A stretch of DNA of 64,000 nt from Bradyrhizobium sp. (GTDB lineage: Bacteria > Pseudomonadota > Alphaproteobacteria > Rhizobiales > Xanthobacteraceae): the NCBI RefSeq assembly GCF_028868675.1, contig NZ_JAGWUA010000002.1, positions 600-64,599 on the forward strand, written 5' to 3'. The position numbers were made by a program, and so were the translations under genes. Positions 1 through 64,000 of this stretch are shown here, piece after piece. Positions within the stretch are counted from its first letter, which is position 1, and the number at the start of each line of letters is the position of its first letter. The notes beneath the pieces are model-generated. The model was not told the DNA's origin, searched no databases, and worked only from the letters and a program-made list of their open reading frames with translations.

Positions 1-653
1 GAGATATCGGGCACCGGATTCGAAGCACGGTGCGGATAGGCGACGTGGCCCTGCACGCCGTCGACATAAAGCGTGCCGGACTGCGAGCCGCGGCGGCCGA
101 TCTTGATGGTGTCGCCGAGGGCCTCGACATTGGAAGGCTCGCCCAGCACGCAATGATCGAATTTTTCGCCGCGGGCGGCGGCCCATTGCAACAGCTTGAT
201 GGTGCCGTTGATGGAGACGTCCTCCTCGTCGCCGGTGATCAGGAAGGAGATCGAGCCCGTGCCGTCGCGGCGCGGCTTGCCGTCGTTCGCGGCGAGATGT
301 TCCAGTACCGCGGCGACGCTGCAGGCGATGCCGCCCTTCATGTCGACCGCGCCGCGGCCATGGAGAAAACCGTCCCTCACCTCGCCCGAGAACGCACCGA
401 CGCTCCAGGCGGCTTCATCGCCCGGCGGCACCACGTCGGTGTGGCCGGCAAAGGTGATGTGCGGGGCCTGGTCGCCGATCCGCGCATAGAGGTTGTCGAC
501 GTCGGCGGTGCCCGGCTCGCTGAAGGTCACGCGGTGGCATGCGAAGCCGGCGGCGGTGAGAAGCTCTTCGAGCACCCCCAGCGCACCGGCGTCGGCCGGG
601 GTCACCGAGGGGCAGCGGATCAGATCGCGGGCGATGGAGAGGGCATCGGTCAT
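1..653 (-). CDS. dapE: Succinyl-diaminopimelate desuccinylase (3' part runs off the window)
   Basis: Manual translation from ATG at 653: [29 protein letters not shown]...DNLYARIG; M20 peptidase motifs ([17 protein letters not shown]); lies downstream of dapD. Confidence 0.93.
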
Positions 654-770
654 GCGCTCGCTTAACATGCATGCCGTCGGGTGGGCTAGCGCCATGCGGG
701 ACGAATTCCCGTGTGCTCTGCCGGTCCGAGCCTCAGCTCATTCGCCATCCGCCACTCCCACCGCCCCACG

Positions 771-1616
<846 letters not shown>

Positions 1617-1713
1617 CGGGACTTCCTCTGCGCGGCGGGAATTTTGGATGAATTGGAGGGCTTTTTCGGGATTTGACGGGGGAGAGTCAAGGCATACTCC
1701 GCCGGGGTACGGT

Positions 1714-2403
1714 CTACCGCTTCAGCCCCGCCAAAAATTCCGTTAGATCGTCGGTGACATGGTCGACATGGAGGGCGTCGCGGCCCTCCAGCTCCCAGTC
1801 CTCGCGCACCACGTCTTTCGTGCCGTCGGGCACCACCAGCACCGTGGTCATGCCGAGTTCGTGCGGGATCGCGAGGTTGCGGGCGAGGTCCTCGAACATC
1901 GCGGAGCGCGCCGGGTCGACCGCATGGTCGGCGAGGAATTTCCGGTAGGTCGCCCGCGCCGGCTTCGGCTCGAAGTTGGCGGCGATGATGTCGAACACGG
2001 CGTCGAAATGCGCGGTCAGGCCGAGCCGGGACAGCACCGCATCGACATGGTCGGTCGAGCCGTTGGTCAGGATCAGCTTGCGCCCGGGAAGCTCTGCGAT
2101 CGCCTCGCCCAGTGCCGGGTTCGGCTCCAGCGGCGAATGGTCGATCTTGTGCACGTAGGCGAGGTAGTCGTCGGCGTGCACGCCGTGCAGGGTCATCATG
2201 CCGCGCATGGTGGTGCCGTAGCGCAGGTAGTAGTCCTTCTGGATCTTCCGCGCCTCCTCCGGCGTCACGTTCAGCCAGTTGCAGACGAACTCCCCGATCC
2301 GCGCATCGACCTGCTGCCACAGGTTGACGTGATGCGGGTAGAGCGTGTTGTCGAGATCGAACACCCAGGTGTCGATGCGATCGAAGGTGCGGGGAGACTT
2401 CAT
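1714..2403 (-). CDS. HAD-family pyrimidine 5'-nucleotidase
   Basis: [10 protein letters not shown] motif [15 protein letters not shown]; start placed at MKSPRTF. Confidence 0.88.
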
Positions 2404-2413
2404 CGCGTCAGTC

Positions 2414-3412
2414 TCACGGTATCGCAAAGCGCAGCGTCTTGCCGCCGCCGCCCATGTCGACCGGGGCAAAGCCCGTCGTGGCGAAGCCGTGGTTGGCGCA
2501 GTCGCCTTGTTCGTTGGTCTCGAACTTGGTTTCCCGCGTGCAGAGTTGCTTGCCGCCGCCCCAGTTGAGCGGCTTGTCCTTCAGCTTGATGGTGCGGTTG
2601 TCGGCGTCGACCGCCTCGGCAAAGCTGTAGACCTGCTTCGGCTGGCCGGTGACGTCGGGGTGGAGGCACTTGCCGGGATCGACGCGGTACCAGCCGCGGC
2701 TGGTCACCGCCTTGCCGTCGTCGGTGGCGACCGCGGCCATGATCTTGTGCGGCGTGTCGTTGCACCAGGTCAGCCCCGACGCGGACGGCGTCTGCGCGGC
2801 GTCGACCATGATCTTGAAGAAATCCTGCGTCTGCACGACGTCGGACGACAGCCCGCGACTCCTGAGGAACGCGGCCAGGGCAGCTTGCGTCTTCGGTCCG
2901 TCGACGCCGTCGATCGGGGCCGCGTCGAAGCCCGCGATCACCAGTAGCCGCTGGATGCCGGCGAGCCGCGCCTGCTCGTCGTCATATTCGCTGTCCTCGG
3001 CGAGATAGGCGACGAGGTTGCCGTCGTCGCCCCGCGTCGGCGTGATCTGGGTGAAGGCGGCCTGCGTCTGCCCGCTGCGGCATTGCCGCGCGGCGGCGAT
3101 GACGAAGTTGTCCTGCGCCACGCACAGCATGTCGCTGCCGTTCTGCGGGATCGGCGAGGCGCCGTAGACGCCGAGCGCGCGGGCATTGAGCAGGATGCGG
3201 TCGGCGCTGAGCGTGCCCTGCACCACCACGCGGCAGGTGGCGGGATCGATCCGGAACCAGCCGCGCGTCGCGGTCGCCGCCTTGTCGTCGATGCCGATCG
3301 CGGCCTCCACGACGTAGCTCATGCGGTTGCAGATCTTCAGGTCGGCAAGCGCAGGTCCGGAGGAGGCGAACAGCGACACGACGATGGCCGGCAAGGACAG
3401 CAGGATCTGCAT
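2414..3412 (-). CDS. Secreted DUF1036-domain protein with a putative peptidoglycan-binding segment
   Basis: Signal peptide; two LKICN/LTWCN...RGW(F/Y)R(I/V)DP repeats; IQRLL..GFD..PIDGVDGPKTQAAL; start approximate. Confidence 0.75.
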   Translation of the reverse strand: MQILLSLPAIVVSLFASSGPALADLKICNRMSYVVEAAIGIDDKAATATRGWFRIDPATCRVVVQGTLSADRILLNARALGVYGASPIPQNGSDMLCVAQDNFVIAAARQCRSGQTQAAFTQITPTRGDDGNLVAYLAEDSEYDDEQARLAGIQRLLVIAGFDAAPIDGVDGPKTQAALAAFLRSRGLSSDVVQTQDFFKIMVDAAQTPSASGLTWCNDTPHKIMAAVATDDGKAVTSRGWYRVDPGKCLHPDVTGQPKQVYSFAEAVDADNRTIKLKDKPLNWGGGKQLCTRETKFETNEQGDCANHGFATTGFAPVDMGGGGKTLRFAIP

Positions 3413-3447
3413 CAGTAAGGATCGACGTCGTTGCCTCAATCTCCGCT

Positions 3448-3560
3448 CGTCATGCCCGGGCTTGACCCGGGCATCCACGCCTTTGCCGCCGAAGGAAACA
3501 TCGTGGATGACCGGGACGTCTTGGCCAGGACGCGCTCCGCGCTCTTGCCCGGCCATGACG
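3448..3560. repeat. REP-like palindromic element (CGTCATGCCCGGGCTTGACCCGGGCATCCAC...CCCGGCCATGACG)
   Basis: Internal hairpin plus terminal CGTCATG/CATGACG inverted repeat, intergenic. Confidence 0.75.
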
Positions 3561-3585
3561 CTTTCCCTTCGTGGCGTTCCGCCCA

Positions 3586-4473
3586 TCACTTGTGGATCAG
3601 CGTGCCGGTGCCCTGGTTGGTGAAGAGTTCGAGCAGCACCGCATGCGGCATCTTGCCGTCGATGATGACGACGCCCTGGACGCCCTGCTCGAGCGCGTAG
3701 ATGCAGGTCTCGACTTTCGGAATCATGCCGCCCGAGATGGTGCCGTCGGCGATCAGTTTTCGCGCGTCCTTCACGGAGAGCTCGGGAATGAGCTTCTTGG
3801 ACTTGTCGAGCACGCCCGGCACGTCGGTGAGAAGCAGCAGGCGCTTGGCCTTCAGCGCGCCGGCAACGGCACCTGCAAAGGTGTCGGCGTTGACGTTGAA
3901 GGTCTCTCCCGTCTTCGAGGTCGCAAGCGGCGCCAGCACCGGGATCAGTTCGTAGCCGATCAGCTGGTTGAGTAGGGTCAGATCCACCTTGTCCGGCTCG
4001 CCGACGAAGCCGAGATCGACGACCTTCTCGATGTTGGAGCCAGGGTCGACCATGCTGCGCGTCGCCTTGGTGGCGGTGACCATGTTGCCGTCCTTGCCGC
4101 AGAGGCCGACGGCCTTGCCGCCGGCCTCGTTGATGTAGCCGACGAGCTGCTTGTTGATCGAGCCGGCGAGCACCATTTCGACGATCTCGATGGTGGCGGC
4201 ATCGGTGATGCGCAGGCCCGCCGCGAATTCCGACTGGATGCCGAGGCGCTTCAGCATGCTCGCGATCTGCGGCCCGCCGCCGTGCACCACCACCGGATTG
4301 ATCGCGGTCTGCTCCAGCAGCACGATGTCGCGCGCAAAATTCTTCGCGGTCGCCTCGTCGCCCATGGCATGTCCGCCATATTTGATGACGATGGTTTCCT
4401 CGTCATATTGCTGCATGTGCGGCAGCGCTTCGGACAGGATGCGGGCCTGATCGAGCGGTGAGATTTCGGTCAT
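3586..4473 (-). CDS. argB: Acetylglutamate kinase
   Basis: [40 protein letters not shown]; ATG at 4473. Confidence 0.97.
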
Positions 4474-4550
4474 GAAGCTGATCTCGCTGGCGGGACGGTT
4501 CGGGCCGCGTTCTATCCGATTGGCGGGCAGGGCGCAAAGTGTGACTGCCA

Positions 4551-4635
4551 CGTAGCCCGGATGGAGCGCAGCGAAATCCGGGGCCGGAGCCGACGGCGTG
4601 ATACCCGGATTGCGCTGCGCTCCATCCGGGCTACG
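4551..4635. repeat. GTAG-type REP inverted pair
   Basis: CGTAGCCCGGATGGAGCGCAGCGAAATCCGGG (4551-4582) and its near-perfect reverse complement (4604-4635). Confidence 0.85.
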
Positions 4636-4637
4636 GA

Positions 4638-5006
4638 TCAGCCTCGCGGCCACACTGCGGCGACGGTCAGCGCCAGCCAGCTTGCGATCATCAGCGTACC
4701 GCCGGTCGGGGCGGCGTAGGGAAACAGCGCGTGGCCGGCATATTGGCGCATGGTCAGGTCGCCGGCGAACAGGGCGGCGCCGGTCACGAAGCCGAAGGCG
4801 GCGGCACGGCCAATTCCGCCGTGCAGAAGGCCGCGCGCGAGCAGCGCCGTGGTTGCCAGGACGGCAGTGGCATGAAACAGCAGCATCGAGCTCGCGGCGG
4901 CGAGCCGGCTCGCGTCCGTGCCGTGGGCGGAGGCTGCCGCCAGCACCACGCCGGCCGCGCCCATCAATCCGGCCAAGGCGATCAGGATGCGGAACGCGCG
5001 CGACAT
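4638..5006 (-). CDS. DUF423-family small membrane protein
   Basis: 122 aa hydrophobic; [26 protein letters not shown]. Confidence 0.8.
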
Positions 5007-5007
5007 C

Positions 5008-5661
5008 TCAGGCCCTGCGCTCGTCCAGCAGCCGCACCATGGCGGCGCGCAGTTCGGCCATGCCGGCGCCGGTGCGCGACGAGGTCGCCAGCACGACCGG
5101 AAAGGCGGCCGGGTGTTTTGCCAGTGCAGTTTCCGTCTCGGCGACGCGGCCCGCGAGTTCGGCCGGCTTGGCCTGGTCGGCCTTGGTCAGCACCACCTGG
5201 TAGCTGACGGCGGCGCGGTCGAGCGTCTTCAGCACGTCGAGATCGACGTCCTTCAGCCCATGGCGGGCGTCGACCAGCACGTAGACGCGCGCGAGCGAAC
5301 TGCGGCCCTGCAGGAATTTGTGGATCAGCGCGGTCCACGACGCCACCTTGGTCTTCGGGGCCGCGGCGTAGCCGTAGCCGGGCATGTCGACCAGGCGCAG
5401 GCCGGCGCTCTCGGGCCCCTCGAAGAAGATCAGCTCCTGGGTGCGACCCGGCGTATGCGAGGTGCGCGCGAGGTTGCTGCGGGAGGTCAGCGCGTTGATC
5501 AGGCTGGACTTGCCGACATTGGAGCGCCCCGCAAAGGCGACCTCGAGCCCCGCCATCGGCGGCAGCGTCTCGATCGAGGGCGAGGCCCACACGAAGCGCC
5601 AGTCGCCGGCGAACAGCTTTCGCCCCGCCTCGATCAGCCTCGCATCGGTGTCGTCGGTCAT
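5008..5661 (-). CDS. engB: Ribosome biogenesis GTPase EngB/YihA/YsxC
   Basis: FAGRSNVGKSSLINAL, TPGRTQ, DMPGYG, TKAD. Confidence 0.96.
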   Translation of the reverse strand: MTDDTDARLIEAGRKLFAGDWRFVWASPSIETLPPMAGLEVAFAGRSNVGKSSLINALTSRSNLARTSHTPGRTQELIFFEGPESAGLRLVDMPGYGYAAAPKTKVASWTALIHKFLQGRSSLARVYVLVDARHGLKDVDLDVLKTLDRAAVSYQVVLTKADQAKPAELAGRVAETETALAKHPAAFPVVLATSSRTGAGMAELRAAMVRLLDERRA

Positions 5662-5684
5662 GCGAAGCTCACAATTGGCTATTC

Positions 5685-5771
5685 CGTCATTGCGAGCGAA
5701 GCGAAGCAATCCATAAATGCCTCGGCGAAGACAGTCTGGATTGCTTCGTCGCTTCGCTCATCGCAATGACG
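5685..5771. repeat. REP/RPE-like palindromic element
   Basis: CGTCATTGCGAGCGAAGCGAAGCAATCC...GGATTGCTTCGTCGCTTCGCTCATCGCAATGACG inverted repeat between engB and yidC. Confidence 0.85.
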
Positions 5772-5784
5772 ACGCTACCGCGGC

Positions 5785-7647
5785 CTACGTCGCCTTCTTC
5801 GCGAACGCGGCCTTGAGATTGTCGAACAGCTCCACCTTCACGCCGTTGCGGCGCATGATGAAGCTCTGCTGGATCACGGAGAGCAGGTTGTTCCAGGCCC
5901 AGTAGATCACGAGGCCCGCCGGGAAGCCCGCCAGCATGAAGGTGAAGATCAGGGGCATCCAGTCGAAGATGATCTTCTGCGTCGGATCGGGCGGCGTCGG
6001 GTTCAGCTTCATCTGGAACCACATCGTGATGCCCATGATGATCGGCCAGACGCCGAGCGCGAGATAGTGCCCGAACACCGGGAGCTGCGTCGGATCGAAG
6101 TGCAGCAGCCCGAACAGGTTGAACAGATTGGTTGGGTCCGGCGCCGAGAGGTCCTTGATCCAGCCGTAGAACGGCGCATGACGCATCTCGATGGTGACGA
6201 ACAGCACCTTGTAGAGCGAGAAGAATACCGGAATCTGCAGCGCCACGGGAAGACAGCCGGCGACCGGATTGATCTTCTCCTTGCGGTAGATTTCCATCAT
6301 CTCCTGCTGCTGCTTCACCTTGTCGTCGGGATAGCGCTCCTTCAGCGCCTGCAGCTGCGGTTGCACCGATTTCATCTTCGCCATCGAGGCGTAGGACTTG
6401 TTCGCCAGCGGGAAGAACAAAAGCTTCACGATCACGGTCACGAGCAGGATCGCGATGCCGAAATTTCCGACGAGGCGGTAGAAGAAATCCAGTCCCAGGA
6501 ACATCGGCTTGGTGATGAAGTAGAACCAGCCCCAGTCGATCAGGAGATCGAAGTGGTTCAGGCCGAGGTCCTTGTTGTAGCCGCCAAGCCCTGCGAACGG
6601 GAAGTTGATGCCGACGACGCTGGCTTCCTTGGCGCCCGCGAACAGCCGCGCATTCGCCGTGCCGGTGCCGCCGATCGCGATCGTCTGCGGGTCGAGCAGG
6701 TAGTCGGTCTGGTAGGAGCGCACGTTGTTGACGAGGTTCGACGAATAGCGCGCCTGCAGCTGCGCCGTGGTGTCGGGCAGCAGCGCCGAGGCCCAGTACT
6801 TGTCGGTGATGCCGAGCCAGCCGTTGGTGACCTTGAAGCTCACCTGCTTGGCCTCGTCGATCTTCTTGTAGCCGTATTCCTGCAGGCCCTGGTCGCCGAG
6901 ATAGCCGATCAGGCCTTCATGCAGGATGTAGTAGCCGGAGACGTGCGGCGTGCCGTGGCGCGAGATGAGTGCGAAGGGATAGAGCGTGACCGGCGCACTG
7001 CCGACATTGGTCACGTCGTCGCGGACGGTGAAGAGATAGCGCTCGTCCACCGAGATGCGGCGGCGGAAGGTGAGGCCCTCGCCGTTGTCGTATTTCAAGA
7101 CCACCGGCGAGGTCGGCGTCAGCGCGCCCGAGCCTTCCTGCTGCCAGATCGTGTTCTGGTCGGGCAGCCGAACCGTCGAGCCGGTCGCCGGCACCCAGCC
7201 GAACTCGGCGTAATAGGGCTCCGCGGTGCCCGAGGGCGAATAGAGGATGATCGCGGGCGAACTCGGATCGACCGTGTCGCGGAACTGCACCAGCGCGAGG
7301 TCGTCGATCCGCGCGCCCTTCAGGGAGATGCTGCCGGTGAGGCGCGGGGTGTCGATCTTGACGCGCGGGGAGGCGGCGATCGCCGTCGCGCGGCTGACCA
7401 CGGGCTGGGCCTGCTGGTTTGCACCGGGCGCGGCCTGCGGCGTGGAGCCCGCCTGCGGGCTTCCGGTGGGCGTCGCCGCCGGCGTCGCGGCGGCGTTCGG
7501 CTGATCCGTGTTCTTCTGCAACTCGGCCTGCGTCTGGCTCTGCGCGCGCTGCCGCTCCATCTGCGGCATGTTGTAGAAGTACTGCCAGGCGATCAGCACC
7601 AGGCCGGACAGAATGATGGCGAGGATGGTATTGCGATTGTCGGTCAT
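5785..7647 (-). CDS. yidC: Membrane protein insertase YidC
   Basis: MTDNRNTILAII, DWGWFYFITKP, GCLP, DLSAPDP, GLVIYWAWNN; follows rnpA. Confidence 0.97.
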   Translation of the reverse strand: MTDNRNTILAIILSGLVLIAWQYFYNMPQMERQRAQSQTQAELQKNTDQPNAAATPAATPTGSPQAGSTPQAAPGANQQAQPVVSRATAIAASPRVKIDTPRLTGSISLKGARIDDLALVQFRDTVDPSSPAIILYSPSGTAEPYYAEFGWVPATGSTVRLPDQNTIWQQEGSGALTPTSPVVLKYDNGEGLTFRRRISVDERYLFTVRDDVTNVGSAPVTLYPFALISRHGTPHVSGYYILHEGLIGYLGDQGLQEYGYKKIDEAKQVSFKVTNGWLGITDKYWASALLPDTTAQLQARYSSNLVNNVRSYQTDYLLDPQTIAIGGTGTANARLFAGAKEASVVGINFPFAGLGGYNKDLGLNHFDLLIDWGWFYFITKPMFLGLDFFYRLVGNFGIAILLVTVIVKLLFFPLANKSYASMAKMKSVQPQLQALKERYPDDKVKQQQEMMEIYRKEKINPVAGCLPVALQIPVFFSLYKVLFVTIEMRHAPFYGWIKDLSAPDPTNLFNLFGLLHFDPTQLPVFGHYLALGVWPIIMGITMWFQMKLNPTPPDPTQKIIFDWMPLIFTFMLAGFPAGLVIYWAWNNLLSVIQQSFIMRRNGVKVELFDNLKAAFAKKAT

Positions 7648-7660
7648 CTCATGAATCTCG

Positions 7661-8074
7661 TCATCGATCCGGTTTGCGGCTTGCGCCGGGATGTGTCCCA
7701 CGGCCCGTCGGCGCCTGCCGCCAAGACTTGGCTCGCGGCTTGGCTGGCGGCTTGGCTGCCGGCTTGGCAATCGCCGCGCGGAGGTCGTCGAGCATGGCCG
7801 CGAAGTCGCGCGTGAGCGCTGCCCGCCGGCCGACTAGCACATAATCATGATGGGGTCGCACCGATACCGGGTCGAGGCGCTTCACCAATTCGCGAAGCCT
7901 GCGCCGGATGCGATTGCGTTCGGTGGCCGTGCCGTTCTTCCTGGTAACGGTGAAGCCGATCCGGCTCGGGCCGTCATCGTCGCGGCGTCGGCTTTGCAGC
8001 ACGAACGCGCTGGCGTTCGCCCGCGCGCCATTGGCAACGGCGAGGAAGTCCGCCCGCTGCCTCAGCCGATCCAT
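7661..8074 (-). CDS. rnpA: Ribonuclease P protein component
   Basis: MDRLRQRADFL, RIGFTVTRK, RNRIRRRLRE; between rpmH and yidC. Confidence 0.93.
   Translation of the reverse strand: MDRLRQRADFLAVANGARANASAFVLQSRRRDDDGPSRIGFTVTRKNGTATERNRIRRRLRELVKRLDPVSVRPHHDYVLVGRRAALTRDFAAMLDDLRAAIAKPAAKPPAKPRAKSWRQAPTGRGTHPGASRKPDR
7727..7768. repeat. 3.5 x 12-bp tandem repeat inside the rnpA 3' end
   Basis: CTTGGCTCGCGG/CTTGGCTGGCGG/CTTGGCTGCCGG/CTTGGC, encoding AKPx repeats. Confidence 0.8.
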
Positions 8075-8106
8075 GATGAAATCCCAAAAGAGCCGGGGCC
8101 TTGGCT

Positions 8107-8241
8107 TTAGGCGCTCAGACGCTTGCGGCCGCGGGCGCGGCGGGCGGCGAGGACCTTGCGGCCGCCCGCGGTGGCGAGACGGGCGCGGAAGCCGTGACGG
8201 CGCTTGCGCACCAGTTTGCTGGGTTGATAAGTCCGCTTCAC
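8107..8241 (-). CDS. rpmH: 50S ribosomal protein L34
   Basis: GTG start; (M)[43 protein letters not shown]. Confidence 0.97.
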
Positions 8242-8594
8242 GGGTTTTTCTCCGCTGACCGGGCAATCTGCCTGTAGAATTGAAGGTTTACGTCCGGAAG
8301 ATGTGGCCCAAAACGGGCCGATTCCGGCCCCAAAAGAGCCGCTCCCGGCGAGAGCCGGGTCAACGCGGACAATTCGGGGCGGCTTATAAGGGAGCGTCCC
8401 GTTTTCGTCAACGTCGCCGGATGCCTCAGCAACGGCGAATATCGCTGTTTCCGCGGGGTTTTTGACCTTTGAGGATGGCGATCCGCCGCGGGCGGGCCTA
8501 CATCCCAAGTCGGGAGATTAGCGATCCGTAATTTGACGGGCTGCGGTCGCGGCCCGCATCTTCGAGGCCAAGAGGCGAGCGGAAGGCGAATTTC

Positions 8595-10088
8595 GTGTCA
8601 GCGACCGACATCCAGCCAACCCAGGACGAGCCGACCCGGCGGGCCGCGCGGCCCCAGGGCCCGCGCCGGCTCGGGCTATCGGGCAAATTGCTGCTGCTGA
8701 CCATCCCCCTGGTGATGATCGCCGGCATGCTGATCTATGTGCCAGCCATCGCCAATTTCTGGATGAACCGGCTCAACGACCGCTTGGCGGCTGCCAACAC
8801 GGCCGCGCTGGTGCTGGACGCCGCCCCCTCCGGCATGGTGCCGGAATCCTTGTCCCGCCAGATCCTGAAGAGCATCGGCGCCCGCGGCGTGGCCATCAAG
8901 CTCGGCCAGCAGCGCCGGCTGCTTGCCAGCGCCGACCTGCCTGCGGCGATCGACCATGATCTCGACATCCGCTCCATGTCGGTCTGGGACGCCATCACCG
9001 GCTCGTTCCAGATGATGCTGGAGACCGGCAACCAGACCATCCGCATCGTCGGGCCGGCGCCGGGCGGGGCGCAGTTCATCGAGGTCGTCACCGACGAACT
9101 GCCGATTCGCCTGGCGATGTACCGCTTCTCGCGCAACGTGCTGATCGTCTCGCTTCTGATCGCGGGCCTGACCGCGGGGCTGGTCTACCTCGCCTTGCAC
9201 TATCTCTTCGTGCGGCCGATGCGCAGGCTGACGGCGAGCCTGGTCGGATTCCACGAGAATCCCGAGAGCTCGGCCGGCATCATCGTGCCGAGCCAGCGCG
9301 GCGACGAGATCGGGGTGGCCGAGCGCGAATTGTCCGACATGCAGCGCGACCTGATGTCGATGCTGAACCAGAAGAGCCGGCTCGCCGCACTTGGGCTCGC
9401 AGTCTCCAAGATCAACCACGATCTGCGCAACCTGCTGGCCTCGGCGCAGCTCTTGTCGGATCAACTCGCCAGCGTGCCTGATCCGCGCGTGCAGCGTTTT
9501 GCGCCAAAGCTCGTGCGCTCGCTGGAGCGCGCCATCGCTTTCTGCCAGTCGACCCTGTCCTACGGCCGCGCCCAGGAGGCCGCGCCCGACCGCCGCATGA
9601 TCCTGATCGAGACGGTCGTGACGGAGGTGCGGGAAACCGCGGGCCTGGCCGCCGACGCCTCGATCGCCTGGGTGTCGGCGATCGAGCGTGGACTGTCGGT
9701 GGACGCCGACCCGGACCAGTTGTTCCGGGTGCTGCTCAATCTCGTGCGCAATGCCGCCCAGGCGCTGGAGACCCAATCGTCCGGCGCGATCGGCCCGCGG
9801 CAGATCCGCATTACCGGACGCCGCGAGGGTGCGGTCGCCATCCTGGAGGTCTCCGACACCGGCCCGGGCGTACCCGAAACGACGCGGGGGCACCTGTTCG
9901 AGGCGTTCCAGAGTTCCGGTCGTCCCGGCGGCAGCGGGCTCGGGCTTGCAATCGCCGCTGAACTCGTCCGCGCCCATGGCGGCGACATCCATTTGGTCGA
10001 AGGCACCATTGGCGCCACCTTCCGGATCGTGATCCCCGACCGTCCCGTGGAACTCCAGATCATCCGCAACGAGCGTGCGCGGGCGTAG
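8595..10088 (+). CDS. HAMP-domain sensor histidine kinase
   Basis: Two TM segments, HAMP (RGDEIG), H-box INHDLRN, N-box NLVRNA, DTGPG, GSGLGL. Confidence 0.93.
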   Translation: MSATDIQPTQDEPTRRAARPQGPRRLGLSGKLLLLTIPLVMIAGMLIYVPAIANFWMNRLNDRLAAANTAALVLDAAPSGMVPESLSRQILKSIGARGVAIKLGQQRRLLASADLPAAIDHDLDIRSMSVWDAITGSFQMMLETGNQTIRIVGPAPGGAQFIEVVTDELPIRLAMYRFSRNVLIVSLLIAGLTAGLVYLALHYLFVRPMRRLTASLVGFHENPESSAGIIVPSQRGDEIGVAERELSDMQRDLMSMLNQKSRLAALGLAVSKINHDLRNLLASAQLLSDQLASVPDPRVQRFAPKLVRSLERAIAFCQSTLSYGRAQEAAPDRRMILIETVVTEVRETAGLAADASIAWVSAIERGLSVDADPDQLFRVLLNLVRNAAQALETQSSGAIGPRQIRITGRREGAVAILEVSDTGPGVPETTRGHLFEAFQSSGRPGGSGLGLAIAAELVRAHGGDIHLVEGTIGATFRIVIPDRPVELQIIRNERARA

Positions 10089-10114
10089 GGGCTCCTCTCC
10101 GCTCAGCCCGCACC

Positions 10115-10211
10115 CGTCATTCCCGGTTGGCGCAACGTGCCGACCTCGCAATCCGGAGGCGTTTGGCGCGAGATTTGCCGCTTCGGTGCTCCGCATCGCC
10201 CCGGAATGACG
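10115..10211. repeat. Degenerate REP-like palindrome
   Basis: CGTCATTCCCGG...CCGGAATGACG termini, just after the kinase stop. Confidence 0.6.
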
Positions 10212-10367
10212 GCGGGGAGGGTCGGCGACGCCCCCGAAATACTGCCGTCCCGGACCTTGCCAATCGGGGCGAGAGCGGCTAGTCAGAGCGCTCTTTCGCA
10301 GCCCTTCCGGCCTCGTTCCGGAAGTTGCGTGTGCGGGCTGACGGCCCGCATCGCCTCTCGCGAAAAC

Positions 10368-10444
10368 GCGCCCGTAGCTCAGCTGGATAGAGCATCAGAC
10401 TACGAATCTGAGGGTCGGACGTTCGAATCGTTCCGGGCGCGCCA
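10368..10444 (+). tRNA. tRNA-Arg(ACG)
   Basis: 77 nt GCGCCCG...CGGGCGC GCCA; anticodon stem TCAGA/TCTGA with loop CTACGAA; T-loop GTTCGAATC. Confidence 0.97.
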
Positions 10445-10456
10445 GTTGTTCCGTCC

Positions 10457-10467
10457 TCATCGGACGC
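10457..10467 (+). repeat. Left copy of 11-bp direct repeat TCATCGGACGC
   Basis: Identical to 57008-57018. Confidence 0.7.
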
Positions 10468-10543
10468 GCAGCGTTTGATCCGCGTCAATGCCGCTTTCTC
10501 CCGGCTCCGCCAGCCTTCTCCATCATTGCGGCGGAGCGAGGCG

Positions 10544-10960
10544 ATGCGCGCGGCTGGCTTGATGGCAGCACCGGTCCTGTGTGCGATGCTTTCTTCGGCG
10601 GAAGCCGAGAGCAGATGGCTGGAAAGCGGACGGCTGCACGTCTCGGAAGTCGGATCCCTCTGCGATCAGGTCCAGGACATTCGGCTGCTGGCGCGCATGC
10701 AGATGATCTCGTCCGGCAACGATCGCTGGCGCCGGCTGTCGCGACAGGAATTCGTCGTAGAGGGCGTTGCGATGGGCGTGCCTCCGCTCGATCCCGGCCG
10801 ATGTTACGTCATTGCGCGCGCCGGTCCCGTCGATCAGAACGAGCGGCGCGCCTTTGAGGTTCGAGATTTCGCCGTCAGCCCGGACAGGACGTCGGTCTTC
10901 GTCGTTGGCAGCGCCCATGACGCCTCCCCCATCCTGGAGCAGCCCTCTAGTCGGCGTTGA
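10544..10960 (+). CDS. Hypothetical, probably secreted, two-Cys protein
   Basis: GGAG RBS before ATG 10544; signal-like MRAAGLMAAPVLCAMLSSAEA; no family recognised. Confidence 0.55.
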   Translation: MRAAGLMAAPVLCAMLSSAEAESRWLESGRLHVSEVGSLCDQVQDIRLLARMQMISSGNDRWRRLSRQEFVVEGVAMGVPPLDPGRCYVIARAGPVDQNERRAFEVRDFAVSPDRTSVFVVGSAHDASPILEQPSSRR

Positions 10961-10981
10961 CCCCGGCCCGGCTGGCCCCAT

Positions 10982-11023
10982 CGTCCCCGCATTCGGATCG
11001 AATCCGCGCCTGGATCGGGGACG
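10982..11023. terminator. Stem-loop between convergent genes
   Basis: CGTCCCCG...CGGGGACG. Confidence 0.35.
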
Positions 11024-11034
11024 CGAAACGCGAT

Positions 11035-11901
11035 TCAGTTGGACAAGGACCGAAGCCACGCAAGTCGCGCGATCGCGCGCTCGGCAAGCGCCTGCAAGGC
11101 TTCCAGACGTGCGGGATCGTGGGATGCCTCCGCGCCCTCGAGATACGCGTCCGCCAGCGCCTCCGCGATGGTCTGGGCATCGCGCCGTTCGAGGTCAGCC
11201 GGAAGCCGGCCCACTCCTCTCGCTTCGAGCGACATCGACCGTGCCTGCTCTGCGAGTTCCTGGATCCTGGCGGCCCGCACAGGGTCGAGCCCAAGTTCCA
11301 ATTGTTGAAGCTGGCCAGCCAATCGGTGCTCCAATTTGGCCGCGTCGATTGGCTCCGCTTTCCCGGTGGCCGGGCGTGAGGCATCGTGTTCCCGATGATA
11401 GGCGCGCCGGCGGGCCTTGCGCAAAGTCGCGACATGGCCGAGTTCCTCGCTGGCCATCGTCTCCGCGGCGGTCTTGATTTCGGTATCCTCGGCGAATGCC
11501 GCGAGGTACGACCAGAATGCAAAGGCGCGCTCCTCGTTGCGGACGGCCATCGCAAGCGCGCGATATGGCGTCATCAACTTCGAGCCCATGATTTCGGTCG
11601 TCGCATCGCTGTCGAAAGTCTTGGGCGCCTCCCAGCGGACCAACGTGGAATCCGGCGTCTTGCCGCGGCGCGACTGCGACCACTTCGTCACGCTATCGAC
11701 ATGTTCGCGCTCGGCGGCCGCAAGGTCGCTGAAGACCTCGACCAGATCGGCGCGATCCTGGTGTCGCATTGCTTCCGCCAGTTCCGCGTACTTGCCGGCT
11801 GCCTCCTGTTCCATGGCATTTGCGAGCGCGAACAGCTCATCCAGGGACCGCAGGGTTCCGGCGGGTTCTGTTCCCAGAAGAGCGGTTCGCAGCAGCGGCA
11901 T
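11035..11901 (-). CDS. Ferritin-like/rubrerythrin-family diiron protein with a C-terminal helical extension
   Basis: AMEQEA...AEREH and RNEERA...EELGH paired E/ExxH motifs. Confidence 0.82.
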   Translation of the reverse strand: MPLLRTALLGTEPAGTLRSLDELFALANAMEQEAAGKYAELAEAMRHQDRADLVEVFSDLAAAEREHVDSVTKWSQSRRGKTPDSTLVRWEAPKTFDSDATTEIMGSKLMTPYRALAMAVRNEERAFAFWSYLAAFAEDTEIKTAAETMASEELGHVATLRKARRRAYHREHDASRPATGKAEPIDAAKLEHRLAGQLQQLELGLDPVRAARIQELAEQARSMSLEARGVGRLPADLERRDAQTIAEALADAYLEGAEASHDPARLEALQALAERAIARLAWLRSLSN

Positions 11902-11970
11902 AGCCGATCCGTCCTTCGCTGTTTGCTGCAACGCGGAGGTATATCGTGGAGCGATACTAACAAGGTCGCC

Positions 11971-11984
11971 TTGACGGAAGTCAA
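11971..11984. promoter_or_regulatory. FNR/FixK2-type box between the divergent rubrerythrin-like gene and nosR
   Basis: TTGAC-GGAA-GTCAA with perfect inverted arms; matches TTGA-N6-TCAA. Confidence 0.8.
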
Positions 11985-12101
11985 TCCGCTTGCTCAATGG
12001 GCCAGCCAACCGGCGTCAGCGGCGATTCCGGACATTAGACATTCAAGATTGGGTGGAATACCTGTCCGTCTTGGGGCGGGCCGTTCCACTTGTGGTGCTC
12101 C

Positions 12102-14423
12102 ATGGCCCGGAGTTTCTTCGTGACGTCCAAACGACGCCAAGGCAGCTTCCTGCTCGCCCTGGTCCTTGTGATCTGCTCAGCGCTGTGGTCCCAGGCCGCA
12201 TGCGCGGCCGGCGACCTCGCCAACTACCTCGCCAAGGCCTCGCCTGCCGACTTTTTCCCCGGCGCCGATCGCTTCGGACCCCTGCAGGGCGATCCGCCCG
12301 TCGTTCCCGTCTATCGCGGCGATCAGCTCCAGGGCTTCGTCTACCTCAATTCCGATTTCGCCAACGCGGTCGGCTACTCCGGCAAGCCGATCCACATCCT
12401 CGTCGGCATCGACCCCAAGGGGATCGTTACCGCCGTGAAGCTGATCGACCACAAGGAGCCGATCGTCCTCGTCGGCATTCCCGAGGCGCGGATCGTCGCG
12501 GCCGTCAATGGCCTGATCGGCAAGGACATGAAGCCGGTGGCGCGCGGCACCGAGCCGCCGCCGCAGGTGGACATCGTCAGCGGCGCGACTGTCACCGTGC
12601 TGGTCATGAGCGACAGCATCGTGCGCTCCGCCTCGAAGCTGATCCGCAGCGGCCGCATCGGCGGCGGAGACGCTGTCGCCGCTGCCTCCGCGCTGCCGCC
12701 GGTGACGAAGACGGTCGATCTCGAGCACAGTGAAGTTCGCGACTGGACGAGCCTCGTCGGCGACGGCTCGGTGCGCCGCCTGCACTTGAGCATCGGCGAC
12801 GTCGACGACGCCTTCGCAAAGTCCGGCAGCGCTGCTGCCGCCCGGAATTCCGAGCCGGGCGAGGCTTCCGACACCTTCATCGACCTCTACGTCGCTCTCG
12901 CCAGCGTGCCGACCATCGGCCGCAGCCTGCTCGGCGACGAAGCCTATGAAAGGCTGAAGGGACGGTTGCAGCCGGGGCAGCAGGCAATTGTGGTGGCGGG
13001 CAACGGCGCCTACTCCTTCAAAGGCTCGGCCTACGTGCGCGGCGGCATCTTCGACCGCATCGAAGTGCTGCAGGAAGGATCCAGCACCCGTTTCCGGGAC
13101 CGCAACCACACCCGTCTCGGCGGGCTCGCCGCGGCCGGCGCGCCGGAGTTCAAGGAGATCGGCCTGTTCGTCACGCCGCCCGAATTCACGCTCGACCCTA
13201 CCGAACCGTGGCAACTGAAGCTGCTGGTCCAGCGAGCCACCGTCGGACGCGACAAGGCGTTCCTCACATTCGACATCAACTACGACCTGCCCGAACGCTA
13301 CGTCCGCCGTGAGCAGCGTGCCGTCACCGTGCCGGCCGGCGCTCCCTCGCCCGCGACGCAGACTGCGGCTACGGCCCAACCGGCGGAACACGCGGCCGAC
13401 GACGAAGAGCCGCTGTGGGTCCGGATGTGGCGTTCGCAAGCCGTCTCGATCGCGATCACGGCGGTCGCGCTGGCGATGCTCACCGTCATCTTCTTCTTTC
13501 AGAACTTCCTGGTCCGGCGACCGGTCTTCTACACCTGGGTTCGCCGCCTCTACCTCGTCTTCGTGCTGGTCTGGCTCGGCTGGTACGCCAATGCGCAGCT
13601 CTCCGTGGTCAACGTGGTGACTTTCGCCAACGCGCTGGTGACCGGTTTCCACTGGGAGTTCTTCCTGGCCGCGCCCCTGATCTTCATTCTGTGGGCGGCG
13701 ACCGCCGGCGGACTCCTGTTCTGGGGCCGCGGACCGTTCTGCGGCTGGCTGTGTCCCTTCGGCGCGTTGCAGGAACTCAGCAACACGGTCGCCAAGTGGC
13801 TCAAGGTGCCTCAGATCACGGTGCCCTGGGGGCTGCACGAGCGGCTGTGGCCCATCAAGTACATCATCTTCCTGGGTCTGTTCGGGTTGTCGCTCTATTC
13901 CGTCGACCTCGCGGAGCGTTTTGCCGAGGTCGAGCCGTTCAAGACCGCGATCATCCTGAAATTCGCGCGAAGCTGGCCGTTTGCGCTCTATGCCGTGGCG
14001 CTGCTCGTCATCGGTCTGTTCATCGAGCGGTTCTTCTGCCGCTACCTTTGTCCGCTCGGTGCGGCGCTCGCCATCCCCGGGCGAATGCGGACCTTCGAGT
14101 GGCTGCGCCGCTGGCAGGAATGTGGGTCGCCCTGTCAGCGCTGCGCCAAGGAATGCCCGGTGCAGTCGATCCATCCCGAGGGTCACATCAACGTGAACGA
14201 GTGCATCTACTGCATGCACTGCCAGGAGCTTTATTACGACGACCATCGCTGCCCGCATATGATCCAGGTGAGGCTCAAGCGCGAGAAGTTCGCGGCGATG
14301 TCGTCACCATCGATGCGCGGCGGCGGAGCAGGCCCGAAGACCATCATCACGCACGCGGGCCAGCCCTTGCCCCTGACTGCCGCGGCGTCCCCGGAACACT
14401 CACCAAGCCGCTCGGAAACCTGA
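12102..14423 (+). CDS. nosR: NosR flavo-iron-sulfur membrane protein
   Basis: FMN-attachment motif DIVSGATVT; [20 protein letters not shown]; C-terminal CxxxCxxCxxxC and CxxCxxC ferredoxin motifs. Confidence 0.97.
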
Positions 14424-14434
14424 AGGAGATGAAC

Positions 14435-16369
14435 ATGGATCGCGAGGAAGACAAGAACACGATCAGCCGCCGCCAGGTGGTTGGGACCGCCGCGGTCGGC
14501 GCGGCGGGCCTGGCGGGTGGGCTCGGTCTCGGCAAGGCCGTTGCGCCCGAGCAGGCGGCCGCGCAGGGAAGTCCCGCGGCCCGCGCCGGGACCCAGAAGA
14601 TCGAGGTCGCGCCGGGCGAGCTGGACGAATACTACGTGTTCTTCTCGAGCGGCCAGACCGGCGAAATCCGCATCATCGGCATGCCGTCGATGCGCGAGCT
14701 GATGCGTATTCCCGTCTTCAACCGCGACAGCGCCACCGGCTGGGGACTGACCAACGAGTCGCTCAAGATCCTGACCGAAGGCCTCACCCAGGAGACGCGC
14801 GACCGGCTCAAGGGTCGGATGAACGGGGTCTGGCAGAACGGCGACTGCCATCATCCGCACATGTCGTTCACCGACGGCACCTATGACGGGCGCTACATCT
14901 TCATCAACGACAAGGCCAACACGCGTCTCGCCCGCATCCGCACCGACGTCATGAAGTGCGACAAGATCATCGAGTTGCCGAACCAGTACACCATTCACGG
15001 CATGCGCCCGCAGAAATATCCACGCACGGGCTACGTCTTCTGCAACGGCGAATACGAGGTGCCGCTTCCGAACGACGGCAAGGTGCTGGACGACAAGACC
15101 AAGTATTGGTCGATGTTCTCGGCCGTCGACGGCGACACCATGAAGATTGCCTGGCAGGTGATCGTCGACGGCAATCTCGACAACACCGACGCCGACTACC
15201 AGGGCAAGTATGCATTCTCGACCTGTTATAATTCCGAGAAGGGCGTCACTCTCGCGGAGATGACCGCGAGCGAAACCGACTGGATCGTGATCTTCAACCT
15301 CAAGCGCATCGAGGACGCCGTCAAGAAGGGCGATTTCAAGGAGATGAACGGCGTGCCGGTGATCGACGGGCGCAAGGGGTCTGCCTACACTCGCTACGTT
15401 CCGATCCCCAACAGTCCGCACGGGATCAACACCGCGCCGGATGGCATCCATGTCGTGGCCAACGGCAAGCTGTCGCCGACGGTCTCCGTCTTCGACGTCC
15501 GCAAGTTCGACGATCTGTTCGATGACAAGATCAAGCCGCGCGATACGGTCGTCGCAGAGCCGGAGCTGGGATTGGGTCCGCTGCACACCGCCTTCGACGG
15601 TAAAGGCAACGCCTACACCACGCTGTTTCTCGACAGTCAGGTCTGCAAGTGGAACATCGAACAAGCCAAGCGCGCATTCAAGGGTGAGAAGGTCAACCCG
15701 ATCATCCAGAAGCTCGACGTCCACTACCAGCCGGGCCACAACCACTCCTCGATGGGCGAGACCAGGGAGGCCGACGGGAAATGGCTGATCTCGCTCAACA
15801 AGTTCTCCAAGGACCGCTTCATCAACGTCGGTCCGCTCAAGCCGGAGAACGACCAGCTGATCGACATCTCGGGCGATCAGATGAAGCTGGTACACGATGG
15901 CCCGAGCTTCGCCGAGCCGCATGACGCGGTCATCGTGCACCGCTCCAAGCTGGAGGGAAAGGTCATCAGCATCTGGAAGCGCGACGACCCATACTTCGCG
16001 GATGCGGTCAAGCAGGCCAAGGCCGACGGGGTCACGCTCGAGAGCGACGCCAAGGTGATCCGGGACGGCAACAAGGTGCGCGTCTACATGTACTCGGCCG
16101 CGCCCGCCTACGCGCTCGACAAGTTCGATGTCAAGCAGGGCGACGAGGTGACGGTCTACGTCACCAACATCGACGACGTCGAGGACCTGACCCACGGCTT
16201 CTGCATCGTCAACTACGGCATCAACATGGAGATCGGTCCGCAGCAGACCTCGTCGGTCACCTTCGTCGCCGACAAGCCCGGCGTCTACTGGTACTTCTGC
16301 ACATGGTTCTGCCACGCCATGCACATGGAAATGCGCGGGCGCATGCTGGTGTCGCCGCGGAACGCGTGA
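14435..16369 (+). CDS. nosZ: Nitrous oxide reductase, clade I (Tat)
   Basis: AAGGAG RBS; Tat SRRQVVG; CuZ His motifs GDCHHPH, IHG, PHG, PLH, GHNH, EPHD; CuA THGF and [12 protein letters not shown]. Confidence 0.98.
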
Positions 16370-16371
16370 CG

Positions 16372-17757
16372 ATGCGGTGCGCGCGTCACCTGGCGCTCTG
16401 GACGCTGGCGGCTCTCGCAGCCGCGGGTCTCGGTGCGCGCGCAGCCTCGGCGGAAAAGCATTTCGTCACGCCGGAGGCCGGCGACGTCCAACGAATTCTG
16501 GACGCCGCCGCCGACGGCGACGAAATTTGGCTGGCCGCGGGGACCTACCGAGGCCCGCTCCACATTGCGCATCGGCTTGTCCTCTCCGGAGCCGCCGGCG
16601 CGGTCGTCGCCGGTTCGGGGAAAGGCAGCGTCATCACGATTTCGGCGCCGGGTGCGGTCGTGCGCGGGCTGGAGGTGCGCGGCTCGGGGCGGTCGCTTGA
16701 AACCATGGACTCGGGAATTTTCGTCGAGCAGTCGGCGCGTGGCGCCGTCGTGGAGGACAACCGTCTCGAGGACAACCTCTTCGGGATGTACTTTCACGGA
16801 GCGCCTGACGCGGTGGCGCGCCACAACGTCGTCGTCGGACTGCGCCAGGCGCGCAACAGCGAGACCGGCAACGGAATCACGGTCTGGAACGCCCCGGGTG
16901 CCAAGGTGCTGGATAACGATTTCAGGTACGGGCGGGACGGCATCTTCGCGATCACCAGCCGCAACAACGTGGTGAAAGGCAATCGCTTCAGCGACCTGCG
17001 ATTCGCGGTCCACTACATGTACACCAACGACAGCGAGATCGTCGGGAACGTCTCGAAGAGCAATCTCATCGGCTACGCGCTGATGTTCTCCAGGAAGCTC
17101 GTGGTACGGGACAATGTCTCCGACCACGACCGCGATCGTGGCATTCTCTTCAACGCGTCCAATTACGATGAAATTTCCGGCAACACCGTGATTGGCGGAT
17201 TGCAGTCCGCCGAGCGTTGGGCGACGTCGGACAACCGCGCCGCGGACGAAGGCGTGCCCCAGGCGGAAACGACTTCGTCGGCGCCCATTCGAGACCAGCG
17301 GATCGGTCCCGAGAAGTGTGCCTTCATTTACAACACCAACAAGAATCGGATCGAACGCAACTGGTTCGAGGGCTGCGAGATCGGCGTACACTTCACCGCC
17401 GGCTCCGAGGGGAACGACATCACCGGCAACGCTTTCGTCAACAACGCCGCCCAGGTGAAATACGTCGGCACCCGCCATCTCGACTGGTCGAAGAACGGCC
17501 GCGGCAACTACTGGAGCGACAATCCGGCGTTCGACCTCAACGGCGATGGTGTCGCCGACACGGCCTACCGGCCGAACGGCCTCATCGACCGCGTGCTGTG
17601 GACGGCGCCTGCCGCGAAGCTCCTGATCAACAGCCCCGCCGTCCAGGTGATCCGCTGGGCCCAGGCCCAGTTTCCGGCGCTGCTTCCCGGCGGCGTGGTT
17701 GACAGCCATCCGCTGATGTCGCCGCCGAAGCGCCAGGCGGCCGAGGTAGTGCGATGA
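16372..17757 (+). CDS. nosD: NosD (clade I operon)
   Basis: CASH/beta-helix repeats, RDGIF, VHYMY, GNYWSDN, DGVADTAYRPN. Confidence 0.95.
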   Translation: MRCARHLALWTLAALAAAGLGARAASAEKHFVTPEAGDVQRILDAAADGDEIWLAAGTYRGPLHIAHRLVLSGAAGAVVAGSGKGSVITISAPGAVVRGLEVRGSGRSLETMDSGIFVEQSARGAVVEDNRLEDNLFGMYFHGAPDAVARHNVVVGLRQARNSETGNGITVWNAPGAKVLDNDFRYGRDGIFAITSRNNVVKGNRFSDLRFAVHYMYTNDSEIVGNVSKSNLIGYALMFSRKLVVRDNVSDHDRDRGILFNASNYDEISGNTVIGGLQSAERWATSDNRAADEGVPQAETTSSAPIRDQRIGPEKCAFIYNTNKNRIERNWFEGCEIGVHFTAGSEGNDITGNAFVNNAAQVKYVGTRHLDWSKNGRGNYWSDNPAFDLNGDGVADTAYRPNGLIDRVLWTAPAAKLLINSPAVQVIRWAQAQFPALLPGGVVDSHPLMSPPKRQAAEVVR

Positions 17758-18674
17758 CCGGCACGGTGCGTGTCACCGACGTCACCAAGGAGTACGGCCA
17801 GGTCAAGGCCGTCCGCGGCGCCTCGTTCGAGTTGGGGCAGGGCGAACTGGTGGCCTTGATCGGCCACAACGGCGCCGGCAAGACGACATTGATGAAGCTG
17901 ATGCTCGGGCTCATCCGTCCGACCGGCGGATCGATCGAGGTGCTCGGCGACAATCCGGCCGCCGGAGAGTTTTCGGGGAGACGGCGGCTCGGCTATCTGC
18001 CGGAGAACGTCTCGTTCGACGCAGCCCTGACCGGCCGCGAAACACAGGCGTTCTACGCCAGGCTGAAGCGGGAGCCGATCGCGAAAGCGCTGGAACTGCT
18101 CGACACGGTCGGGCTCGGCGTCGCCGCCGGGCGCCGCGTCGGCACCTATTCGAAGGGCATGCGACAGCGGCTTGGCCTCGCCCAGGCGCTGATCGGGCAT
18201 CCCAAGGTGCTGCTGCTGGACGAGCCGACCACGGGCCTCGACCCGGAGCTGCGGCAAACCTTCTACGAGATCATCGCGCGGCTCGCGGCCCAGGGCGCGA
18301 CGGTGCTGCTCTCCTCGCATTCCCTCACCGAGCTCGAGGAGCGCGCGGGGCGCGTGATCATCATGAACCGCGGCGTCAAGGTCGCCGACGGCTCGATCGA
18401 ACGGCTGCGCAACATCGCGCAGCTGCCGACCAGGATTCGGCTGAAGGTCGCCGGGCTCTCGCCCGCCGAATTGCCGCCGTGGCTGCCGAGCGGTGCGACC
18501 TGCAGACGGCTCAATGGCCACATCGTCGAGATCGATGCTGCGCCGGACCGGAAGATCGAGCTTCTGCACTGCGCAACGGCCGCGGGCAATTCCGTGGAAG
18601 ACGTCGATGTGGTCCAGCCGACTCTCGATGAGCTCTACGTCCACTTCCTCGGGCAGGCCGAGGTGACGTCATGA
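17754..18674 (+). CDS. nosF: NosF ABC ATPase
   Basis: GHNGAGKTT, YSKGMRQR, DEPTTGLD. Confidence 0.95.
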   Translation: MTGTVRVTDVTKEYGQVKAVRGASFELGQGELVALIGHNGAGKTTLMKLMLGLIRPTGGSIEVLGDNPAAGEFSGRRRLGYLPENVSFDAALTGRETQAFYARLKREPIAKALELLDTVGLGVAAGRRVGTYSKGMRQRLGLAQALIGHPKVLLLDEPTTGLDPELRQTFYEIIARLAAQGATVLLSSHSLTELEERAGRVIIMNRGVKVADGSIERLRNIAQLPTRIRLKVAGLSPAELPPWLPSGATCRRLNGHIVEIDAAPDRKIELLHCATAAGNSVEDVDVVQPTLDELYVHFLGQAEVTS

Positions 18675-19498
18675 ACGTGCCGATCATTGCGGCCAAGGAA
18701 ATCCATCAGGCGATCCGCAATCGCTGGGTGCTGGCCGCGACTCTCCTGCTCGCCGGGCTTGCCCTGTCGTTGACCTTTCTCGGCAGCGCGCCGACCGGCA
18801 GCGTCGGCGTCCGTGCCCTCGACGTCGTCATCGTCAGCCTTTCGAGCCTGACGATCTTTCTCGTTCCGCTGATTGCGCTTCTGATCTCGCATGACGCCAT
18901 CGTCGGCGACATGGAGCGCGGCACGATGCTGTTGCTGCTCAGCTATCCCGTCGCGCGATGGCAGGTGCTGATTGGCAAGTTCCTGGGGCACCTCGCGGTA
19001 TTGGGGTTCGCGACATGCTTCGGCTACGGGGTCGCCGTCGGCGCGTTGGCGGCGACCGGAAGCCGCATCGACCTCGACAGCCTTCTGGCCTTTGCAGCGA
19101 TGATCGGTTCATCCGTTCTGCTCGGCGCCGTGTTCGTCGCAATCGGCTATCTGGTGAGTGCCCTGGTGCGCGACCGCGGGACGGCGGCCGGTGTCTCCAT
19201 CGGACTTTGGCTGCTTCTCGTCCTGATCTACGACATGGCCTTGCTCGGCCTGCTCGCGCTCGACCAGGGCCGTCACATCTCCGCAGTGGCGTTGAATGCG
19301 ATGCTTCTTCTCAACCCGACGGACGTCTACCGGCTATTCAACCTGACCGGATTTGCCAATGTCAGCACCTTCGCGGGCATGGCCGGACTTGCCCAAAGCT
19401 CGTCCTTGTCCGTCCAGGCGCTGTTGTCAGCGTTGACGTTGTGGACGTTGGTCCCGCTGGGCCTCGCCGCAATTGCCTTCGCCCGGAGAGAGCTATGA
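18671..19498 (+). CDS. nosY: NosY ABC permease
   Basis: AKEI..IRNRW, ERGTMLLLLSYP, LLLNPTDVYRLFNL. Confidence 0.95.
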   Translation: MNVPIIAAKEIHQAIRNRWVLAATLLLAGLALSLTFLGSAPTGSVGVRALDVVIVSLSSLTIFLVPLIALLISHDAIVGDMERGTMLLLLSYPVARWQVLIGKFLGHLAVLGFATCFGYGVAVGALAATGSRIDLDSLLAFAAMIGSSVLLGAVFVAIGYLVSALVRDRGTAAGVSIGLWLLLVLIYDMALLGLLALDQGRHISAVALNAMLLLNPTDVYRLFNLTGFANVSTFAGMAGLAQSSSLSVQALLSALTLWTLVPLGLAAIAFARREL

Positions 19499-20028
19499 GG
19501 CGCCTCGCCATCGCCTTCGCGCTGCTGGCTTCGGTTACGCTGGCCGCCTGCCAGAAGGAGGCGGCGCAGCTTCCCGTCCCGCAGAAAATGACCGCCGAGG
19601 CCATCGGCCACTACTGCGGCATGAACGTGCTCGAGCATCCCGGGCCGAAGGGGCAGATCTTTGCCGCGAGCCTGATCGAGCCGGTGTGGTTCTCGTCCGT
19701 GCGGGACACCATCGCCTTCACCCTGCTGCCGGACGAGCCGAAAGACATCCAGGCGATCTATGTCTCCGACATGGCCAAGGCGCCGAGCTGGGACAAGCCG
19801 GGCGTCGACAACTGGATCGAGGCGCGCAGCGCGCTGTTCGTGATCGGCAGCCACGTCAAGGGTGGGATGGGCGGCGACGAACCCGTTCCGTTCTCGGACC
19901 GCGCGGCGGCGGAAAGATTTGCCGCCGAGAATGGCGGGCGCGTGGTGCCGTTCTCCGAAATCCCGCGCGACTACGTGCTGGCGTCGGGCGAGCCGCCGGA
20001 CCCGTCCGCGTCTGGGCAGTCGAACTAG
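19495..20028 (+). CDS. nosL: NosL copper chaperone lipoprotein
   Basis: Lipobox LAAC; GHYCGMNVLEHPGPKGQ; GGMGG. Confidence 0.95.
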   Translation: MRRLAIAFALLASVTLAACQKEAAQLPVPQKMTAEAIGHYCGMNVLEHPGPKGQIFAASLIEPVWFSSVRDTIAFTLLPDEPKDIQAIYVSDMAKAPSWDKPGVDNWIEARSALFVIGSHVKGGMGGDEPVPFSDRAAAERFAAENGGRVVPFSEIPRDYVLASGEPPDPSASGQSN

Positions 20029-20037
20029 GAGAAGGCC

Positions 20038-21033
20038 ATGCAGACACCGCTCTCACGTCGACGGTTCATCCGGATCTGCGCGGCAGCCGCGGGGCTGCCG
20101 GCCTTGTCGCTGGCAAGCAAATCGGAAGCCGCCACCGACCCCGTCACCTGGCGCGGAACCATGCTCGGCGCCATCGCGACGATGGAGATCCATCACCCGG
20201 ATCGAAGCGAAGCCCGGCGGTTGATCGGGGCCTCGCTTGCCGAAGCGCGTCGTCTGGAGCGCCTCTTCAGCCTGTATCTGAAGGATTCCGTACTGGTCGA
20301 ACTGAACCGGACCGGCATTCTGGTCGACCCGCCGGCCGAGATGGTCGATCTGCTGACGATCTCGAAGCGCTATGCCCAGTTAACCGGGGGCATGTTCGAT
20401 CCGACCGTGCAGCCGCTCTGGTCGCTTTATGCGGCGCACTTTTCGAAGCCGAATGCCGACCCAAACGGACCGCCGCGCGCCGAACTGGATGTCGCCCTTG
20501 CTCATGTCGACTGCAAGAATCTCGAAATCAGCCGCGACCGCATCGCGATGCCGCGCGGCTTCGCCGTCACCCTGAATGGCATCGCCCAGGGCTACGTCAC
20601 GGACAGGGTGGTCGACCTGCTGCGCGCCGAGGGCGTCGCTCACAGCCTCGTCGACATGGGCGAACCGCGCGCGATTGGGGCCCGTGCCGATGGAGCGCCC
20701 TGGGAAGTCGGCGTTGCGGACCCCGAGGTCGTCGGGCGGGCCGCAGCCGTCTTCCCCATCGTCGACCGCGCGGTGTCGACATCCGGCGCCTACGGGTTCC
20801 AATTCGACCCGCAAGGCCGCTTCAATCATCTGTTCGATCCGGCAACCGGCGGCTGCGCCAATCGTTATCGCAGCGTCACCACGGTCGCGTTCGACGCCAC
20901 CGCGGCGGACGCGATGTCGACCGCGTTCAGCTTCATGCCGCCTGCCGAGATCCGGGCCTTGATGACCGACGCCAGTATCGAGCGGGTTCATCTGATCGAC
21001 GCCCAGGGCGCCGCCCTGGATCTTGTTGCGTAG
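20038..21033 (+). CDS. nosX: NosX (ApbE-family FMN transferase)
   Basis: Tat SRRRFI; FDPTVQPL, NGIAQGY, VSTSG. Confidence 0.93.
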   Translation: MQTPLSRRRFIRICAAAAGLPALSLASKSEAATDPVTWRGTMLGAIATMEIHHPDRSEARRLIGASLAEARRLERLFSLYLKDSVLVELNRTGILVDPPAEMVDLLTISKRYAQLTGGMFDPTVQPLWSLYAAHFSKPNADPNGPPRAELDVALAHVDCKNLEISRDRIAMPRGFAVTLNGIAQGYVTDRVVDLLRAEGVAHSLVDMGEPRAIGARADGAPWEVGVADPEVVGRAAAVFPIVDRAVSTSGAYGFQFDPQGRFNHLFDPATGGCANRYRSVTTVAFDATAADAMSTAFSFMPPAEIRALMTDASIERVHLIDAQGAALDLVA

Positions 21034-21067
21034 CGCTTCCCAGCATTCAACCGAGAAGGAGAACCAC

Positions 21068-21460
21068 ATGAAACGATTGGTCTTCGCCGCGATCTTCATG
21101 GCCGCGGGCTTCGGGCAAGCCTGCGCCCAGGATGCCGCCGCCGGCGAAAAGGCGTTCGCGGTCTGCAAGGCGTGCCATCAGGTGGGAGACAACGCGAAGA
21201 ACGCCGTGGGACCCGTCCTCAATGGACTCTTCGGACGCAAGGCGGGCTCGGTCGAAGGCTACAACTATTCCGATGCCAACAAGAAGTCGGGCCTCACCTG
21301 GGACGAAGCGACCTTCTCGGAATACATCAAGGATCCGAAGGCAAAGGTCCCCGGCACCAAGATGGCCTTCGCCGGCATCAAGGACGAGCAGAAGATCAAG
21401 GACCTGATCGCCTACCTGCACACGTTCGACAAGGCGCCAGTCAAGCTGAGCCAGCAATAG
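21068..21460 (+). CDS. Cytochrome c2/c550-type class I cytochrome c
   Basis: Signal peptide, CKACH, VGPVLNG, PGTKM; AAGGAG RBS. Confidence 0.95.
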   Translation: MKRLVFAAIFMAAGFGQACAQDAAAGEKAFAVCKACHQVGDNAKNAVGPVLNGLFGRKAGSVEGYNYSDANKKSGLTWDEATFSEYIKDPKAKVPGTKMAFAGIKDEQKIKDLIAYLHTFDKAPVKLSQQ

Positions 21461-21480
21461 GCCGCACCAGCGTTGCGAGC

Positions 21481-22461
21481 CTATGCGAGCGTGGCGCCTG
21501 CATGGGCGGCAAGGCGGCCGGCTGCCTCGGTCGCCATTTTCTCGATGATGTCGGAGGCCGGCTCGATCGCGCCGATGAGTCCCGCGGCCTCGCCGAACCA
21601 GACGGCGGCATTGTCCGGATCGCCCTCCGCGAAGGCTTGCCGGTAGCGGGGGCCCTCGACGGCCGCGCTCTGCTCCAGCAAGTCCTCGCGACCGTGCCAG
21701 CGCGCGGTGAAGGCGTTGCGGCGAACCCTGGCCGTGAAACCGCGCGGCCAGGGAATCTGGCGCGCAATGTCGACGATGGTCGTTCGGATGGTCTCGTCGC
21801 CGCTCGCTTCGACGATCGCCTCGTGATGCCGGCGATGCACCAGCGCCTCCGCGGACGCCCACAGGCGCGTCCCGACCAGCACGCCCTCGGCTCCGAGCAT
21901 CAGCGCGGCGGCAAGCCCCCTGCCATCGGCGATGCCGCCTGCCGCGACCAGCAGGGCGTCGGGCGCATGGGCGGCGAGCAGATCGGCCGCTTCCGGCACG
22001 AATGAGAGTGCCCCTCGCAGGGCCCCGTGCCCGCCTGCCTCTGCATTCTGCGCGACGATGATGTCCGCGCCGACGTCGATCGCATCCCACACATGGTCGA
22101 TGGTCTGGCACTGGCATATCACCAGCGCGCCGGCGTTTCTGATCTCGGCGACGAAGGGCCGGGGATCGCCAAAGGACAGCATCACCGCCACCGGCTTGCG
22201 CCTGAGGACGTCGGTGAGCAGCGACGGAGATTTTCGCAGGGACCACGTGATGAAGCCGACGCCGACGCGTTGGCCGGCGGCGACGTCGAACTGCTCGTCC
22301 AGCCACGTCGAATCGCCGTAACCGCCTCCGATGAGGCCGAGGCCGCCGGCCGCACTGACGGCGGCCGCCAGGGCGCCGCCGGCGGCGAAGGCCATGGGCG
22401 CGGAAATGATGGGATGGCGAATGTTCAGCGTGCGGGTCAGTCGGTTCGTGATGACAGCCAT
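21481..22461 (-). CDS. Nitronate monooxygenase/FabK-like FMN protein
   Basis: PIISAPMA, EAGGHG, VAAGGIADGRG, GVLVGTR. Confidence 0.85.
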   Translation of the reverse strand: MAVITNRLTRTLNIRHPIISAPMAFAAGGALAAAVSAAGGLGLIGGGYGDSTWLDEQFDVAAGQRVGVGFITWSLRKSPSLLTDVLRRKPVAVMLSFGDPRPFVAEIRNAGALVICQCQTIDHVWDAIDVGADIIVAQNAEAGGHGALRGALSFVPEAADLLAAHAPDALLVAAGGIADGRGLAAALMLGAEGVLVGTRLWASAEALVHRRHHEAIVEASGDETIRTTIVDIARQIPWPRGFTARVRRNAFTARWHGREDLLEQSAAVEGPRYRQAFAEGDPDNAAVWFGEAAGLIGAIEPASDIIEKMATEAAGRLAAHAGATLA

Positions 22462-22663
22462 GGTCGGGGCCTCCAGACGCGGCGATCAGGCCACCGATCC
22501 TGCATCCGCACAAATGAATTGTCCTGATGGACCATTCTCAATGAGAGAACGTGCGACCTTCCCGTTCCTTGGCAATTTCAGTGTGAGAGGGGGCAATCCC
22601 CGGGCTGGGGCCGACGAGGCCCATTCTTGCCTTTACCTCTGGGCCGGAGCCCTTTATTAGAAC

Positions 22664-22679
22664 AATCAAATATTTGAAT
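22664..22679. promoter_or_regulatory. Putative SqrR-like operator (autoregulatory)
   Basis: AATC-AAATATTT-GAAT, 16 nt upstream of the ArsR gene start; 1 mismatch to ATTC-N8-GAAT. Confidence 0.6.
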
Positions 22680-22695
22680 TTGAAAGGCAAACCGG

Positions 22696-23043
22696 ATGGC
22701 CCTGCCGAAGATCAAGATTGTCGACTCGTCCCTCGACGTCGACAAGATGGCCGGCAACGCCCACCTGGCGAGCGAGTTCCTCAAGGCGCTCGCTCACGAA
22801 TCCCGCCTTCTCATCCTCTGCCTGCTGACCGAAGGGGAGAAGACGGTGGGCGAGCTCGAGGAGCTGGTCTCGCGGCGGCAATCCACCGTCTCGCAGCAAC
22901 TGGCGCGGCTGCGGCTCGACGGCCTGGTCTCCGCGCGCCGCGAGGGAACGACGATCTATTACCGTCTCGCCGACGGGAAGGTTCAGGTCGTGCTGGAGGC
23001 GCTCTACAAGGTCTTTTGCGGCAGCCGGGCCGGCCGACGTTAG
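22696..23043 (+). CDS. ArsR/SmtB repressor of SqrR/BigR type (persulfide sensor)
   Basis: FLKALAHESRLLILCLL, SQQLARLR, IYYRL, LYKVFC; one Cys in the helix-2 region and one near the C-terminus. Confidence 0.85.
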   Translation: MALPKIKIVDSSLDVDKMAGNAHLASEFLKALAHESRLLILCLLTEGEKTVGELEELVSRRQSTVSQQLARLRLDGLVSARREGTTIYYRLADGKVQVVLEALYKVFCGSRAGRR

Positions 23044-23098
23044 TCCGGCGCGCGAATTCGCGATCCGCCGCGGACCGGGAGCGGCATGACCCGCCGGA

Positions 23099-23326
23099 TC
23101 AGCCGGTGTGCCGGATCAGGAAGCGATAGACGCCGCCGTCGGCCGCCGATTCTACGAGCTCGTTGCCTGTCGTCTTGCAGAAGGCGGCGAAATCCGCGAC
23201 CGAGCCGGGGTCGGTCGACAGCACCTCGAGCGTGCCGCCCGCCGGAACGTCCTTCAACGTCTTCTTCGCGCGCAAGATCGGGAGCGGGCAGTTGAGACCC
23301 TTTGCGTCGAGTGTCTTGTCGGCCAT
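23099..23326 (-). CDS. tusA: TusA-family sulfur carrier
   Basis: LDAKGLNCPLPIL, TDPGSVADF. Confidence 0.93.
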   Translation of the reverse strand: MADKTLDAKGLNCPLPILRAKKTLKDVPAGGTLEVLSTDPGSVADFAAFCKTTGNELVESAADGGVYRFLIRHTG

Positions 23327-23383
23327 TGGCGGTTCCTGCTGTCGGATCGTCGGATGGTTGAAGGTTGGGCTGGTCGTCGAGCG

Positions 23384-23890
23384 TCAGATGAAGAGGTTGA
23401 TGTCCGATTTCAGCGCTTTCTCCATGTAGGTCGCGGCACCGCCGAGCGAAAGATTGTCGATCATGTCCTCGGTCTTGAACTCGAACAGGTCCATCGTCAT
23501 CTGACAGGCGATCAGCTTGATCTCGGATTCGATCGCGGCCTCCCGCAGCTCCTCGATCGAGGCGACGCCCTTCTTCTTGATCATGTTCTTCATCATCAGC
23601 GAGGCGCCGGCATCGACGCCGGGCAGCATGGCGACGATGTTGGGCATGCCCATGTGCATGCCCATCATCGGCATCTTCATCGCGGGATTGCCGAGCGCCG
23701 AGACCTGCAGATCGAGCTTCTTCTTCAGCAGCGACAGCCCGTAGAACGTGAAGAACATGGTCACATCGACGCCCATGGCGGCGGCCGTCGTGCCGAGGAT
23801 GAAGGGCGGATAGGCCCAGTCGAGCGTGCCCTTGGTGACGATGATCGTCATCGTCTTGGCGTTGGCGCTGCCCATTGCTGCGTCAGACAT
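23384..23890 (-). CDS. dsrE2: DsrE2-family sulfur carrier
   Basis: IIVTKGTLDWAYPPFIL, FFTFYGL, IACQMTMDLF. Confidence 0.9.
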   Translation of the reverse strand: MSDAAMGSANAKTMTIIVTKGTLDWAYPPFILGTTAAAMGVDVTMFFTFYGLSLLKKKLDLQVSALGNPAMKMPMMGMHMGMPNIVAMLPGVDAGASLMMKNMIKKKGVASIEELREAAIESEIKLIACQMTMDLFEFKTEDMIDNLSLGGAATYMEKALKSDINLFI

Positions 23891-23931
23891 TCTATTCTCC
23901 GGATCGTTCGATGGCGGACGTCAAGGGGCGT

Positions 23932-25215
23932 TCAGCCGGTGGAGACCTTCTTCAGCTTGGCGATGCCGAGCATGCCAAGCGCGGCCGTTTCGTAGAACGG
24001 CTCGCTGGAGCCCTTGCGCATCTTGCGCAGGAAGTACTTCTCGAAGCCGATCTTGGCGGCATGGACCCATTTTCCGGACGACGACCAGTTGATGTTGCGC
24101 GGCGGAATCTGGGGCTGGGCGACGAAGGCGATGCCCGAATCGCCGAAGTCGGCGAGACAGACCGCGTTCCATGTGCCCTGGTGGGTCGGTTCCTTGCCGC
24201 GCAGCAACTGGCCGATGTTCATCGCCGTCGCGGTCACCATGGACTCGATCATGAAGCCGGTCTTCGGCACGCCGCACGGCACCGGCGTGGGGCCGACCGG
24301 GGGAATGGCGACGCAGACGCCGACCGAGAAGACGTTCTTGAACTTCGGATTGCGCTGATGCTTGTCGACCAGAACGAACCCGCGCGGGTTGACCAGGCCG
24401 TCGATGCCGCGCAGCGGGGCGATGCCGCGGAACGCCGGCAGCATCATCGAGAAACCGAACGGAATCTCGCTGGTACCCTTGACGGAGCCGTCCTCGGCGA
24501 TCTCCTCGATCGTCATCTTGCCGTCATCGACGCGTTTCACGCGCGAGTTGGTCATCCATTTGATGTGATGCTCGCGCATCTCGCTCTCGAGGATGCCCTT
24601 GGTGTCGCCGACGCCGTCGAGGCCGAGATGGCCCACATACGGCTCCGCCGTCACGAACGTCATCGGGACGCGATCCCTGATCTTGCGGCGACGCAGCTCG
24701 GTGTCGAGGATGAACGTGAATTCGTAGGCGGGCCCGAAGCATGACGCGCCCTGGACCGCGCCGACCACGATGGGTTTCGGGTTGGCGCAGAACGCCTCGA
24801 AATTCGCGGCCGCCTTCTCCGCGTGGTCGATGTGGCAGATGGAATTGGTGAATCCGTTCGGACCCAGGCCCTCGATCTCGTCGAAGGCGAGCTCGGGCCC
24901 GGTTGCGATGACCAGATAGTCGTAGCGCAGCGTCGAGCCGTCCTCGAGCTGGAGCCGGTTCTCGTCCGGCATGACCTTGCTGACCGGAACCGCCTTGAAC
25001 GCGATGCCGCGCCTCGCGAAGGTCGGCGCCAGATCGACCTCGATCGACTCGCGCGTGCGCCAGTTGACCGCGACCCAGGGGTTGGAAGGAACGAAATGAT
25101 AGACGGGATCCTTCGTGACGACCGTGAGCTTGTCCTCCGGTCGCATCTGATCCTTCATCTCGTAAGCCATGATGACGCCGCCAAGCCCCGCGCCCATGAT
25201 GACGATTTCCGCCAC
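23932..25215 (-). CDS. sqr: Sulfide:quinone oxidoreductase (type I/SqrA-like)
   Basis: GAGLGG, FVPSNPW, NSICHIDHA, GASCFGPAYE, GVPKTGFMIESM, VCLADFGD; GTG start with GGAGG RBS. Confidence 0.93.
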   Translation of the reverse strand: MAEIVIMGAGLGGVIMAYEMKDQMRPEDKLTVVTKDPVYHFVPSNPWVAVNWRTRESIEVDLAPTFARRGIAFKAVPVSKVMPDENRLQLEDGSTLRYDYLVIATGPELAFDEIEGLGPNGFTNSICHIDHAEKAAANFEAFCANPKPIVVGAVQGASCFGPAYEFTFILDTELRRRKIRDRVPMTFVTAEPYVGHLGLDGVGDTKGILESEMREHHIKWMTNSRVKRVDDGKMTIEEIAEDGSVKGTSEIPFGFSMMLPAFRGIAPLRGIDGLVNPRGFVLVDKHQRNPKFKNVFSVGVCVAIPPVGPTPVPCGVPKTGFMIESMVTATAMNIGQLLRGKEPTHQGTWNAVCLADFGDSGIAFVAQPQIPPRNINWSSSGKWVHAAKIGFEKYFLRKMRKGSSEPFYETAALGMLGIAKLKKVSTG

Positions 25216-25271
25216 GGCCGTCCCTCCATGTTTGGCAGGCGGGTATGACAACCTCGCCCGTTCTTTATATT

Positions 25272-25287
25272 ATCAGTATATTCGACT
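25272..25287. promoter_or_regulatory. Degenerate SqrR-like operator between sqr and the DsrC paralog
   Basis: ATCAGTATATTCGACT, 11/16 identical to the site upstream of dsrA, within an AT-rich patch. Confidence 0.4.
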
Positions 25288-25349
25288 ATTCAGATTTGTC
25301 TAATCATCTCTGATTGGATTGTCGCGCGCGCAAATGGGAACGATGTGCA

Positions 25350-25658
25350 ATGGCTGGCGAAGTCGATGCGGACGGATATCTCGTTGATCCCGCTGATTGG
25401 ACGGAAGAGTGGGCGATCGCCACTGCGCGCGCCGCGCAGCTCGAGCTGACGCCCGAGCACTGGGCCGCGATCCGCTTCATGCGCGCGTTCCTGGAGCTTC
25501 ATCAGGTCGCTCCCGACGCGCGGTTCGTCATGCGCCATCTGAGCGAGACGAGCGGAGCGCCGCGCAATCGTCTGTTCGAGCTGTTTCCCTACGGCTATCC
25601 CGGCCAGGCCTGCAAGATTGCGGGCATGCGGCGGCCACGCGCCTGGAGCACCGGCTGA
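25350..25658 (+). CDS. DsrC/TusE-family paralog lacking the C-terminal Cys
   Basis: DADGYLVDP..W, LTPEHW, LFPYG..QACKIAGMRRPRAWSTG. Confidence 0.85.
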   Translation: MAGEVDADGYLVDPADWTEEWAIATARAAQLELTPEHWAAIRFMRAFLELHQVAPDARFVMRHLSETSGAPRNRLFELFPYGYPGQACKIAGMRRPRAWSTG

Positions 25659-25683
25659 TCCGGCGCGGCGTGCGCGCAGGCGT

Positions 25684-25896
25684 TCAGGTCTTGGTCTGCG
25701 CAGCCGCCCAGTCGCCCATCGATCGCGCCCAGCGTGCGGCCGTTGGCGCGTCGAGTTCGAGAATGGTGTAGCGGCTGCCTTCGCGGATGGTGACGCGCAG
25801 GAGCCGCATGCCGCTCTCGAAGTCGACCTCCGCGAGCCAGATCTCACGGCCGTAGGGTGCCGCAATGGTGTCGATCCGCGTGTTCGCCGTCGTCAT
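25684..25896 (-). CDS. Small hypothetical protein (70 aa)
   Basis: PYGREIWL.EVDFESGMRLLRVTIREGSRYTILELD; 4-bp overlap with the upstream ORF. Confidence 0.7.
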   Translation of the reverse strand: MTTANTRIDTIAAPYGREIWLAEVDFESGMRLLRVTIREGSRYTILELDAPTAARWARSMGDWAAAQTKT

Positions 25897-26093
25897 TTTG
25901 CGGTCCGCTCTCCGCGATAGAAGGCAAGCTCGAGGATAGCCTCCCATTTGCGCGGTGTGTCCGGAAACTCTGGCTTGATATCGAAGTAGAGATGGATCTC
26001 GCCGCGGCGCGCGGCCTGCACCACGAGATCCTCGAGCTGGTCGAACGTCGTAATGTCCGGGTGGGCGATGAGGAGATCGCTGATCTGGGCCAT
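25893..26093 (-). CDS. Small hypothetical protein (66 aa)
   Basis: ISDLLIAHPDITTFDQL...DIKPEFPDTPRKWE; operonic behind the TauD-like gene. Confidence 0.7.
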   Translation of the reverse strand: MAQISDLLIAHPDITTFDQLEDLVVQAARRGEIHLYFDIKPEFPDTPRKWEAILELAFYRGERTAK

Positions 26094-26100
26094 TGCTGTC

Positions 26101-27033
26101 TCAATCCTCCGATCGGCCGATGCGGCCATGGTAGCGAATTCTGTAGAGCAGGCGGCCGCCGGTCGCGGCGGAGCGGAAGGCGCTCCGGTCGTGCAGGACG
26201 TTGTTGCAGATCAATCCCTGGCCCGGCGACATCCTGGTGCGCAGCACGAGGGGATCGGTGCCCAGGATCCGCTCGAGCGCGGCGACGGCCCTTCTGGTCG
26301 GCTCGTCGTTGCGCCACACGATGTTGCGCTTGCGGGCCGTGTAGCGCATGCCGAGCGTGCCGCCGGGCTGCACGAAGAACACCGGCCCAACATTGACCGG
26401 CCGGATGGTACCGTTTGCCTCGGCATTCTCCGGAATGCTCATGGCGGACGAATGCATCAGCGCGACGATATGCGCCGGGTCCTCGTCGCGCAGCCTGATA
26501 TAGGCGATCTCGGGGTCGAGCAGCCGGTTTTCTCCGCCGTGCTCGGCGCCTTGCGCGCAATGCAGCAGCATCGCCTGCACCGAACGGCCGGCACCGTGAA
26601 AGTTGTAATAGCCGTCGGTGTGCCAGGCGATGGCCCGATCTGTGTAGGGAATATAGCCGTAGCGTTCGCCGCCCTGGACCGCCTCGATGCGCACGACGCC
26701 GTCGGCCTCGGCCGATCGATGATCCTCGATCGCGCGCAGGCCGAAGGTCGCGCCGAACGAAAGCAGGCTCGCTCGCACCGACGCTTCGTCGTCGTCGATG
26801 TGGCCGAATGCATAGACGGCCATGTTGGCCCGATCGCAAGAAGCTGCGATTGCGTCGCGTTCTCTCGTGCTCACGCGCCGCGGGTCACGGATCTCGACGG
26901 CGATGTCTTCGACCCGCGCGGGATACCGGAGGAGCTTGATGTCGCGCCATCGCCGGTAACTGCTGTCGTCCGCGAGATTCAACGGGCCCGCATGCGTCTG
27001 GAATTCTTCTTCCGATTCTGCGGCCGCAGCCAT
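26101..27033 (-). CDS. TauD/TfdA-like Fe(II)/2-oxoglutarate oxygenase
   Basis: WHTDGYYN (HxD), LLHC, NNVLHDR, RLLYRIRY. Confidence 0.85.
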   Translation of the reverse strand: MAAAAESEEEFQTHAGPLNLADDSSYRRWRDIKLLRYPARVEDIAVEIRDPRRVSTRERDAIAASCDRANMAVYAFGHIDDDEASVRASLLSFGATFGLRAIEDHRSAEADGVVRIEAVQGGERYGYIPYTDRAIAWHTDGYYNFHGAGRSVQAMLLHCAQGAEHGGENRLLDPEIAYIRLRDEDPAHIVALMHSSAMSIPENAEANGTIRPVNVGPVFFVQPGGTLGMRYTARKRNIVWRNDEPTRRAVAALERILGTDPLVLRTRMSPGQGLICNNVLHDRSAFRSAATGGRLLYRIRYHGRIGRSED

Positions 27034-27070
27034 GCCTTGTGTCCTCGCTCGCGCCGAAGTCAGTTGATTG

Positions 27071-27110
27071 CTTGACCGCGGTTGCGAGTCATGTATTCTA
27101 ATATTCGAAT
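27071..27110 (+). promoter_or_regulatory. Putative dsrA sigma70 promoter with overlapping SqrR-type operator
   Basis: CTTGAC(27071)-N17-TATTCT; ATTC-TAATATTC-GAAT at 27095-27110. Confidence 0.7.
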
Positions 27111-27229
27111 TTAGTGGTATTCTGACTCAGCCACGCGAAAAAGCAAACGGCCGAGTGCGCGAGAGCGAAAGTCTCCGCGGGTCGGCAGGGAATGGAAACG
27201 GTCGCCGCGCAACAGCGGGAGGGCAGTCT

Positions 27230-28540
27230 ATGTCCGACGAAGACAAACACGGCCAGGCATCTTCCGGCGAACCGCCGGCAGCGCGTCATTCGACGCCGAT
27301 GCTGGATCAGCTCGAAGCGGGGCCGTGGCCGAGTTTCGTCACCGGGCTGAAGCGGCTGCGCGACGCCGGCGACAAGGCGTATGCGCCGATGATGAACGAC
27401 CTGCTCGGCCAGCTCGAACATTCCTACGAGAACCGGACCGGCTACTGGAAGGGCGGCACCGTCTCGGTGTTCGGCTATGGAGGCGGCGTCATTCCCCGCT
27501 TCTCGGAAGTCGCCGACAAATTCCCGCAATCGAAGGAGTTCCATACGCTGCGTGTGCAGCCGCCCGCCGGCTATCACTACACGACCGACCTGCTGCGTCA
27601 GCTCTGCGACATCTGGGAGAAGTACGGCTCGGGGCTGATCGCCCTGCACGGCCAGAGCGGCGACATCATGTTCCAGGGCTGCTCGACGGAGAACGTCCAG
27701 AAGGCGTTCGACGAGTTCAACGAGATCGGCTTCGATCTCGGCGGCGCCGGTCCGGCGTTGCGGACCTCGACGAGCTGCGTCGGCCACGCGCGATGCGAGA
27801 AGTCCTGCTACGACGAGGTGAGGGCGCACCGTTCCGTCATCAACGAATTCCTCGACGAGATGCATCGGCCGGCGCTGCCGTATAAATTCAAATTCAAGTT
27901 CTCCGGCTGCGGCAACGACTGCGTCAACGCCATCCATCGCGCCGACTTCGCCGTGATCGGCACCTGGCGCGACGACATGAAGGTCGACCAGGAAGAAGTG
28001 AAGAAATACGTCGCCAAGGCAGGCCGCAAATACACCATCGACCACGTCATCGCGATGTGTCCGACGCGCGCCCTGAGCCTGAACGACGACGACACGCTGG
28101 ATGTCGACAACAAGTCGTGTGTGCGCTGCATGCACTGCCTGAACGTCATGAACAAGGCGCTTTCGCCCGGCGACGACCGCGGCGCGTCGATCCTGATCGG
28201 CGGCAAGCGCTCGCTCAAGATCGGCGATCTCATGGGCACGATGATCGTGCCGTTCATCAAGCTCGAGACCGACGAGGACTATCAGAGGCTGATCGAGTTC
28301 GGGCGCCGGCTGATCGACTTCTTCGCCGAGAACGCGCTCGAGCACGAACGCATCGGCGAGACCATGGATCGCATCGGGCTGCCTGCGTTCCTCGAAGCGA
28401 TCGGCGTCGACCCCGATCCCAACATGGTGAACCATCCGCGGACCTCGTCGTTCGTCCGCACCGACGACTTCACCGTCGAGGCCGAGAAGTATTTCGAACG
28501 CAAGGCCCGCGAGGCGGGCCTCAACGTCGCCGCGGACTGA
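27230..28540 (+). CDS. dsrA: Dissimilatory sulfite reductase alpha subunit (oxidative type)
   Basis: GPWPSFVTGLK, YWKGG, CVGHARCE, FKFKFSGCGNDC, CVRCMHC. Confidence 0.98.
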   Translation: MSDEDKHGQASSGEPPAARHSTPMLDQLEAGPWPSFVTGLKRLRDAGDKAYAPMMNDLLGQLEHSYENRTGYWKGGTVSVFGYGGGVIPRFSEVADKFPQSKEFHTLRVQPPAGYHYTTDLLRQLCDIWEKYGSGLIALHGQSGDIMFQGCSTENVQKAFDEFNEIGFDLGGAGPALRTSTSCVGHARCEKSCYDEVRAHRSVINEFLDEMHRPALPYKFKFKFSGCGNDCVNAIHRADFAVIGTWRDDMKVDQEEVKKYVAKAGRKYTIDHVIAMCPTRALSLNDDDTLDVDNKSCVRCMHCLNVMNKALSPGDDRGASILIGGKRSLKIGDLMGTMIVPFIKLETDEDYQRLIEFGRRLIDFFAENALEHERIGETMDRIGLPAFLEAIGVDPDPNMVNHPRTSSFVRTDDFTVEAEKYFERKAREAGLNVAAD

Positions 28541-28628
28541 TCGCGCCGGGTATTGGCTCCGCGGCCGGACCGGACCGGCCGCGGACGCCACCCGACAACG
28601 GGAAGGGATCGTGAGGAGTGTCGCCAAC

Positions 28629-29708
28629 ATGAACAGCACCGTTCAGCCGCGCCGTCCCGTCGAGACGGGGGTGCCGGATCCGTTCCCCTACATGCATCCG
28701 CTCATGCGCAAGAACTACGGCGCCTGGGCTTGGCACGATCGCCTGCGCCCCGGCGTGCTCCACCACGTCGCCAAGAGCGGCGACCAGATCTGGACGGTGC
28801 GTGCCGGCACCCAGCGCCAGATGGACGTGTTTACGATCCGCAAGCTCTGCGACATCGGCGACAAATATGCGGAAGGCCACGTCCGCTTCACGACGCGCAG
28901 CAACATCGAGTTCATGGTGAGTTCGGTCGACAAGGTGCAGCCCCTGATCGATGCGCTGAACGCGGCCGGCTTTCCGGTGGGCGGTACGGGCAACTCCGTC
29001 TCGATGATCTCGCATACGCAGGGCTGGCTGCACTGCGACATTCCGGGCACCGACGCCTCCGGCGTCGTCAAGAGCCTGATGGACATGATGCATCACGAGT
29101 TCACGCACGAGGAGATGCCGAACCGGGTGCGCATCACCACGTCGTGCTGCCAGATCAACTGCGGCGGCCAGGGCGACATCTCGATCAACGTCCAGTACAC
29201 CAAGCCGCCGAAGATCAATCACGATCTCGTCTCGAAGGTCTGCGAGCGCCCCGCGGTGGTGGCGCGATGCCCGGTGGCGGCGATTCGTCCGGCGCTGGTC
29301 GACGGCAAGCCGTCGCTCGAAGTCGACGAGAAGAAATGCGTCTGCTGCGGTGCCTGCTATCCGCCGTGCCCGCCGATGCAGATCAACGGCGCCGACTCCA
29401 CCAAGATCGCGGTGTGGGTGGGCGGCAAGCATTCCAACGCCCGCTCCAAGCCGACGTTCCACAAGCTCGTCGTCGCCAACCTGCCGAACAATCCGCCCCG
29501 CTGGCCGGAGGTCACGGAAGTCGTTCGCAAGATTCTCTATGCCTACAAGGAGAATGGCCGCGATTTCGAGCGCCTCGGCGAGTGGATCGAGAGGATCGGC
29601 TGGCCGCGGTTCTTCGAGCTGACGGGCTTTGCCTTCACCAAGCACCACCTCGATACGTGGACTGGTGCTCGAAAAACCATGAACATGTCGGCACACGTGC
29701 ACTTCTGA
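28629..29708 (+). CDS. dsrB: Dissimilatory sulfite reductase beta subunit
   Basis: HTQGWLHCD, TSCCQINCGG, CVCCGAC, NNPPRWPE, ERLGEWIERIGW. Confidence 0.98.
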   Translation: MNSTVQPRRPVETGVPDPFPYMHPLMRKNYGAWAWHDRLRPGVLHHVAKSGDQIWTVRAGTQRQMDVFTIRKLCDIGDKYAEGHVRFTTRSNIEFMVSSVDKVQPLIDALNAAGFPVGGTGNSVSMISHTQGWLHCDIPGTDASGVVKSLMDMMHHEFTHEEMPNRVRITTSCCQINCGGQGDISINVQYTKPPKINHDLVSKVCERPAVVARCPVAAIRPALVDGKPSLEVDEKKCVCCGACYPPCPPMQINGADSTKIAVWVGGKHSNARSKPTFHKLVVANLPNNPPRWPEVTEVVRKILYAYKENGRDFERLGEWIERIGWPRFFELTGFAFTKHHLDTWTGARKTMNMSAHVHF

Positions 29709-29774
29709 GCCGCTCATGGCGCCTTTGACGCCGTCGAAGGCCACTCCCGCCACAGGCCAAGAGGAGATCGCGAC

Positions 29775-30167
29775 TTGCGCTTCGGAATCGTCGTCAACGA
29801 GGGGCCTTATACCCGCCAGGCGTCGGACTCGGCCTATCTGTTCGCCAAGGCGGCGTTGGCGAAGGGGCACGAGATCTTCCGCGTCTTCTTCTATCACGAC
29901 GGCGTCAACAACGGGACGCGGTTCACGGTGCCGCCGCAGGACGACCGCAACCTGCAGCGGTTGTGGAGCGAGCTCGCGGAGACGCACAAGCTCGATCTCG
30001 TGGTGTGCATCGCGGCGGCGCAGCGCCGCGGCATACTCGACGCCAATGAGGCGAAACGGCAGGGCAAGGACGGCGACAACATCGCGCCCGGCTTTCGCAT
30101 CTCGGGTCTTGGACAACTGATCGAGGCGGGCATCCAGGCCGATCGCCTGGTCGTTTTCGGCGATTGA
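29775..30167 (+). CDS. dsrE: DsrE sulfurtransferase subunit
   Basis: TTG start after GAGGAG; FFYHDGV, VCIAAAQRRG, GFRISGLGQL. Confidence 0.95.
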   Translation: MRFGIVVNEGPYTRQASDSAYLFAKAALAKGHEIFRVFFYHDGVNNGTRFTVPPQDDRNLQRLWSELAETHKLDLVVCIAAAQRRGILDANEAKRQGKDGDNIAPGFRISGLGQLIEAGIQADRLVVFGD

Positions 30168-30177
30168 GGAATGCGCG

Positions 30178-30594
30178 ATGTCTGAGCAGGCCAACAGGAA
30201 GAAGTTCCTCTACGTCAACCGCAGGGCGCCGTACGGGACGATCTATGCGCTCGAATCGCTCGAGGTCGTGCTGATCGGCGCGGCCTTCGAGCAGGACGTC
30301 AGCCTCGCCTTCATCGATGACGGCGTCTACCAGCTGGTCGCCGGGCAGGACACCGCCGGCGTCGGCATGAAGAATTTCTCGAAGACCTATCGCGCGCTCG
30401 GCGACTACGAGGTGCGCAAGCTCTATGTCGAGCGCGAATCGCTCGCTGAGCGCGGCCTCACGGTCGAGGACCTGATGCCGATCACCTATGAGGACGAGGA
30501 CGACGACTACGCCGAGAAGCCGTCGATCCATCTCACCGACCGTTCGGAGATGGCGAGACTCATCGCCGAACAGGACGTGATCCTGAGCTTCTGA
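30178..30594 (+). CDS. dsrF: DsrF
   Basis: RAPYGTIYALESLE, FIDDGVYQL, ESLAERGL. Confidence 0.95.
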   Translation: MSEQANRKKFLYVNRRAPYGTIYALESLEVVLIGAAFEQDVSLAFIDDGVYQLVAGQDTAGVGMKNFSKTYRALGDYEVRKLYVERESLAERGLTVEDLMPITYEDEDDDYAEKPSIHLTDRSEMARLIAEQDVILSF

Positions 30595-30596
30595 GG

Positions 30597-30911
30597 ATGC
30601 GCATGCCGACCCTGCACACCGTCAACAAGTCGCCCTACGAGCGCTCGTCGCTGGAATCCTGCCTCGATCACGTCGCCGAGGGCGACAGCGTCCTGATGTT
30701 CGAGGATGCGGTCGTCGGCGCCCGCCGCGGCGGAAAATTCATCGCGACGCTGAAGGCCGAGCGGCCGTCATGCGCGCTCTACGTGCTCGGACCGGATCTC
30801 GCGGCGCGCGGCATCAAGCCGGCGGATATCGCGGAGGGAATTTCAGTGGTGGACTATGGCGGCTTTGTCGACCTTGCCGTCGCCAACGCACGGGTCTGCG
30901 CCTGGCTCTGA
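30597..30911 (+). CDS. dsrH: DsrH
   Basis: LHTVNKSPY, FEDAV, DLAARG, VDYGGFVDL. Confidence 0.93.
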   Translation: MRMPTLHTVNKSPYERSSLESCLDHVAEGDSVLMFEDAVVGARRGGKFIATLKAERPSCALYVLGPDLAARGIKPADIAEGISVVDYGGFVDLAVANARVCAWL

Positions 30912-30940
30912 CATAAGGTCGATCATTCGGGAGTGAGACA

Positions 30941-31276
30941 ATGAGCGGATATCAAATCAACGGCACGGTCGCCGAGCACGACGAGGAAGGCTATCTCAAG
31001 GACATCGGCGAATGGAATACCGACCTCGCCGGTCTGATCGCCAAGAGCGAGAACATCGAGATGACGCCGGATCACTGGGAGGTCGTGAATTTCCTCCGTG
31101 ATTACTACGAGGAATATCAGATCGCGCCGGCCGTCCGCATCCTCGTGAAGGAGATGACCAAGAAGTTCGGCAAGGAGAAGGGCGATCAGAAGGCGCTCTA
31201 CGCCCTGTTCCCGTACGGCCCGGCGAAGCAGGCTTGCAAGATCGCCGGCCTGCCGAAGCCGACCGGTTGCGTCTGA
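30941..31276 (+). CDS. dsrC: DsrC
   Basis: C-terminus QACKIAGLPKPTGCV with both conserved Cys. Confidence 0.97.
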   Translation: MSGYQINGTVAEHDEEGYLKDIGEWNTDLAGLIAKSENIEMTPDHWEVVNFLRDYYEEYQIAPAVRILVKEMTKKFGKEKGDQKALYALFPYGPAKQACKIAGLPKPTGCV

Positions 31277-31312
31277 CGGGGCAGCGCAGCAGTCCGCGCG
31301 GGAGAGAGGGCG

Positions 31313-32038
31313 ATGCTGACGTCGGTCTTTGCGGTGATGCTCTATATGGCCACGCTCGTGATGGCGGCGGGCCTCGGTCATCGCATCTGGCTTTACGCGA
31401 CGACGCCCGCGCCGCTGAAGATTCCGACCATGCCGGCGCCGACGACGCGCGGCGGCGTCGTGCTGCGAATGCTGTCCGAGGTCGTGGTCTTCCGCAGCCT
31501 GTTCAAGGCGAACAAATGGATCTGGCTGTTCGGCTGGGTCTTCCATGCGGCGCTGGCTCTGGTCGTGATGCGCCACCTGCGATACTTCCTGCAGCCCGTG
31601 CCGGAAGCCATCGTTCTGATCCAGCCGTTCGGCGTGCTTGCGGGCATCGCGATGGTCGCTGCGCTCGTCGCGCTCTGGGCGCGTCGCCTCCTCGTGCCCC
31701 GTATCCGCTACATCAGCAGCCCGTCGGACCACCTGATGCTGGTCCTCCTGCTTGCGATCGGCGCAAGCGGGCTCGCGATGAAGTTCTGGGCCCACACCGA
31801 CATCGTGGCCGCGAAGGCCTTCTGCCTGGGCCTCGTCTATCTCGATTGGCAGCCGCTGCCGGCCGATCCGGCGCTGCTGGTCCATCTGACCCTGGTCGCG
31901 GTCCTGATGCTGATCTTCCCGTTCTCGAAACTGCTGCATGCGCCCGGCGTGTTCTTCAGTCCCTCGCGCAATCAGGCGGACGACAGCCGGGAGCGGCGGC
32001 ACGTTCCGCCCGTTCGGCTCGAAGCCGTGCCTCGCTAG
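31313..32038 (+). CDS. dsrM: DsrM membrane cytochrome b (NarI-like)
   Basis: PAPLKIPT, FHAAL, RHLRYF, SDHLML, HLTL, FPFSKLLH. Confidence 0.95.
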   Translation: MLTSVFAVMLYMATLVMAAGLGHRIWLYATTPAPLKIPTMPAPTTRGGVVLRMLSEVVVFRSLFKANKWIWLFGWVFHAALALVVMRHLRYFLQPVPEAIVLIQPFGVLAGIAMVAALVALWARRLLVPRIRYISSPSDHLMLVLLLAIGASGLAMKFWAHTDIVAAKAFCLGLVYLDWQPLPADPALLVHLTLVAVLMLIFPFSKLLHAPGVFFSPSRNQADDSRERRHVPPVRLEAVPR

Positions 32039-32057
32039 GCCCCAGGAGAACAGCGCC

Positions 32058-33614
32058 ATGGCGGCAGAACAGAGCAAGTTTGATCCGGTCGCCGACGGAC
32101 GGGGCGATCCGCTCGAGATGCCCCGGCTTGCCTGCGGAGCCATGGCGGCATCGAAGCCTTACGTCGCGACTCCGGCACATCAGCAGGCGCTCGGCTTTCC
32201 CGGTGAACTGGTCGAGGACTGGCAGGACAAGGCGATTGCCCGTCTCGGCGAACTGCTCGAGGAGTCGCGGTCGCTGCGCGTCTATCTGGACGCCTGCGTT
32301 CGCTGCGGCGCCTGCACCGACAAGTGCCACTACTTTCTGGGTACCGGCGATCCCAACAACATGCCGGTCGCCCGCCAGAACCTGCTGCGCAAGATCTACC
32401 GGCGCTACTTCACCCTGAGCGGCAAGCTCTTTCCCTGGCTCGTCGGCGCGGAGGATCTCACCAAGGACGTGCTCGAGGAGTGGTACAGCTACTTTCACCA
32501 GTGCTCGCAGTGCCGCCGATGCTCGGTGTTCTGCCCGTATGGCGTCGATACCGCCGAAATCTCCATGGCCGCGCGCGACATCATGGATAGCATCGGCCTC
32601 GGCCAGAAATATTCCAACGAGATCATCGGCAAGGTCTTCAACATCGGCAACAACCTCGGCCTGCAGCCCAAGGCGCTCAAGGCCACGCTTGCGGGGCTGG
32701 AAGAGGACATCGAGGAGGAGACCGGCGTCCCGGTCCGCCTGCCGCTCGACGAGAAGGGCGCCACCATCCTGCTGGTGACGCCGAGCGCCGACTTCTTTGC
32801 CTCGCCGCACATGGAGGGCCTGATCGGCTACGCCAAGGTCCTGCACGAGTCCGGCGTGAGCTGGACGCTGAGCACCCAGGCCTCGGAGGCCGCCAATTTC
32901 GGCATGTTCGTCGGGTCGCAGGATGCGATGCAGAAGATCGCGCTGCGCATCCGCAAGGCGGCGCAGGATCTCGGCGTCAAGCGCATCGTCTTCGGCGAAT
33001 GCGGGCACGCCTGGCGGGTGGCCTACAGCTTCCTCGACACCCTCGCCGGGCCCTTCGATTTTCTCGACCGCAACTATCCGGTTCCGCAGCACATCTGCGA
33101 GTTCACCCACGACCTCATCCAGCAGGGCAAGCTGCGGTTCGACAAGTCGAAGAACGACGAGTTTCGCCTGACGTTTCACGATTCCTGCAACGTGGCGCGC
33201 GCCTCGCGCATGGGGCGAGAGCCGGGCGGTCAGTTCGAGATTCCCCGCGCCGTTCTTCGCGCGGTCTGCAACCACTTCTTCGACATGGCGCCGGACACGA
33301 TCCGCGAGAGCACGCTGTGCTGTGGCGGCGGCGGCGGCCTGCTCACCGACGAGTTGATGGACCTCCGCCTCAAGGGGGCGATGCCGCGCATGCGCGCGCT
33401 GCGGGAGGTCGCCGAGGAGCATGGCGTGACGCACATGGCCGCGATCTGCGCCATCTGCAAGGCGCAGTTCTCGAAGGTTCTGCCGCAATACGGTTTCGAG
33501 ATGGACGCAATCGTCAGCGTTCACCAGATGGTCTCGAACGCGCTGGTCCTGACCGGATCGCGCCAGGAGGCCGAGCTGGATGGTAAGGCCGAAGTCGCCT
33601 TGCAGGAGGCGTGA
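32058..33614 (+). CDS. dsrK: DsrK (HdrD-like Fe-S subunit)
   Basis: CVRCGACTDKC, CSQCRRCSVFC, GECGH, HDSC, CCGGGGG, CAIC. Confidence 0.96.
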   Translation: MAAEQSKFDPVADGRGDPLEMPRLACGAMAASKPYVATPAHQQALGFPGELVEDWQDKAIARLGELLEESRSLRVYLDACVRCGACTDKCHYFLGTGDPNNMPVARQNLLRKIYRRYFTLSGKLFPWLVGAEDLTKDVLEEWYSYFHQCSQCRRCSVFCPYGVDTAEISMAARDIMDSIGLGQKYSNEIIGKVFNIGNNLGLQPKALKATLAGLEEDIEEETGVPVRLPLDEKGATILLVTPSADFFASPHMEGLIGYAKVLHESGVSWTLSTQASEAANFGMFVGSQDAMQKIALRIRKAAQDLGVKRIVFGECGHAWRVAYSFLDTLAGPFDFLDRNYPVPQHICEFTHDLIQQGKLRFDKSKNDEFRLTFHDSCNVARASRMGREPGGQFEIPRAVLRAVCNHFFDMAPDTIRESTLCCGGGGGLLTDELMDLRLKGAMPRMRALREVAEEHGVTHMAAICAICKAQFSKVLPQYGFEMDAIVSVHQMVSNALVLTGSRQEAELDGKAEVALQEA

Positions 33615-33625
33615 GGGAGCGGGTC

Positions 33626-35575
33626 ATGAGCGAGACGGTCTCAACCACGAAGCGGAGTTTCCGCCGCTTCAAGAGCGGCGACACGATGTGGAACGATCTG
33701 ACCCGGAAGATCTTCCAGGCCGATCACTCCCACAAATGTCCGACCTATGTCCACCGCACGGCGCCGTGCCAGGGTAGCTGCCCGTCAGGCCACGACATAC
33801 GCGGCTGGCTGGCGATTGCGCGCGGCATGGACAAGCCGCCGGTCGCCGGCATGGCATGGCAGGAATACGCCTTTCAGCGCATGGTCGAGGCCAACCCGTT
33901 TCCCGCCACGATGGGCCGCGTCTGTCCCGCGCCGTGCGAGGACGGCTGCAGCCGCAACGAGGTCGACGATTTCGTCGGCATCAATGCCGTGGAGCAGTAT
34001 GTCGGCGACTGGGCCATCGAGCACAAGCTGTCGCTGCCCGCGGCGCCCGCGCCGGACGGCAAGCGCGTCGCGGTCGTCGGGGGCGGTCCGGCCGGTCTCG
34101 CCGCGGCCTATTTTCTCAGGCGCAAGGGCCATGCGATCGTGCTGTTCGATGCGCATGACAAGCTCGGCGGCATGATGCGCTTCGGCATTCCCGGCTACCG
34201 CACGCCGCGCCAGATGGTCGACGCGGAGATCGATCGGATTCTCGCGCTCGGGGGCATCGAGACGCGGCTCGGCGTCACCGTCGGCAAGGACGTTGCGCTC
34301 GACGAACTGGATCGGGAGTTCGATGCGGTCTACTGGGCCTGCGGCGCCCAGAAGGGCCGGCCGCTGCCGGTACCCGGCGCGGACGCCGAGAATTGCATCA
34401 CCGGCGTCGAATTCCTCGATGCCTTCAACCAGGGCTGGGTGTTCTCGACGGCCAAGCGCATCGTCGTGGTCGGCGGCGGCGACACCTCGATCGACGTCGC
34501 CTCGGTGGCGCGTCGTCTCGGCCACATCGGAGTGACGAACCCGCACGACACTGCCGACCACGCGGCCTTCGGCTTTACCGCGCAGGACGTCGCGGGAACT
34601 CTGCGGCGAGAGGGTGTGGAGGTTGTACTCACATCGCTCTTCCCGGTCGAGCAGATGACCGCGGCCGAGCACGAGCGTGAAGACGCCAAGCGGGAGGGCG
34701 TGGAGATCAAGGGCGGCGTCATGCCGCTTGCGATCGTCAAGGACGCGCAGAACCGCGCCACCGCCGTGCGCATGTGCCGATGCACCATGAAGGGCATGAC
34801 GCCGGTCCCGGTCGACGGCACGGAGTTCGAGATCCCCTGCGACATGATCATTTCCGCGATCGGACAGATGGCGGATTTTGCCGACGGGCTCGAGAAGCTG
34901 GACGGCGGACGCGGCGCCATCGCCATCGACGGCTCCTACAAGGTCCGCAACACCGCCAAATATTTCGCCGGCGGCGACGTCGTGCGGCCGCATCTGCTGA
35001 CGACCGCGATCGGTCATGGCCGCATCGCCGCCGAAACCATCGACCGCTTCCTCGCCGGTCTTCCCGAAGACAGGCGGCCGAAGGTCGACGTGCACCAGTT
35101 CAATCTGCTGCAGGAGTTGCACGCCCGCGGCCTCGATCCCGACCCCTACGACCACACCCAGAGGCGCGGGACGTCGGGCGGCAGCTTCGCAGTCCACAAC
35201 TACGAGGATCGCTCGGCGACGCAGGTGATCTCGCACGAGGAGCTGTTCAAGGGGCATTTCGGCTTCGTCCCGCGCGGGCGGCGCGCCACGCGCGAGGTCG
35301 GCGCCGAGAGCGTGCTGGGCGATTTCGAAGAGCGCATGCATGGACTGACCGAGGAGCAGGCCCGCAAGGAGGGCGAACGCTGCATGAGCTGCGGCCTGTG
35401 CTTCGAGTGCGACAATTGCGTGATCTTCTGTCCGCAGACCGCGGTGCAGCGCGTGCCGAAGAAGGAGCGCGCCGTCGGCCGCTACGTCACCACCGACTAC
35501 ACCAAGTGCATCGGCTGCCACATCTGCATGGATGTCTGCCCGACCGGCTACATCCAGATGGGGCTGGGAGAGTAG
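33626..35575 (+). CDS. dsrL: DsrL iron-sulfur flavoprotein (DsrL-1-like)
   Basis: CQGSCPSGHDIRG, MGRVCPAPCE, GGGPAG, GGGDT, TSLFP (no YRR), C-terminal ferredoxin motifs. Confidence 0.95.
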   Translation: MSETVSTTKRSFRRFKSGDTMWNDLTRKIFQADHSHKCPTYVHRTAPCQGSCPSGHDIRGWLAIARGMDKPPVAGMAWQEYAFQRMVEANPFPATMGRVCPAPCEDGCSRNEVDDFVGINAVEQYVGDWAIEHKLSLPAAPAPDGKRVAVVGGGPAGLAAAYFLRRKGHAIVLFDAHDKLGGMMRFGIPGYRTPRQMVDAEIDRILALGGIETRLGVTVGKDVALDELDREFDAVYWACGAQKGRPLPVPGADAENCITGVEFLDAFNQGWVFSTAKRIVVVGGGDTSIDVASVARRLGHIGVTNPHDTADHAAFGFTAQDVAGTLRREGVEVVLTSLFPVEQMTAAEHEREDAKREGVEIKGGVMPLAIVKDAQNRATAVRMCRCTMKGMTPVPVDGTEFEIPCDMIISAIGQMADFADGLEKLDGGRGAIAIDGSYKVRNTAKYFAGGDVVRPHLLTTAIGHGRIAAETIDRFLAGLPEDRRPKVDVHQFNLLQELHARGLDPDPYDHTQRRGTSGGSFAVHNYEDRSATQVISHEELFKGHFGFVPRGRRATREVGAESVLGDFEERMHGLTEEQARKEGERCMSCGLCFECDNCVIFCPQTAVQRVPKKERAVGRYVTTDYTKCIGCHICMDVCPTGYIQMGLGE

Positions 35576-35579
35576 AGGG

Positions 35580-36041
35580 ATGCGGCGACCCCGGACCATG
35601 GCGCCGATCGTGGCCTCGATGGTCATCGTCGCCGCTGTCTCCGGCATGAGCGCGTTTGCCGGGGACGGCACGCCCGTTCCGCATCCGCCCAGGGGCAAGG
35701 GCGAGCGCTGCGTCGCCGACACCGGCTTCATGCGCAAGAACCACATGAAGATGCTGCTGCATCACCGCACCGAGGCCGTGCACCTCGGCGTGCGTACGCC
35801 GCAATACGACCTCAACGGCTGCGTGAGCTGCCATGCGGTCGAGGGTTCCGACGGCAAGCCGGTGAGTTTTGCGAGCGATCGGCACTTTTGCAAATCTTGC
35901 CACAGCTACGCGGCGGTCTCGATCGACTGCTTCGAGTGTCATGCCTCGCGGCCCGAGGTGCAGGGCAAGACCGCATTCGTCGCGCCGGCCGACAGAGAGG
36001 TTGCAGCGATCGATCGATACCTGCGGGACATCAGGCCATGA
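35580..36041 (+). CDS. dsrJ: DsrJ triheme cytochrome c
   Basis: CVSCH, CKSCH, CFECH; MRKNHM; start could be 35598. Confidence 0.93.
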   Translation: MRRPRTMAPIVASMVIVAAVSGMSAFAGDGTPVPHPPRGKGERCVADTGFMRKNHMKMLLHHRTEAVHLGVRTPQYDLNGCVSCHAVEGSDGKPVSFASDRHFCKSCHSYAAVSIDCFECHASRPEVQGKTAFVAPADREVAAIDRYLRDIRP

Positions 36042-36781
36042 GCACCGAACCGCAGCAAGCTCTCCCTGACCGCAGGACCATGCTGCGCGGCCTCGGCGGC
36101 GCCTTCGCGACGCTGCTCGCGCCGGGCGTAACTCTCTACGCCTTCGGCGCCAACGACGCGCAGGCGCAGGCGTCGCCAAAAGTGCGCTGGGCGCTCCTGA
36201 TCGATCTCGGCAAATGTCCCGCCGGCTGCGACCTCTGTGTGACCGCTTGTCGCGAGGAGAACGGCTGGCAGGGAAACGGGCGGGCGGAAACCGACGCGCA
36301 GTGGATCCGCAAGGTGCGGCTGCGCGACGCGCGCACCGGTCAGGATCGCGAGGTCCCGGTGATGTGTCAGCATTGCGACAAGCCGGCCTGCGTCGACGTT
36401 TGCCCGACCGGCGCCTCGTTCAAGCGGCCGGACGGCATCGTGCTCGTCGACAAGCACATCTGCATCGGCTGCCGCTTCTGCATGATGGCGTGCCCCTACA
36501 AGGCGCGCTCCTTCGTGCATGAGCCGGTGACGGACCAGAAGCCCTGGGCGCCGCGCGGCAAGGGAACGGTGGAAGGCTGCACTCTCTGCGTCCATCGCTT
36601 GGACGCCGGGCGGCCTCCCGCCTGCGTCGAAACCTGTGCCGCCAAGGGCGGCGGCGCGATGCTGTTCGGCGATCTCAACGATCCCGGCAGCGAGATCGCG
36701 AAGGCTGTCGCAAGGCACGCGCCGGCGCAGATCCGCTCCGACCTCGGGCTGGAGCCCGCGGTCCGGTATCGAAACCTCTGA
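36038..36781 (+). CDS. dsrO: DsrO periplasmic Fe-S protein
   Basis: Tat DRRTML; CQHCDKPACVDVCP, CIGCRFCMMACP, CTLC. Confidence 0.93.
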   Translation: MSTEPQQALPDRRTMLRGLGGAFATLLAPGVTLYAFGANDAQAQASPKVRWALLIDLGKCPAGCDLCVTACREENGWQGNGRAETDAQWIRKVRLRDARTGQDREVPVMCQHCDKPACVDVCPTGASFKRPDGIVLVDKHICIGCRFCMMACPYKARSFVHEPVTDQKPWAPRGKGTVEGCTLCVHRLDAGRPPACVETCAAKGGGAMLFGDLNDPGSEIAKAVARHAPAQIRSDLGLEPAVRYRNL

Positions 36782-36798
36782 GGGACGGCGGAGCGCGA

Positions 36799-38016
36799 AT
36801 GGCGAAGCTCAGGTTCCAGCGGCTCGAACGGTCCAGCCCGGCATCATGGGCCATGATCGGATTGCAGGTGCTGCTGCTCGCTCTCGGTCTGGCCGCGGCG
36901 CTCTATATGGAGGAGCACGGTCACGCCGTCAGCGGAATGAGCAACCAGATCGTCTGGGGTCTGCCGCATGTCTTCGCGGTCTTCCTGATCGTCGCGGCGT
37001 CCGGCGCGCTCAACGTCGCCTCGATCTCGTCGGTGTTCGATCGTCCCGCCTACAAGCCTTATGCGAGGCTGTCCGGCCTGCTCGCGATCGCGCTGCTCGT
37101 GGGCGGGCTCGCGGTCCTCGTCCTCGATCTCGGCCGGCCGGAGCGGCTCCTGGTGGCGATGACCACCTACAATTTCAAATCGATCTTCGCCTGGAACATC
37201 TATCTCTATTCGGGCTTCGTGCTGATCGTCGGTGCCTACCTGTTCGCCATGATGGACCGGCGAGCCTCGCAGTCCACTCGGCTCGGCAAGACGATGGGAT
37301 GGATCGCCTTCGGCTGGCGTCTCGTGCTGACCACGGGCACCGGCTCCATCTTCGGCTTCCTTGCGGCACGCGAGGCCTACGACGCCGCGATCATGGCGCC
37401 GCTCTTCATCGCGGCGTCGTTCCTCTACGGGCTCGCCTTCATGGTGCTCGTGCTGGCGGCCGCAAACCGCGACGCGGGGCACGAGCTTCTGACCGCCGAC
37501 ATCGGCAAGAGCTTCCGCTTCCTGTTGAGCATTTTCGCGCTGTCACTCCTGTACTTCACGGTCGTTCACCATCTGACAAAGCTCTATGCGGGCGGCCATC
37601 GAGGCGTGGAGATTTTTCTGCTCCGCGATGGCGGCATCTATACGCTCCTGTTCTGGCTCGGCCAGATCGCATGCGGGACGCTGCTGCCGCTCGGACTGCT
37701 CGCCGCGGCGCGCGATCCGGCGGCGGTTCGCCGTGCGCTTCCGCGGGCCTCCCTTCTCTTCCTGATCGGCGGTCTTGCGCAGATGTATGTCGTCATCGTC
37801 GGAGGCCAGGCCTATCCGTTGAAATTGTTTCCCGGCTTCGAGGCGTCGAGCTCGTTCTTCGACGGCGTCGTCGCGAGCTATCATCCGTCGCTGCCGGAGT
37901 GGCTGCTCGGCATCGGCGGCATGGCGCTGGCGCTGCTGCAGGTCAGTCTTGCGCTGCGGTTGATGCCGTTCCTGCCCGAAGCCCGGACGGCTGATCGATC
38001 ACCGGTGGCGGCGTGA
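36799..38016 (+). CDS. dsrP: DsrP (NrfD-family membrane protein)
   Basis: IVWGLPHV, VAASGALN, DLGRPERL. Confidence 0.95.
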   Translation: MAKLRFQRLERSSPASWAMIGLQVLLLALGLAAALYMEEHGHAVSGMSNQIVWGLPHVFAVFLIVAASGALNVASISSVFDRPAYKPYARLSGLLAIALLVGGLAVLVLDLGRPERLLVAMTTYNFKSIFAWNIYLYSGFVLIVGAYLFAMMDRRASQSTRLGKTMGWIAFGWRLVLTTGTGSIFGFLAAREAYDAAIMAPLFIAASFLYGLAFMVLVLAAANRDAGHELLTADIGKSFRFLLSIFALSLLYFTVVHHLTKLYAGGHRGVEIFLLRDGGIYTLLFWLGQIACGTLLPLGLLAAARDPAAVRRALPRASLLFLIGGLAQMYVVIVGGQAYPLKLFPGFEASSSFFDGVVASYHPSLPEWLLGIGGMALALLQVSLALRLMPFLPEARTADRSPVAA

Positions 38017-39428
38017 CCATGGGCAGGCTGTTCATTTCTGCGACCCACAAGTCCTCGGGCAAGACCACGATCTCGGTCGGGCTTGCCGGCGCGCTCGCCG
38101 CGCGCGGCCTGGCGGTCCAGACCTTCAAGAAGGGTCCGGACTACATCGATCCGATGTGGCTTGCGTGGGCGAGCGGCCGCGCCTGCTACAATCTCGACTT
38201 CAATACCCAGAGCGAGCCCGAGATAATGGCGAGCTTTCGCAGCCGCTCGCGCGGCGCCGACATCGTGCTGGTCGAGGGCAACAAGGGACTTCACGACGGC
38301 GTCGATCCCGCGGGAAGCGACAGCAGCGCGGCGCTGGCGCGCCTGCTCCGCACGCCCGCGATCCTGGTGGTGGATGCCATGGGCATGGCGCGGGGCATCG
38401 CGCCGCTCGTGCTCGGCTACACGGCGTTCGACCCGAAGGTCGACGTCGCCGGGATCATCCTCAACAGGGTCGGCGGGGCGCGGCAGGAGTCCAAGCTCCG
38501 TCAGGCGCTCGAACGTTACACCAGCGTGCCGGTGCTGGGCGCAATCGGACGCGACGACGCGCTCGCGGTCGCGGAACGGCATCTCGGCCTGACGACGCCA
38601 GCCGAAGATGCCGGCCGCGACGAGAAGCTCGCGCATATGGGTGAGGTGGTCGCGCGCAATGTCGACCTGGATCGGCTGACCGCGATCGCAGCGGCGGCGG
38701 GACGTCCAGCGGGACCTGCCGTGATCGAGATGCCCGCGCCGCGCGACATCCGGGTCGCCGTGGCGCGCGACGCTGCCTTCGGCTTTTACTATGCCGACGA
38801 CCTCGAGGCGCTGGAGCGGGCCGGCGCGAAGCTCGTCTTCGTCGATCTCCTGCGCGACGAGCGGCTTCCGCCGGTCGACGCGTTGTTCATCGGCGGCGGC
38901 TTTCCCGAGACGCAGGCGGCTGCGCTCGCCGCCAACGGCGCAATGCGCGCTCATCTGCGCGCTGCGATTCGTGGCGGCTTGCCGACTTATGCCGAATGCG
39001 GCGGTCTGATGTATCTGACGCGTTCCATCGCATTCCGCGGCGAGGTCCACGACATGGTCGGGGTCGTCCCGGCCGACACGGTCGTAGGCCAACGCCCGCA
39101 GGGGCGGGGCCTCGTCGTTCTCGAGGAGACGGCTGATGCGCCCTGGCCGTTCCGGCCAGAGCGTTCGTCGATTCCGGCGCACGAATTCCACCACGGCGCG
39201 CTGCGGGACATCGATCCAGGCTGCCGCTTCGCCTATCGCGTGCGGCGGGGCCATGGCGTGGACGGCGCGCGTGACGGCATCGTCATTCATAATCTTCTCG
39301 CCGGCTTCAGTCACTTGCGCGACACCTCGCGTCATCGCTGGGCGCGGCGCTTCATCTCGTTCGCGCGCATGGTGCGCAACAGCGGCGGCTGCGCCGCTGC
39401 GGATCGGAGGCAGCTTGCCGAGCATTAG
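38013..39428 (+). CDS. dsrN: DsrN siroheme amidase (CbiA/CobB-like)
   Basis: KSSGKTT, FKKGPDYIDP, EGNKGLHDG, AECGGLMYL, HEFH; directly follows dsrP. Confidence 0.92.
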   Translation: MTMGRLFISATHKSSGKTTISVGLAGALAARGLAVQTFKKGPDYIDPMWLAWASGRACYNLDFNTQSEPEIMASFRSRSRGADIVLVEGNKGLHDGVDPAGSDSSAALARLLRTPAILVVDAMGMARGIAPLVLGYTAFDPKVDVAGIILNRVGGARQESKLRQALERYTSVPVLGAIGRDDALAVAERHLGLTTPAEDAGRDEKLAHMGEVVARNVDLDRLTAIAAAAGRPAGPAVIEMPAPRDIRVAVARDAAFGFYYADDLEALERAGAKLVFVDLLRDERLPPVDALFIGGGFPETQAAALAANGAMRAHLRAAIRGGLPTYAECGGLMYLTRSIAFRGEVHDMVGVVPADTVVGQRPQGRGLVVLEETADAPWPFRPERSSIPAHEFHHGALRDIDPGCRFAYRVRRGHGVDGARDGIVIHNLLAGFSHLRDTSRHRWARRFISFARMVRNSGGCAAADRRQLAEH

Positions 39429-39496
39429 GGCGTGCGGGAACGGCCGGCGCGGGAGCGTCGACGGTCAATGGGGCAACAAGCAGCGAGTGAGGGATC

Positions 39497-40618
39497 ATGC
39501 CGACCAATGACGATGTCCTGAAAGCGCTGGCGGGCGTGGCGGGGCCCGACGGCCGCACGCCGCTGACCGAGACCGGCCTGGTCACAGGCATCAGCATTCG
39601 CGACGACAAGATTTGCGTGGCCATCAACGCCGCACCGGAACTCGCGCAGGCGCTGGAGCCGATGCGCGTCGCCGCCGAGGCTGCGCTGAAGGCGTTGCCC
39701 GGCGCCGGCTCCGCACTGGTCGTGCTCACCTCCGAGGCGAAGGCCGAGGACGCGCGTCCAAGACCTTCTGCAGCCCCGGCGCGCTCCGGCGGCGGCGTCG
39801 ATCGGATAAGGCAGATCATTGCGGTCGCCTCGGGCAAGGGTGGCGTCGGCAAGTCCACCACGGCCTGCAATCTGGCGCTGGCGCTGTCCCGGCTGGGGAT
39901 GAAGGTCGGCGTGCTCGATGCCGACGTCTACGGTCCTTCCATGCCGAAACTGTTGGGCCTGCACACGAAGCCGATCATCGGGCCTGATGGCCATTCGCTG
40001 CTGCCGCTGGAGAAATTCGGCGTCAAGGTGATGTCGATCGGTTTTCTGGTCGAGGACGATGCGCCGATCATCTGGCGCGGCCCGATGGTGATGTCGGCGC
40101 TGACGCAGCTCTTGCGCGACGTCGACTGGGGCGAGCTCGACGTGCTGGTGGTCGACATGCCGCCGGGTACCGGCGACGCCCAGCTCACCATCGCGCAGAA
40201 CGTGCCGCTGGCCGGCGCCGTCCTGGTCTCGACGCCGCAGGATCTCGCCTTGCTCGACACGCGCCGCGGCGCGGCCATGTTCCGGCAAGTCGACGTTCCG
40301 CTGCTCGGCGTGATCGAAAACATGAGCTACTTCCTGTGCCCGCATTGCGGCGGGCGATCGGACGTCTTCGCCCATGGCGGCGCGAGCTGCGAGGCGGAAA
40401 AGCTCGGCGTGCCCTTCCTCGGCGAGATTCCGCTCGACATCGTCATTCGCGAAACCTCGGACGGAGGAATCCCGGTCGTCGCCGGTTCTCCGGAAGGGCC
40501 TCACGCAGCCGCCTATCTGGCGATCGCGGAGCGCGTGAGCGCGGCGCTCCGGTCTCCCGCCAGGGCGGAGGCGGACGCCGGCAGGCTCGGGCGGTCCGGC
40601 AAGGCCGGTCGGGCCTAG
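39497..40618 (+). CDS. mrp: Mrp/ApbC Fe-S cluster carrier ATPase
   Basis: SGKGGVGKST, DADVYGPS, WRGPM, DMPPGTGD, ENMSYFLCPHC. Confidence 0.95.
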   Translation: MPTNDDVLKALAGVAGPDGRTPLTETGLVTGISIRDDKICVAINAAPELAQALEPMRVAAEAALKALPGAGSALVVLTSEAKAEDARPRPSAAPARSGGGVDRIRQIIAVASGKGGVGKSTTACNLALALSRLGMKVGVLDADVYGPSMPKLLGLHTKPIIGPDGHSLLPLEKFGVKVMSIGFLVEDDAPIIWRGPMVMSALTQLLRDVDWGELDVLVVDMPPGTGDAQLTIAQNVPLAGAVLVSTPQDLALLDTRRGAAMFRQVDVPLLGVIENMSYFLCPHCGGRSDVFAHGGASCEAEKLGVPFLGEIPLDIVIRETSDGGIPVVAGSPEGPHAAAYLAIAERVSAALRSPARAEADAGRLGRSGKAGRA

Positions 40619-41499
40619 AATTCCGCGCCTGCGCCGGAGATCTTGAGCAGCGCGCGGGCGGCCAGCGACAGATATCGCTGCCTGTGCCGGATCGAATAGA
40701 AGCGGCGCTTGGCGACGTGCAGAGGCAAGGCGACCAGCGTGCCTGACTTGATGGAGCCGTCGACCACGAGTCGCGACATGACGGCGAGCCCGGCTCCGGC
40801 TTCGACGGCTGCACGTACCGACTCGTTGGAAGGAAGCTCCAGGGCGATGCGGCGCTCGCCGATCTTGACACCGAACTTCTTCAGCGCGGCCTCGAAGGCT
40901 TCGCGGGTGCCCGAGCCTGCTTCGCGCGCCACCCAGGGGGCGGCCGTGAGCCAGGCCGAATCGGGCTTGCGCGGGATCCTGATGGTGGGTGCCGCGACGA
41001 TGACCAGCTGGTCTTCATCCATCGCGCGCGCGACCAGCGCGACATCGCGGACCTCGCCCTCGACGAAGCCGAGATCGACCTCGCCGGCGGCGGCGAGCGC
41101 GGCGACTTCCTGCGTGTTGCCGATGGCGAGGCGGACGGAGACTCCCGGGTAGCTCTGTTCGAAGCGATGCAGCCGCGGCGGCAGCCAGTAATTGCCGACC
41201 GTCTGGCTTGCCGCAACCGACAGCGAGCCGATCTTCAGCTCCGCCAGGTCGGCCAGCACCTGCTCGGTTGCCCGGCTTCTGGCGATCAGCTCCTTGGCCT
41301 CGTCGAGAAACGTCCTGCCGGCCGCCGTCAGTGCGATGCGCCGTCCCAGCCGGTCGAACAACGTCACGCCATGCCGCTTCTCGAGCGCGGAGATCGCGGC
41401 ACTCACCGCCGACTGCGTCCGGTTCAGCGCGGCCGCGGCATGGGTGATGTGCTGTCGTTCGGCGACCGCAATGAAGATTCGTAACTGCTCGAGGGTCAA
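40615..41499 (-). CDS. LysR regulator, YeiE/CysL-like
   Basis: TTG start; LEQLRIF HTH; SQTVGNYWLP, GFVEG, REAGSGTR, SNESV. Confidence 0.9.
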   Translation of the reverse strand: MTLEQLRIFIAVAERQHITHAAAALNRTQSAVSAAISALEKRHGVTLFDRLGRRIALTAAGRTFLDEAKELIARSRATEQVLADLAELKIGSLSVAASQTVGNYWLPPRLHRFEQSYPGVSVRLAIGNTQEVAALAAAGEVDLGFVEGEVRDVALVARAMDEDQLVIVAAPTIRIPRKPDSAWLTAAPWVAREAGSGTREAFEAALKKFGVKIGERRIALELPSNESVRAAVEAGAGLAVMSRLVVDGSIKSGTLVALPLHVAKRRFYSIRHRQRYLSLAARALLKISGAGAEF

Positions 41500-41612
41500 T
41501 GCGGATGTCCTGGCGGTCCGCGCTCGGCGGATGAAGAAGGCGCGGGTACGGCCCGGCCGCCCGTCTTCATATCACCGCGCCGGGCGGAAGTCTCCGCGAT
41601 CCGCTCGCCCGT

Positions 41613-42683
41613 TCAGGCGAGCCACCGGATCATCGCAAGCGTCGTCAGGCTGATGAAGAGGGTGGAGAACAGCCCGAGCAACAGCGGGCGCACGCCCTTC
41701 GATCTGATGTGGCGGATGTTCGTGTGCATGCCCATCGCCGCCATGGCCATGGAGAGCAGGAAGGCGGTCGCCGCCGAGATGCCGCTCATCTGCTCGCGCA
41801 CGAAGAGAGCCGCCAAGTCTACGGGTGTGCCGTCCGTGTGCGGCATGGCGACGAAGCTCGCGACGCCGACCATCGCGAGAAAGCCGAGGAGGAACCAGGG
41901 AAACGGCGGCCGCACCTTGACGTCCGCGCGGCCGAACCCGAAGCGGACGCTCATCTCGCCCAGGGCAATGATGACCGGCGCCATCATCGCCACGCGCGTG
42001 AGCTTGGCGATCGCGCCGACCCGCAGCGCTTCGGGGCCGCCGTCGAAGGCCGTCGCCATCACCTGGGCCACCTCGTGGATCGAGGCGCCGGCCCACAGGC
42101 CGAAGTCTCGCGGAGTGAGATGCAGGAAGCCGTTCGCGATCGGATAAAGCAGGATAGCGGCGGTGCCGAACAGGGTGATGCTGGCGATGGCGTAGGCCGC
42201 GTCTTCGTCATCGCCCTGCACGGCAGCCTTGGCGGAGATGATCGCCGAGGCTCCGCAGATCGACGTCCCGACCCCGACGAGCAGTGCCAGGCCGCGCGGC
42301 ACGCCGAGCACCCGGCCCAGCGGCACCGTGACGAACAGCGTCGACAGGAGACCGGCAGCGATCAGGGCGATGCCGGCGCCGCCGACCTCGATGGCCTGTT
42401 GCGCCGTAATCTGCAGTCCCAGGAGAATGATCGAGAAGCGCAGGATGCGACGGAGCGAAAACGCCACCCCCTCGCTCGCAGCCGCCGGCAGCCCGACGGC
42501 ATTGTGCACCAATGCGCCGAGAATGATCGCCATGATCATCTGGTAGTTCTTCAGGAAGCCGATGTTGTGCGAAGCGAGATGCGCGATCAGGGCAATGCCG
42601 GCCGTGACCGCCAGGCCCGGCGCGAGCGCAAGAATGATATTTCTGCGTCCGCTCGCGCGGACATCGACTGCGACGCTCGACAT
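41613..42683 (-). CDS. yeiH: YeiH/PSE-family putative sulfite/sulfate exporter
   Basis: LRFSIILLG, GTSICGASA, GASIHEVAQV, KLTRV, AMAAMG. Confidence 0.9.
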   Translation of the reverse strand: MSSVAVDVRASGRRNIILALAPGLAVTAGIALIAHLASHNIGFLKNYQMIMAIILGALVHNAVGLPAAASEGVAFSLRRILRFSIILLGLQITAQQAIEVGGAGIALIAAGLLSTLFVTVPLGRVLGVPRGLALLVGVGTSICGASAIISAKAAVQGDDEDAAYAIASITLFGTAAILLYPIANGFLHLTPRDFGLWAGASIHEVAQVMATAFDGGPEALRVGAIAKLTRVAMMAPVIIALGEMSVRFGFGRADVKVRPPFPWFLLGFLAMVGVASFVAMPHTDGTPVDLAALFVREQMSGISAATAFLLSMAMAAMGMHTNIRHIRSKGVRPLLLGLFSTLFISLTTLAMIRWLA

Positions 42684-42754
42684 GAGACGACTCCTCCGTC
42701 ACCTCATGCGCTCCCCGGCTAAACAAATCCAACTCATTGTATGGATGAAATTGA

Positions 42755-42767
42755 TCGATTTTATCGA
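42755..42767. promoter_or_regulatory. LysR-type T-N11-A box upstream of yeiH
   Basis: TCGATTTTATCGA dyad in an AT-rich patch. Confidence 0.6.
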
Positions 42768-43057
42768 ATAACGTTCATGACTGACGATGGTGCGGACGCG
42801 GTGCCGGTAGCATGGTCCGCCGTCCGCAACCCGAATCGCGCATCGTCATCGTCGCATACGCGATTCGAGTCGTGTCGCGACGACTCAGTGTGCCATCCCG
42901 ACAGCGCAATGCTTGATGCGCGTCGGCAGCGCTATGGCGCCTGGCAACGCGATTCGCGCGGCGCTCGCGCGCGATGATCCTGCTCGCTTCGTCGCGCGCG
43001 ACATCCGCGGCGTCACGATCGTCGTGATCGAACGAGTTCGCGAAACGCACCTCGGTT

Positions 43058-43071
43058 TTGATACAGCGCAA
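43058..43071. promoter_or_regulatory. FixK2/FNR-type box upstream of clade II nosZ
   Basis: TTGATACAGCGCAA fits TTG(A/C)-N6-(T/G)CAA; 490 nt upstream of the ATG. Confidence 0.6.
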
Positions 43072-43561
43072 CGCCGAGCAATCGTCATTGGCGTATGCGA
43101 TTTCAAAATTGACGTTGCTGGTCACATGCACAGAGAGCCAAAGAAGACTCCTGACGGCCCCAACCTCGGTGGATCGACCACTGGGGCTTTCGCGGCGCTG
43201 ATCGCAGATTCCCTGCATTTCGTGCTTTACGAGCCGCACGCGCGTACCGTCAGAGGTATTTACGCCCCGATGAGCTCGCATCGTTGTCGCGTGTCGCGCG
43301 CTCTGCATTCGGCGCCGTCAATGCGAGGCGCGATATGTCGCCTCATTCTTACCGCGCCGTCAGCGGCATCGAAAAAATTCCGTCGCAGCGACCTAACCTC
43401 GGTCAAGCCGCGCGAAGCGGCGGCCTCCATCGAGGTGCCGTCGGCAGTTGCCCGTCATTCCCGATCTGGAAATCCCATCCATGCCGAGCAGTGCGCCCGT
43501 ACGTCACTCTCGCCATGCGCGGGTATTCGAACACTACCGGTTAGACCCACAGGAGCGTGAA

Positions 43562-45853
43562 ATGAAATCACTATTGAAGATGTCTGTGGCCGCGGGGGCT
43601 TTGCTTTGTTTTGGCGGAACCGCAGCGTTCGCGGCTGAAAGCCTCGAAGACGTGATGAAGCGGCGCAACCTCAGCCAGAAGGACGTACTCGCGGCGGCCA
43701 AGACCTACGTGCCGACCGGAGGGCGCGACGAATTCCTCGTGTTCTCCTCGGGCGGCCAGTCCGGGCAGATCATCGTCTACGGCGTGCCGTCCATGCGCAT
43801 CCTCAAATACGTCGCCGTGTTCACGCCGGAGCCGTGGCAGGGCTACGGCTACGATGACGAATCGAAGAAGGTGCTGGCGCAGGGCGCCATCGACGGCCGC
43901 AATCCCAACTGGGGCGACACCCATCATCCGGCTCTGTCCGAGACAGGCGGCAAACCCGACGGCGAGTTCCTGTTCATCAACGACAAGGCGAATCCGCGTA
44001 TCGCCGTCGTGTCGCTGAAGGACTTCGAAACGCGACAGATCGTGACGAACCCGATCATGCAATCGGAGCACGGCGGTACCTTCGTGACGCCGAACTCCGA
44101 CTACGTGATCGAAGCGGCGCAGTATCCGGGCGTTCTTGGCCGCGGTTACGCGCCCCTCTCGGAGTTCAACGACAAGTTCCGCGGCGCGATCACCTACTGG
44201 AAGTTCGATCGTTCCAAGGGGCAGATCGACACGGCGAAGTCGTTCTCGATCGAGCTGCCGCCCTACACGCAGGATCTGTCGGACGCCGGCAAGGGCCCGT
44301 CGGACGGCTGGTCGTTCACGAATTCGTTCTGCGCCGAGCGCTATGTCGGCGGCATCGAGCAGGGCAAGCCGCCCTTCGAAGCGGGTTGCTCGGCCAACGA
44401 CGCCGATTTCCTCCACGTCATCAACTGGAAGAAGGCGGCAGAAGTTGCCGCAGCCGGCAAGACGACGAAGATCAACGGTCACGACGTGATCTCGATGCAG
44501 ACCGCCATTGCGGAAGGTCTCGTCTACCTGATCGCTGAGCCCAAGTCGCCGCATGGAGCGGACGTCACGCCGGACGGAAAGTACATCATCGTCGGCGGCA
44601 AGCTCGACACCAACGTATCGGTCTATTCGTGGGAGAAGATCAAGGCGGCGGTCGACGCCAAGCAGTTCGCTTCCAAGGACGCCTATGGGATTCCGATCCT
44701 CGACATGAAGCAGGTTCTGCACAAGCAGGTTCAGCTTGGCCTCGGACCGCTGCACACCCAGTTCGATTCCAAGCCGTGCATCGCCTACACCTCGCTGTAT
44801 GTCGACAGCCAGGTCGCGAAATACGACTATTGCGAGGGCAAGGTGCTCGACAAGCTGTCGGTGCACTACAACATCGGCCACTTGACCGCGATGGAAGGCG
44901 AGAGCGCCGCGCCTGCCGGCAAGTACCTCATCGCGCTCAACAAGCTGGCGATCGACCGCTTCAACCCCGTCGGTCCGCTGCACCCGCAGAACCATCAGTT
45001 GATCGACATTTCCGGCGACAAGATGGAGCTCTTGTACGACATGCCGCTGCCGCTCGGCGAACCGCACTATGCCGCGGCGATCGCCGCGGACAAGCTGAAG
45101 CCGCTGGTGCGCTACAAGTACGGAACCGACAGCCGCACGGAGCAGGACAGCGCGTTCGCGGTCCGGCCGGGATCCGAGAAGATCGTGCGTGAGCCCGGCA
45201 AGGTCACGGTCTTCGGCACGGCGATCCGCTCGCACTTCACGCCCGAGATCGTCGAGGTGAGCGAAGGGGACGAAGTCACCTTCCATTGGACCAATGCCGA
45301 GCGCGCCGAAGACGAGACGCATGGCTTCGCCGTGTCGACCTACGTCGGCAACCTCAGTCTCGAGCCGGGCAAGACGGCCTCGGTGACCTTCAAGGCCGAC
45401 CGTCCCGGTGCCTTCTCCTACTACTGCACCGAATTCTGTTCGGCGCTGCATCTGGAGATGGAAGGCTACCTGATGGTCAAGCCGAAAGGACTTGTCGAGC
45501 AGGTTGCGGCGAAGGCGACGCAAGGCGCGGTCTACGCCAAGGCCGACTATGACAAGCAGTACAAGACCAACCTCGATACGCAAGGCGTCATCGACACCGT
45601 GGTCAAGTACATCCTGTCGACGAACTACAAGGACTTCCCGACCGTCGTGGCGCTGGTCGACGATGCGACCGATCAGCTCAACTTCGTGAAGGACGCGCGC
45701 ACCAAGGCCGAAGACGCCGCCAAGAAGGAAGACTGGCAGCAGGCCACCCTCTGGGCCAACCAGTGGTGGCAGTACCAGGTCAAGGCCGCCGACATCGGCC
45801 TGCGCGTCAAGACCTATCTCGAGGAGCACGGCGCGAAGACCGTCGCGAAGTGA
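43562..45853 (+). CDS. nosZ: Nitrous oxide reductase, clade II (Sec), with a heme-less C-terminal extension
   Basis: Sec-type leader without RR; VMKRRNLSQKDVLAAAKTY; GDTHHP, SEHG, PHG, PLH, IGH, EPHY; CuA THGF and YCTEFCSALHLEM; ~125 aa tail. Confidence 0.97.
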   Translation: MKSLLKMSVAAGALLCFGGTAAFAAESLEDVMKRRNLSQKDVLAAAKTYVPTGGRDEFLVFSSGGQSGQIIVYGVPSMRILKYVAVFTPEPWQGYGYDDESKKVLAQGAIDGRNPNWGDTHHPALSETGGKPDGEFLFINDKANPRIAVVSLKDFETRQIVTNPIMQSEHGGTFVTPNSDYVIEAAQYPGVLGRGYAPLSEFNDKFRGAITYWKFDRSKGQIDTAKSFSIELPPYTQDLSDAGKGPSDGWSFTNSFCAERYVGGIEQGKPPFEAGCSANDADFLHVINWKKAAEVAAAGKTTKINGHDVISMQTAIAEGLVYLIAEPKSPHGADVTPDGKYIIVGGKLDTNVSVYSWEKIKAAVDAKQFASKDAYGIPILDMKQVLHKQVQLGLGPLHTQFDSKPCIAYTSLYVDSQVAKYDYCEGKVLDKLSVHYNIGHLTAMEGESAAPAGKYLIALNKLAIDRFNPVGPLHPQNHQLIDISGDKMELLYDMPLPLGEPHYAAAIAADKLKPLVRYKYGTDSRTEQDSAFAVRPGSEKIVREPGKVTVFGTAIRSHFTPEIVEVSEGDEVTFHWTNAERAEDETHGFAVSTYVGNLSLEPGKTASVTFKADRPGAFSYYCTEFCSALHLEMEGYLMVKPKGLVEQVAAKATQGAVYAKADYDKQYKTNLDTQGVIDTVVKYILSTNYKDFPTVVALVDDATDQLNFVKDARTKAEDAAKKEDWQQATLWANQWWQYQVKAADIGLRVKTYLEEHGAKTVAK

Positions 45854-45874
45854 GCTGACGCGAAGCAAGCAACG

Positions 45875-45905
45875 GCCTCGCCGCCATCGTCTTTGGCGGC
45901 GGGGC
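45875..45905 (+). terminator. Stem-loop after clade II nosZ
   Basis: GCCTCGCCGCCA-TCGTCTT-TGGCGGCGGGGC; no U-tract, so possibly an mRNA-stabilising hairpin. Confidence 0.5.
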
Positions 45906-45977
45906 GCAAGAAGCCAGAAGATCAATCTCGAAGCCGGGCGCATTGGTTGCGCCCGGCCCGATCCCGGGTACACGATC

Positions 45978-46634
45978 ATGAAGCCAATCCGTTTCTTCGC
46001 AGTCATCGCGGTCCTCGTCACGGCGTCGCCGGCGCTCGCGCAGACCGCGGCCTCACCTGCTGCGCTCGATGGCAAATCGCTGTTCCGGATCAAGACCTGC
46101 GTCGCCTGCCACGGGCGGGACGGCGCGAAGGCAATCCAGAACTATCCCGACCTCGCCGGGCAGGATTCGAAATACATGCAGGCGCAGATGGCCGCGATCG
46201 CCGACGGAAGTCGCGTCTCCGGTCCGGATGCGCGCGGCTATCCGCGCACGCAGGGCATGAAGGACGTGATGCATCTGACGAGCCCCGAGGAACGTGCCGC
46301 GATCGCGGAATTCCTGGCGAGCCAGCCCGCGCCGAAGCCGCGTCCGCTCGATCCGGCTCCGGACGCCGCGCGGCTCACCGCCGGAAAGGACGCCTATCTG
46401 AAGGGCGGTTGCGCGACCTGCCATGGCGCGGACGGTTTGAAGCCACTGGCGACATATCCGCTGATCGCGGGACAGAAGCGCGACTACATCGCGCTGCAGA
46501 TGACGGAAATTCGCGATGGAATCCGCAAGGGCGGCAAGGTCGCCACCATGGTTCCGTTCGCCAAGAAGCTCGACGATGCGAAGATCGGCCTGATCGCCGA
46601 TTACCTGTCGCAGGTCGAGCGGGCGCCGAAATAG
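45978..46634 (+). CDS. Diheme c4-like cytochrome c (NosC-type)
   Basis: Signal peptide; CVACH, CATCH; P.LAGQ/IAGQ motifs. Confidence 0.92.
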   Translation: MKPIRFFAVIAVLVTASPALAQTAASPAALDGKSLFRIKTCVACHGRDGAKAIQNYPDLAGQDSKYMQAQMAAIADGSRVSGPDARGYPRTQGMKDVMHLTSPEERAAIAEFLASQPAPKPRPLDPAPDAARLTAGKDAYLKGGCATCHGADGLKPLATYPLIAGQKRDYIALQMTEIRDGIRKGGKVATMVPFAKKLDDAKIGLIADYLSQVERAPK

Positions 46635-46668
46635 GCGCAGGACCCGAGAGACACGGAGAACGACGACG

Positions 46669-47415
46669 ATGAACAAGACTTTATTGGTGGGCATTCTCGC
46701 TGCTGCCCTGGCTGGAACCAGCCTGGTGAACGCAGCCGGACCTGCAGTCGACCAGCAGAAGTTCGAGGAGAACAAGCAGAAGAAGGAGTGGATGAGCCAG
46801 GGTGGCGAGCGCGAAGAGGCGCTCACGCTGAAGCCCAACAAGGACAATGGCCGCGAGGTCTACGAGGTCTGCTCGGCCTGTCACCTGCCGGAAGGATGGG
46901 GCCTGGTCGACGGGACGTTCCCGCAGCTTGCCGGCCAGCATCGGTCCGTCGTCATCAAGCAGCTCGCCGACATCCGCGACGGCCACCGCGACAATCCGAC
47001 GATGTATCCGTTCGCACTGCCGTCGGAGATCGGCGGCACGCAGGCGATCGCCGACGTCTCCGAATACATCGCGACCCTGAAGATGAACCCGGAGAACGGG
47101 GTCGGCAAGGGCGACGATCTGCAGCTCGGCGCGAAGCTCTACGCCGACAATTGCGTCCGCTGCCACGGTCCAGACGGCGCTGGCAACGCCGACAAATACT
47201 ATCCGCGCATTCAGGGCCAGCACTACGAGTACCTGGTGCGGCAGTATCGCTGGATCAGGGAAGGCAAGCGGCGCAACTCGAATCCCGAGATGGTCGAGCA
47301 GATCAAGAACTTCACGGACAAGGACACGCTCGCCGTGCTCGATTACGTCTCGCGCCTGAAGCCGCCGGCCGATCTGGTCGCGCCGAAGGGATGGAAGAAC
47401 CCGGACTTCAAGTAG
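46669..47415 (+). CDS. Diheme c4-like cytochrome c (NosC-type)
   Basis: Signal peptide; CSACH, CVRCH; PQLAGQH, PRIQGQH. Confidence 0.92.
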   Translation: MNKTLLVGILAAALAGTSLVNAAGPAVDQQKFEENKQKKEWMSQGGEREEALTLKPNKDNGREVYEVCSACHLPEGWGLVDGTFPQLAGQHRSVVIKQLADIRDGHRDNPTMYPFALPSEIGGTQAIADVSEYIATLKMNPENGVGKGDDLQLGAKLYADNCVRCHGPDGAGNADKYYPRIQGQHYEYLVRQYRWIREGKRRNSNPEMVEQIKNFTDKDTLAVLDYVSRLKPPADLVAPKGWKNPDFK

Positions 47416-47521
47416 GTCCCGGCGTTTCGGCCCAGGAATAGGATTGCGGAATTGGATTGCGGTCCGTCCCGTCGGCAGCACGGCCGACGGGCGGGGCTAT
47501 CGCAATGCGGGAGATCTGTTC

Positions 47522-48742
47522 ATGACGACGTCCATCAGCCCGTCCGGAAGGAGATCCACGAGTTCGCCTGCGAGCTCAGCATTCCGGCGAAAATGGGCGA
47601 TGCCGCTGATGCGCGTCGCCTCGCTCGTTGCCCTGCTGGCGCTCGGGGCGTCGTTCTTCGTGCCGGTCTGGTGGGTGTCGCTGAAGGCTCCGAATTATCC
47701 GGCGCAGACCTTCCCCCAGGGTGTCCGCATCAACTTCCACGTCAACCGCATCTCCAACGGCTGCGCGATGCGGGAGTCGAAGGAGGTCCTGGAGAAGGAG
47801 GCGCTCGACTGCGTGCACGAGATGGACACGATCAACCATTTCGTCGGCATGTATCCGATCGCGTCCGGAGGTCCGGTCGAGAAGCTGCTGTCGCCGTTCC
47901 TGTTTTCCTTCCTCGGCGTCCTGATCGTCGGCTTCGCGATGCCCGGCGTGCGGCTGCGAACGGCGGCGATGGCGCTCGGCTTCGGCGGGATCGCGGTGTG
48001 GATGTCGGTGGCGCTGTTTGCGCCGAACGGCGTCCGCTATCTCGATCGCGGCTGGGTGGTGGGCCTCGTCGACAGCCTCGGGCGCGCGGAGGACGAGGCC
48101 ACCAACGAGCAGCTCCATCCGGTGGTGAAGCAGCTCAAGGAATCGCTTGCCAGGAGCCATCTCGGCGAGGCGCCGGCGCCCAAGGCCGAGAGCAACGCCA
48201 GCAAGGACCAGCTGATCCAAGTCCTCAAGGCCGTCTACGAGCAGAAGGCGCCCGTCAGCCTGACCGAACCGGCGCCGGTGTGGACCGGTCGCGGCATCGA
48301 CGTGATGGCGTGGCACTATGAGGAGAGTCTTGGGCGCTGGTTCAACGAGCCCGCCAAGAACGAGCGGCTCGTCGCGATCATGAAGACGTCGCTCTACGTC
48401 GTGTATGGCGTCGTCCTGGCGGCGATGCTGGTCTTCCTGTGGGTCGCCCGCAAGCCGCGCTCGCTGCTGTTCTATGCGCTCGGCGCCATCCCGATGATCC
48501 TGCCCGTGGCCTTCGTCATGGAATACGCGGCCTGGCTCTGGTGGTACGGTCACAGCCTCAACGCGATGGGCGCGTTCACGCTCAAGCCGTTCATGCCGAC
48601 GGTGTTCGGCGACGGCAAGGTCGCGCAGTTCTCCACGCACTCCTATCCGTACACCGGCTTCGCGCTGATGTGCGTGGTCGGGGCGGCGATGGCGGTTGCC
48701 CTGCTGTTGCGCCGCGCCGCGCCGAACGCGGTGAAGGACTAG
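47522..48742 (+). CDS. nosB: NosB membrane protein (long form)
   Basis: WWVSLKAPNYP..FPQG, INHFVGM, WWYGHSL, FSTHSYP; position in a clade II cluster. Confidence 0.85.
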   Translation: MTTSISPSGRRSTSSPASSAFRRKWAMPLMRVASLVALLALGASFFVPVWWVSLKAPNYPAQTFPQGVRINFHVNRISNGCAMRESKEVLEKEALDCVHEMDTINHFVGMYPIASGGPVEKLLSPFLFSFLGVLIVGFAMPGVRLRTAAMALGFGGIAVWMSVALFAPNGVRYLDRGWVVGLVDSLGRAEDEATNEQLHPVVKQLKESLARSHLGEAPAPKAESNASKDQLIQVLKAVYEQKAPVSLTEPAPVWTGRGIDVMAWHYEESLGRWFNEPAKNERLVAIMKTSLYVVYGVVLAAMLVFLWVARKPRSLLFYALGAIPMILPVAFVMEYAAWLWWYGHSLNAMGAFTLKPFMPTVFGDGKVAQFSTHSYPYTGFALMCVVGAAMAVALLLRRAAPNAVKD

Positions 48743-48746
48743 GGCA

Positions 48747-50168
48747 ATGCCGGCGCTGCCGCGACTGCCGGGCTGGGCGAAGGGCGGCGCCCTCGTCCTC
48801 TCGGGGCTCGCGGTCGCCGCGCTCGTGGCCGTCGGCTTCGGCAAGATCGCCGTCACCTTCGGCGTCTATGACCTCACGCGCGACGCCGGCTTCGCCGACC
48901 ATCATCCGCCGCCGCCGGATCCGCGCTCGGAAGCCGAGTTGGAGAGCCTGCGCCGCTTCCCGCGAGGTGCGACGGCGCTTCAGCCGCTGATCGACGCCAC
49001 CCCGACGGGTGGCGTGCTGCACCTTGCGCCCGGCATCTACGCGGCTCCCGGCATCGTCGGCCGGCCGCTGCGCATCGAGGGTGAGCCGGGCGCCGTCATC
49101 GACGGCGGCGGGGTCGGCTCGATCATGACCGTGGCCGCGGACGACGTGCAGGTCATCGGGCTGACCTTCCGCAATTCCGGCGAGCGGCATGAATCGACCG
49201 ACTCCGCCCTGCGCCTGCGGGGCAAGCACGGGATCTTCCGCGACAACGTCATCGAGGACTGCCTATTCGGCTTCGAGCTGAAGCAGTCGGACATGAACAT
49301 CATCCGGCGCAACCGCATTTCGTCGAAGGATCTGCCCGAGGCGTTGCGCGGCGACGCCGTCCGCGTCTGGTACTCCAACGGCAACCGGATCGAGGACAAC
49401 GACATCGTCCGCACGCGCGACACGGTCGTCTGGTATTCGAAGGAGAACACCATCGACGGCAACCGGATCCGCGACAGCCGGTACGGCGTGCACCTGATGT
49501 ATGCGCATCAGAACAACCTGCGACGCAACGTTCTCGTGGCGAACACCGTGGGCGTATTCCTGATGTACGCCAACGACAACGTGCTGGCCGACAACGTCAT
49601 CCATTACAGCCAGGGGCCGTCGGGCATCGGAATCGGCTTCAAGGAATCCTCCGGCGCCCGCATCGAGCACAACGACGTGTTCGCCAATGCGCGCGGCCTG
49701 TTCATGGATGCCTCTCCCTACGACCCCGACTCGCCCAATCTCTTCGCCGCCAACCGTTTTGCCTACAACGGCGTCGCCATCGCCTTCCACTCCGGCTGGG
49801 AGGGCAATACCTTCAAGGACAACGCCTTCCTCGGCAATCACGCCCAGGCCATGGTCGCCGGCGGCGGCTCGGCGCAGCGCAACGTCTGGGCCGGGAACTT
49901 CTGGGATTCCTACGACGGATTTGATCGAAATCACGATGGCGTCGGCGATACGCCCTACCGTATCTGGACCTGGGCCGACCGACTGTGGATGGACGTGCCC
50001 GATGCGCAGTTCTTCCGTGCCGCGCCGTCGCTCGAGATGATCGATCTCGTCGAGCGCCTCGGTTCGCTCATGGAGCCGCGCCTCGTGCTGTCGGATCCCC
50101 TGCCGCGCGTCGGCGCGGTCGCCGCGGCGGGGCCACGTGGCGTGGCCGTGAGAGAGGTCTTGCAATGA
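48747..50168 (+). CDS. nosD: NosD (clade II cluster)
   Basis: RGDAVRVWYS, RYGVHLMY, GNFWDSYDGFDRNHDGVGDTPY. Confidence 0.93.
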   Translation: MPALPRLPGWAKGGALVLSGLAVAALVAVGFGKIAVTFGVYDLTRDAGFADHHPPPPDPRSEAELESLRRFPRGATALQPLIDATPTGGVLHLAPGIYAAPGIVGRPLRIEGEPGAVIDGGGVGSIMTVAADDVQVIGLTFRNSGERHESTDSALRLRGKHGIFRDNVIEDCLFGFELKQSDMNIIRRNRISSKDLPEALRGDAVRVWYSNGNRIEDNDIVRTRDTVVWYSKENTIDGNRIRDSRYGVHLMYAHQNNLRRNVLVANTVGVFLMYANDNVLADNVIHYSQGPSGIGIGFKESSGARIEHNDVFANARGLFMDASPYDPDSPNLFAANRFAYNGVAIAFHSGWEGNTFKDNAFLGNHAQAMVAGGGSAQRNVWAGNFWDSYDGFDRNHDGVGDTPYRIWTWADRLWMDVPDAQFFRAAPSLEMIDLVERLGSLMEPRLVLSDPLPRVGAVAAAGPRGVAVREVLQ

Positions 50169-50953
50169 AGGACGGTGAATTCGACGCTCCCGCTCCGCCG
50201 GCGAAGGCTGCGTCGCGGGTCGACGAGGAGCGTCGGCGCATGTTGCGCTCGGCCGCGGTCGGCGGCGCCGTGGCCTGCGCGGCCCTGCTGGGCCTGCTCG
50301 ACCATCGCGTGGCGCGGGCCGCGCCGCGGCTTCGGCCGCCCGGAGCGCTCGACGAGGAGGATTTTCTCGCCGCCTGCATCAAGTGCGGACAATGCGTGCA
50401 GGTCTGCCCGGTCGACGCAATCCGGCTCGGCGACCTGAACGAGGGGCTGGCCAACGGCGTTCCGCACATCGTGGCCCGGCACCAGGCCTGCGACTTCTCC
50501 TGCGACGCCACGCAATGCGTCCTGGCGTGCCCGACCGGTGCGCTGAGCCACCTGATCGACCGCAAGGAGCAGACGCGAATGGGCGTGGCGCGCCTCGCCG
50601 CGCCGGACGCCTGCCTCGCGCGCAAGGGCGCGGGCTTCAAGGGCGCCACGCGCGGCGCTGATTTCAAGGGACGTCTGCGTTATGCCGAGATCGACCGGTG
50701 GAAGCCGCAGCCGGTCGCCGATCATCCCTATGATCTCGAGCTTTGCGATCTCTGTGTCCGGCAGTGTCCGATCGAGAACGCAATCGCGCTGGCGCCCATG
50801 TCGGACGATCCGAAGGACCATCGCCGCACCCCGGTGGTGAAGGACGCCTGCGTCGGTTGCGGCGTCTGTGAGATGGTCTGCCCCGTCGAGCCGGCGGCGA
50901 TCCGCATCGAGGTCCGCATCACCGGTCGCGATCCCGGAGGACCCAGCGCATGA
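50165..50953 (+). CDS. nosG: NosG (NapG/MauM-like Fe-S protein)
   Basis: Tat-like RRRML; LRPPGA, CIKCGQCVQVCP, CDLCVRQCP, CVGCGVCEMVCP. Confidence 0.9.
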   Translation: MKDGEFDAPAPPAKAASRVDEERRRMLRSAAVGGAVACAALLGLLDHRVARAAPRLRPPGALDEEDFLAACIKCGQCVQVCPVDAIRLGDLNEGLANGVPHIVARHQACDFSCDATQCVLACPTGALSHLIDRKEQTRMGVARLAAPDACLARKGAGFKGATRGADFKGRLRYAEIDRWKPQPVADHPYDLELCDLCVRQCPIENAIALAPMSDDPKDHRRTPVVKDACVGCGVCEMVCPVEPAAIRIEVRITGRDPGGPSA

Positions 50954-51972
50954 GCAACAGACTGATCGCGCGCAAGCTGCGGGATCTGGCGCTGATGTTC
51001 GGCGCCGCCCCGAAGAAGCCCACTCCGGAGGACATGACCGAAGACGCGCGCGACATGCTCGCCTTCAAGAAGAGCCCCGAGCAGCGCAAGTGGCGCAAGG
51101 CCGCGATCGCGAGCGAGCGCGCCGAGGCGGCGGTGTCGCACAAGTGGCGCTGGATTCGCTGGGCGACGATCTTCGGCTTCAACGGCCTGTTCGTGGCCTC
51201 GTACTGGCTGGACCTGCAGCTCTTCGAAGGAGCGCTGACGGCCTCCCGCGTGCTGGGCTTCCACCTCGCCGACCTCAATTCGTCGCTGCAGCTCATGCTC
51301 GCGCACAAGCACGTCGTGGTCAATCTCGTGATCGGCGTGACGACGGTCTGGCTGATCTACGCGGTGATCGGCGGCCGGAATTTCTGCTCATGGGTCTGCC
51401 CGTACCACTTCCTGGCCGAGCTCGCGGAGATGGTGCATCTGAAGCTCGCGGCGAAGAAGCTGGTGCGCGACCACGAGCTCGATCGGCGGCTGCGTGTCGT
51501 CATGTTCTTCGTGTTCGCCGTGCTCGCCTTCGTCTCCGGCTATCCGCTGTTCGAGGCGATCTCGCCCGTCGGCATCCTGTCACGCGCGCTCACCTACGGC
51601 ACCGTGATCAGCCTGATCTGGGTGGCGCTGCTGCTGCTTGCCGAAATCGTCTGGTCGCGGCGGCTGTGGTGCCGCTACATCTGCCCCGTCGGGCTCGGCT
51701 ATGGCCTCGCCGGCGTCGCGGCGCCGGTACGGATCATGTACGACGCGGACAAGTGCCTGCACGAGGGCAAATGCCGGCAGGTCTGTCTCGTTCCCCACGT
51801 CCTCGACATGACCAAGCTCGGTTTTGCGCGCGATGTCGAGACCCCGGTCGGTGCCGATTGCACGCGTTGCGCGATGTGCATCGACGTCTGTCCGACCGGT
51901 GCGCTCACCTTCGACATTCTCGGCCTGGCGCGCTCCGGCGTCGAGGACACGCCCGAGGACGTCGGGTCATGA
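50950..51972 (+). CDS. nosH: NosH (NapH-like membrane Fe-S quinol dehydrogenase subunit)
   Basis: FCSWVCP, WCRYICP, CLHEGKCRQVC, CTRCAMCIDVCP. Confidence 0.9.
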   Translation: MSNRLIARKLRDLALMFGAAPKKPTPEDMTEDARDMLAFKKSPEQRKWRKAAIASERAEAAVSHKWRWIRWATIFGFNGLFVASYWLDLQLFEGALTASRVLGFHLADLNSSLQLMLAHKHVVVNLVIGVTTVWLIYAVIGGRNFCSWVCPYHFLAELAEMVHLKLAAKKLVRDHELDRRLRVVMFFVFAVLAFVSGYPLFEAISPVGILSRALTYGTVISLIWVALLLLAEIVWSRRLWCRYICPVGLGYGLAGVAAPVRIMYDADKCLHEGKCRQVCLVPHVLDMTKLGFARDVETPVGADCTRCAMCIDVCPTGALTFDILGLARSGVEDTPEDVGS

Positions 51973-52853
51973 TTCTCGTCGACGGGCTGACCAAGAGGTT
52001 CGGCGCCACGCGCGTGCTCGACGGTCTGTCGATCGAGGCGCCTTCGGGTCAGCGCATTGCGCTGGTCGGCTCGAACGGCGCCGGCAAGACCAGCCTGTTC
52101 CGCTGTCTGCTCGGGGAATACGCCTGTCAGGGATCGATTTCCGTCGATGGACTGGATCCGCGCCGCGACCGCGCGCGGCTGCTGCGAACCATCGGATTCG
52201 TGCCGCAGATCGCGCCGCGGCTGGAAACGCCCGTCGGGGCCTTCATCCGCTATGTGGCCGAAGTGTCGGGCGCCTCGGTCGACGAGATCGAAGCGGTCGC
52301 GACCAGCCTCGGTCTCGACGTCGCCGCCGTGCGCAAGCGCGCCTTCGTGCGGTTGTCCGGCGGCATGAAGCAGAAGCTGATGATCGCGCTGGCGCTCGGC
52401 CGGCCGACCAGGCTCCTGATCCTCGACGAGCCGACCGCGAACCTCGATCCGGCAGCGCGCGCGGGCCTGTACGATCTGCTGGCGGCGCGCGGCCGGCACA
52501 CGGCCATGATCATCTCGAGCCACCGCATCGACGAGATCGCGCCTCTGGTGGACCGGGTCGTGGAACTCGACCGCGGACGCATCGTGCTCGACGATACCGT
52601 GAGCGACGCCGGTGCATTGGGATCGACTTTCTTCGCGCAGATCGAAACCGGCCGCCCCGAGGAAAGCTTTGCGCGCGCGGCGCGCGAATGGGGTCTGGCG
52701 CAGGTCGAGGAGCGGCGCTGGCGCGGCACGATCGCCGGGCCCGACAGGCTGCGGTTCCTCGGCTTCGTGGCGCGCCATGCCGGGCGGCTTGCCGGCGTCG
52801 AGTTGCGCGAGGCTCATCGGGAGAACGGCAATGCCGATACGCATTCCGCCTGA
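51969..52853 (+). CDS. nosF: NosF ABC ATPase (clade II)
   Basis: GSNGAGKTS, LSGGMKQK, DEPTANLD. Confidence 0.9.
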   Translation: MILVDGLTKRFGATRVLDGLSIEAPSGQRIALVGSNGAGKTSLFRCLLGEYACQGSISVDGLDPRRDRARLLRTIGFVPQIAPRLETPVGAFIRYVAEVSGASVDEIEAVATSLGLDVAAVRKRAFVRLSGGMKQKLMIALALGRPTRLLILDEPTANLDPAARAGLYDLLAARGRHTAMIISSHRIDEIAPLVDRVVELDRGRIVLDDTVSDAGALGSTFFAQIETGRPEESFARAAREWGLAQVEERRWRGTIAGPDRLRFLGFVARHAGRLAGVELREAHRENGNADTHSA

Positions 52854-53316
52854 GACGCGCCCTGGTGCGACGCGCCGCCGCTTCGTCTGCATGGGGCTCG
52901 GCCTCGCCGTTGCCGGCGGCCTTGCCGGCTGCTCGGAGGCCCGGCCGGCGCCGCGGGCCGTGCGGCTGAAGCGCGAGAGCTGCGACCATTGCGGCATGCC
53001 GATCGGCGATACTCGCTTTGCCAGCGAGATCTGGAATGCCGAATACGGACGGGTGCGGGTCTACGACGATTTCGGCTGCGCGGTGCTCGCCGCGTCCGCG
53101 CGCAAGGAGCTCGACCGGGCCGAAATCGCCTTCTGGGTCGCCGACGAGAGCGACCCTTCGCGCTGGCTCGACGCGCGCACGGCGCATTACCGCAGCGGCG
53201 TCGCCACGCCGATGGGGCACGGCTATGCGGCCGGACCCGAGCGCGATCATCCCGTCGACTACGTGACCGCCTACACCGCCATCTGCGCCAAGGCGCTCTG
53301 CGCCGGTGCGACCTGA
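52831..53316 (+). CDS. nosL: NosL copper chaperone (clade II type)
   Basis: RRRF leader with lipobox LAGC; CDHCGM, DDFGCA, TPMGHG. Confidence 0.88.
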   Translation: MPIRIPPETRPGATRRRFVCMGLGLAVAGGLAGCSEARPAPRAVRLKRESCDHCGMPIGDTRFASEIWNAEYGRVRVYDDFGCAVLAASARKELDRAEIAFWVADESDPSRWLDARTAHYRSGVATPMGHGYAAGPERDHPVDYVTAYTAICAKALCAGAT

Positions 53317-53323
53317 GGTGACC

Positions 53324-54202
53324 ATGCTGCTCGCTTCGCCCGACATCGCGCGCGATCTGCAAGACTCCGGCCTCGGATCCGGATTGGCGGCGACGTTCCG
53401 CCTCGAGGTTTCGCAGGCGCTGCGCGCCCGCTGGTTCTGGGCTTATGCCGCGGTGTTCTTCGGTCTTGTCGGCCTGCTCTTGGTGTTCGGCCTGACGGAG
53501 TCGCGCGTGCTCGGCTTCACCGGCCTGTCGCGCACGCTGGTGGCCTATATCCAGCTCTCGATGGCGATCCTGCCGATCTTCGTGCTCATCACCACGGTGC
53601 GGTCGCTGGCCGGGGACCGGGAAGCCGGCGTGTACGAATACGTGCTCGGACTGCCGGTCGGGATCGGCGGCTGGTACGCCGGCCGCTTCTTCGCGCGCTA
53701 CGCGCTCGCGGTCGCGCCGGTGCTCGGCGCGCTCGTCTCGGCGGTCGCCTACGGCGCGGCGCGCGGCGTCGCCATTCCCTGGGTGGAACTCGGCTTCGAC
53801 ATCGGACTTCTGCTCGCCATGATCCTCGCCTTCGTCGGACTGGGCTTCTTCATCGCGTCGGTGGCGAGTTCGGTGGATCTGGCCCAGACGGCGGCCTTCC
53901 TGTTGTGGCTCGTGCTGATCCTCGGGCTCGATCTCGTTCTGCTCGGCGTCCTGATCCGCGATCGCATGCCGGTCGAGGGCGTCGTCGCCATTGCACTGCT
54001 CAATCCGTTGCAAGTGTTCCGGATCGGGTCCATGGTCCTATTCGATCCGCAGCTCGTCCTCCTGGGCTCGACGGCCTATGCCGTCTTCGACGTCTTCGGC
54101 CGGGTCGGCTTCATGGTCTGGTCGCTCGCTTACCCCCTCGCGCTCGGAATCGGCGCAGCCTATGCGGGTTTCCTGGTATTCCGACGTGGAGATCTCCTGT
54201 GA
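53324..54202 (+). CDS. nosY: NosY ABC permease (clade II)
   Basis: DREAGVYEY, LLNPLQVFR; multi-TM; follows nosF-nosL. Confidence 0.88.
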   Translation: MLLASPDIARDLQDSGLGSGLAATFRLEVSQALRARWFWAYAAVFFGLVGLLLVFGLTESRVLGFTGLSRTLVAYIQLSMAILPIFVLITTVRSLAGDREAGVYEYVLGLPVGIGGWYAGRFFARYALAVAPVLGALVSAVAYGAARGVAIPWVELGFDIGLLLAMILAFVGLGFFIASVASSVDLAQTAAFLLWLVLILGLDLVLLGVLIRDRMPVEGVVAIALLNPLQVFRIGSMVLFDPQLVLLGSTAYAVFDVFGRVGFMVWSLAYPLALGIGAAYAGFLVFRRGDLL

Positions 54203-55104
54203 CGACCTTGGCATCGACCGGTTCGATCGGAACGTGGGTCTTGGGCGCGCGGCCGCGAACGCTCGCGCTGTCCGTCACTCCGGTGGCGGTGGGACTGGCC
54301 TATGCCGCCGCCATGTATGGAGCAATCGACCCGATACCGATCATCGCTGCGCTGGCATCCGCGATCTTCATCCAGATCACGACCAATCTCGCCAACGATT
54401 CGGCGGATGGCGGCCGCGGCGCCGACAAGTCGGAGCGGCTGGGACCGGTGCGGCTCGTCGGCGCCGGGATCATGTCGGCCCCGCAGGTCCGGCGCGGCGC
54501 CATCGTGACCAGTCTCGTCGCGGTGGCCTTCGGCGCCGTGGCGGTCGCCTACGGCGGCGCACCGATCCTGGCGATCGGCCTGGCGTCGCTGCTGGCGGCC
54601 TGGGGCTATTCCTACGGGCCCTGGCCGATCAGTGCCAGCCGCTTCGGTGAGGTGTTCGTCATCCTGTTCTTCGGCGTCGTGGCCACGACCGGCATCGTCT
54701 GGCTCGGCGTGCATCGCGTCGATGCGACCTCGGCGCTGCTCGGCATCGCGACCGGTCTGCCGGCCGCCGCCGTTCTGACCGTCAACAACCACCGCGACCG
54801 CGTTCAGGACGCCGCCTCGGGCCGCCGGACGCTGGCGATGTATCTCGGACCGCGCGGTACGCCGTTCCTCTACGCCGTCGAGCTCGCGGCGGCGGCCGCG
54901 ATCGCAGGCGTCGCGCTCTGGCCGATCAATCGCGCCGGTGCCGTCATTGCCGTGGCGGCGTTCGGATTTGCGCTCTATCTCGGCCATCAGCTCGCCCGCG
55001 CGCCGATCTCGCGCGCGCTGAACGCGATGCTGTCCGCGACGGTGCATTTCCAGGTCGGGCTCGCGGCCGCCATCGTCGCCGTCCTCGTGATGAGCGCCCG
55101 ATGA
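54199..55104 (+). CDS. menA: 1,4-dihydroxy-2-naphthoate polyprenyltransferase (UbiA family)
   Basis: W..GARPRTL, NLANDSAD, G.D...RLGPVR, NNHRDRVQD..GRRTL; GTG overlaps the nosY stop. Confidence 0.88.
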   Translation: MTTLASTGSIGTWVLGARPRTLALSVTPVAVGLAYAAAMYGAIDPIPIIAALASAIFIQITTNLANDSADGGRGADKSERLGPVRLVGAGIMSAPQVRRGAIVTSLVAVAFGAVAVAYGGAPILAIGLASLLAAWGYSYGPWPISASRFGEVFVILFFGVVATTGIVWLGVHRVDATSALLGIATGLPAAAVLTVNNHRDRVQDAASGRRTLAMYLGPRGTPFLYAVELAAAAAIAGVALWPINRAGAVIAVAAFGFALYLGHQLARAPISRALNAMLSATVHFQVGLAAAIVAVLVMSAR

Positions 55105-55604
55105 TCCGCTTCGCCGCAGCGCTCATCGCCGCGGCGGCGTGGACGTCCGCGCTTGCGGCCGACTTCGTGCCGTCGGCGCCGAGGCCGATCGAATTCGTCG
55201 TGCGCGACCGCAACGGCGATGCGCGTACGGCACCGCAGTTGCGCGCGCGCCTGACGGTGCTGCATTTCTGGGCGAGCTGGTGCCTGCCGTGCCGCGACGA
55301 GCTGCCGGCCCTGCAGTCGCTGCAATCCGACCTCGCGGGAGACGGCGTGCGCGTGGTCGCGGTGTCGGTCGACCGGTTGGGCTGGGACGCGATCGACCGC
55401 ACGACGGTAAAGCTGGATGTGCGCGGGCTCGAACTCTATCACGACCGCGACCGCGAGGCGACCGCTGCCCTCGGCGTCGAGGCGCTGCCGACGACGATCC
55501 TCGTCGATGCAGAGGGCCGCGAGGTCGCGCGCATGCGCGGGCAGGGCGAGTGGGGCAATCCCGACGTCCGGCGCGATCTCCTGCGCTTTCGCGATGCGCC
55601 CTGA
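55101..55604 (+). CDS. TlpA/ResA-like thioredoxin
   Basis: Signal peptide, HFWASWCLPCRDELP, LPTTILVD. Confidence 0.9.
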   Translation: MIRFAAALIAAAAWTSALAADFVPSAPRPIEFVVRDRNGDARTAPQLRARLTVLHFWASWCLPCRDELPALQSLQSDLAGDGVRVVAVSVDRLGWDAIDRTTVKLDVRGLELYHDRDREATAALGVEALPTTILVDAEGREVARMRGQGEWGNPDVRRDLLRFRDAP

Positions 55605-55607
55605 GGC

Positions 55608-56345
55608 TCAGGCGGCCGGCTTTCGCGCCGAGTGAACGGCGGCGATGCCGAACGAATAGTCCCGCCATTCTACGTCCACCAGCCCGCTCGATGCGATCAT
55701 GGATGCGAACTCCGCCTGATCGGGAAAGCGCCGGATCGACTCGACGAGATAGCGATAGGCGTCGCGGCGCCTGGAGACGATGGCGCCGAGCAATGGGATC
55801 GCGGTGCGCGACCACAGGCCGTAGAACGGTCGCAGCCAGGCCTGCGGCGTCGAGAATTCCAGGCAGAACAGACGCCCGCCGGGCTTCAAGACCCGTGCGA
55901 TCTCGGCGAGCGCGTCGTCGACGCGCGTCGCATTGCGGATGCCGAACGAGATGGTGATGAGGTCGATGGACGCATCGGGGAAGGGGAGGCGCTCCGCCTC
56001 CGCGGCGATCCACCGAAGGCCGTCGGCGCCGGGCCGTCCTCGCCCGGCGCGCATCATCTCCGGCGAGGGATCGACGACCAGCGTGCGGGCGCCGGCGGAC
56101 GCGAGTGCCAGCGCGATGTCGCCGGTGCCGCCGGCGAGATCCACCGCGATCTCGCCCGGCCGCGCCGCCGCGAGGGCGACAAAGGCGGACTTCCAGAGCC
56201 GGTGAATCCCCATGCTCATGAGGTCGTTCATCACATCGTAGCGCGGCGCCACCTGCGCGAAGGTGCGCCGGATGAGCTGCTGGCGCTGGTCGACCGAGAC
56301 CGTGGCCGCGCCAAAGCTGCGCGCAAGCTTGTCGCCGGCGCTCAT
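55608..56345 (-). CDS. ubiE: UbiE/MenG quinone C-methyltransferase paralog
   Basis: VAPRYDVMNDLMSMGIHRLWK, DLAGGTGD, SFGIRN, VLKPGG..CLEFS, YLVESIRRFPDQ. Confidence 0.9.
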   Translation of the reverse strand: MSAGDKLARSFGAATVSVDQRQQLIRRTFAQVAPRYDVMNDLMSMGIHRLWKSAFVALAAARPGEIAVDLAGGTGDIALALASAGARTLVVDPSPEMMRAGRGRPGADGLRWIAAEAERLPFPDASIDLITISFGIRNATRVDDALAEIARVLKPGGRLFCLEFSTPQAWLRPFYGLWSRTAIPLLGAIVSRRRDAYRYLVESIRRFPDQAEFASMIASSGLVDVEWRDYSFGIAAVHSARKPAA

Positions 56346-56346
56346 G

Positions 56347-56901
56347 TCATCTCGCCAGCATGGAGGCGCGGATGCGTTCCGCGAGCGCGCCGCCGTCGAG
56401 GTCGTGCGGATAGCGTCCGACGATCGCGCCGGAGGGATCGGCAAGAAATATCGCCGCGGTGTGGTCGACCGAATAGGAATTCTTGTCCTTGAGCTCGACC
56501 CGGGCGTATTTGACCCGCCACTGGGCCGCCAGAGTCGCAAGCTGATCCGGGTGAGGCGACAGGCCGACCATGCGCGGGTGGAAGTAGCCGACGTATTCGG
56601 CGACGACGCCGGGCGTGTCGCGTTCGGGATCGACGGTCACGAACACCGGCGTGATGCGCTCGCCGACAGGGCCGAGCACATCGAGCGCCTGGCCCATGCT
56701 CTGCAGCGAGATCGGGCAGATGTCGGGGCAGTTCGTGTAGCCGAAATAGACGAGCTTCCAGCCGGCAATGTCGCCGGCTGCGATCTCGCGCCCATCCTGC
56801 CGCACGCCGAACAGCTCGGCGGCCTGCGCGGGACACGACGGCGCGGCCAGCAGGCAAAGCACCGCGGCCAGGACGGCGAACAGCCGGCGAGACACGCGCA
56901 C
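56347..56901 (-). CDS. Sco/SenC copper chaperone
   Basis: YFGYTNCPDICP, TVDPERDT, VDHTA; GTG start with GGAGG RBS. Confidence 0.92.
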   Translation of the reverse strand: MRVSRRLFAVLAAVLCLLAAPSCPAQAAELFGVRQDGREIAAGDIAGWKLVYFGYTNCPDICPISLQSMGQALDVLGPVGERITPVFVTVDPERDTPGVVAEYVGYFHPRMVGLSPHPDQLATLAAQWRVKYARVELKDKNSYSVDHTAAIFLADPSGAIVGRYPHDLDGGALAERIRASMLAR

Positions 56902-56986
56902 ACGATCTGCCTCCGGTGCCAGGGCAGGGGAGCAATGCGGAACCATGATCATGGCGGCATAGGAGCCCACAAGCGCCATTGCCGCC

Positions 56987-57000
56987 TTGATGCGAGTCAA
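56987..57000. promoter_or_regulatory. FNR/FixK2-type box upstream of sco-ubiE
   Basis: TTGAT-GCGA-GTCAA, about 86 nt upstream of the sco start. Confidence 0.8.
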
Positions 57001-57007
57001 TGGACCG

Positions 57008-57018
57008 TCATCGGACGC
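57008..57018 (+). repeat. Right copy of 11-bp direct repeat TCATCGGACGC
   Basis: Identical to 10457-10467; 18 nt from the boxR stop. Confidence 0.7.
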
Positions 57019-57036
57019 CGATGTGGAGTGCCTTCC

Positions 57037-57945
57037 CTACAGCGCGACGCTGCGCAGGCCGAAGCTGCGGGCCTCGTTCTGCAGCACCGGGCGGACTGCG
57101 TCGACCAGGCGGGCTGCAGCCGCATCGACGGACAGTCCGGCGGTGTCCACCACCGCCGCCGCGCGCGAATACAGCGGCTCGCGGCTGAGCAGGATGTTGC
57201 GCAGCTCCGTCATCGCCGAGCGGTCGTCCGCCATCGGGCGGAGGTCGCCCTGCCGGCGCACGCGCGCCATGTGCTCCTCCGGCTCGGCCTTCAGCCAGAT
57301 CGTGTAGAACGACGACAGGATCTGGTCGAAGGTCAGGGGCTCGGAGACGATGCCGCCGCCGGTCGCCAGCACCATCAATTCGCTACGCGCAAGCAACTGC
57401 TGCAGCGCCGCCTGCTCCATGCGGCGAAATCCTTCCTGGCCGTACAGCGCGATGATCTCGGCGACCGACAAGCCGTTCTGCTGCTCGATCTCCTTGTTGA
57501 GTTCGACGAAGCCCCAGCCGATCTTCTTCGCCAAGATCCTGCCGAGCGTGGATTTGCCGGCGCCGCGCAGGCCGATCAGCGCGATGCCGCAGAACGGTGC
57601 GCGCCGCGGTGTGTGCGCGCCGCCGCCGGCGAGCAGGTCCTTGGCCTGCGCGACCTGGCCGGGCGTCGCTTTCCGCAGGAGATCGCGGAACATCGGCCAG
57701 TCCGGCGTCGGATCGACGGTGGGAAGCAGATCCTCCAGATGCGCGCCCATCGCGTCCGACACGCGCCGCAGCAGCACGATCGAGACGTTGCCCTTGCCGC
57801 TTTCCAGTTGTGCAATGTAGCGCTCGGAGATGCCGGATACTTTCGCGAGCACCTTGCGCGACATGCCGCGCAGCGCGCGCATGGTGCGGACGCGCTGGCC
57901 GAGCTGTTCGAGAAATTGGGCTTCGGCGTCGGGACTTTCGGTCAT
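57037..57945 (-). CDS. boxR: BoxR/BzdR regulator (XRE HTH + shikimate-kinase-like domain)
   Basis: SERYIAQLESGKGNVSI, IGLRGAGKST, ATGGG; divergent from the benzoate-CoA ligase gene. Confidence 0.93.
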   Translation of the reverse strand: MTESPDAEAQFLEQLGQRVRTMRALRGMSRKVLAKVSGISERYIAQLESGKGNVSIVLLRRVSDAMGAHLEDLLPTVDPTPDWPMFRDLLRKATPGQVAQAKDLLAGGGAHTPRRAPFCGIALIGLRGAGKSTLGRILAKKIGWGFVELNKEIEQQNGLSVAEIIALYGQEGFRRMEQAALQQLLARSELMVLATGGGIVSEPLTFDQILSSFYTIWLKAEPEEHMARVRRQGDLRPMADDRSAMTELRNILLSREPLYSRAAAVVDTAGLSVDAAAARLVDAVRPVLQNEARSFGLRSVAL

Positions 57946-58067
57946 AGGCTTTCTTTAGCGGATGTCCGGCGGCGCAATTGTCGGAAACATAATGCCTGAT
58001 GGCATTGACAGCAAGCGCCGACGGTGTCTTTCTATGAATTATAATTCAAATTTCGAGGGAGAAGTCC

Positions 58068-59609
58068 GTGAGCGAGGCATCCTACAACGCGGTGACCTGG
58101 CTGCTCGATCGCAATGTCGGGGAGGGCCGGGGCAACAAGCTGGCGTTCGACGACACCGTTTCCAGGCTCACCTATGGCGAGCTGCGCGAGCAGACCTGTC
58201 GCGCCGCCAACATGCTGCGCCGTCTCGGCGTCCGCCGCGAGGAGCGCGTCGCGATGATCATGCTGGATACGGTCGATTTCCCGACCGTGTTCCTGGGCGC
58301 GATGCGCGCCGGCATCGTGCCGGTGCCGCTCAACACGCTGTTGACGTCGGACCAATATGCCTATGTGCTCGCCGACTGCCGCGCGCGCGTGCTGTTCGTC
58401 TCCGACGCGCTCTATCCCGTGGTCAAGGACATGGTCGGTCGCTTGCCCGATCTCGAGCATGTCGTGATCGCCGGAAGCAAGATGAACGGCCACAGGCAAC
58501 TCGCCGAGGAGCTTGCGCCGGAGAGCGCCGCGTTCGCCACCGCCGCGACGCATCCGGACGAGCCGGCCTTCTGGCTCTATTCCTCCGGCTCGACCGGCAT
58601 GCCCAAGGGCGTGCGGCACCTGCATTCCAGCCTGCAGGCCACCGCCGACACCTACGCCAAACAGGTGCTCGGCATCCGCGAGGACGACGTCGGTCTCTCC
58701 GCGGCAAAGCTGTTCTTCGCCTACGGGCTCGGCAATGCGTTGACCTTCCCGATGTCGGTCGGCGCCACCACGATTCTGAACATCGAGCGGCCGACGCCGG
58801 CGCGGATGTTCGAACTCCTGAACAAGTACAACCCGACGATCTTCTACGGCGTGCCGACGCTGTTCGCCGCGATGCTGAACGACGAGAGCGTGAAGGACGC
58901 GCGTGCGGGCAATCGGCTGCGCATCTGCACCTCGGCGGGCGAGGCGCTGCCGGAATCGGTCGGCCATGCCTGGAAGGCGCGCTTCGGCGTCGACATCCTC
59001 GACGGCGTCGGCTCGACGGAATTGCTGCACATCTTCCTGTCGAACGCGCCCGGCGACATCAAGTACGGCTCCTCGGGGCGGCCGGTGCCGGGCTACAAGG
59101 TGCGGCTGGTCAACGAGGCCGGCGAGGACGTGCCGGACGGCGAGGTTGGCGAGATGGTGGTGGACGCGCCCTCGGCCGGTGAGGGCTACTGGAACCAGCG
59201 CAGCAAGAGCCGCCGCACCTTCGAGGGCCACTGGACCCGTACCGGTGACAAATATGTCCGCGATGCCGATGGCCGCTACAATTTCTGCGGCCGTTCCGAC
59301 GACATGTTCAAGGTTTCCGGCATCTGGGTCTCGCCGTTCGAGGTGGAGAGCGCGCTGATTACGCACCCGGCCGTGCTGGAAGCCGCCGTGGTGCCGGAAG
59401 CCGATGCCGAGGGCCTGCTGAAGCCGAAAGCCTTTGTCGTGCTGCGGCCCGGCAGCAAGGCGAGCGAGTTGCAGGAGGCGCTGAAGGAGCACGTCAAGCA
59501 GAAGATCGGCGTCTGGAAATATCCGCGCTGGATCGAAACGGTGGACTCGCTGCCGAAGACCGCCACGGGAAAGATCCAGCGCTTCAAGCTCCGCGAAGGC
59601 GCGCATTGA
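58068..59609 (+). CDS. Benzoate-CoA ligase
   Basis: WLYSSGSTGMPKG, KLFFAYGLGN, SAGEALP, DGVGSTE, RTGD, KTATGKIQRF. Confidence 0.93.
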   Translation: MSEASYNAVTWLLDRNVGEGRGNKLAFDDTVSRLTYGELREQTCRAANMLRRLGVRREERVAMIMLDTVDFPTVFLGAMRAGIVPVPLNTLLTSDQYAYVLADCRARVLFVSDALYPVVKDMVGRLPDLEHVVIAGSKMNGHRQLAEELAPESAAFATAATHPDEPAFWLYSSGSTGMPKGVRHLHSSLQATADTYAKQVLGIREDDVGLSAAKLFFAYGLGNALTFPMSVGATTILNIERPTPARMFELLNKYNPTIFYGVPTLFAAMLNDESVKDARAGNRLRICTSAGEALPESVGHAWKARFGVDILDGVGSTELLHIFLSNAPGDIKYGSSGRPVPGYKVRLVNEAGEDVPDGEVGEMVVDAPSAGEGYWNQRSKSRRTFEGHWTRTGDKYVRDADGRYNFCGRSDDMFKVSGIWVSPFEVESALITHPAVLEAAVVPEADAEGLLKPKAFVVLRPGSKASELQEALKEHVKQKIGVWKYPRWIETVDSLPKTATGKIQRFKLREGAH

Positions 59610-60478
59610 TGATGCGCGGCCGAGACGAATCCTTCGTTGGAGCCGCTCGCTCCGCTCTGCTCCCGCCCCTCACGCCGACCGGCTTCCTCGCCATCGACGG
59701 CGCGAGCCTCGAATACAGATGGCTGGCGCCGCAGGCTGCGGATGCGCCTGCCATCGTCATGCTGCATGAAGGGCTCGGCTGCGTCGGCCTGTGGGGCGAC
59801 TTTCCGGACCGGCTGCAACAGGCGACCGGTGCCGGCGTGTTTCTCTATTCGCGCGCGGGCTACGGCCAGTCGAGCCCGGTAACCTTGCCGCGGCCGCTCG
59901 ACTATATGCATCGTGAGGCGACGGAGGTGCTGCCGAAGATCCTCGACACGATCGGCTTCCGTCGCGGGCTCCTGCTCGGCCATTCCGACGGCGCCTCGAT
60001 CGCCGCGATCTATGCCGGCGCGCATCAGGATCATCGCCTGCAGGGCGTGGCGATGATCGCGCCCCATTTCGTCGTCGAGGACATCTCCGTGAAGTCGATC
60101 GCAGCGATCAGGACAACCTACGAGACCACGGAGCTGAAGGCGAAGCTCGCGCGCTGGCACAAGCATGTCGACAACGCCTTCTACGGCTGGAACGGCGCCT
60201 GGCTCGATCCAAAATTCCGCGAATGGGATATTTCCGACTATCTCGCCTACATCCGCGTCCCCGTTCTGGTCGTGCAGGGCATGGACGACCAGTATGGCAC
60301 GATGAGGCAGGTCGAGATTGCGCGGGAAGAGTGCTATTGTCCGGTAGATTTGAAAGTCATTTCAGGCGCGGGACATTCCCCGCATCGTGAGGCGCCGGGG
60401 GCGACGCTTGACGCGATCGTACGATTTGCAGAGGCGGCCTTGCGCGACGATCGGGGTCCGGCAGGGCGTGTCGCATGA
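59606..60478 (+). CDS. Alpha/beta hydrolase
   Basis: LHEGLG, GHSDGASIA, QGMDDQYG, GHSPH. Confidence 0.9.
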   Translation: MMMRGRDESFVGAARSALLPPLTPTGFLAIDGASLEYRWLAPQAADAPAIVMLHEGLGCVGLWGDFPDRLQQATGAGVFLYSRAGYGQSSPVTLPRPLDYMHREATEVLPKILDTIGFRRGLLLGHSDGASIAAIYAGAHQDHRLQGVAMIAPHFVVEDISVKSIAAIRTTYETTELKAKLARWHKHVDNAFYGWNGAWLDPKFREWDISDYLAYIRVPVLVVQGMDDQYGTMRQVEIAREECYCPVDLKVISGAGHSPHREAPGATLDAIVRFAEAALRDDRGPAGRVA

Positions 60479-60499
60479 ACCATCGGGGCTCTTCCGCCG

Positions 60500-60705
60500 A
60501 TGAGCCTGCAATCCGCGCGCGATCCATTGCCGTGCGCGCCGCAGGCACTGCGCGCCCTCAGCGCTCGCAAGGCGACCGCGTCCGGCGAGGCTTTGCCGAC
60601 GGCTTTCCGACCGAGGCGTTGTCGGCGCTGTTGCAGGCCAAGCTCGGCCATCCCCAACTCTGCAAGGCCGATTGGATCGCGCTGGCCTCGGTGACTCGCG
60701 TATGA
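60500..60705 (+). pseudogene. Probable deleted and frameshifted remnant of a DUF309-type gene
   Basis: MSLQSARDPLP...ALRALSARKATASG then, in another frame, GFADGFPTEALSALLQAKLG..KADW; resemblance to the gene usually upstream of boxC is from memory only. Confidence 0.4.
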
Positions 60706-60753
60706 AGCAAAATGCATATATCGTAAATTCTTGACTGGACGCGCGTCAAAAGA

Positions 60754-60767
60754 TGCATTATTGTGCA
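60754..60767. promoter_or_regulatory. BzdR/BoxR-type operator upstream of boxC
   Basis: TGCA-TTATTG-TGCA, another TGCA at 60713, TTGACT at 60731. Confidence 0.6.
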
Positions 60768-60813
60768 TATAACGGTAAAACCGAAGCTCATCACTAATCT
60801 TCAAGGGTAGCTC

Positions 60814-62502
60814 ATGGCCGGGGAAGACCGTCGCCTCGCTGGCGGGGCGACATTCATCGACTTTCAGACCGAGCCGTCGCGCTATCGGCACTGGAAGCTC
60901 GCCGTCGATGGCGAGGTCGCGACGCTGACCATGGACGTCGACGAGAATGGCGGCCTTCACGAAGGCTACCTGCTCAAGCTCAATTCCTACGATCTCGGCG
61001 TCGACATCGAGCTTGCGGATGCCGTGCAGCGTCTGCGCTTCGAGCATCCGCAGGTGAAGGTCGTGGTGCTGCGCTCGGCCAAGAACCGCGTGTTCTGCGC
61101 CGGCGCCAACATCCGCATGCTCGCCGGCTCGACCCACGCCCACAAGGTCAACTTCTGCAAGTTCACCAACGAGACGCGCAACGGCATGGAGGATTCGTCC
61201 GAGAATTCCGGCCAGCGCTTCATCACGGTGGTGAACGGTTCGGCCGCCGGCGGCGGCTACGAGCTCGCGCTCGCGACCGACCACATCATCCTCGCCGATG
61301 ACGGCTCGTCCGCGGTCGCGTTGCCCGAAGTGCCGCTGCTCGCGGTGCTGCCGGGCACCGGCGGGCTCACCCGCGTCGTCGACAAGCGCAAGGTGCGCCG
61401 CGACCACGCCGATTTCTTCTGCACCATCGAGGAAGGCGTCAAGGGCAAGCGCGCTGTCGCATGGCGCCTGGTCGACGAGATCGCGCCGAACTCGAAGCTC
61501 GAGGGCAAGATCGCCGAGCGCGCGAAGGAATTCGCGGCCGGCTCGAAGCGCAACGGCGACGGCAAGGGCGTCGCGCTGACCCCGATCGAGCGCATCATCG
61601 GCGGGGCCGGCCTGCGCTACGGTTTCGTCAGCGTCGACATCGACCGCACGGCGCGCATCGCCACCGTCTCGATCAAGGCGCCGGAGGCGGCTCCGCCCGC
61701 CGCCATCGACGCCGTGCTGGCGCAGGGCGCCGCGTTCTGGCCGCTGCAGGTCGCGCGCGAGCTCGACGATGCGATCCTGCATTTGCGCGCCAACGAGCCC
61801 GAGACCGCCATGCTGGTGTTCAAGAGCCATGGCGATGCCGCCCATGTGCTCGCCTGCGACGCCGTGCTGGAGGCCAACAAGTCGCACTGGCTGGTCAACG
61901 AGATCAGGCATTACTGGAAGCGCGTGCTCAAGCGCATCGACGTTACTTCGCGCACGCTGGTGACGCTGGTCGAGCCGGGCTCGTGCTTTGCCGGCACGCT
62001 CGCCGAACTGGTCTTCGCCGCCGACCGCTCCTACATGCTGATCGGCACGCGCCAGGGCGACAACCGTCCGCCGCCCGCGATCGAGCTATCGACGATGAAT
62101 TTCGGTCCCTATCCGATGAGCCACGGCCTGACGCGACTGCAGGCGCGCTTCCAGGCCGATCCCGCCGACCTCGAGCGCGCCAGGGCGCGCATCGGCGACG
62201 CGCTGGACGCGGAAGCGGCCGAGGCGCTCGGCCTCGTCACCTTCGCGCTCGACGACATCGACTGGGACGACGAGATCCGCGTCTTCTTCGAGGAGCGCGC
62301 GAGCTTCTCGCCCGACAGCCTCACCGGCATGGAAGCGAATTTGCGCTTCGTCGGGCCGGAAACCATGGAATCGAAAATCTTCGCGCGCCTGACGGCGTGG
62401 CAGAACTGGATCTTCCAGCGGCCGAACGCGGTCGGCGAGGAAGGTGCGCTGCGCCGCTACGGCAGCGGGCAGAAGCCGAAATTCGACATGACGAGGGTAT
62501 AG
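60814..62502 (+). CDS. boxC: 2,3-epoxybenzoyl-CoA dihydrolase
   Basis: KLNSYDLGVDIELADA, GANIRML, GGGYELALA, LPGTGG, WQNWIFQRPNA. Confidence 0.96.
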   Translation: MAGEDRRLAGGATFIDFQTEPSRYRHWKLAVDGEVATLTMDVDENGGLHEGYLLKLNSYDLGVDIELADAVQRLRFEHPQVKVVVLRSAKNRVFCAGANIRMLAGSTHAHKVNFCKFTNETRNGMEDSSENSGQRFITVVNGSAAGGGYELALATDHIILADDGSSAVALPEVPLLAVLPGTGGLTRVVDKRKVRRDHADFFCTIEEGVKGKRAVAWRLVDEIAPNSKLEGKIAERAKEFAAGSKRNGDGKGVALTPIERIIGGAGLRYGFVSVDIDRTARIATVSIKAPEAAPPAAIDAVLAQGAAFWPLQVARELDDAILHLRANEPETAMLVFKSHGDAAHVLACDAVLEANKSHWLVNEIRHYWKRVLKRIDVTSRTLVTLVEPGSCFAGTLAELVFAADRSYMLIGTRQGDNRPPPAIELSTMNFGPYPMSHGLTRLQARFQADPADLERARARIGDALDAEAAEALGLVTFALDDIDWDDEIRVFFEERASFSPDSLTGMEANLRFVGPETMESKIFARLTAWQNWIFQRPNAVGEEGALRRYGSGQKPKFDMTRV

Positions 62503-62559
62503 CGAGTGGGAAGTGGCGAATAGCGAATTGGGAATGCCATTCGCTACCCGCCATTCGCC
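62500..62559. repeat. Imperfect 7-bp periodic repeat forming an intergenic hairpin
   Basis: TAGCGAG TGGGAAG TGGCGAA TAGCGAA...CCATTCGCTA..CCATTCGCC. Confidence 0.5.
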
Positions 62560-62616
62560 GATCAGAGATCCGCAGCCAACTTCTGAAACGAACAAGTCCC
62601 CACTGGGAGATGCGCC

Positions 62617-64000
62617 ATGAACATGAACATCATGAACGTCGACTACTCGACCAAGATTCCGAACAACGTGAATCTCGCCGAGGACCGCCAGGTGCTGAAG
62701 GCGCTGGAAGGCTGGCATCCCGGCTACATCGACTGGTGGCAGGACATGGGGCCTGAAGGCTTCCAGCAGTCGCTGGTGTACCTGCGCACGGCCTATTCGG
62801 TCGATCCGCGCGGCTGGGCCAAGTTCGACTATGTCAGGATGCCCGACTATCGCTGGGGCATCCTGCTTGCTCCGCAGGAGGAAAATCGCGTCGTGCCGTT
62901 CGGCCGGCACTACGGCGAGCCGGCCTGGCAGGAGGTGCCCGGCGAATATCGCGCCATGCTGCGCCGCCTGATCGTAATCCAGGGCGACACCGAGCCGGCC
63001 TCCGTCGAGCAGCAGCGCCATCTCGGCAAGACCGCGCCCTCGCTCTACGACATGCGCAACCTGTTCCAGGTCAACGTCGAGGAGGGCCGCCACCTCTGGG
63101 CCATGGTCTATCTGCTGCAGAAATATTTTGGCCGCGACGGCCGCGAGGAGGCGGACGAGTTGCTGCGCCGCCGCTCCGGCGACGCGGACGCGCCGCGCAT
63201 GCTCGGCGCCTTCAACGAGGCGACTCCGGACTGGCTGTCCTTCTTCATGTTCACCTATTTCACCGACCGCGACGGCAAGATGCAGCTCCACAGCCTCGCG
63301 CAGTCGGGCTTCGATCCCCTGTCGCGCACCTGCCGCTTCATGCTCACCGAAGAGGCGCATCACATGTTCGTCGGCGAGACCGGCATCACCCGCGTCGTGC
63401 AGCGGACCTGCGATGCGATGCGGGCGGCCGGAATCACCGATCCGACCGACATCGCCAGGGTACGGGCGCTCGGCGTGATCGACCTGCCGACCATCCAGAA
63501 GAAGCTGAACCTGCACTACACGCTGTCGCTCGACCTGTTCGGCTCGGAGGTCTCGACCAACGCGGCCAACGCCTTCAACGCCGGCCTCAAGGGCCGCTAT
63601 CACGAGACGCAGATCGAGGACGACCACCGCCTCGAGAGCAGCACCTATCCGGTGCTCAAGCTCGTCAACGGCGAGATCAAGCGCGTCGACGAGCCGGCGC
63701 TGACCGCGCTCAACATGCGCCTGCGCGACGACTACAGCCAGGACTGCGTCAAGGGCCTGTTGCGCTGGAACAAGGTGATCTCGACGGCCGGCTACGAATT
63801 CCAGCTCAAGCTGCCGCACGTCGCCTTCCATCGCCACATTGGCGAGTTCAAGGACGCGCACGCCACCCCCGACGGCATCCTGATCGACGACGCCACCTGG
63901 ACGAAGCGCAAGGACGAATGGCTGCCCTCGGCCAGCGACGGCGACTTCATCGCCTCGCTGATGAAGCCGGTCAGCGGGATAGGCGAATACGCCCCATGGA
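62617..64000 (+). CDS. boxB: Benzoyl-CoA 2,3-epoxidase subunit B (runs off the window)
   Basis: Manual translation: DYSTKIPNNVNL, QGDTEPASVEQQ, VNVEEGRHLWAMVYLL, EEAHHM. Confidence 0.96.
   Translation, partial: MNMNIMNVDYSTKIPNNVNLAEDRQVLKALEGWHPGYIDWWQDMGPEGFQQSLVYLRTAYSVDPRGWAKFDYVRMPDYRWGILLAPQEENRVVPFGRHYGEPAWQEVPGEYRAMLRRLIVIQGDTEPASVEQQRHLGKTAPSLYDMRNLFQVNVEEGRHLWAMVYLLQKYFGRDGREEADELLRRRSGDADAPRMLGAFNEATPDWLSFFMFTYFTDRDGKMQLHSLAQSGFDPLSRTCRFMLTEEAHHMFVGETGITRVVQRTCDAMRAAGITDPTDIARVRALGVIDLPTIQKKLNLHYTLSLDLFGSEVSTNAANAFNAGLKGRYHETQIEDDHRLESSTYPVLKLVNGEIKRVDEPALTALNMRLRDDYSQDCVKGLLRWNKVISTAGYEFQLKLPHVAFHRHIGEFKDAHATPDGILIDDATWTKRKDEWLPSASDGDFIASLMKPVSGIGEYAPW

Follow-up and report, generated by a model that had tools for sequence, protein, structure and literature searches.

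The TauD-like gene that faces dsrA in the window (the whole 64,000-nt stretch of Bradyrhizobium sp. DNA analysed here) is part of the dsrQ operon, which accompanies oxidative-type (reverse) dsr clusters as an accessory unit. This large gene is already known, having carried the name dsrQ since 2012. What is new are the two small genes that follow it, here called geneB and geneC, which encode real, undescribed proteins found almost only beside dsrAB of the sulfur-oxidising type. We consider it fairly probable that the locus, as dsrQ, is functionally tied to rDsr, that it depends on O2 and 2-oxoglutarate (2OG), and that it is not a taurine dioxygenase.

Three co-directional genes, dsrQ, geneB, and geneC, lie on the minus strand head-to-head with dsrA (Table 1). 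The dsrQ stop codon (26101-26103) is separated from the geneB start by a 7-nt gap, and the geneC ATG overlaps the geneB TGA by 4 bp (ATGA). These two junctions, the coordinates of the operon, its divergence from dsrA, and the length of the intergenic region are all as an earlier note on this DNA had described them. Across loci, the dsrQ-geneB gap is mostly 1-22 nt, and the geneB-geneC overlap of -4 recurs in 70 of about 101 loci. The single strand, the short or overlapping junctions, and the conserved order thus mark dsrQ-geneB-geneC as an operon. A scan of the window also placed a terminator-like site within dsrQ (26401-26381), which is probably due to chance. GC3 is 0.81, 0.76, and 0.85 for the three operon genes, in a genome of 66% GC; together with the Pfam matches, the hundreds of homologues, and the AlphaFold pLDDT values, this indicates that dsrQ, geneB, and geneC are real genes and not chance ORFs. 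The existing annotation of dsrQ in the window is truncated. DNA sequencing runs containing this stretch are soil, wetland, and wastewater metagenomes, and no RNA sequencing run containing it was found.

Table 1. Features of the dsrQ locus and its surroundings, in window coordinates
Feature	Position	Strand	Basis or detail
ArsR-type regulator	22696-23043		
Second, weaker operator-like copy, TATTCGACTATTCAGAT	25279-25295	+	one mismatch to core
DsrC-like protein without penultimate CysA, C-terminus ...QACKIAGMRRPRAWSTG	25350-25658	+	PF04358, E 1.8e-25
geneC, 70-aa DUF6967 protein	25684-25896	-	PF22295
geneB, 66-aa acidic protein	25893-26093	-	ATG at 26093, GGAGGA before start
dsrQ, 310-aa TauD/TfdA-fold Fe(II)/2-oxoglutarate oxygenase	26101-27033	-	PF02668; GAGGA precedes start
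H281 codon, distal iron ligand (NNVLHDR motif)	26191-26193	-	alignment of homologues
H138-T139-D140 codons, proximal part of iron-binding triad (WHTDGYYN motif)	26614-26622	-	H138 26620-26622, D140 26614-26616
Divergent intergenic region dsrQ/dsrA, 196 nt	27034-27229	.	dsrA ATG at 27230
Predicted sigma-70-like dsrA promoter, TTGACC, 16-nt spacer, TATTCT	27072-27099	+	consensus scan
AT-rich operator-like element, 27 nt, TATTCTAATATTCGAATTTAGTGGTAT (TATTC-N3-TATTC, partial palindrome)	27094-27120	+	conservation
dsrA, oxidative type, first gene of dsrABEFHC...	27230-28540	+	TIGR02064, E 1.7e-174
dsrB	28611-29708	+	3' of dsrA, followed by dsrEFHC

The earlier note had assigned the large gene to the TauD-fold Fe(II)/2OG oxygenases, and this assignment was correct: DsrQ matches PF02668 over residues 89-299 (score 64.9 bits, cut-off 27; E 1.4e-17). 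It is 66% identical over 93% length to MHY1_00078 (P0021) of Methylovirgula thiovorans HY1, which is named 'TauD/DsrQ' in that strain (PMC9371685). The gene order in this cultured strain is identical to that of the window, including the same operon. According to PMC7596348 and PMC9371685, the name dsrQ was given by Lenk et al. 2012 (ISME J 6:2178), and, in the account of Löffler et al. 2020 (PMC7596348), it denotes a tauD-like gene divergent from dsr clusters. Later citations are those of Löffler 2020 and Gwak 2022 (PMC7596348, PMC9371685). The window's large gene is tauD-like and lies 196 nt from an oxidative-type dsrA, in divergent orientation. Between it and the DsrQ of Lenk 2012 we see no difference, both being the same divergent TauD-fold gene with the same flanks in HY1. 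Describing the operon as uncharacterised is correct as regards function, but its large gene had been named before.

The HxD...H facial triad noted earlier is conserved among 24 homologues, in which H138 and H281 are invariant and D140 is present in 23, the remaining one having Glu. R283, R298, and R300 are also invariant in this set. R294 (H281+13), at least 90% conserved, is a likely candidate for the 2OG-binding Arg by BBOX numbering. In an alignment with TmpA (6npb), H281 falls on the distal His motif, and the GG-x-N-x3-D and V-L-H-x-R motifs of DsrQ fall on their counterparts. DsrQ is an intact member of the TauD/TfdA fold and forms a separate subfamily, closest to hydroxylases of the TmpA/BBOX/TMLH type. 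With E. coli TauD (EC 1.14.11.17) it shares PF02668, the iron triad, and probably the 2OG-dependent hydroxylation chemistry, but it has no equivalog-level or PDB sequence match to TauD. No TauD model is among its NCBIfam hits at E <= 0.01, and a profile search of the PDB recovered TmpA and one 'predicted hydroxylase' but neither TauD nor AtsK. In further contrast to TauD, DsrQ lacks a tauABC context; sitting with dissimilatory genes, it is by context not a sulfur-starvation gene. The TmpA/BBOX/TMLH clade provides its best yet weak relatives (NCBIfam 24-51 bits; PDB 6npb, E 3e-5), and the motifs Y-T-x5-H-T-D, GG-x-(N/S)-x3-D, and V-L-H-x-R are common to both. However, DsrQ scores far below the family cut-offs (35, 35, and 24 bits against the BBOX, TMLH, and TmpA models, with cut-offs of 400, 268, and 415), is about 60 residues shorter, and has its own conserved N-terminal segment (Y26, W29, R30, Y37, P38). 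DUF971 is the N-terminal zinc domain of this clade, and Pfam gave no match to it in the N-terminal region of DsrQ.

In the mechanical ORF list, geneB appears as a version of 78 aa with its start at 26129. We place the start at 26093 (66 aa) because homologues are mostly 66-67 aa long and M1 is invariant. The protein carries the motif D-x-K-P-(E/D)-(Y/F)-x-D-T-P-x-x-W, and 100 homologues were found. Its family is tiny, comprising 104 clusters in 1.84 billion representative proteins, all of them small and stand-alone; the exhaustive profile search of this set yielded no informative domain architecture, and neither Pfam nor NCBIfam has a model for it. An AlphaFold model (mean pLDDT 89.6) consists of three helices, and Foldseek found no PDB match for this fold (best E 2.3). 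NCBI calls some 66-aa homologues of geneB 'sulfur relay protein DsrC', a misnomer. The identification of geneB as DsrC/TusE was rejected, as neither PF04358 nor TIGR03342 hits it even at E <= 10, hhalign against a DsrC alignment gives a probability of 0.7%, and the protein, having no Cys, lacks the Cys-containing C-terminal arm.

The geneC product matches PF22295 (DUF6967) over nearly its full length (90.4 bits, cut-off 27, E 6.7e-26), a family with no mention in the literature searched. Its AlphaFold model (mean pLDDT 93.6) has a ββββα fold, and its best Foldseek matches are to PUR repeat III (5fgo_E and 8chw_B; probability 0.99, E 0.23, TM 0.57-0.60). The predicted topology, four antiparallel strands and a C-terminal helix, is like that of PUR repeats (Pur-alpha, Borrelia Pur-alpha) and of Whirly/PC4-like units, but the identity is 8% and no PUR signature is apparent by sequence. 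In addition, it takes two paired PUR repeats to make a nucleic-acid-binding domain, and here the partner of DUF6967 would be either the unrelated, helical geneB or a second DUF6967. The ββββα unit is a simple fold, which weakens the likeness to PUR. Cysteines number zero in geneB and zero in geneC, and a phosphopantetheine-type motif is absent from both. That geneB or DUF6967 might be a diverged form of the 198-aa unknown of these neighbourhoods, of a Cas6-like protein, or of each other was rejected (hhalign <=5%). Three homologues that resemble Rosetta-stone fusions, P0101 (PF02668 + PF22295), P0348, and P0417, were rejected as such: all three contain the same out-of-frame peptide across geneB and are therefore frameshifted read-throughs.

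We counted the linkage of dsrQ over its 80 best genomic homologues. In 55 of these 80 loci, a divergent dsrA lies within 3.6 kb (at 199-640 bp or 2.2-3.6 kb), which bears out the earlier note's statement that similar genes, with no assigned function, are found near dsrAB in other sulfur oxidisers. All 55 are of the oxidative type and span Alpha-, Beta-, and Gammaproteobacteria, and the host taxa named among the 80 loci all belong to sulfur-oxidiser lineages. Profiling against oxidative and reductive dsrAB, which the note had suggested, gave a clear outcome: every linked locus has an rDsrA that shares 60-95% identity with that of the window (72-92% for loci anchored on DUF6967), and dsrEFH comes after dsrA wherever the locus extends far enough. 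The neighbourhood retains its set of genes while their order is shuffled: dsrQ, geneB, DUF6967, a Cas6/Cmx6-like gene, a CysA-less DsrC, TusA, and the 198-aa unknown. Linkage thus persists across three classes at 45-80% protein identity despite the reshuffling, which argues for selection for linkage and not for one inherited block. A protein of the Cas6 family, an RNA-binding family, is a companion in sister architectures, and CysA-less DsrC paralogues accompany dsrQ in all three architectures. Sulfonate-transport or catabolic genes (tauABC, xsc, suyAB) were found in none of the loci whose neighbours were read or scanned, the remaining loci having been scanned only for conserved sulfur-trafficking and small-protein companions.

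Although the three genes form one operon in the window, as the earlier note proposed, they are not an obligate unit, since dsrQ and the small pair each occur separately. Whenever geneB is present in a dsrQ-anchored locus it lies immediately 3' of dsrQ (32/32). Yet dsrA is divergent in 46 of the 49 informative DUF6967 loci, and 15 of those 46 have no dsrQ. Because the geneB-DUF6967 pair is head-to-head with dsrA in these 15 dsrQ-less loci, we take it to be tied to dsrAB and not to consist of DsrQ subunits. Conversely, dsrQ occurs without the small genes in at least 11 stand-alone loci, in unrelated contexts in Chromatiaceae, Sedimenticola, Thiotrichaceae, and Sulfuricella, as well as in Beta and Gamma variants. 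Beta-type loci have DUF6967 without geneB, and Gamma-type loci have geneB without DUF6967. The small proteins, which lack cysteine and are co-translated as a pair, are thus anchored in the genome on dsrA and not on dsrQ. Neither the two small genes nor their presence as a pair at dsrA without dsrQ is described in the dsrQ literature consulted.

The operator-like element at 27094-27120 is the only conserved block of the intergenic region among nine aligned alphaproteobacterial loci, and lies about 120-136 nt upstream of the dsrA ATG. It is unique in the window (0 expected), and each of 28 related loci has a single copy, in every case upstream of dsrA. The loci whose gene coordinates were compared, some of them without dsrQ, have it in the space that separates dsrA from the divergent gene, and its spacing is fixed relative to dsrA, not to dsrQ. 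Of the promoter region and operator that dsrQ was earlier said to share with dsrA, the conserved element in the 196-nt region stands, but its spacing tracks dsrA alone. A promoter scan found three sites in this region (0.4 expected), and the -10 hexamer of the predicted dsrA promoter overlaps the element. At up to one mismatch, the operator core has four matches in the window against 0.07 expected. One of these, the weaker copy in Table 1, is located in the promoter region from which sqr and the DsrC-like gene diverge, where promoter-like sites occur on both strands (25245-25302). This copy upstream of sqr was rejected as a conserved regulon signal because, beyond the window, only L014 of 13 related loci has it. 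The DsrC-like gene is itself convergent with geneC, with 25 nt between their stop codons, and its HY1 orthologue is described as a probable RspA-type regulator (PMC9371685). For binding to the conserved element, the ArsR-type regulator in Table 1 is a more obvious candidate than the geneB/DUF6967 pair.

In PMC7596348 and PMC9371685, the sole role given for DsrQ, a speculative one, is the release of sulfite from sulfonates. DsrQ would then work like TauD, hydroxylating the carbon next to the sulfonate and releasing sulfite into the sulfur pathway. This is the only function proposed in that literature, it accords with the TauD/TfdA fold, and sulfite is the product of rDsrAB, making a metabolic link conceivable. 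We nevertheless regard it as improbable, and among the functions suggested in the earlier note it is the least supported by context, tauABC, xsc, and suyAB being absent from the neighbourhoods that were read or scanned. DsrQ has no taurine dioxygenase equivalog match, and its PDB profile search leads to TmpA and not to TauD or AtsK. The nearest characterised relatives, TmpA, TMLH, and BBOX, all far below cut-off, hydroxylate trimethylammonium compounds. Sulfite release would also leave the small pair unexplained.

The small pair would be accounted for if its members were subunits, carriers, or peptide substrates of an obligate three-part DsrQ enzyme. Some TauD-fold hydroxylases do act on carrier-bound substrates, and the tight spacing, the translational coupling in the window, and the constant position of geneB after dsrQ all point in this direction. 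Such an enzyme seems to us quite improbable, however, in view of the 15 loci in which the pair faces dsrA with no dsrQ, the Beta- and Gamma-type loci that lack one or the other small gene, the solitary dsrQ copies, the lack of Cys or a phosphopantetheine-type motif, and the out-of-frame nature of the apparent fusions. Finally, dsrQ and the small genes could merely hitch-hike beside dsrA on an island that spreads horizontally, with no role in sulfur oxidation. It is true that dsr clusters move horizontally as blocks, that stand-alone dsrQ copies exist, and that no phenotype has been reported, but we hold hitch-hiking to be very improbable, as linkage is kept in three classes despite the reshuffled order, the named hosts are all of sulfur-oxidiser lineages, the geneB family is tiny, and DUF6967 loci are almost all dsr-linked.

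We infer instead that the operon assists or regulates the rDsr pathway as a module that depends on O2. With O2 and 2OG, DsrQ would hydroxylate a substrate found specifically in the cytoplasmic machinery of sulfur oxidation, for example a protein of the TusA/DsrC type, the DsrC paralogue without CysA, or a metabolite or cofactor of the pathway, and would not be a scavenger of taurine-like sulfonates. The geneB and DUF6967 proteins would assemble into a 1:1 complex and act on dsrAB. Finding an O2-dependent enzyme next to rDsr had been called unexpected, which it is not. Our tentative preference is for an oxygen-responsive control module, in which a PUR-like DUF6967/geneB pair may bind nucleic acid of the dsr promoter or leader, and DsrQ may supply the O2 input by hydroxylating a protein partner. 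The divergent operon adjoining a conserved operator-like element, the PUR-like fold of DUF6967, and the Cas6-family and CysA-less DsrC companions lean toward regulation.

As the next most likely, though somewhat doubtful, possibility, the pair could be an effector like DsrD, or a maturation factor, and bind directly to rDsrAB, with DsrQ modifying a Dsr protein or cofactor. DsrD provides a precedent: this small winged-helix protein, for years regarded as DNA-binding, allosterically activates DsrAB (PMC8794893). The likeness is one of functional analogy: DsrD and geneB/DUF6967 are small, cysteine-poor, and encoded beside dsrAB, with a fold that suggests nucleic-acid binding in DsrD and may do so in DUF6967. 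However, there is no homology (no DsrD Pfam match) and the fold is different, and DsrD belongs to reductive-type clusters, after dsrB, whereas the geneB/DUF6967 pair belongs to oxidative-type clusters, divergent from dsrA. For DsrQ itself, the stand-alone copies in unrelated contexts fit a free-standing small-molecule metabolic enzyme better than a dedicated sensor. Any two of geneB, DUF6967, and a Cas6/Cmx6-family protein occur together, and on this basis geneB/DUF6967 could be an oxidative-Dsr-specific module that is swappable with Cas6/Cmx6 in other lineages and acts as either a nucleic-acid-binding promoter/leader switch or a DsrD counterpart, with DsrQ feeding in the O2 signal, a view we rate as rather unlikely. 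DsrQ might there relay O2 availability by hydroxylating a protein partner, by analogy with the HIF hydroxylases.

The dsrAB genes are the central marker of dissimilatory sulfur metabolism, and the oxidative or reductive direction is inferred from accessory genes, dsrEFH and dsrL on the one hand and dsrD on the other. The geneB and DUF6967 genes, confined to oxidative-type clusters in the dsr-linked loci examined, are extra markers that could improve genome-based typing. They are also cheap and tractable targets, at 66 and 70 aa, with confident folds and an operon that HY1, a strain in culture, has as well. Should the module turn out to be ordinary (for example, dispensable), the sole gain would be a corrected annotation, of the truncated dsrQ call and of the 'DsrC' misnaming. 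The presence of dsrQ beside oxidative clusters of sulfur oxidisers that live exposed to oxygen has been a puzzle since 2012; an O2/2OG-dependent step or an O2 sensor wired to rDsr would, if true, change the view of oxic and microoxic sulfur oxidation.

The three-gene operon comprising dsrQ, which encodes a TauD/TfdA-fold protein, and two small genes, geneB and geneC, is transcribed away from dsrA, with 196 nt between the divergent dsrQ and dsrA start codons (dsrA start at 27230). The dsrQ stop codon is followed 7 nt later by the geneB ATG, and the geneC ATG overlaps the geneB TGA (ATGA). On re-reading the sequence, the figures given in an earlier note for the trio, its gaps and the intergenic length were all correct. 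Chance alone yields long ORFs in every frame of a genome with 66% GC, and separate proof of coding was therefore needed for the trio. Third-position GC is 0.81, 0.76 and 0.85 for dsrQ, geneB and geneC, respectively, and their products have more than 4,110, 100 and 147 homologues. Pfam assigns the dsrQ product to PF02668 (E 1e-17) and the geneC product to PF22295/DUF6967 (E 7e-26), and AlphaFold models the geneB and geneC proteins with mean pLDDT of 89.6 and 93.6. The recorded protein for dsrQ (P0002) has 240 aa and starts at an internal Met71, but the N-terminal 70 residues are conserved among 24 diverse homologues (Y26, W29, R30, Y37, P38), and together with the homologues this shows that the 310-aa form is correct.

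Features of the dsrQ locus and of related loci (positions in the window unless a homologous locus, L033, is named)
Feature	Position	Strand	Remarks
ArsR-type regulator, divergent from tusA-dsrE2-sqr operon	22696-25251		Block recurs in many alphaproteobacterial loci
Second TATTC-N3-TATTC copy, 1 mismatch	25279-25295		Divergent promoter region, sqr / DsrC-like gene
DsrC-like gene	25350-25658	+	Without penultimate CysA, inner Cys kept (QACKIAG); convergent with geneC
geneC (DUF6967)	25684-25896	-	70 aa
geneB	25893-26093	-	66 aa; ATG at 26093, GGAGGA box in front
dsrQ	26101-27033	-	310 aa
Conserved operator-like block	27094-27120		Alignment of nine alphaproteobacterial loci
Cas6/Cmx6-family gene	L033:7909-8547		Also e.g. 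L023, L026, L058, L080
198-aa unknown protein	L033:9401-9997		31 loci

Lenk et al. (2012), as relayed in Löffler et al. (2020; PMC7596348), drew attention to a tauD-like gene divergent from dsr clusters, and in Hausmann et al. (2018) the entry reads ‘DsrQ/DsrU (unknown functions)’. Gwak et al. (2022; PMC9371685) labelled MHY1_00078 of the cultured strain Methylovirgula thiovorans HY1 ‘TauD/DsrQ’. This protein (P0021) is 66% identical to the window protein, and in HY1 dsrA lies divergent from dsrQ, a 66-aa gene and DUF6967, followed by a convergent DsrC-like gene and, further on, dsrE2, tusA and an ArsR-type gene. The window TauD-like gene is dsrQ; similar genes do occur near dsrAB in other sulfur oxidisers, as the earlier note had stated, but the large gene already had a name and is a further member of a known, functionally uncharacterised kind. 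Its place beside rdsrA will not surprise a specialist in dissimilatory sulfur metabolism. The literature searched mentions neither DUF6967 nor the conserved small pair and its independence of dsrQ, nor the operator-like element or the three interchangeable architectures described below; these are an incremental rather than a categorical advance.

The HxD...H facial triad claimed for DsrQ was confirmed as H138-T-D140 and H281; across 24 diverse homologues both histidines are invariant, and a single sequence has Glu in place of D140. R294, 13 residues beyond the distal His, is presumably the 2OG-binding Arg, judging from BBOX numbering. DsrQ thus appears to keep the residues that catalysis by an Fe(II)/2OG oxygenase requires, and looks catalytically competent and dependent on O2 and 2OG. 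Though within PF02668, it matches no NCBIfam equivalog model; its best relatives, TmpA, trimethyllysine hydroxylase and gamma-butyrobetaine hydroxylase, are weak (24-51 bits against cut-offs of 268-415), and a PDB profile search matched only TmpA 6npb (E 3e-5) and 7n7v. With that clade it shares the motifs Y-T-x5-(W)H-T-D, GG-x-N-x3-D and V-L-H-x-R, and by its sequence DsrQ is evidently not a taurine dioxygenase.

A scan with a DsrQ profile, one genome per species, gave at least 600 pattern matches, 598 of which encode a relative; the best 80 loci were kept, and their neighbours were found by tblastn with the window proteins. Among these best 80 of at least 598 relatives, dsrA lies upstream on the opposite strand in 55, at 199-640 bp in 32 and at 2.2-3.6 kb in 23. 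The other 25 comprise 14 with too little upstream sequence for a call and 11 with no dsrA despite at least 3.6 kb upstream of dsrQ (Chromatiaceae, Halochromatium, Thiohalocapsa, Sedimenticola, Thiotrichaceae, Sulfuricella, Rhodobium and two Gammaproteobacteria MAGs). About 83% of the informative loci among the best 80 are therefore dsr-adjacent, a different picture from homologues widespread without dsr, which the earlier note had named as evidence against the link. That note had also proposed profiling against dsr type: the linked DsrA is in every case 60-95% identical to that of the window, with dsrEFH next wherever the locus extends that far, so that, as judged from these sequences, the linked clusters among the best 80 loci are of oxidative type only. 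Hosts include Rhodomicrobium, Gallionella, Sideroxydans, Sulfuricella, Halothiobacillus and Ectothiorhodospiraceae, among others, and we take nearly all names resolved below class level to be sulfur-oxidiser lineages.

Seven of the dsrA-less loci were inspected, and in six the small pair is missing and dsrQ stands alone amid unrelated genes. Such stand-alone copies in several Gammaproteobacteria argue that DsrQ can function in the absence of the pair, with a small molecule perhaps as its substrate. In L040:7654-12460 (Thiotrichaceae label) and L078:7894-11613 (uncultured Gammaproteobacteria), a stand-alone dsrQ is flanked on one side by U32 peptidase-family genes (two in L040, one checked in L078) and on the other by an SCP2 gene, both families confirmed by Pfam. 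We take this set to be UbiU/UbiV/UbiT of O2-independent ubiquinone hydroxylation; an O2-dependent hydroxylase in its midst may be a lead connected with oxygen.

Metagenome contigs were scanned independently, with DUF6967 as the anchor (loci L081-L160). dsrA is divergent in 46 of the 49 loci with enough flank, and dsrQ is present in 31 of these 46. In 15 of the 46, geneB-DUF6967 is directly head-to-head with dsrA; these loci have no dsrQ match, and the gap, by matched stretches about 125 to 725 bp, is too short for dsrQ. Since the pair occurs without dsrQ and dsrQ without the pair, an obligate three-subunit enzyme is ruled out. Measured from the geneB stop, the geneC start lies at -4 in 70 of about 101 loci and at -8 in another 12; this retained overlap indicates conserved translational coupling and argues for a stoichiometric pair. 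The small pair thus appears to be co-translated and has dsrA rather than dsrQ as its genomic anchor, and dsrQ, geneB and DUF6967 are all tied to oxidative-type dsr clusters. DUF6967 without dsrA within 4-6 kb is rare (L096:5866-6324, L105:4066-4266); in L096, which may be a rearranged region, it lies between sqr plus a 302-aa HEAT-repeat-like ORF and a 984-aa SNF2-type helicase-like ORF (both judged by eye). In metagenome contig L143:575-2546, dsrE abuts a short dsrQ fragment followed by geneB and DUF6967, with dsrAB and most of dsrQ missing, which reflects either a deletion in nature or an error of assembly.

The geneB protein is acidic (pI 4.9), with three helices in the AlphaFold model, and matched no Pfam or NCBIfam model and no fold in the PDB; a search of 1.84 billion representative proteins yielded only 104 clusters of its family. 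NCBI names 66-aa cysteine-free homologues (P0253, P0258, P0286, P0307, P0323) ‘sulfur relay protein DsrC’, which is wrong: hhalign against a DsrC alignment gave 0.7% probability, and no model supports the name. DUF6967 is predicted to form a ββββα unit with a conserved hairpin, L-R-x-x-I-R-E-G-x-R-x-T. Structurally, Pur-alpha PUR repeat III (probability 0.99, E 0.23, TM 0.57-0.60), Borrelia Pur-alpha and a PC4-like ssDNA binder match it best; these weak matches to a predicted model are suggestive of nucleic-acid binding. TusA, DsrE and DsrC carry sulfur on a Cys persulfide, whereas both small proteins lack cysteine and so cannot.

In the window, dsrA is followed by dsrB, dsrEFH and dsrC, and the cluster is of oxidative (reverse) type. 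Beyond the trio come the convergent DsrC-like gene, whose stop codon is 25 nt from that of geneC with no terminator predicted between, an SQR-like flavoprotein gene (Pfam match only to the general family Pyr_redox_2), dsrE2, tusA and the divergent ArsR-type regulator. In this cluster the regulator is likely the sulfur-responsive one, and the tusA-dsrE2-sqr operon the module for sulfur delivery. The window DNA was found in soil, wetland and wastewater metagenomes, its closest relatives being Bradyrhizobium-like and other Hyphomicrobiales MAGs. This Alpha type runs from dsrA through divergent dsrQ-geneB-DUF6967 to convergent CysA-less DsrC, sqr, dsrE2 and tusA. In the Beta type (Gallionella, Sideroxydans, Burkholderiaceae), dsrA is divergent from DUF6967, a Cas6/Cmx6-like gene, a Cys-less DsrC, TusA(-TusA), the gene for a 198-aa protein and, last, dsrQ. 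In the Gamma type it is divergent from dsrQ, geneB, the Cas6-like gene, Cys-less DsrC and the 198-aa protein gene, which here ends the operon. The 198-aa protein, whose gene directly precedes dsrQ in Beta-type loci, is conserved, matched nothing in Pfam or NCBIfam and is another unnamed dsr-linked family. The Cas6/Cmx6-family gene (PF09559, E 2e-53; TIGR02807, 144 bits against an equivalog cut-off of 98.85) is missing from the window and sits in the dsrA-divergent operon of 29 of the best 80 loci, of Beta or Gamma type, with DUF6967 or geneB on one side and Cys-less DsrC on the other. All three architectures include a CysA-less or Cys-less DsrC paralogue along with dsrQ, and across them any two of geneB, DUF6967 and the Cas6-like gene co-occur. 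Order is reshuffled and membership kept across classes, a pattern that usually marks genes linked by function and not simply inherited together.

When the intergenic regions of nine alphaproteobacterial loci were aligned, one conserved block stood out, consensus CTATTCTCATATTCGAATTTTCTGTTATTATG, which is unique within the window (0 expected) and overlaps the -10 box of the predicted dsrA promoter (TTGACC, 16-nt spacer, TATTCT). Each of 28 loci has precisely one copy of the 17-nt core of this block, upstream of dsrA wherever coordinates were compared; in the loci measured, the core is about 110-135 nt away from the dsrA start codon. The core keeps this place even where geneB is the divergent gene; thus a conserved operator-like element exists, as claimed, but it is positioned relative to dsrA. 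The operator-like motif has four matches in the window against 0.07 expected. The second copy suggests that the dsr and sqr-dsrE2-tusA operons share a regulator, but a copy lies upstream of sqr in only one of 13 related loci checked (L014). The ArsR-type regulator is the obvious candidate binder of the putative operator, with the small pair or the DsrC-like protein as alternatives.

What might the operon do? We infer that DsrQ is an O2- and 2OG-dependent hydroxylase whose target is specific to the cytoplasmic sulfur-oxidation system, and that the small pair acts at the dsrAB level. Sulfite release from sulfonates is the sole functional idea offered for dsrQ (Löffler et al., 2020; PMC7596348), but desulfonation by DsrQ finds no support in sequence or context, and we consider it improbable. 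We tentatively favour oxygen-responsive control, which is possible given the divergent position, the PUR-like fold of DUF6967, the Cas6-family and RspA-like companions in sister architectures, and the restriction of dsrQ to oxygen-exposed sulfur oxidisers reported by Lenk et al. (2012). The pair would bind the dsr promoter or leader, and DsrQ would supply the O2 input by hydroxylating a protein partner, for example the CysA-less DsrC. Nearly as likely, the pair could act on rDsrAB as a DsrD-like effector or as a maturation factor. DsrD is a warning here: a protein with a ‘DNA-binding’ fold encoded beside dsrAB can be an allosteric activator (PMC8794893). That the operon provides an rDsr-specific, O2-responsive switch or a counterpart of DsrD is rather doubtful, and well worth testing, because a cultured strain has the same operon.

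Follow-up and report, generated by a model that had tools for sequence, protein, structure and literature searches.

The sulfur gene module and its surroundings

The window, a stretch of 64 000 nucleotides assigned to Bradyrhizobium sp., carries 13 dsr genes in the order dsrABEFHCMKLJOPN, all on the forward strand, between positions 27230 and 39428 (NCBIfam and Pfam scans of the window; table 1). These limits, already proposed in a sequence-only reading of the same DNA, are exactly the start of dsrA and the stop of dsrN. The canonical order and intactness described there were confirmed: the profile matches follow in that order, and no internal stop codon was found in any of the 13 genes. Neighbouring genes overlap or are separated by gaps of at most 70 nt, so no dsrD or dsrT is hidden inside the operon; the absence of both genes had been claimed before, and indeed no unassigned ORF space is left inside 27230–39428. 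Neither dsrR nor dsrS was found after dsrN in the window. The gene dsrA has an ATG start codon and the ribosome-binding site GGGAGGG, and dsrB may start at GTG 28611 or at ATG 28629. An ORF at 29716–30120 is spurious; the true dsrE frame begins with TTG at 29775. The protein lengths agree with those of Allochromatium vinosum (DsrE, 130 versus 130 aa; DsrH, 104 versus 102 aa; DsrC, 111 aa).

Table 1. Predicted features of the window in and around the sulfur module.
Feature	Position	Strand	Match
Bradyrhizobium-type core segment (dapD, HAD nucleotidase, yihA, yidC, histidine kinase, tRNA-Arg)	1–10447		synteny
ArsR-family SqrR/BigR-like regulator, module left end	22696–23043	+	NCBIfam NF040642 BigR, 8e-27
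tusA, sulfur carrier	23099–23326	-	NCBIfam TusA, 7.9e-18
dsrE2, sulfur carrier, membrane protein	23384–23890	-	NCBIfam NF047629, 218 bits (cut-off 210)
sqr, type I sulfide:quinone oxidoreductase	23932–25251	-	Acidithiobacillus ferrooxidans SQR (3SZ0), 480 bits, full length
rspA-type DsrC-like paralogue	25350–25658	+	Pfam DsrC, 1.5e-25
DUF6967 small protein	25684–25947	-	Pfam PF22295, 1.3e-25
dsrQ, TauD-family Fe(II)/2-oxoglutarate dioxygenase-like	26101–27033	-	Pfam TauD, 1.4e-17
dsrA, oxidative-type sulfite reductase alpha subunit	27230–28540	+	TIGR02064, 580 bits (cut-off 393)
dsrB, beta subunit	28611 or 28629–29708	+	TIGR02066, 514 bits (cut-off 342)
dsrE	29775–30167	+	Pfam DsrE, 1.4e-29
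dsrF	30178–30594	+	TIGR03010
dsrH	30597–30911	+	TIGR03011
dsrC	30941–31276	+	TIGR03342, 158 bits
dsrM	31313–32038	+	NF038037
dsrK	32058–33614	+	NF045796, 599 bits
dsrL, NAD(P)H:acceptor oxidoreductase	33611 or 33626–35575	+	PRK12771, 698 bits
dsrJ	35580–36041	+	NF038038
dsrO	36038–36781	+	NF045797, 303 bits
dsrP	36799–38016	+	Pfam NrfD, 160 bits
dsrN, siroheme amidase, CobB family	38013–39428	+	NF002204, 407 bits
mrp/apbC Fe–S cluster carrier	39497–40618	+	NF008669, 330 bits (cut-off 348)
yeiE-like LysR regulator	40615–41499	-	NF040889
yeiH-family putative sulfate exporter	41613–42683	-	TIGR00698

The operon is part of a 16.8-kb sulfur module (22648–39428). Seven more sulfur genes, absent from the sequence-only reading, lie directly upstream of it at 22648–27033. 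The SqrR/BigR-like regulator keeps both sensing cysteines (LILCLL, KVFCG), and the three catalytic cysteines of the SQR line up with 3SZ0. TusA and the DUF6967 gene are kept in L043, another metagenome-assembled genome (MAG) labelled Bradyrhizobium, with an amino-acid identity of 91% for the former and a dN/dS of 0.20 for the latter. The RspA-type paralogue has retained CysB and lacks the penultimate CysA (C-terminus ...GQACKIAGMRRPRAWSTG); a DsrC paralogue of this kind is also present in Methylovirgula thiovorans HY1 (PMC9371685). Divergently transcribed from dsrA is the gene for a protein with the HTD...H facial triad, named TauD/DsrQ after PMC9371685; of 80 alphaproteobacterial loci, about 65 have a homologue of it upstream of dsrA.

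On the right the module ends with dsrN, the last gene common to 80 related metagenome loci. An mrp/apbC gene follows dsrN in only four of 80 related loci, and its linkage to the module is possible, though not conserved. The yeiE-like and yeiH genes are not kept beside dsr in relatives. The module lies between two nos (N2O reductase) clusters, in a region that starts at a tRNA-Arg gene (10368–10444) and differs between reference Bradyrhizobium genomes; synteny with the references breaks at the 3' end of this gene, 12 kb to the left of the module.

Protein motifs and comparison with known Dsr systems

Several features support the assignment of the cluster to the oxidative (reverse) type, and the earlier claim to this effect stands. 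DsrE Cys78 and DsrH Cys20 are conserved in end-to-end alignments with the A. vinosum DsrE and DsrH (2HY5). The C-terminal arm of DsrC has the arrangement CysB-X10-CysA (...KQACKIAGLPKPTGCV / ...QACKIAGLPKPTGCV), a pattern identical to that of A. vinosum DsrC (1YX3). DsrL is about 650 aa long and has both ferredoxin domains, the C-terminal one with two [4Fe-4S] motifs; no YRR or similar motif is present. On the criteria of length and YRR motif (PMC7596348), it is predicted to be of type 1 with DsrL-1A character; the NADP-specific YRR motif is present in all DsrL-2 proteins of reducers (PMC7596348). All five subunits of DsrMKJOP were identified with their motifs: two CX2CX2CX3C motifs and a CCG motif in DsrK, three CXXCH haem motifs in DsrJ and the twin-arginine (Tat) signal DRRTMLRG in DsrO. 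DsrA contains the cluster motif CX5C...CX3C. The closest DsrAB homologues (87–94% identity) belong to established or predicted sulfur oxidisers; the best DsrA homologues overall are 87–92% identical, with 87–88% for two sulfur oxidisers, Blastochloris sulfoviridis and Rhodomicrobium vannielii. A neighbour-joining (NJ) tree built without a reductive-type outgroup places the DsrAB of the window within the rDsr clade of the Alphaproteobacteria.

It is very improbable that these proteins run reductively, or serve sulfur disproportionation or sulfite detoxification, and not energy-yielding oxidation. DsrAB is reversible in principle, and no sulfite oxidase was seen in the window. The TauD-like DsrQ could also make sulfite from sulfonates, as speculated in PMC9371685. 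Against these points stand the active cysteines of DsrEFH, the lack of dsrD, the place of DsrAB in the oxidative clade, the absence from DsrL of the motif typical of DsrL-2, and the co-location of SQR and TusA–DsrE2 feeder genes with dsr.

The order from dsrA to dsrN is identical to that of the A. vinosum operon dsrABEFHCMKLJOPNRS; DsrE and DsrC align closely, and the two systems have DsrE Cys78, DsrH Cys20, DsrC CysA/CysB and the DsrL-1A features in common. In A. vinosum, however, dsrN is followed by dsrR and dsrS, whereas in the window dsrQ, rspA, sqr, dsrE2 and tusA are grouped directly upstream; the window host is an alphaproteobacterium not known as a phototroph, unlike A. vinosum. The same layout as in the window (tusA, dsrE2A, a DsrC-like gene without CysA, TauD/DsrQ and dsrABEFHCMKLJOPN) has been published for M. 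thiovorans HY1 (PMC9371685), which belongs to the same bacterial order and likewise comes from a wetland habitat. The Dsr proteins of HY1 are induced more than 31-fold on thiosulfate, as measured by proteomics (PMC9371685). HY1 is a methanotroph of the Beijerinckiaceae, whereas the window host appears to come from a different family. In HY1 sox and dsr form one cluster, in L043 soxBC stand beside the module, and in the window no sox is present and the module lies between the nos clusters.

Among the purple non-sulfur Hyphomicrobiales, the DsrA proteins of R. vannielii, B. sulfoviridis, Roseiarcus and Rhodoblastus are 85–88% identical to that of the window. The divergent orientation of dsrQ and dsrA is common to these loci, and several share the sqr–dsrE2–tusA feeder block. 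Their hosts are members of the Hyphomicrobiaceae, Blastochloridaceae, Roseiarcaceae and Rhodoblastaceae, whereas the window host is Nitrobacteraceae-like. The sulfur lithotrophy described in Bradyrhizobium is Sox-based (PMC5748708), as the sequence-only reading had stated. B. diazoefficiens, of the same genus-level lineage, shares the lithotrophic use of reduced sulfur; it relies on a periplasmic Sox multienzyme pathway, in contrast to the predicted cytoplasmic Dsr of the window, and no dsr genes are reported there (PMC5748708).

Host lineage and origin of the module

No rRNA gene was found within the window, and the host assignment is based on one 10-kb core segment. Positions 1–10447 are collinear with the complete reference genomes of B. 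manausense CP077970 (84–90% nucleotide identity) and Bradyrhizobium sp. NP1 (79–89%). YidC is 88% identical to its homologues in B. manausense, B. liaoningense and B. guangdongense; among its best 120 matches the identity never falls below 84%, and those with a name all come from Bradyrhizobium. For DapD the identity is 92–94%. The rhizobial-type host proposed earlier can thus be specified as Bradyrhizobium-type and Nitrobacteraceae-like. Judged by these core genes, it does not fall in a known rDsr lineage, and the literature searched contained no description of rDsr in Bradyrhizobium.

The module is physically linked to these core genes. An artefact of assembly or binning, joining an operon from another Hyphomicrobiales organism to the Bradyrhizobium core, would be compatible with a window that apparently lies on a 66-kb contig, from a genome that is a draft or derived from a metagenome, and with closest named Dsr relatives outside the Nitrobacteraceae. 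Nevertheless, metagenome contigs assembled independently in different studies cross both module junctions with 0–19 differences (21353–23823, 17505–24271, 36443–40108 and 40150–44319), and depth stays even from the first nos region through dsr to the second (about 85x in X1, about 40x in X4), which argues that the linkage is no assembly artefact. The closest copy is held by L043, itself independently assembled, and an artefact is extremely improbable. Near-identical sequence occurs in metagenomes from nine studies, of wetland, paddy soil and wastewater types. One soil metatranscriptome yielded short contigs, mostly 95–99% identical, possibly from relatives.

The DsrAB tree that the sequence-only reading had proposed as a check pairs the window with L043, its nearest relative among the matches listed (94% identity, NJ bootstrap 100%; DsrB, 95%). 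L043 is collinear with the window at 22648–35459 (81–83% nucleotide identity), the collinearity starting at the left end of the module, and all 16 module genes common to both are under purifying selection (dN/dS 0.03–0.21). The next relatives are of Roseiarcus, Rhodoblastus and Beijerinckiaceae types, inside a Hyphomicrobiales clade. Rhodomicrobium branches one tier outside these; the sampled loci of Rhodobacterales and of Magnetovibrio/Rhodospirillaceae type are distant. A donor of Magnetospirillum, Rhodomicrobium or Rhodobacterales type, as formerly suggested, is therefore not favoured by the tree; Magnetospirillum is absent from the sample. At least 596 related rDsr loci are present among GTDB species genomes, and a single Bradyrhizobium-labelled genome is among the best 80 of these matches.

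Most likely, the module entered the ancestor of a Bradyrhizobium sub-lineage from a Hyphomicrobiales family of Roseiarcus, Rhodoblastus or Beijerinckiaceae type, and has since been inherited and rearranged. The marks of acquisition are weak. Neither an integrase nor att or flanking direct repeats were found in the window, GC and GC3 are like those of the host with no compositional break, and no plasmid with the gene was found; a classical integrative genomic island was rejected on the absence of integrase, direct repeats and compositional shift. The key nodes of the DsrAB tree have NJ bootstrap values of 39–69%. The host-like composition and the lack of mobility genes and att sites would also fit a module ancestral in Hyphomicrobiales, passed vertically into Bradyrhizobium and lost in most species, as would the occurrence of rDsr in many families of the order with the same accessory genes. 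The dS between the window and L043 copies (0.46–1.2) is moreover of the same order as that of core genes between Bradyrhizobium species (0.28–0.70). We nevertheless consider vertical descent somewhat unlikely: only one of the best 80 matches bears the genus label, the Bradyrhizobium pair is nested, albeit at the bootstrap values above, in the Roseiarcus/Rhodoblastus/Beijerinckiaceae-type clade, the region is variable among reference genomes, and the left neighbours differ, being nos/cycA in the window and sox (soxBC) in L043.

Predicted pathway and significance

The following steps are modelled on A. vinosum and M. thiovorans. The type I SQR would oxidise sulfide to sulfane sulfur, which TusA and DsrE2 would hand to DsrEFH for loading onto CysA of DsrC. 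DsrMKJOP would oxidise the DsrC persulfide to the trisulfide, passing electrons to quinone, and rDsrAB, its siroheme amidated by DsrN, would oxidise the trisulfide further to sulfite, its electrons reaching NAD+ through the DsrL-1A-type protein. No sulfite-oxidising enzyme (SoeABC, SorAB, AprBA-Sat), rhodanese or sox gene was found within the window; sulfite may then be oxidised or exported by proteins other than those identified there, with YeiH as a candidate exporter. Probable regulators of expression are the persulfide-sensing SqrR/BigR-like repressor and the RspA-like DsrC paralogue.

Judged from its genes, the locus is thus very probably a complete, functional-looking rDsr module of Hyphomicrobiales type, carried chromosomally by a soil, wetland and wastewater bacterium of the Bradyrhizobium lineage and likely gained from another family of the order. 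Since rDsr is widespread in Hyphomicrobiales and the layout is known from HY1, this is a host-range extension inside one order, with no new metabolism or mechanism. The suggestion that rDsr metabolism is extended to this lineage holds for the new host, with no prior report found for the genus. The gain lies in ecology and host range rather than in enzymology, for which the mechanism is textbook. The locus also offers a clear case in which to study how a 17-kb multi-subunit respiratory module passes from family to family inside an order.

Bradyrhizobium ranks with the most abundant genera in soil. It serves as a model in work on symbiosis and denitrification, and most studies of it have dealt with symbiosis and clade I denitrification. 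With full rDsr, a lineage would be able to carry the oxidation of sulfide and stored sulfur to completion inside the cytoplasm, a trait that bears on how sulfur and nitrogen are cycled in wetlands, paddy soils and wastewater. The variable region of about 45 kb by the tRNA-Arg, in which rDsr is flanked by clade I (Tat) and clade II (Sec) nos, might even serve N2O respiration with reduced sulfur as donor in a soil and wetland sub-lineage of Bradyrhizobium. This reading is speculative and in our view unlikely; if true, it would constitute a sulfur-driven N2O sink within the genus. On the same reading, the phylogenetic affinity that the rDsr and clade II nos modules share, to Rhodoblastus, Methylobacteriaceae and Pinisolibacter types, would suggest that genes have passed repeatedly from those families into Bradyrhizobium.

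Gene content of the dsr operon and the sulfur module

The window carries an operon of 13 co-directional dsr genes, preceded by seven more genes of a larger sulfur module. Genes were called from a six-frame ORF list with a GC3 filter and then scanned against NCBIfam and Pfam. These scans confirm the complete dsr operon proposed in the sequence-only reading, including the exact start of dsrA, an ATG at 27230 preceded by a GGGAGGG ribosome-binding site. DsrA, DsrB, DsrK and DsrO exceed the NCBI equivalog cut-offs. DsrM, DsrJ and DsrP score below theirs, which were built on sulfate reducers, yet these are the sole significant families for each of the three proteins; DsrP also matches Pfam NrfD with 160 bits. 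An alternative ORF for dsrE (29716-30120) was rejected: it matches no family and is overlapped by the true frame. The intergenic spacers of the operon are at most 70 nt long, or the genes overlap, leaving no room for dsrD or dsrT. Neither dsrR nor dsrS was found after dsrN, and scans for promoters and terminators gave nothing above chance.

Main features of the window
Feature	Position	Strand	Remarks
dapD, pyrimidine 5'-nucleotidase, yihA, yidC, histidine kinase, then tRNA-Arg	left 10.4 kb		
tRNA-Arg(ACG)	10368-10444		
Rubrerythrin/ferritin-like ORF	11035-12009	minus	between tRNA-Arg and nosR; GC3 lower than surroundings
Clade I nosRZDFYL-apbE (apbE/nosX)	12090-21033		NosZ with Tat signal; TIGR04244, 1139 bits
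Upstream block of the sulfur module	22,648-27,033		seven genes (next seven rows)
ArsR-family regulator			closest to BigR; two sensing cysteines of SqrR/BigR persulfide sensors
tusA			
dsrE2			above equivalog cut-off
Type I sulfide:quinone oxidoreductase (SQR)			480 bits full-length against the A. ferrooxidans enzyme; three cysteines aligned
DsrC-family paralogue			CysB retained, without CysA
DUF6967 gene			
TauD-family dioxygenase-like gene	26101-27033	divergent from dsrA	HxD...H triad intact
dsr operon	27230-39428		dsrA, B, E, F, H, C, M, K, L, J, O, P, N in this order
dsrE	29775-30167		begins with TTG
Clade II nos module	43562-55604		NosZ with Sec signal; TIGR04246, 868 bits
box (aerobic benzoyl-CoA) pathway genes	57037-63999		BoxR/BadR-like regulator with shikimate-kinase domain, benzoate-CoA ligase, alpha/beta hydrolase, boxC, boxB (cut by the window end)

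The conservation of this arrangement was surveyed by tblastn in 80 related loci from GTDB species genomes. The order from dsrA to dsrP is almost universal in Alphaproteobacteria. About 65 of the 80 loci have a TauD-like gene upstream of dsrA, and some of the Hyphomicrobiales share the sqr-dsrE2-tusA block. The divergent TauD-like gene is seen across Hyphomicrobiales, Rhodobacterales and Rhodospirillales. It is not a new finding: the gene has already been named TauD/DsrQ in Methylovirgula thiovorans HY1, its role there being a matter of speculation only (PMC9371685). Strain HY1 has the same layout as the module described here, including DsrC paralogues without CysA, and its Dsr proteins are induced more than 31-fold on thiosulfate (PMC9371685). 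Genes for Mrp/ApbC, a YeiE-like LysR regulator and YeiH were also considered as members of the module and rejected, since 80 related metagenome loci show no conservation of these genes downstream of dsrN, which is thus the last gene of the conserved module.

Functional motifs and predicted sulfur oxidation

Alignment to the crystal and NMR structures of the A. vinosum proteins shows that Cys78 of DsrE, Cys20 of DsrH and the CysB-X10-CysA arm of DsrC are kept. DsrA contains the siroheme-cluster motif CX5C...CX3C, and DsrO carries a twin-arginine signal. Two ferredoxin motifs are present in DsrK along with a CCG motif, and three CXXCH motifs in DsrJ. DsrL, about 650 aa long, contains both ferredoxin domains and the GGGPAG dinucleotide-binding motif; the YRR motif was not found in it. 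Following Löffler et al., a missing YRR indicates DsrL-1, whose long form, DsrL-1A, occurs in sulfur oxidisers (PMC7596348). On its sequence the protein fits DsrL-1 by the missing YRR, and its length is compatible with DsrL-1A.

By analogy with model systems, SQR would convert sulfide to sulfane sulfur, which TusA and DsrE2 would pass to DsrEFH and from there to DsrC. The DsrC-bound sulfur would then be oxidized to sulfite by DsrMKJOP and the reverse-type DsrAB, the electrons going to quinone and, via DsrL, to NAD+. DsrN would amidate the siroheme, and the SqrR/BigR-like repressor probably controls expression together with the RspA-like DsrC paralogue. No Soe, Sor or Apr-Sat genes were found within the window.

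In a soil metatranscriptome (X25), short contigs, mostly 95-99% identical, fall within window positions 23453-36472. They cover sqr/dsrE2, dsrAB (the deepest), dsrEFH, dsrC, dsrMK, dsrL and dsrJ; there are almost none on dsrQ or dsrN and none on the flanking non-sulfur genes. These contigs are compatible with expression of this operon or of a related one.

Host and genomic setting

The left part of the window points to a Bradyrhizobium-type host, in agreement with the sequence-only reading as far as a single contig shows. The 120 best matches of YidC all reach 84% identity or more, and those with a name are all from Bradyrhizobium, the best (88%) being from B. manausense, B. liaoningense and B. 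guangdongense. The regions around the yidC genes of two complete reference genomes were compared with the window: positions 1-10,447 are collinear with B. manausense CP077970 (84-90% nucleotide identity) and with Bradyrhizobium sp. NP1 CP127385 (79-89%). On this evidence the host is Bradyrhizobium or a very close sister genus. In both references collinearity breaks off right at the 3' end of the tRNA-Arg gene, and the sequence to its right, up to at least about 56 kb, is missing there. Past this tRNA gene the references are also unlike each other, indicating that the region is variable.

The sulfur module sits between two nos clusters, one of each nosZ clade; the presence of both clades in one genome is probably uncommon. 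The clade II module also includes two cytochromes c, nosB-like, nosD, napG/H-like, ABC transporter, UbiA and thioredoxin-like genes. The closest named relatives of its NosZ are from Rhodoblastus sp. (89%), Pinisolibacter (86-87%) and a Methylobacteriaceae metagenome-assembled genome (MAG; 85%), the same groups as found among the Dsr relatives. A conserved linkage of dsr with clade II nos was considered and rejected: the nearest NosZ relatives have the clade II module in other contexts, without dsr.

It is very unlikely that the contig is chimeric. Both junctions of the module are crossed by contigs assembled independently in metagenome runs: in the run X1, a contig spans 21353-23823 with zero differences, and in the run X4, contigs cover 17505-24271, 36443-40108 and 40150-44319. 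Read depth, about 85x in X1 and about 40x in X4, stays flat from the clade I nos genes across dsr and into the clade II nos module. Near-identical copies of a 6-kb stretch of the operon (up to 0.89 of the sampled words) occur in metagenomes from nine studies of soil, wastewater, sediment, wetland and sludge.

In Bradyrhizobium, the sulfur lithotrophy that has been described uses the Sox system (PMC5748708). A literature search, including Xanthobacteraceae and Alphaproteobacteria, found no report of reverse Dsr in Bradyrhizobium or its family; the attributions found were to Thiobacillus or other taxa. The proteins of the window are already public in NCBI and UniRef. What is new is a wider host range, within a single bacterial order, for a pathway that is already well understood.

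Relatives and origin of the module

The best homologues of DsrA in protein databases (87-88% identity) are from Blastochloris sulfoviridis and Rhodomicrobium, followed at 81-85% by Roseiarcus, Pinisolibacter, Siculibacillus and many Hyphomicrobiales MAGs. GTDB species genomes contain at least 596 related dsr loci. The closest of these, L043, comes from a MAG labelled uncultured Bradyrhizobium sp., and its DsrA is 92% identical. L043 is collinear at 81-83% nucleotide identity with window positions 22,648-35,459, up to the end of its contig. The flank to the left (L043 1-5313) is unlike the window: immediately beside the module it encodes SoxB, SoxC and a YeeE/TsuA-like transporter, where the window has nos, cycA and a nitronate-monooxygenase-like gene. 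The neighbours of the module thus differ between the two genomes.

A neighbour-joining tree was built from concatenated DsrAB (760 columns, 100 bootstraps). The window and L043 form a pair (100% bootstrap), with a soil MAG and two Roseiarcus MAGs as sister group (69%) and Rhodoblastus, Methylobacteriaceae and Beijerinckiaceae MAGs next out (39-44%). These relatives belong to other Hyphomicrobiales families. Rhodomicrobium is placed further out, and the Rhodobacterales and Magnetovibrio/Rhodospirillaceae loci are distant. The donors suggested from the sequence alone, of Magnetospirillum, Rhodomicrobium or Rhodobacterales type, therefore appear mostly wrong, the loci in the tree including no Magnetospirillum sequence itself.

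Across the 16 module genes common to the window and L043, dN/dS is 0.03-0.21 and dS 0.46-1.2, comparable to the dS of core genes between the window and reference Bradyrhizobium (0.28-0.70). Selection has thus maintained the module over roughly the same span of time as the divergence of Bradyrhizobium species. Marks of an island at the locus are limited to a single tRNA: neither an integrase nor an att-like repeat of the tRNA 3' end was found, there is no compositional break, and PLSDB holds no plasmid-borne DsrA. We read the module as an old acquisition by one Bradyrhizobium sub-lineage from a gene pool of Roseiarcus/Rhodoblastus/Beijerinckiaceae type, followed by vertical inheritance and rearrangement; that it is instead ancestral and has been widely lost seems to us rather unlikely.

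The 4.0-Mb MAG chromosome MFD03044 (OY969816.1) has three separate dsrA loci (L027, L032 and L033): one is a short dsrAB-dsrC-dsrL form without dsrEFH or dsrMKJOP, one is a full operon, and in L033 dsrA alone was detected. A short form similar to that of MFD03044 is present at the locus L008.

Follow-up and report, generated by a model that had tools for sequence, protein, structure and literature searches.

Menaquinone-type genes menA and ubiE within a clade II nitrous oxide reductase cluster of Bradyrhizobium

Among the described systems closest to the cluster analysed here is the clade II nos cluster of Wolinella succinogenes (nosZ, nosB, nosD, nosG, nosC1, nosC2, nosH, nosF, nosY and nosL), whose NosGH is a putative menaquinol dehydrogenase, in an organism that makes its own menaquinone and uses it as housekeeping quinone. 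The 64,000-nucleotide stretch of Bradyrhizobium sp. DNA that we analysed (the window) shares with it a Sec-type NosZ, nosB, nosD, NapGH-like nosGH, two cytochrome c genes, nosF, nosY and nosL, and both clusters lack nosR and nosX. The two differ in gene order, as in the window nosC1 and nosC2 precede nosB and nosL precedes nosY, in the menA, tlpA, ubiE and sco1 genes appended to the window cluster (Table 1), and in the host, here a ubiquinone-type alphaproteobacterium. Its DapD shares a 90%-identity cluster with proteins of Bradyrhizobium, in keeping with a Bradyrhizobium-like host.

A NosGH-type nos cluster with appended genes

With 868 bits (cutoff 625), the Sec-type model TIGR04246 assigns NosZ to clade II; the nosZ start has an AGGAG Shine-Dalgarno sequence and the protein N-terminus, MKSLLKMSVAAGALLCFGGTAAFA, is a Sec-type signal peptide. 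The cluster has the composition of the clade II (Sec-type, NosGH) type, with Sec NosZ, nosB, nosGH and cytochromes c, while nosR and nosX were found only in a separate clade I cluster at 12–21 kb, a clade I NosZ being encoded 30 kb upstream. The placement of nosC1 and nosC2 is identical in all related loci, and the NosB-like protein, for which Pfam and NCBIfam gave no match, is 67–84% identical to its counterparts at the equivalent position in related clusters. The nosL-like gene had no family match in profile searches, and nosG and nosH together encode a putative quinol dehydrogenase.

Table 1. Features of the clade II nos cluster and its appended genes in the window.
Feature	Position	Strand	Basis
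nosZ, clade II (Sec-dependent)	43562–45853	+	763 aa from ATG 43562; TIGR04246
nosC1, c-type cytochrome	45978–46634	+	Pfam Cytochrom_C / Cytochrome_CBB3 (nosC1 and nosC2)
nosC2, c-type cytochrome	46669–47415	+	Pfam Cytochrom_C / Cytochrome_CBB3 (nosC1 and nosC2)
nosB-like membrane protein	47444–48742	+	assigned by position
nosD	48747–50168	+	TIGR04247 360 bits, cutoff 300
nosG, NapG-type polyferredoxin	50165–50953	+	TIGR00397, NF007012 matches
nosH, NapH-type membrane Fe-S protein	50950–51972	+	TIGR02163 233.6 bits, cutoff 213
nosF	51969–52853	+	ABC_tran match
nosL-like lipoprotein gene	52831–53316	+	lipobox and conserved position
nosY	53324–54202	+	ABC2_membrane_2 match
menA, 1,4-dihydroxy-2-naphthoate polyprenyltransferase family	54199–55104	+	301 aa; PF01040, TIGR00751
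tlpA-like periplasmic thioredoxin, WCLPC motif	55101–55604	+	AhpC-TSA, Redoxin matches
ubiE/menG-type C-methyltransferase	55608–56345	-	245 aa; PF01209, TIGR01934
sco1/senC copper chaperone, first gene of sco1-ubiE operon	56347–56901	-	PF02630 137 bits
FixK/FNR-type box TTGACTCGCATCAA	56987–57000	.	upstream of sco1-ubiE

MenA, a predicted DHNA prenyltransferase by family, scored 73 bits with PF01040, 139.8 bits with TIGR00751 (cutoff 102) and 213.5 bits with NF004751, under the cutoff of 264. It is 35% identical to E. coli MenA, a protein of the UbiA fold with NxxxDxxxD and NNxRDxxxD motifs, and its own Asp-rich motifs, NLANDSAD and NNHRDRVQD, are of the Mg2+/diphosphate-binding type, with N63, N66, D67, D70, N196, N197, R199, D200 and D204 invariant in 18 homologues. 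The sole related solved structure is that of UBIAD1. UbiE, 42% identical to the class I SAM methyltransferase UbiE/MenG of E. coli, scored 222 bits with PF01209 and 246 bits with TIGR01934 (cutoff 158); it reaches no equivalog cutoff among the NCBIfam models (best NF001242, 260 bits against 351), and NCBI names its homologues only 'class I SAM-dependent methyltransferase'. Unlike in the classical Men pathway, menA does not stand beside other men genes, and, in contrast to the ubiE-ubiJ-ubiB context of E. coli, ubiE comes after sco1.

The GTG start of menA sits within the nosY stop codon (GTGA overlap at 54199), the tlpA start overlaps the menA stop codon (ATGA), and sco1, whose GTG start at 56901 is preceded by GGAGG, has its stop codon 1 nt from the ubiE ATG; the nosY-menA, menA-tlpA and sco1-ubiE pairs thus appear tightly coupled in translation. 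ubiE and tlpA are convergent, with stop codons 3 nt apart. The thioredoxin and Sco1 recall the TlpA-ScoI system for CuA maturation of Bradyrhizobium diazoefficiens, where a CxxC thioredoxin and a CxxxC Sco1 are likewise encoded with a CuA enzyme, but the window copies are cluster-specific paralogues, and the top NCBIfam match of the tlpA-like protein, the TlpA model NF047696 (91.7 bits), is under its cutoff.

An earlier note on this DNA had listed nosG, nosH, nosY and MenA- and UbiE-family genes between 50165 and 56345 and the overlap of menA with the nosY stop codon, all of which we recovered, together with nosF and the nosL-like gene. It had also placed ubiE 0.5 kb past menA under an FNR-type box: distance and family hold, but the tlpA-like gene that fills the gap had been overlooked, as had the minus strand of ubiE and its second place after sco1, and it is upstream of sco1 that the box stands. 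This box, TTGACTCGCATCAA, is a perfect TTGA-N6-TCAA about 90–92 nt before the sco1 start codon and about 640 nt before ubiE, and is one of 21 FNR-like matches (at most two mismatches) across the whole window, where 10.4 are expected. The loci of Bradyrhizobium sp. Y36 and B. nanningense have this box in front of sco1 too; it was not found in those of other genera, except for one differently placed match in a Cohaesibacter MAG. This candidate FixK/FNR-type box probably makes the sco1-ubiE operon of Bradyrhizobium responsive to low oxygen.

Conservation of the men-nos linkage

The arrangement nosZ(II)...nosY-menA-tlpA / ubiE-sco1 is common to Hyphomicrobiales genomes of about 19 species, in which the flanking DNA differs; it spans at least six genera and occurs in rearranged form in a Cohaesibacter MAG. 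Carriers of the module include Y36, UNPA324, CCBAU 53390, P. aquiterrae B13 and Rhodoblastus. Among alpha-type metagenomic nosY loci, menA lies downstream of nosY in 17 of 18; menA is missing from cluster L090, and ubiE from L020, L093, L095 and L101. The linkage of menA and ubiE to the clade II nos cluster is therefore not chance, and the survey of menA-nos linkage that the earlier note had proposed finds it conserved across genera and gene arrangements. The role for SQR or DsrMK that had been suggested alongside is unsupported, as in all the other hosts that we examined the module accompanies nos and neither dsr nor sqr. We found no paper describing a linkage between menA/ubiE and clade II nos genes.

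Outside this group, about 33 of the 40 assessable non-alpha nosGH clusters in metagenomic loci have no men gene nearby, a figure that speaks against a menaquinone supply to NosGH. Independent adjacencies of nosY and men genes are present in L165, L122, L123, L150, L160, L131 and L141; L165 carries menC, menD, menB and menF (the first three over cutoffs), and in L141 menA is followed by a BASS-family transporter. The metagenomic cluster L170 has the gene order of the window plus menF, menD, menB, menC and menE, with menB-menA-menC inside a nos cluster, and L170 and L171 are collinear with the window cluster, the full men pathway being added. In this related lineage the larger arrangement reads nosY-(SRPBCC-menF-menD-menB)-menA-(menC)-tlpA / (menE)-ubiE-sco1. 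In addition, the closest MenA relatives outside alphaproteobacteria (41–47% identity) are located in menF-menD-menB-menA-menE operons. Judged by gene order, the window arrangement looks like a cut-down form of clusters with the whole menaquinone pathway, and this resemblance suggests that the N2O sink uses menaquinone and not the usual ubiquinone of the host.

Both genes are under purifying selection, with dN/dS of 0.17–0.19 for menA and 0.13–0.17 for ubiE, values similar to those of nosY and nosD. These values, the invariant catalytic motifs, the fact that 17 of the 18 alpha-type clusters and at least six genera have kept them, the tight translational coupling and the fact that the retained pair corresponds to exactly two consecutive terminal steps argue against menA and ubiE being remains of a decayed men operon that make no naphthoquinone or act on another substrate, ubiE perhaps serving ubiquinone synthesis and menA prenylating another aromatic acid. 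We consider such a relic or repurposed pair improbable, even with five of the seven men genes of the L170 arrangement missing from the window cluster, ubiE or menA lost in a few lineages, UbiE enzymes that can be bifunctional and a window UbiE under all NCBIfam equivalog cutoffs. In metatranscriptome contigs of MAG MS_R2_11, menA had no coverage and the downstream tlpA was covered, an observation that we counted against a working menA.

Related pairs are found in menaquinone producers. In neighbour-joining trees, built without support values, the clade of the window UbiE includes the MenA-adjacent second UbiE copies of Blastochloris viridis and Rhodoblastus acidophilus. The MenA-UbiE pair of B. 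viridis, beside its photosynthesis gene cluster, is 49% (MenA) and 62% (UbiE) identical to the window pair, and that of the R. acidophilus men locus 43% and 58%, respectively; both pairs are adjacent, convergent and of the same subfamilies as the window pair. The difference lies in the context, since those pairs are tied to photosynthesis or men genes and the window pair to nos, and B. viridis and R. acidophilus additionally encode menF, menD, menB, menC and menH (PMC11707229 Table S1), of which the window has none. B. viridis has two UbiE copies plus the Men pathway, and typical Bradyrhizobium genomes a single UbiE (PMC11707229 Table S1), which hints indirectly that the window ubiE may be a paralogue beside a housekeeping copy.

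Source of the naphthoate precursor

The earlier note had reported no menFDHCEB or mqn genes in the window, and our searches agree: tblastn with E. coli MenB, MenC, MenD, MenE, MenF and MenH identified no men genes there, its sole match being a benzoate-CoA ligase, a weak relative of MenE, and no mqn-type Pfam family occurred among the approximately 50 window genes scanned. For typical complete Bradyrhizobium genomes the entries for MenA, MenB, MenD and MenF are zero (PMC11707229 Table S1), and therefore 'import of menaquinone chemistry', the wording of that note, is a fair description. The futalosine pathway has not been found in Pseudomonadota (PMC11707229).

These absences, and that of men or mqn genes from the flanks of every alpha-type locus, would fit ubiquinone-only, Bradyrhizobium-type hosts that make no DHNA, having retained the two membrane steps of a once-complete nos-embedded men pathway, so that the high-affinity NosZ-II would work only on DHNA or a naphthoquinone precursor from neighbours. 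DHNA salvage through incomplete pathways with menA and ubiE has been described for bacteria of the gut and for lactic acid bacteria (PMC4746308, PMC10746273); Streptococcus agalactiae, Lactiplantibacillus plantarum and gut anaerobes likewise encode only the terminal steps locally, but in these salvagers the upstream steps are absent genome-wide and salvage was shown experimentally, whereas here the absence covers the window and the locus flanks. The sequence is present in mixed communities of soil, wetland and wastewater, and the transporter directly after menA in L141 would also agree with uptake. The cluster itself has no conserved dedicated importer. The top 120 matches of an alpha-type MenB query name Rhodoblastus, Afifella, Rhodobium, Rhodospira and Magnetospirillum, and not Bradyrhizobium, Pinisolibacter or Siculibacillus; since only about a quarter of the database proteins are named, missing names say little. 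Moreover, Rhodoblastus has the module plus its own complete men locus, so the module alone does not imply salvage. We consider dependence on neighbours possible, but less likely than not.

Proposed role and significance

It seems to us reasonably likely that the cluster has in menA and ubiE two functional accessory genes that finish menaquinone synthesis, a reduced module supplying NosGH. MenA would prenylate DHNA to demethylmenaquinone and UbiE would C-methylate this to menaquinone, both in membrane-bound steps; the resulting low-potential naphthoquinol would feed the NosGH quinol dehydrogenase, its formation and its use by NosGH both being read from the genes, and electrons would pass from NosGH via NosC1/C2 to NosZ-II. 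This would take place in a host whose quinone pool is normally ubiquinone and in which a clade I NosZ fed by ubiquinone and bc1 may work alongside. NapGH of E. coli reportedly functions with ubiquinol, and NosGH therefore need not require menaquinol.

The men genes alternate with tlpA and sco1, both genes of copper maturation, and not with nosGH, which we counted against a supply of NosGH. A quinone serving copper-centre or thiol-redox maturation (TlpA, Sco1, assembly of the NosZ CuA) instead of electron donation to NosGH would account for men genes adjoining tlpA, sco1 or PCuAC in the window, L170, L034, L150 and L160, and for a MenA-thioredoxin fusion protein found in the database (P0099). 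We regard this function as very improbable, as in L165, L122 and L123 men genes are joined to nosY with neither tlpA nor sco1 present, the gene order may only mirror insertion at the operon end and TlpA-type proteins are reductants with no known coupling to quinones.

Men genes recur beside nosGH-type clusters, in numbers that range between the entire pathway and a single menA. With menA and ubiE supplying NosGH, they would give a tangible example of what PMC11707229 asks about, a respiratory module that moves together with the quinone suited to it. Organisms with clade II NosZ are sought-after N2O sinks, and among the nosZ genes of a trace-N2O chemostat one of this Bradyrhizobium/Hyphomicrobiales cluster type had the highest transcription (PMC9381517). 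If electron supply needs a menaquinone that the host cannot fully make, the quinone specificity of NosGH would be directly testable, the N2O-reducing capacity of such strains may be underestimated in pure-culture assays, and DHNA or vitamin K precursors would be candidates for steering N2O mitigation by Bradyrhizobium inoculants. If cross-feeding does occur, N2O consumption would be community-dependent, and a vitamin K precursor could turn it on.

Organization of the clade II nos cluster and identity of MenA and UbiE

Coding frames were picked by third-position G+C, because the G+C content of the window is 62–70%, and the resulting genes were verified with Pfam and NCBIfam. The observation of the earlier note that menA and ubiE sit in the clade II nos cluster holds in the resulting gene map and at its junctions, although tlpA and sco1, as well as the orientation of ubiE, had been overlooked. 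The menA start codon overlaps the nosY stop codon (GTGA), the tlpA start codon overlaps the menA stop codon (ATGA) and the ubiE ATG lies 1 nt from the sco1 stop codon. The stop codons of tlpA and ubiE, on opposite strands, are 3 nt apart (55602–55610), which leaves no space for terminators, so that convergent transcription of both operons would collide. The benzoyl-CoA (box) pathway genes beyond sco1-ubiE belong to a separate function.

Features of the window and of related loci (L-numbers, from genome and metagenome surveys; locus coordinates refer to each locus)
Feature	Position	Strand	Remarks
nosR (clade I)	12090–14423		
nosZ-I	about 14420–16369		
nosD, nosF, nosY, then gap	between nosZ-I and nosX		gap probably holding nosL
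nosX/apbE	20038–21033		
Reverse-type Dsr cluster	23384–39428		
SQR-like flavoprotein	23932–25251	-	within Dsr region
Run nosZ to tlpA	43.5 to 55.6 kb	+	
nosZ, Sec-type clade II	start ATG 43562	+	TIGR04246, 868 bits; AGGAG Shine-Dalgarno; Sec signal peptide
nosC1, nosC2	after nosZ	+	two c-type cytochromes
nosB-like gene	after nosC2	+	without family match
nosD	after nosB-like gene	+	
nosG	after nosD	+	NapG-type
nosH	after nosG	+	NapH-type; TIGR02163 above cutoff
nosF, nosL-like lipoprotein gene, nosY	after nosH	+	
menA	54199–55104	+	MenA-family prenyltransferase
tlpA	55101–55604	+	TlpA-like thioredoxin
ubiE	56345–55608	-	convergent with plus-strand run
sco1/senC	56901–56347	-	start GTG 56901; GGAGG before start
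FNR-type box	56987–57000		TTGACTCGCATCAA
BoxR/BzdR-type regulator (XRE plus shikimate-kinase-like domain), benzoate-CoA ligase, BoxC-like crotonase	57037–62502		directly flank sco1-ubiE operon
L170/L171, nos-men cluster	1–15680		same contig as L105 (53 kb, 66% G+C)
L165	5983–12800		41% G+C; menC, menD, menB above NCBIfam cutoffs; isochorismate synthase (menF)
L122	5971–8932		ubiE and menE-like gene after nosY
L123	5971–8446		menE-like gene after nosY
L150, L160			tlpA-ubiE-menA after nosY
L131			menA after nosY
L141	46–3203		nosY, small thioredoxin-sized ORF, menA, BASS-family transporter
SRPBCC/COQ10-type gene	L086 11810–12307; L169 4785–5234; L170 6491–6958		

The FNR-type box, of FixK type and inside the 135-nt boxR-sco1 gap, is a candidate promoter element of the sco1-ubiE operon, since the sco1 start follows it at a distance of about 92 nt. 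Both cluster-carrying Bradyrhizobium isolates retain this box ahead of sco1; in the other genera it is not conserved there, except for one differently placed match in a Cohaesibacter MAG. For nosZ-II, the sole candidate box has two mismatches and is located about 500 nt upstream, which we found unconvincing.

MenA passes TIGR00751 (139.8 bits, cutoff 102), shares 35% identity with E. coli MenA and contains both Asp-rich motifs, NLANDSAD and NNHRDRVQD, invariant in 18 homologues (46–100% identity). Its closest homologues (79–81% identity) are those of Bradyrhizobium sp. Y36, Bradyrhizobium sp. UNPA324 and B. nanningense CCBAU 53390, and the nearest relatives outside the Alphaproteobacteria (41–47% identity), from Gemmatimonadota, Longimicrobiales and Myxococcota, are encoded in canonical menF-menD-menB-menA-menE operons. 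A database protein of 359 aa (P0099) has a MenA domain fused to a thioredoxin/redoxin domain, mirroring the menA-tlpA overlap, either as a real fusion or through a frameshift. UbiE shares 42% identity with its E. coli counterpart; it passes the model of the UbiE/MenG subfamily and reaches no equivalog model. Its identity is 58% to the ubiE product of the Rhodoblastus acidophilus men locus, where the gene is convergent with menA, and 62% to a methyltransferase of Blastochloris viridis, an organism that contains menaquinone-9. The B. viridis methyltransferase gene adjoins menA, close to the genes for photosynthesis. Table S1 of PMC11707229 lists two UbiE copies for B. viridis, along with MenA, B, C, D, F and H. 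Both menA and ubiE are under purifying selection, with dN/dS between the window and Bradyrhizobium isolates of 0.17–0.19 and 0.13–0.17, respectively (nosY, 0.13–0.16).

Linkage of menA and ubiE to nos genes

Linkage of menA to nos, which the earlier note had proposed to survey, was found beyond chance in two independent surveys, one anchored on MenA in genomes and the other on NosY, which together rule out chance adjacency of menA and ubiE with nos. The MenA-anchored scan, with each species represented by a single genome, gave about 34 alphaproteobacterial loci; in about 19 of these the order is nosZ-C1-C2-B-D-G-H-F-L-Y-menA-tlpA / ubiE-sco1, within unrelated flanks. Hosts of this module (nosY-menA-tlpA / ubiE-sco1) include Bradyrhizobium (two genomes), Rhodoblastus, Rhodoplanes, Pinisolibacter aquiterrae, Siculibacillus, Prosthecomicrobium and MAGs of Methylocystaceae and Methylobacteriaceae; the Cohaesibacter MAG carries it rearranged, as sco1-x-ubiE-menA, with PCuAC on the opposite strand, then nosZ. 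Of the 18 alpha-type loci that could be assessed in the NosY-anchored metagenome scan (NosY identity of 60% or more), 17 have menA downstream of nosY; genes of related loci were called by tblastn, and metagenome loci carry no taxonomy. The window sequence recurs in metagenomes from soil, wetland, sediment and wastewater, and the DapD that it encodes groups with Bradyrhizobium proteins when clustered at 90% identity.

The module also occurs in reduced forms. Locus L090 (6001–8700) has cleanly lost menA and kept tlpA, ubiE and sco1, and ubiE is missing, with menA kept, in three metagenome loci (L093, L095 and L101) and one locus of the genome survey (L020); variants without ubiE would make demethylmenaquinone unless a host UbiE acts on it. 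We looked for hidden extra quinone genes in the variable tlpA-ubiE spacers and beside the Cohaesibacter cluster, and found there only genes for an RlaP-like protein, an AhpC-family protein, an AraC-type regulator and PCuAC, and nir genes. Plasmid carriage was rejected, as no homologue of this MenA type is present in PLSDB. menA also stands alone in MAGs of Rhodoblastus and Methylobacteriaceae (L003, L008–L015, L026); these copies, to which the nos-linked menA of Rhodoblastus is most closely related, follow AMP-binding ligase and RidA genes and are not in a men locus.

nos clusters with further men genes and the source of DHNA

In the metagenomic locus L170, whose host, judged from MenB relatives, is probably alphaproteobacterial, we identified the order nosB-D-G-H-F-L-Y-SRPBCC-menF-menD-menB-menA-menC-tlpA, followed by convergent menE-ubiE-sco1, with overlapping starts and stops. 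Without SRPBCC, menF, menD, menB, menC and menE, this is exactly the window order. Identities between L170 and window proteins are 59% for NosG and NosH, 61% for NosY, 55% for UbiE, 38% for MenA and Sco1 and 37% for TlpA. In addition, men genes directly follow nosY in 7 of about 40 assessable non-alpha loci (NosY 52–59% identical), with differing orders and base compositions; L165, L122 and L123 are of the clade II nosGH type, low or medium in G+C, and have their men genes on the same strand as nosY. The BASS-family (bile acid:sodium symporter-type) transporter of L141 could be a candidate importer of aromatic carboxylates, DHNA among them. The SRPBCC/COQ10-type (Polyketide_cyc) protein, which may be a quinone-binding chaperone, is encoded beside menA in three separate alphaproteobacterial-type menaquinone loci and is absent from the window.

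Given the collinearity of L170 and the occurrence of other nosY-men clusters, window menA and ubiE are best read as the kept terminal steps of a menaquinone pathway whose genes move together with NosGH-type nos clusters, the men genes for soluble enzymes having apparently been lost from window-type clusters. These men genes may instead have been gained in L170; the trees in this analysis are neighbour-joining trees that carry no support values.

As to the source of DHNA, no further men genes were found in the window or in any alpha-type locus flank. The futalosine route was set aside, since PMC11707229 reports this pathway as absent from Pseudomonadota and no mqn-type Pfam family came up in the window. 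Among the rows listed in the table of PMC11707229, Bradyrhizobium genomes lack MenA, MenB, MenD and MenF, and the same strains lack the module. A search seeded with L105 MenB led to an alphaproteobacterial MenB clade comprising Rhodoblastus acidophilus, R. sphagnicola, Rhodoblastus sp., Afifella, Rhodobium, Rhodospira and a Magnetospirillum MAG; the names Bradyrhizobium, Pinisolibacter and Siculibacillus are absent among the best 120 matches, which is weak negative evidence since only about a quarter of the entries are named, and PLSDB gave no alphaproteobacterial MenB. In Rhodoblastus, the module coexists with a full housekeeping men locus, and one Rhodoblastus MAG has a second menA besides the nos-linked one (L006 and L010), so that the module alone does not imply salvage. 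Dependence of Bradyrhizobium on external DHNA by cross-feeding, as the earlier note proposed, is a tentative possibility that we consider rather unlikely.

Proposed quinone supply to NosGH and the two nitrous oxide reductases

Wolinella NapGH and NosGH are regarded as menaquinol dehydrogenases. Together with the family assignment of NosGH and the recurrent genetic linkage, this makes it the most economical reading that the cluster would supply or top up a low-potential naphthoquinol for the NapGH-like quinol dehydrogenase NosGH, which would pass electrons on to NosC1/C2 and then to NosZ-II. Nevertheless, use of ubiquinol is reported for E. coli NapGH, so NosGH may have no strict need for menaquinol. 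The proposal that this quinone also serves SQR or DsrMK found no support in synteny, their genes being 10–30 kb away in the window and absent from the module flanks in other hosts. The Dsr sulfur-oxidation cluster, unusual for Bradyrhizobium, comprises dsrA, B, E, F, H, C, M, K, L and dsrP, with a gap as candidate for dsrJ/O and a cobyrinic-acid-diamide-synthase-like gene as candidate dsrN; a DsrE2-like gene was seen in addition.

In a microaerobic chemostat that consumed trace N2O, the clade II nosZ of MAG MS_R2_11 had the highest transcription of all nosZ genes; it was described as atypical and possibly transferred in Rhizobiales, quinones, nosG and nosH going unmentioned (PMC9381517). This MAG corresponds to our locus L021, and its clade II NosZ is 83% identical to that of Y36. 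When metatranscriptome contigs of that study (one metatranscriptome) were aligned to L021, coverage was strong over nosZ and fell downstream, with one contig, of weak coverage, in tlpA and none over menA.

In a full-text literature search, no publication was found that connects men genes with nos clusters. MenA, UbiE and the other proteins belong to known families; what is new is a conserved, putatively menaquinone-finishing module inside the clade II nos cluster of ubiquinone-type hosts, and its relation to nos clusters carrying a complete men pathway. The window also holds a clade I nos cluster (12090–21033), which precedes the clade II cluster by 22 kb and is read as complete nosRZDFYLX, so that both NosZ clades are encoded by one organism within 35 kb. 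Clade I Nos is classically fed via ubiquinol, bc1 and cytochrome c. With both clusters in one window, the organism may run two N2O reductases, and these may draw on two different quinone pools.
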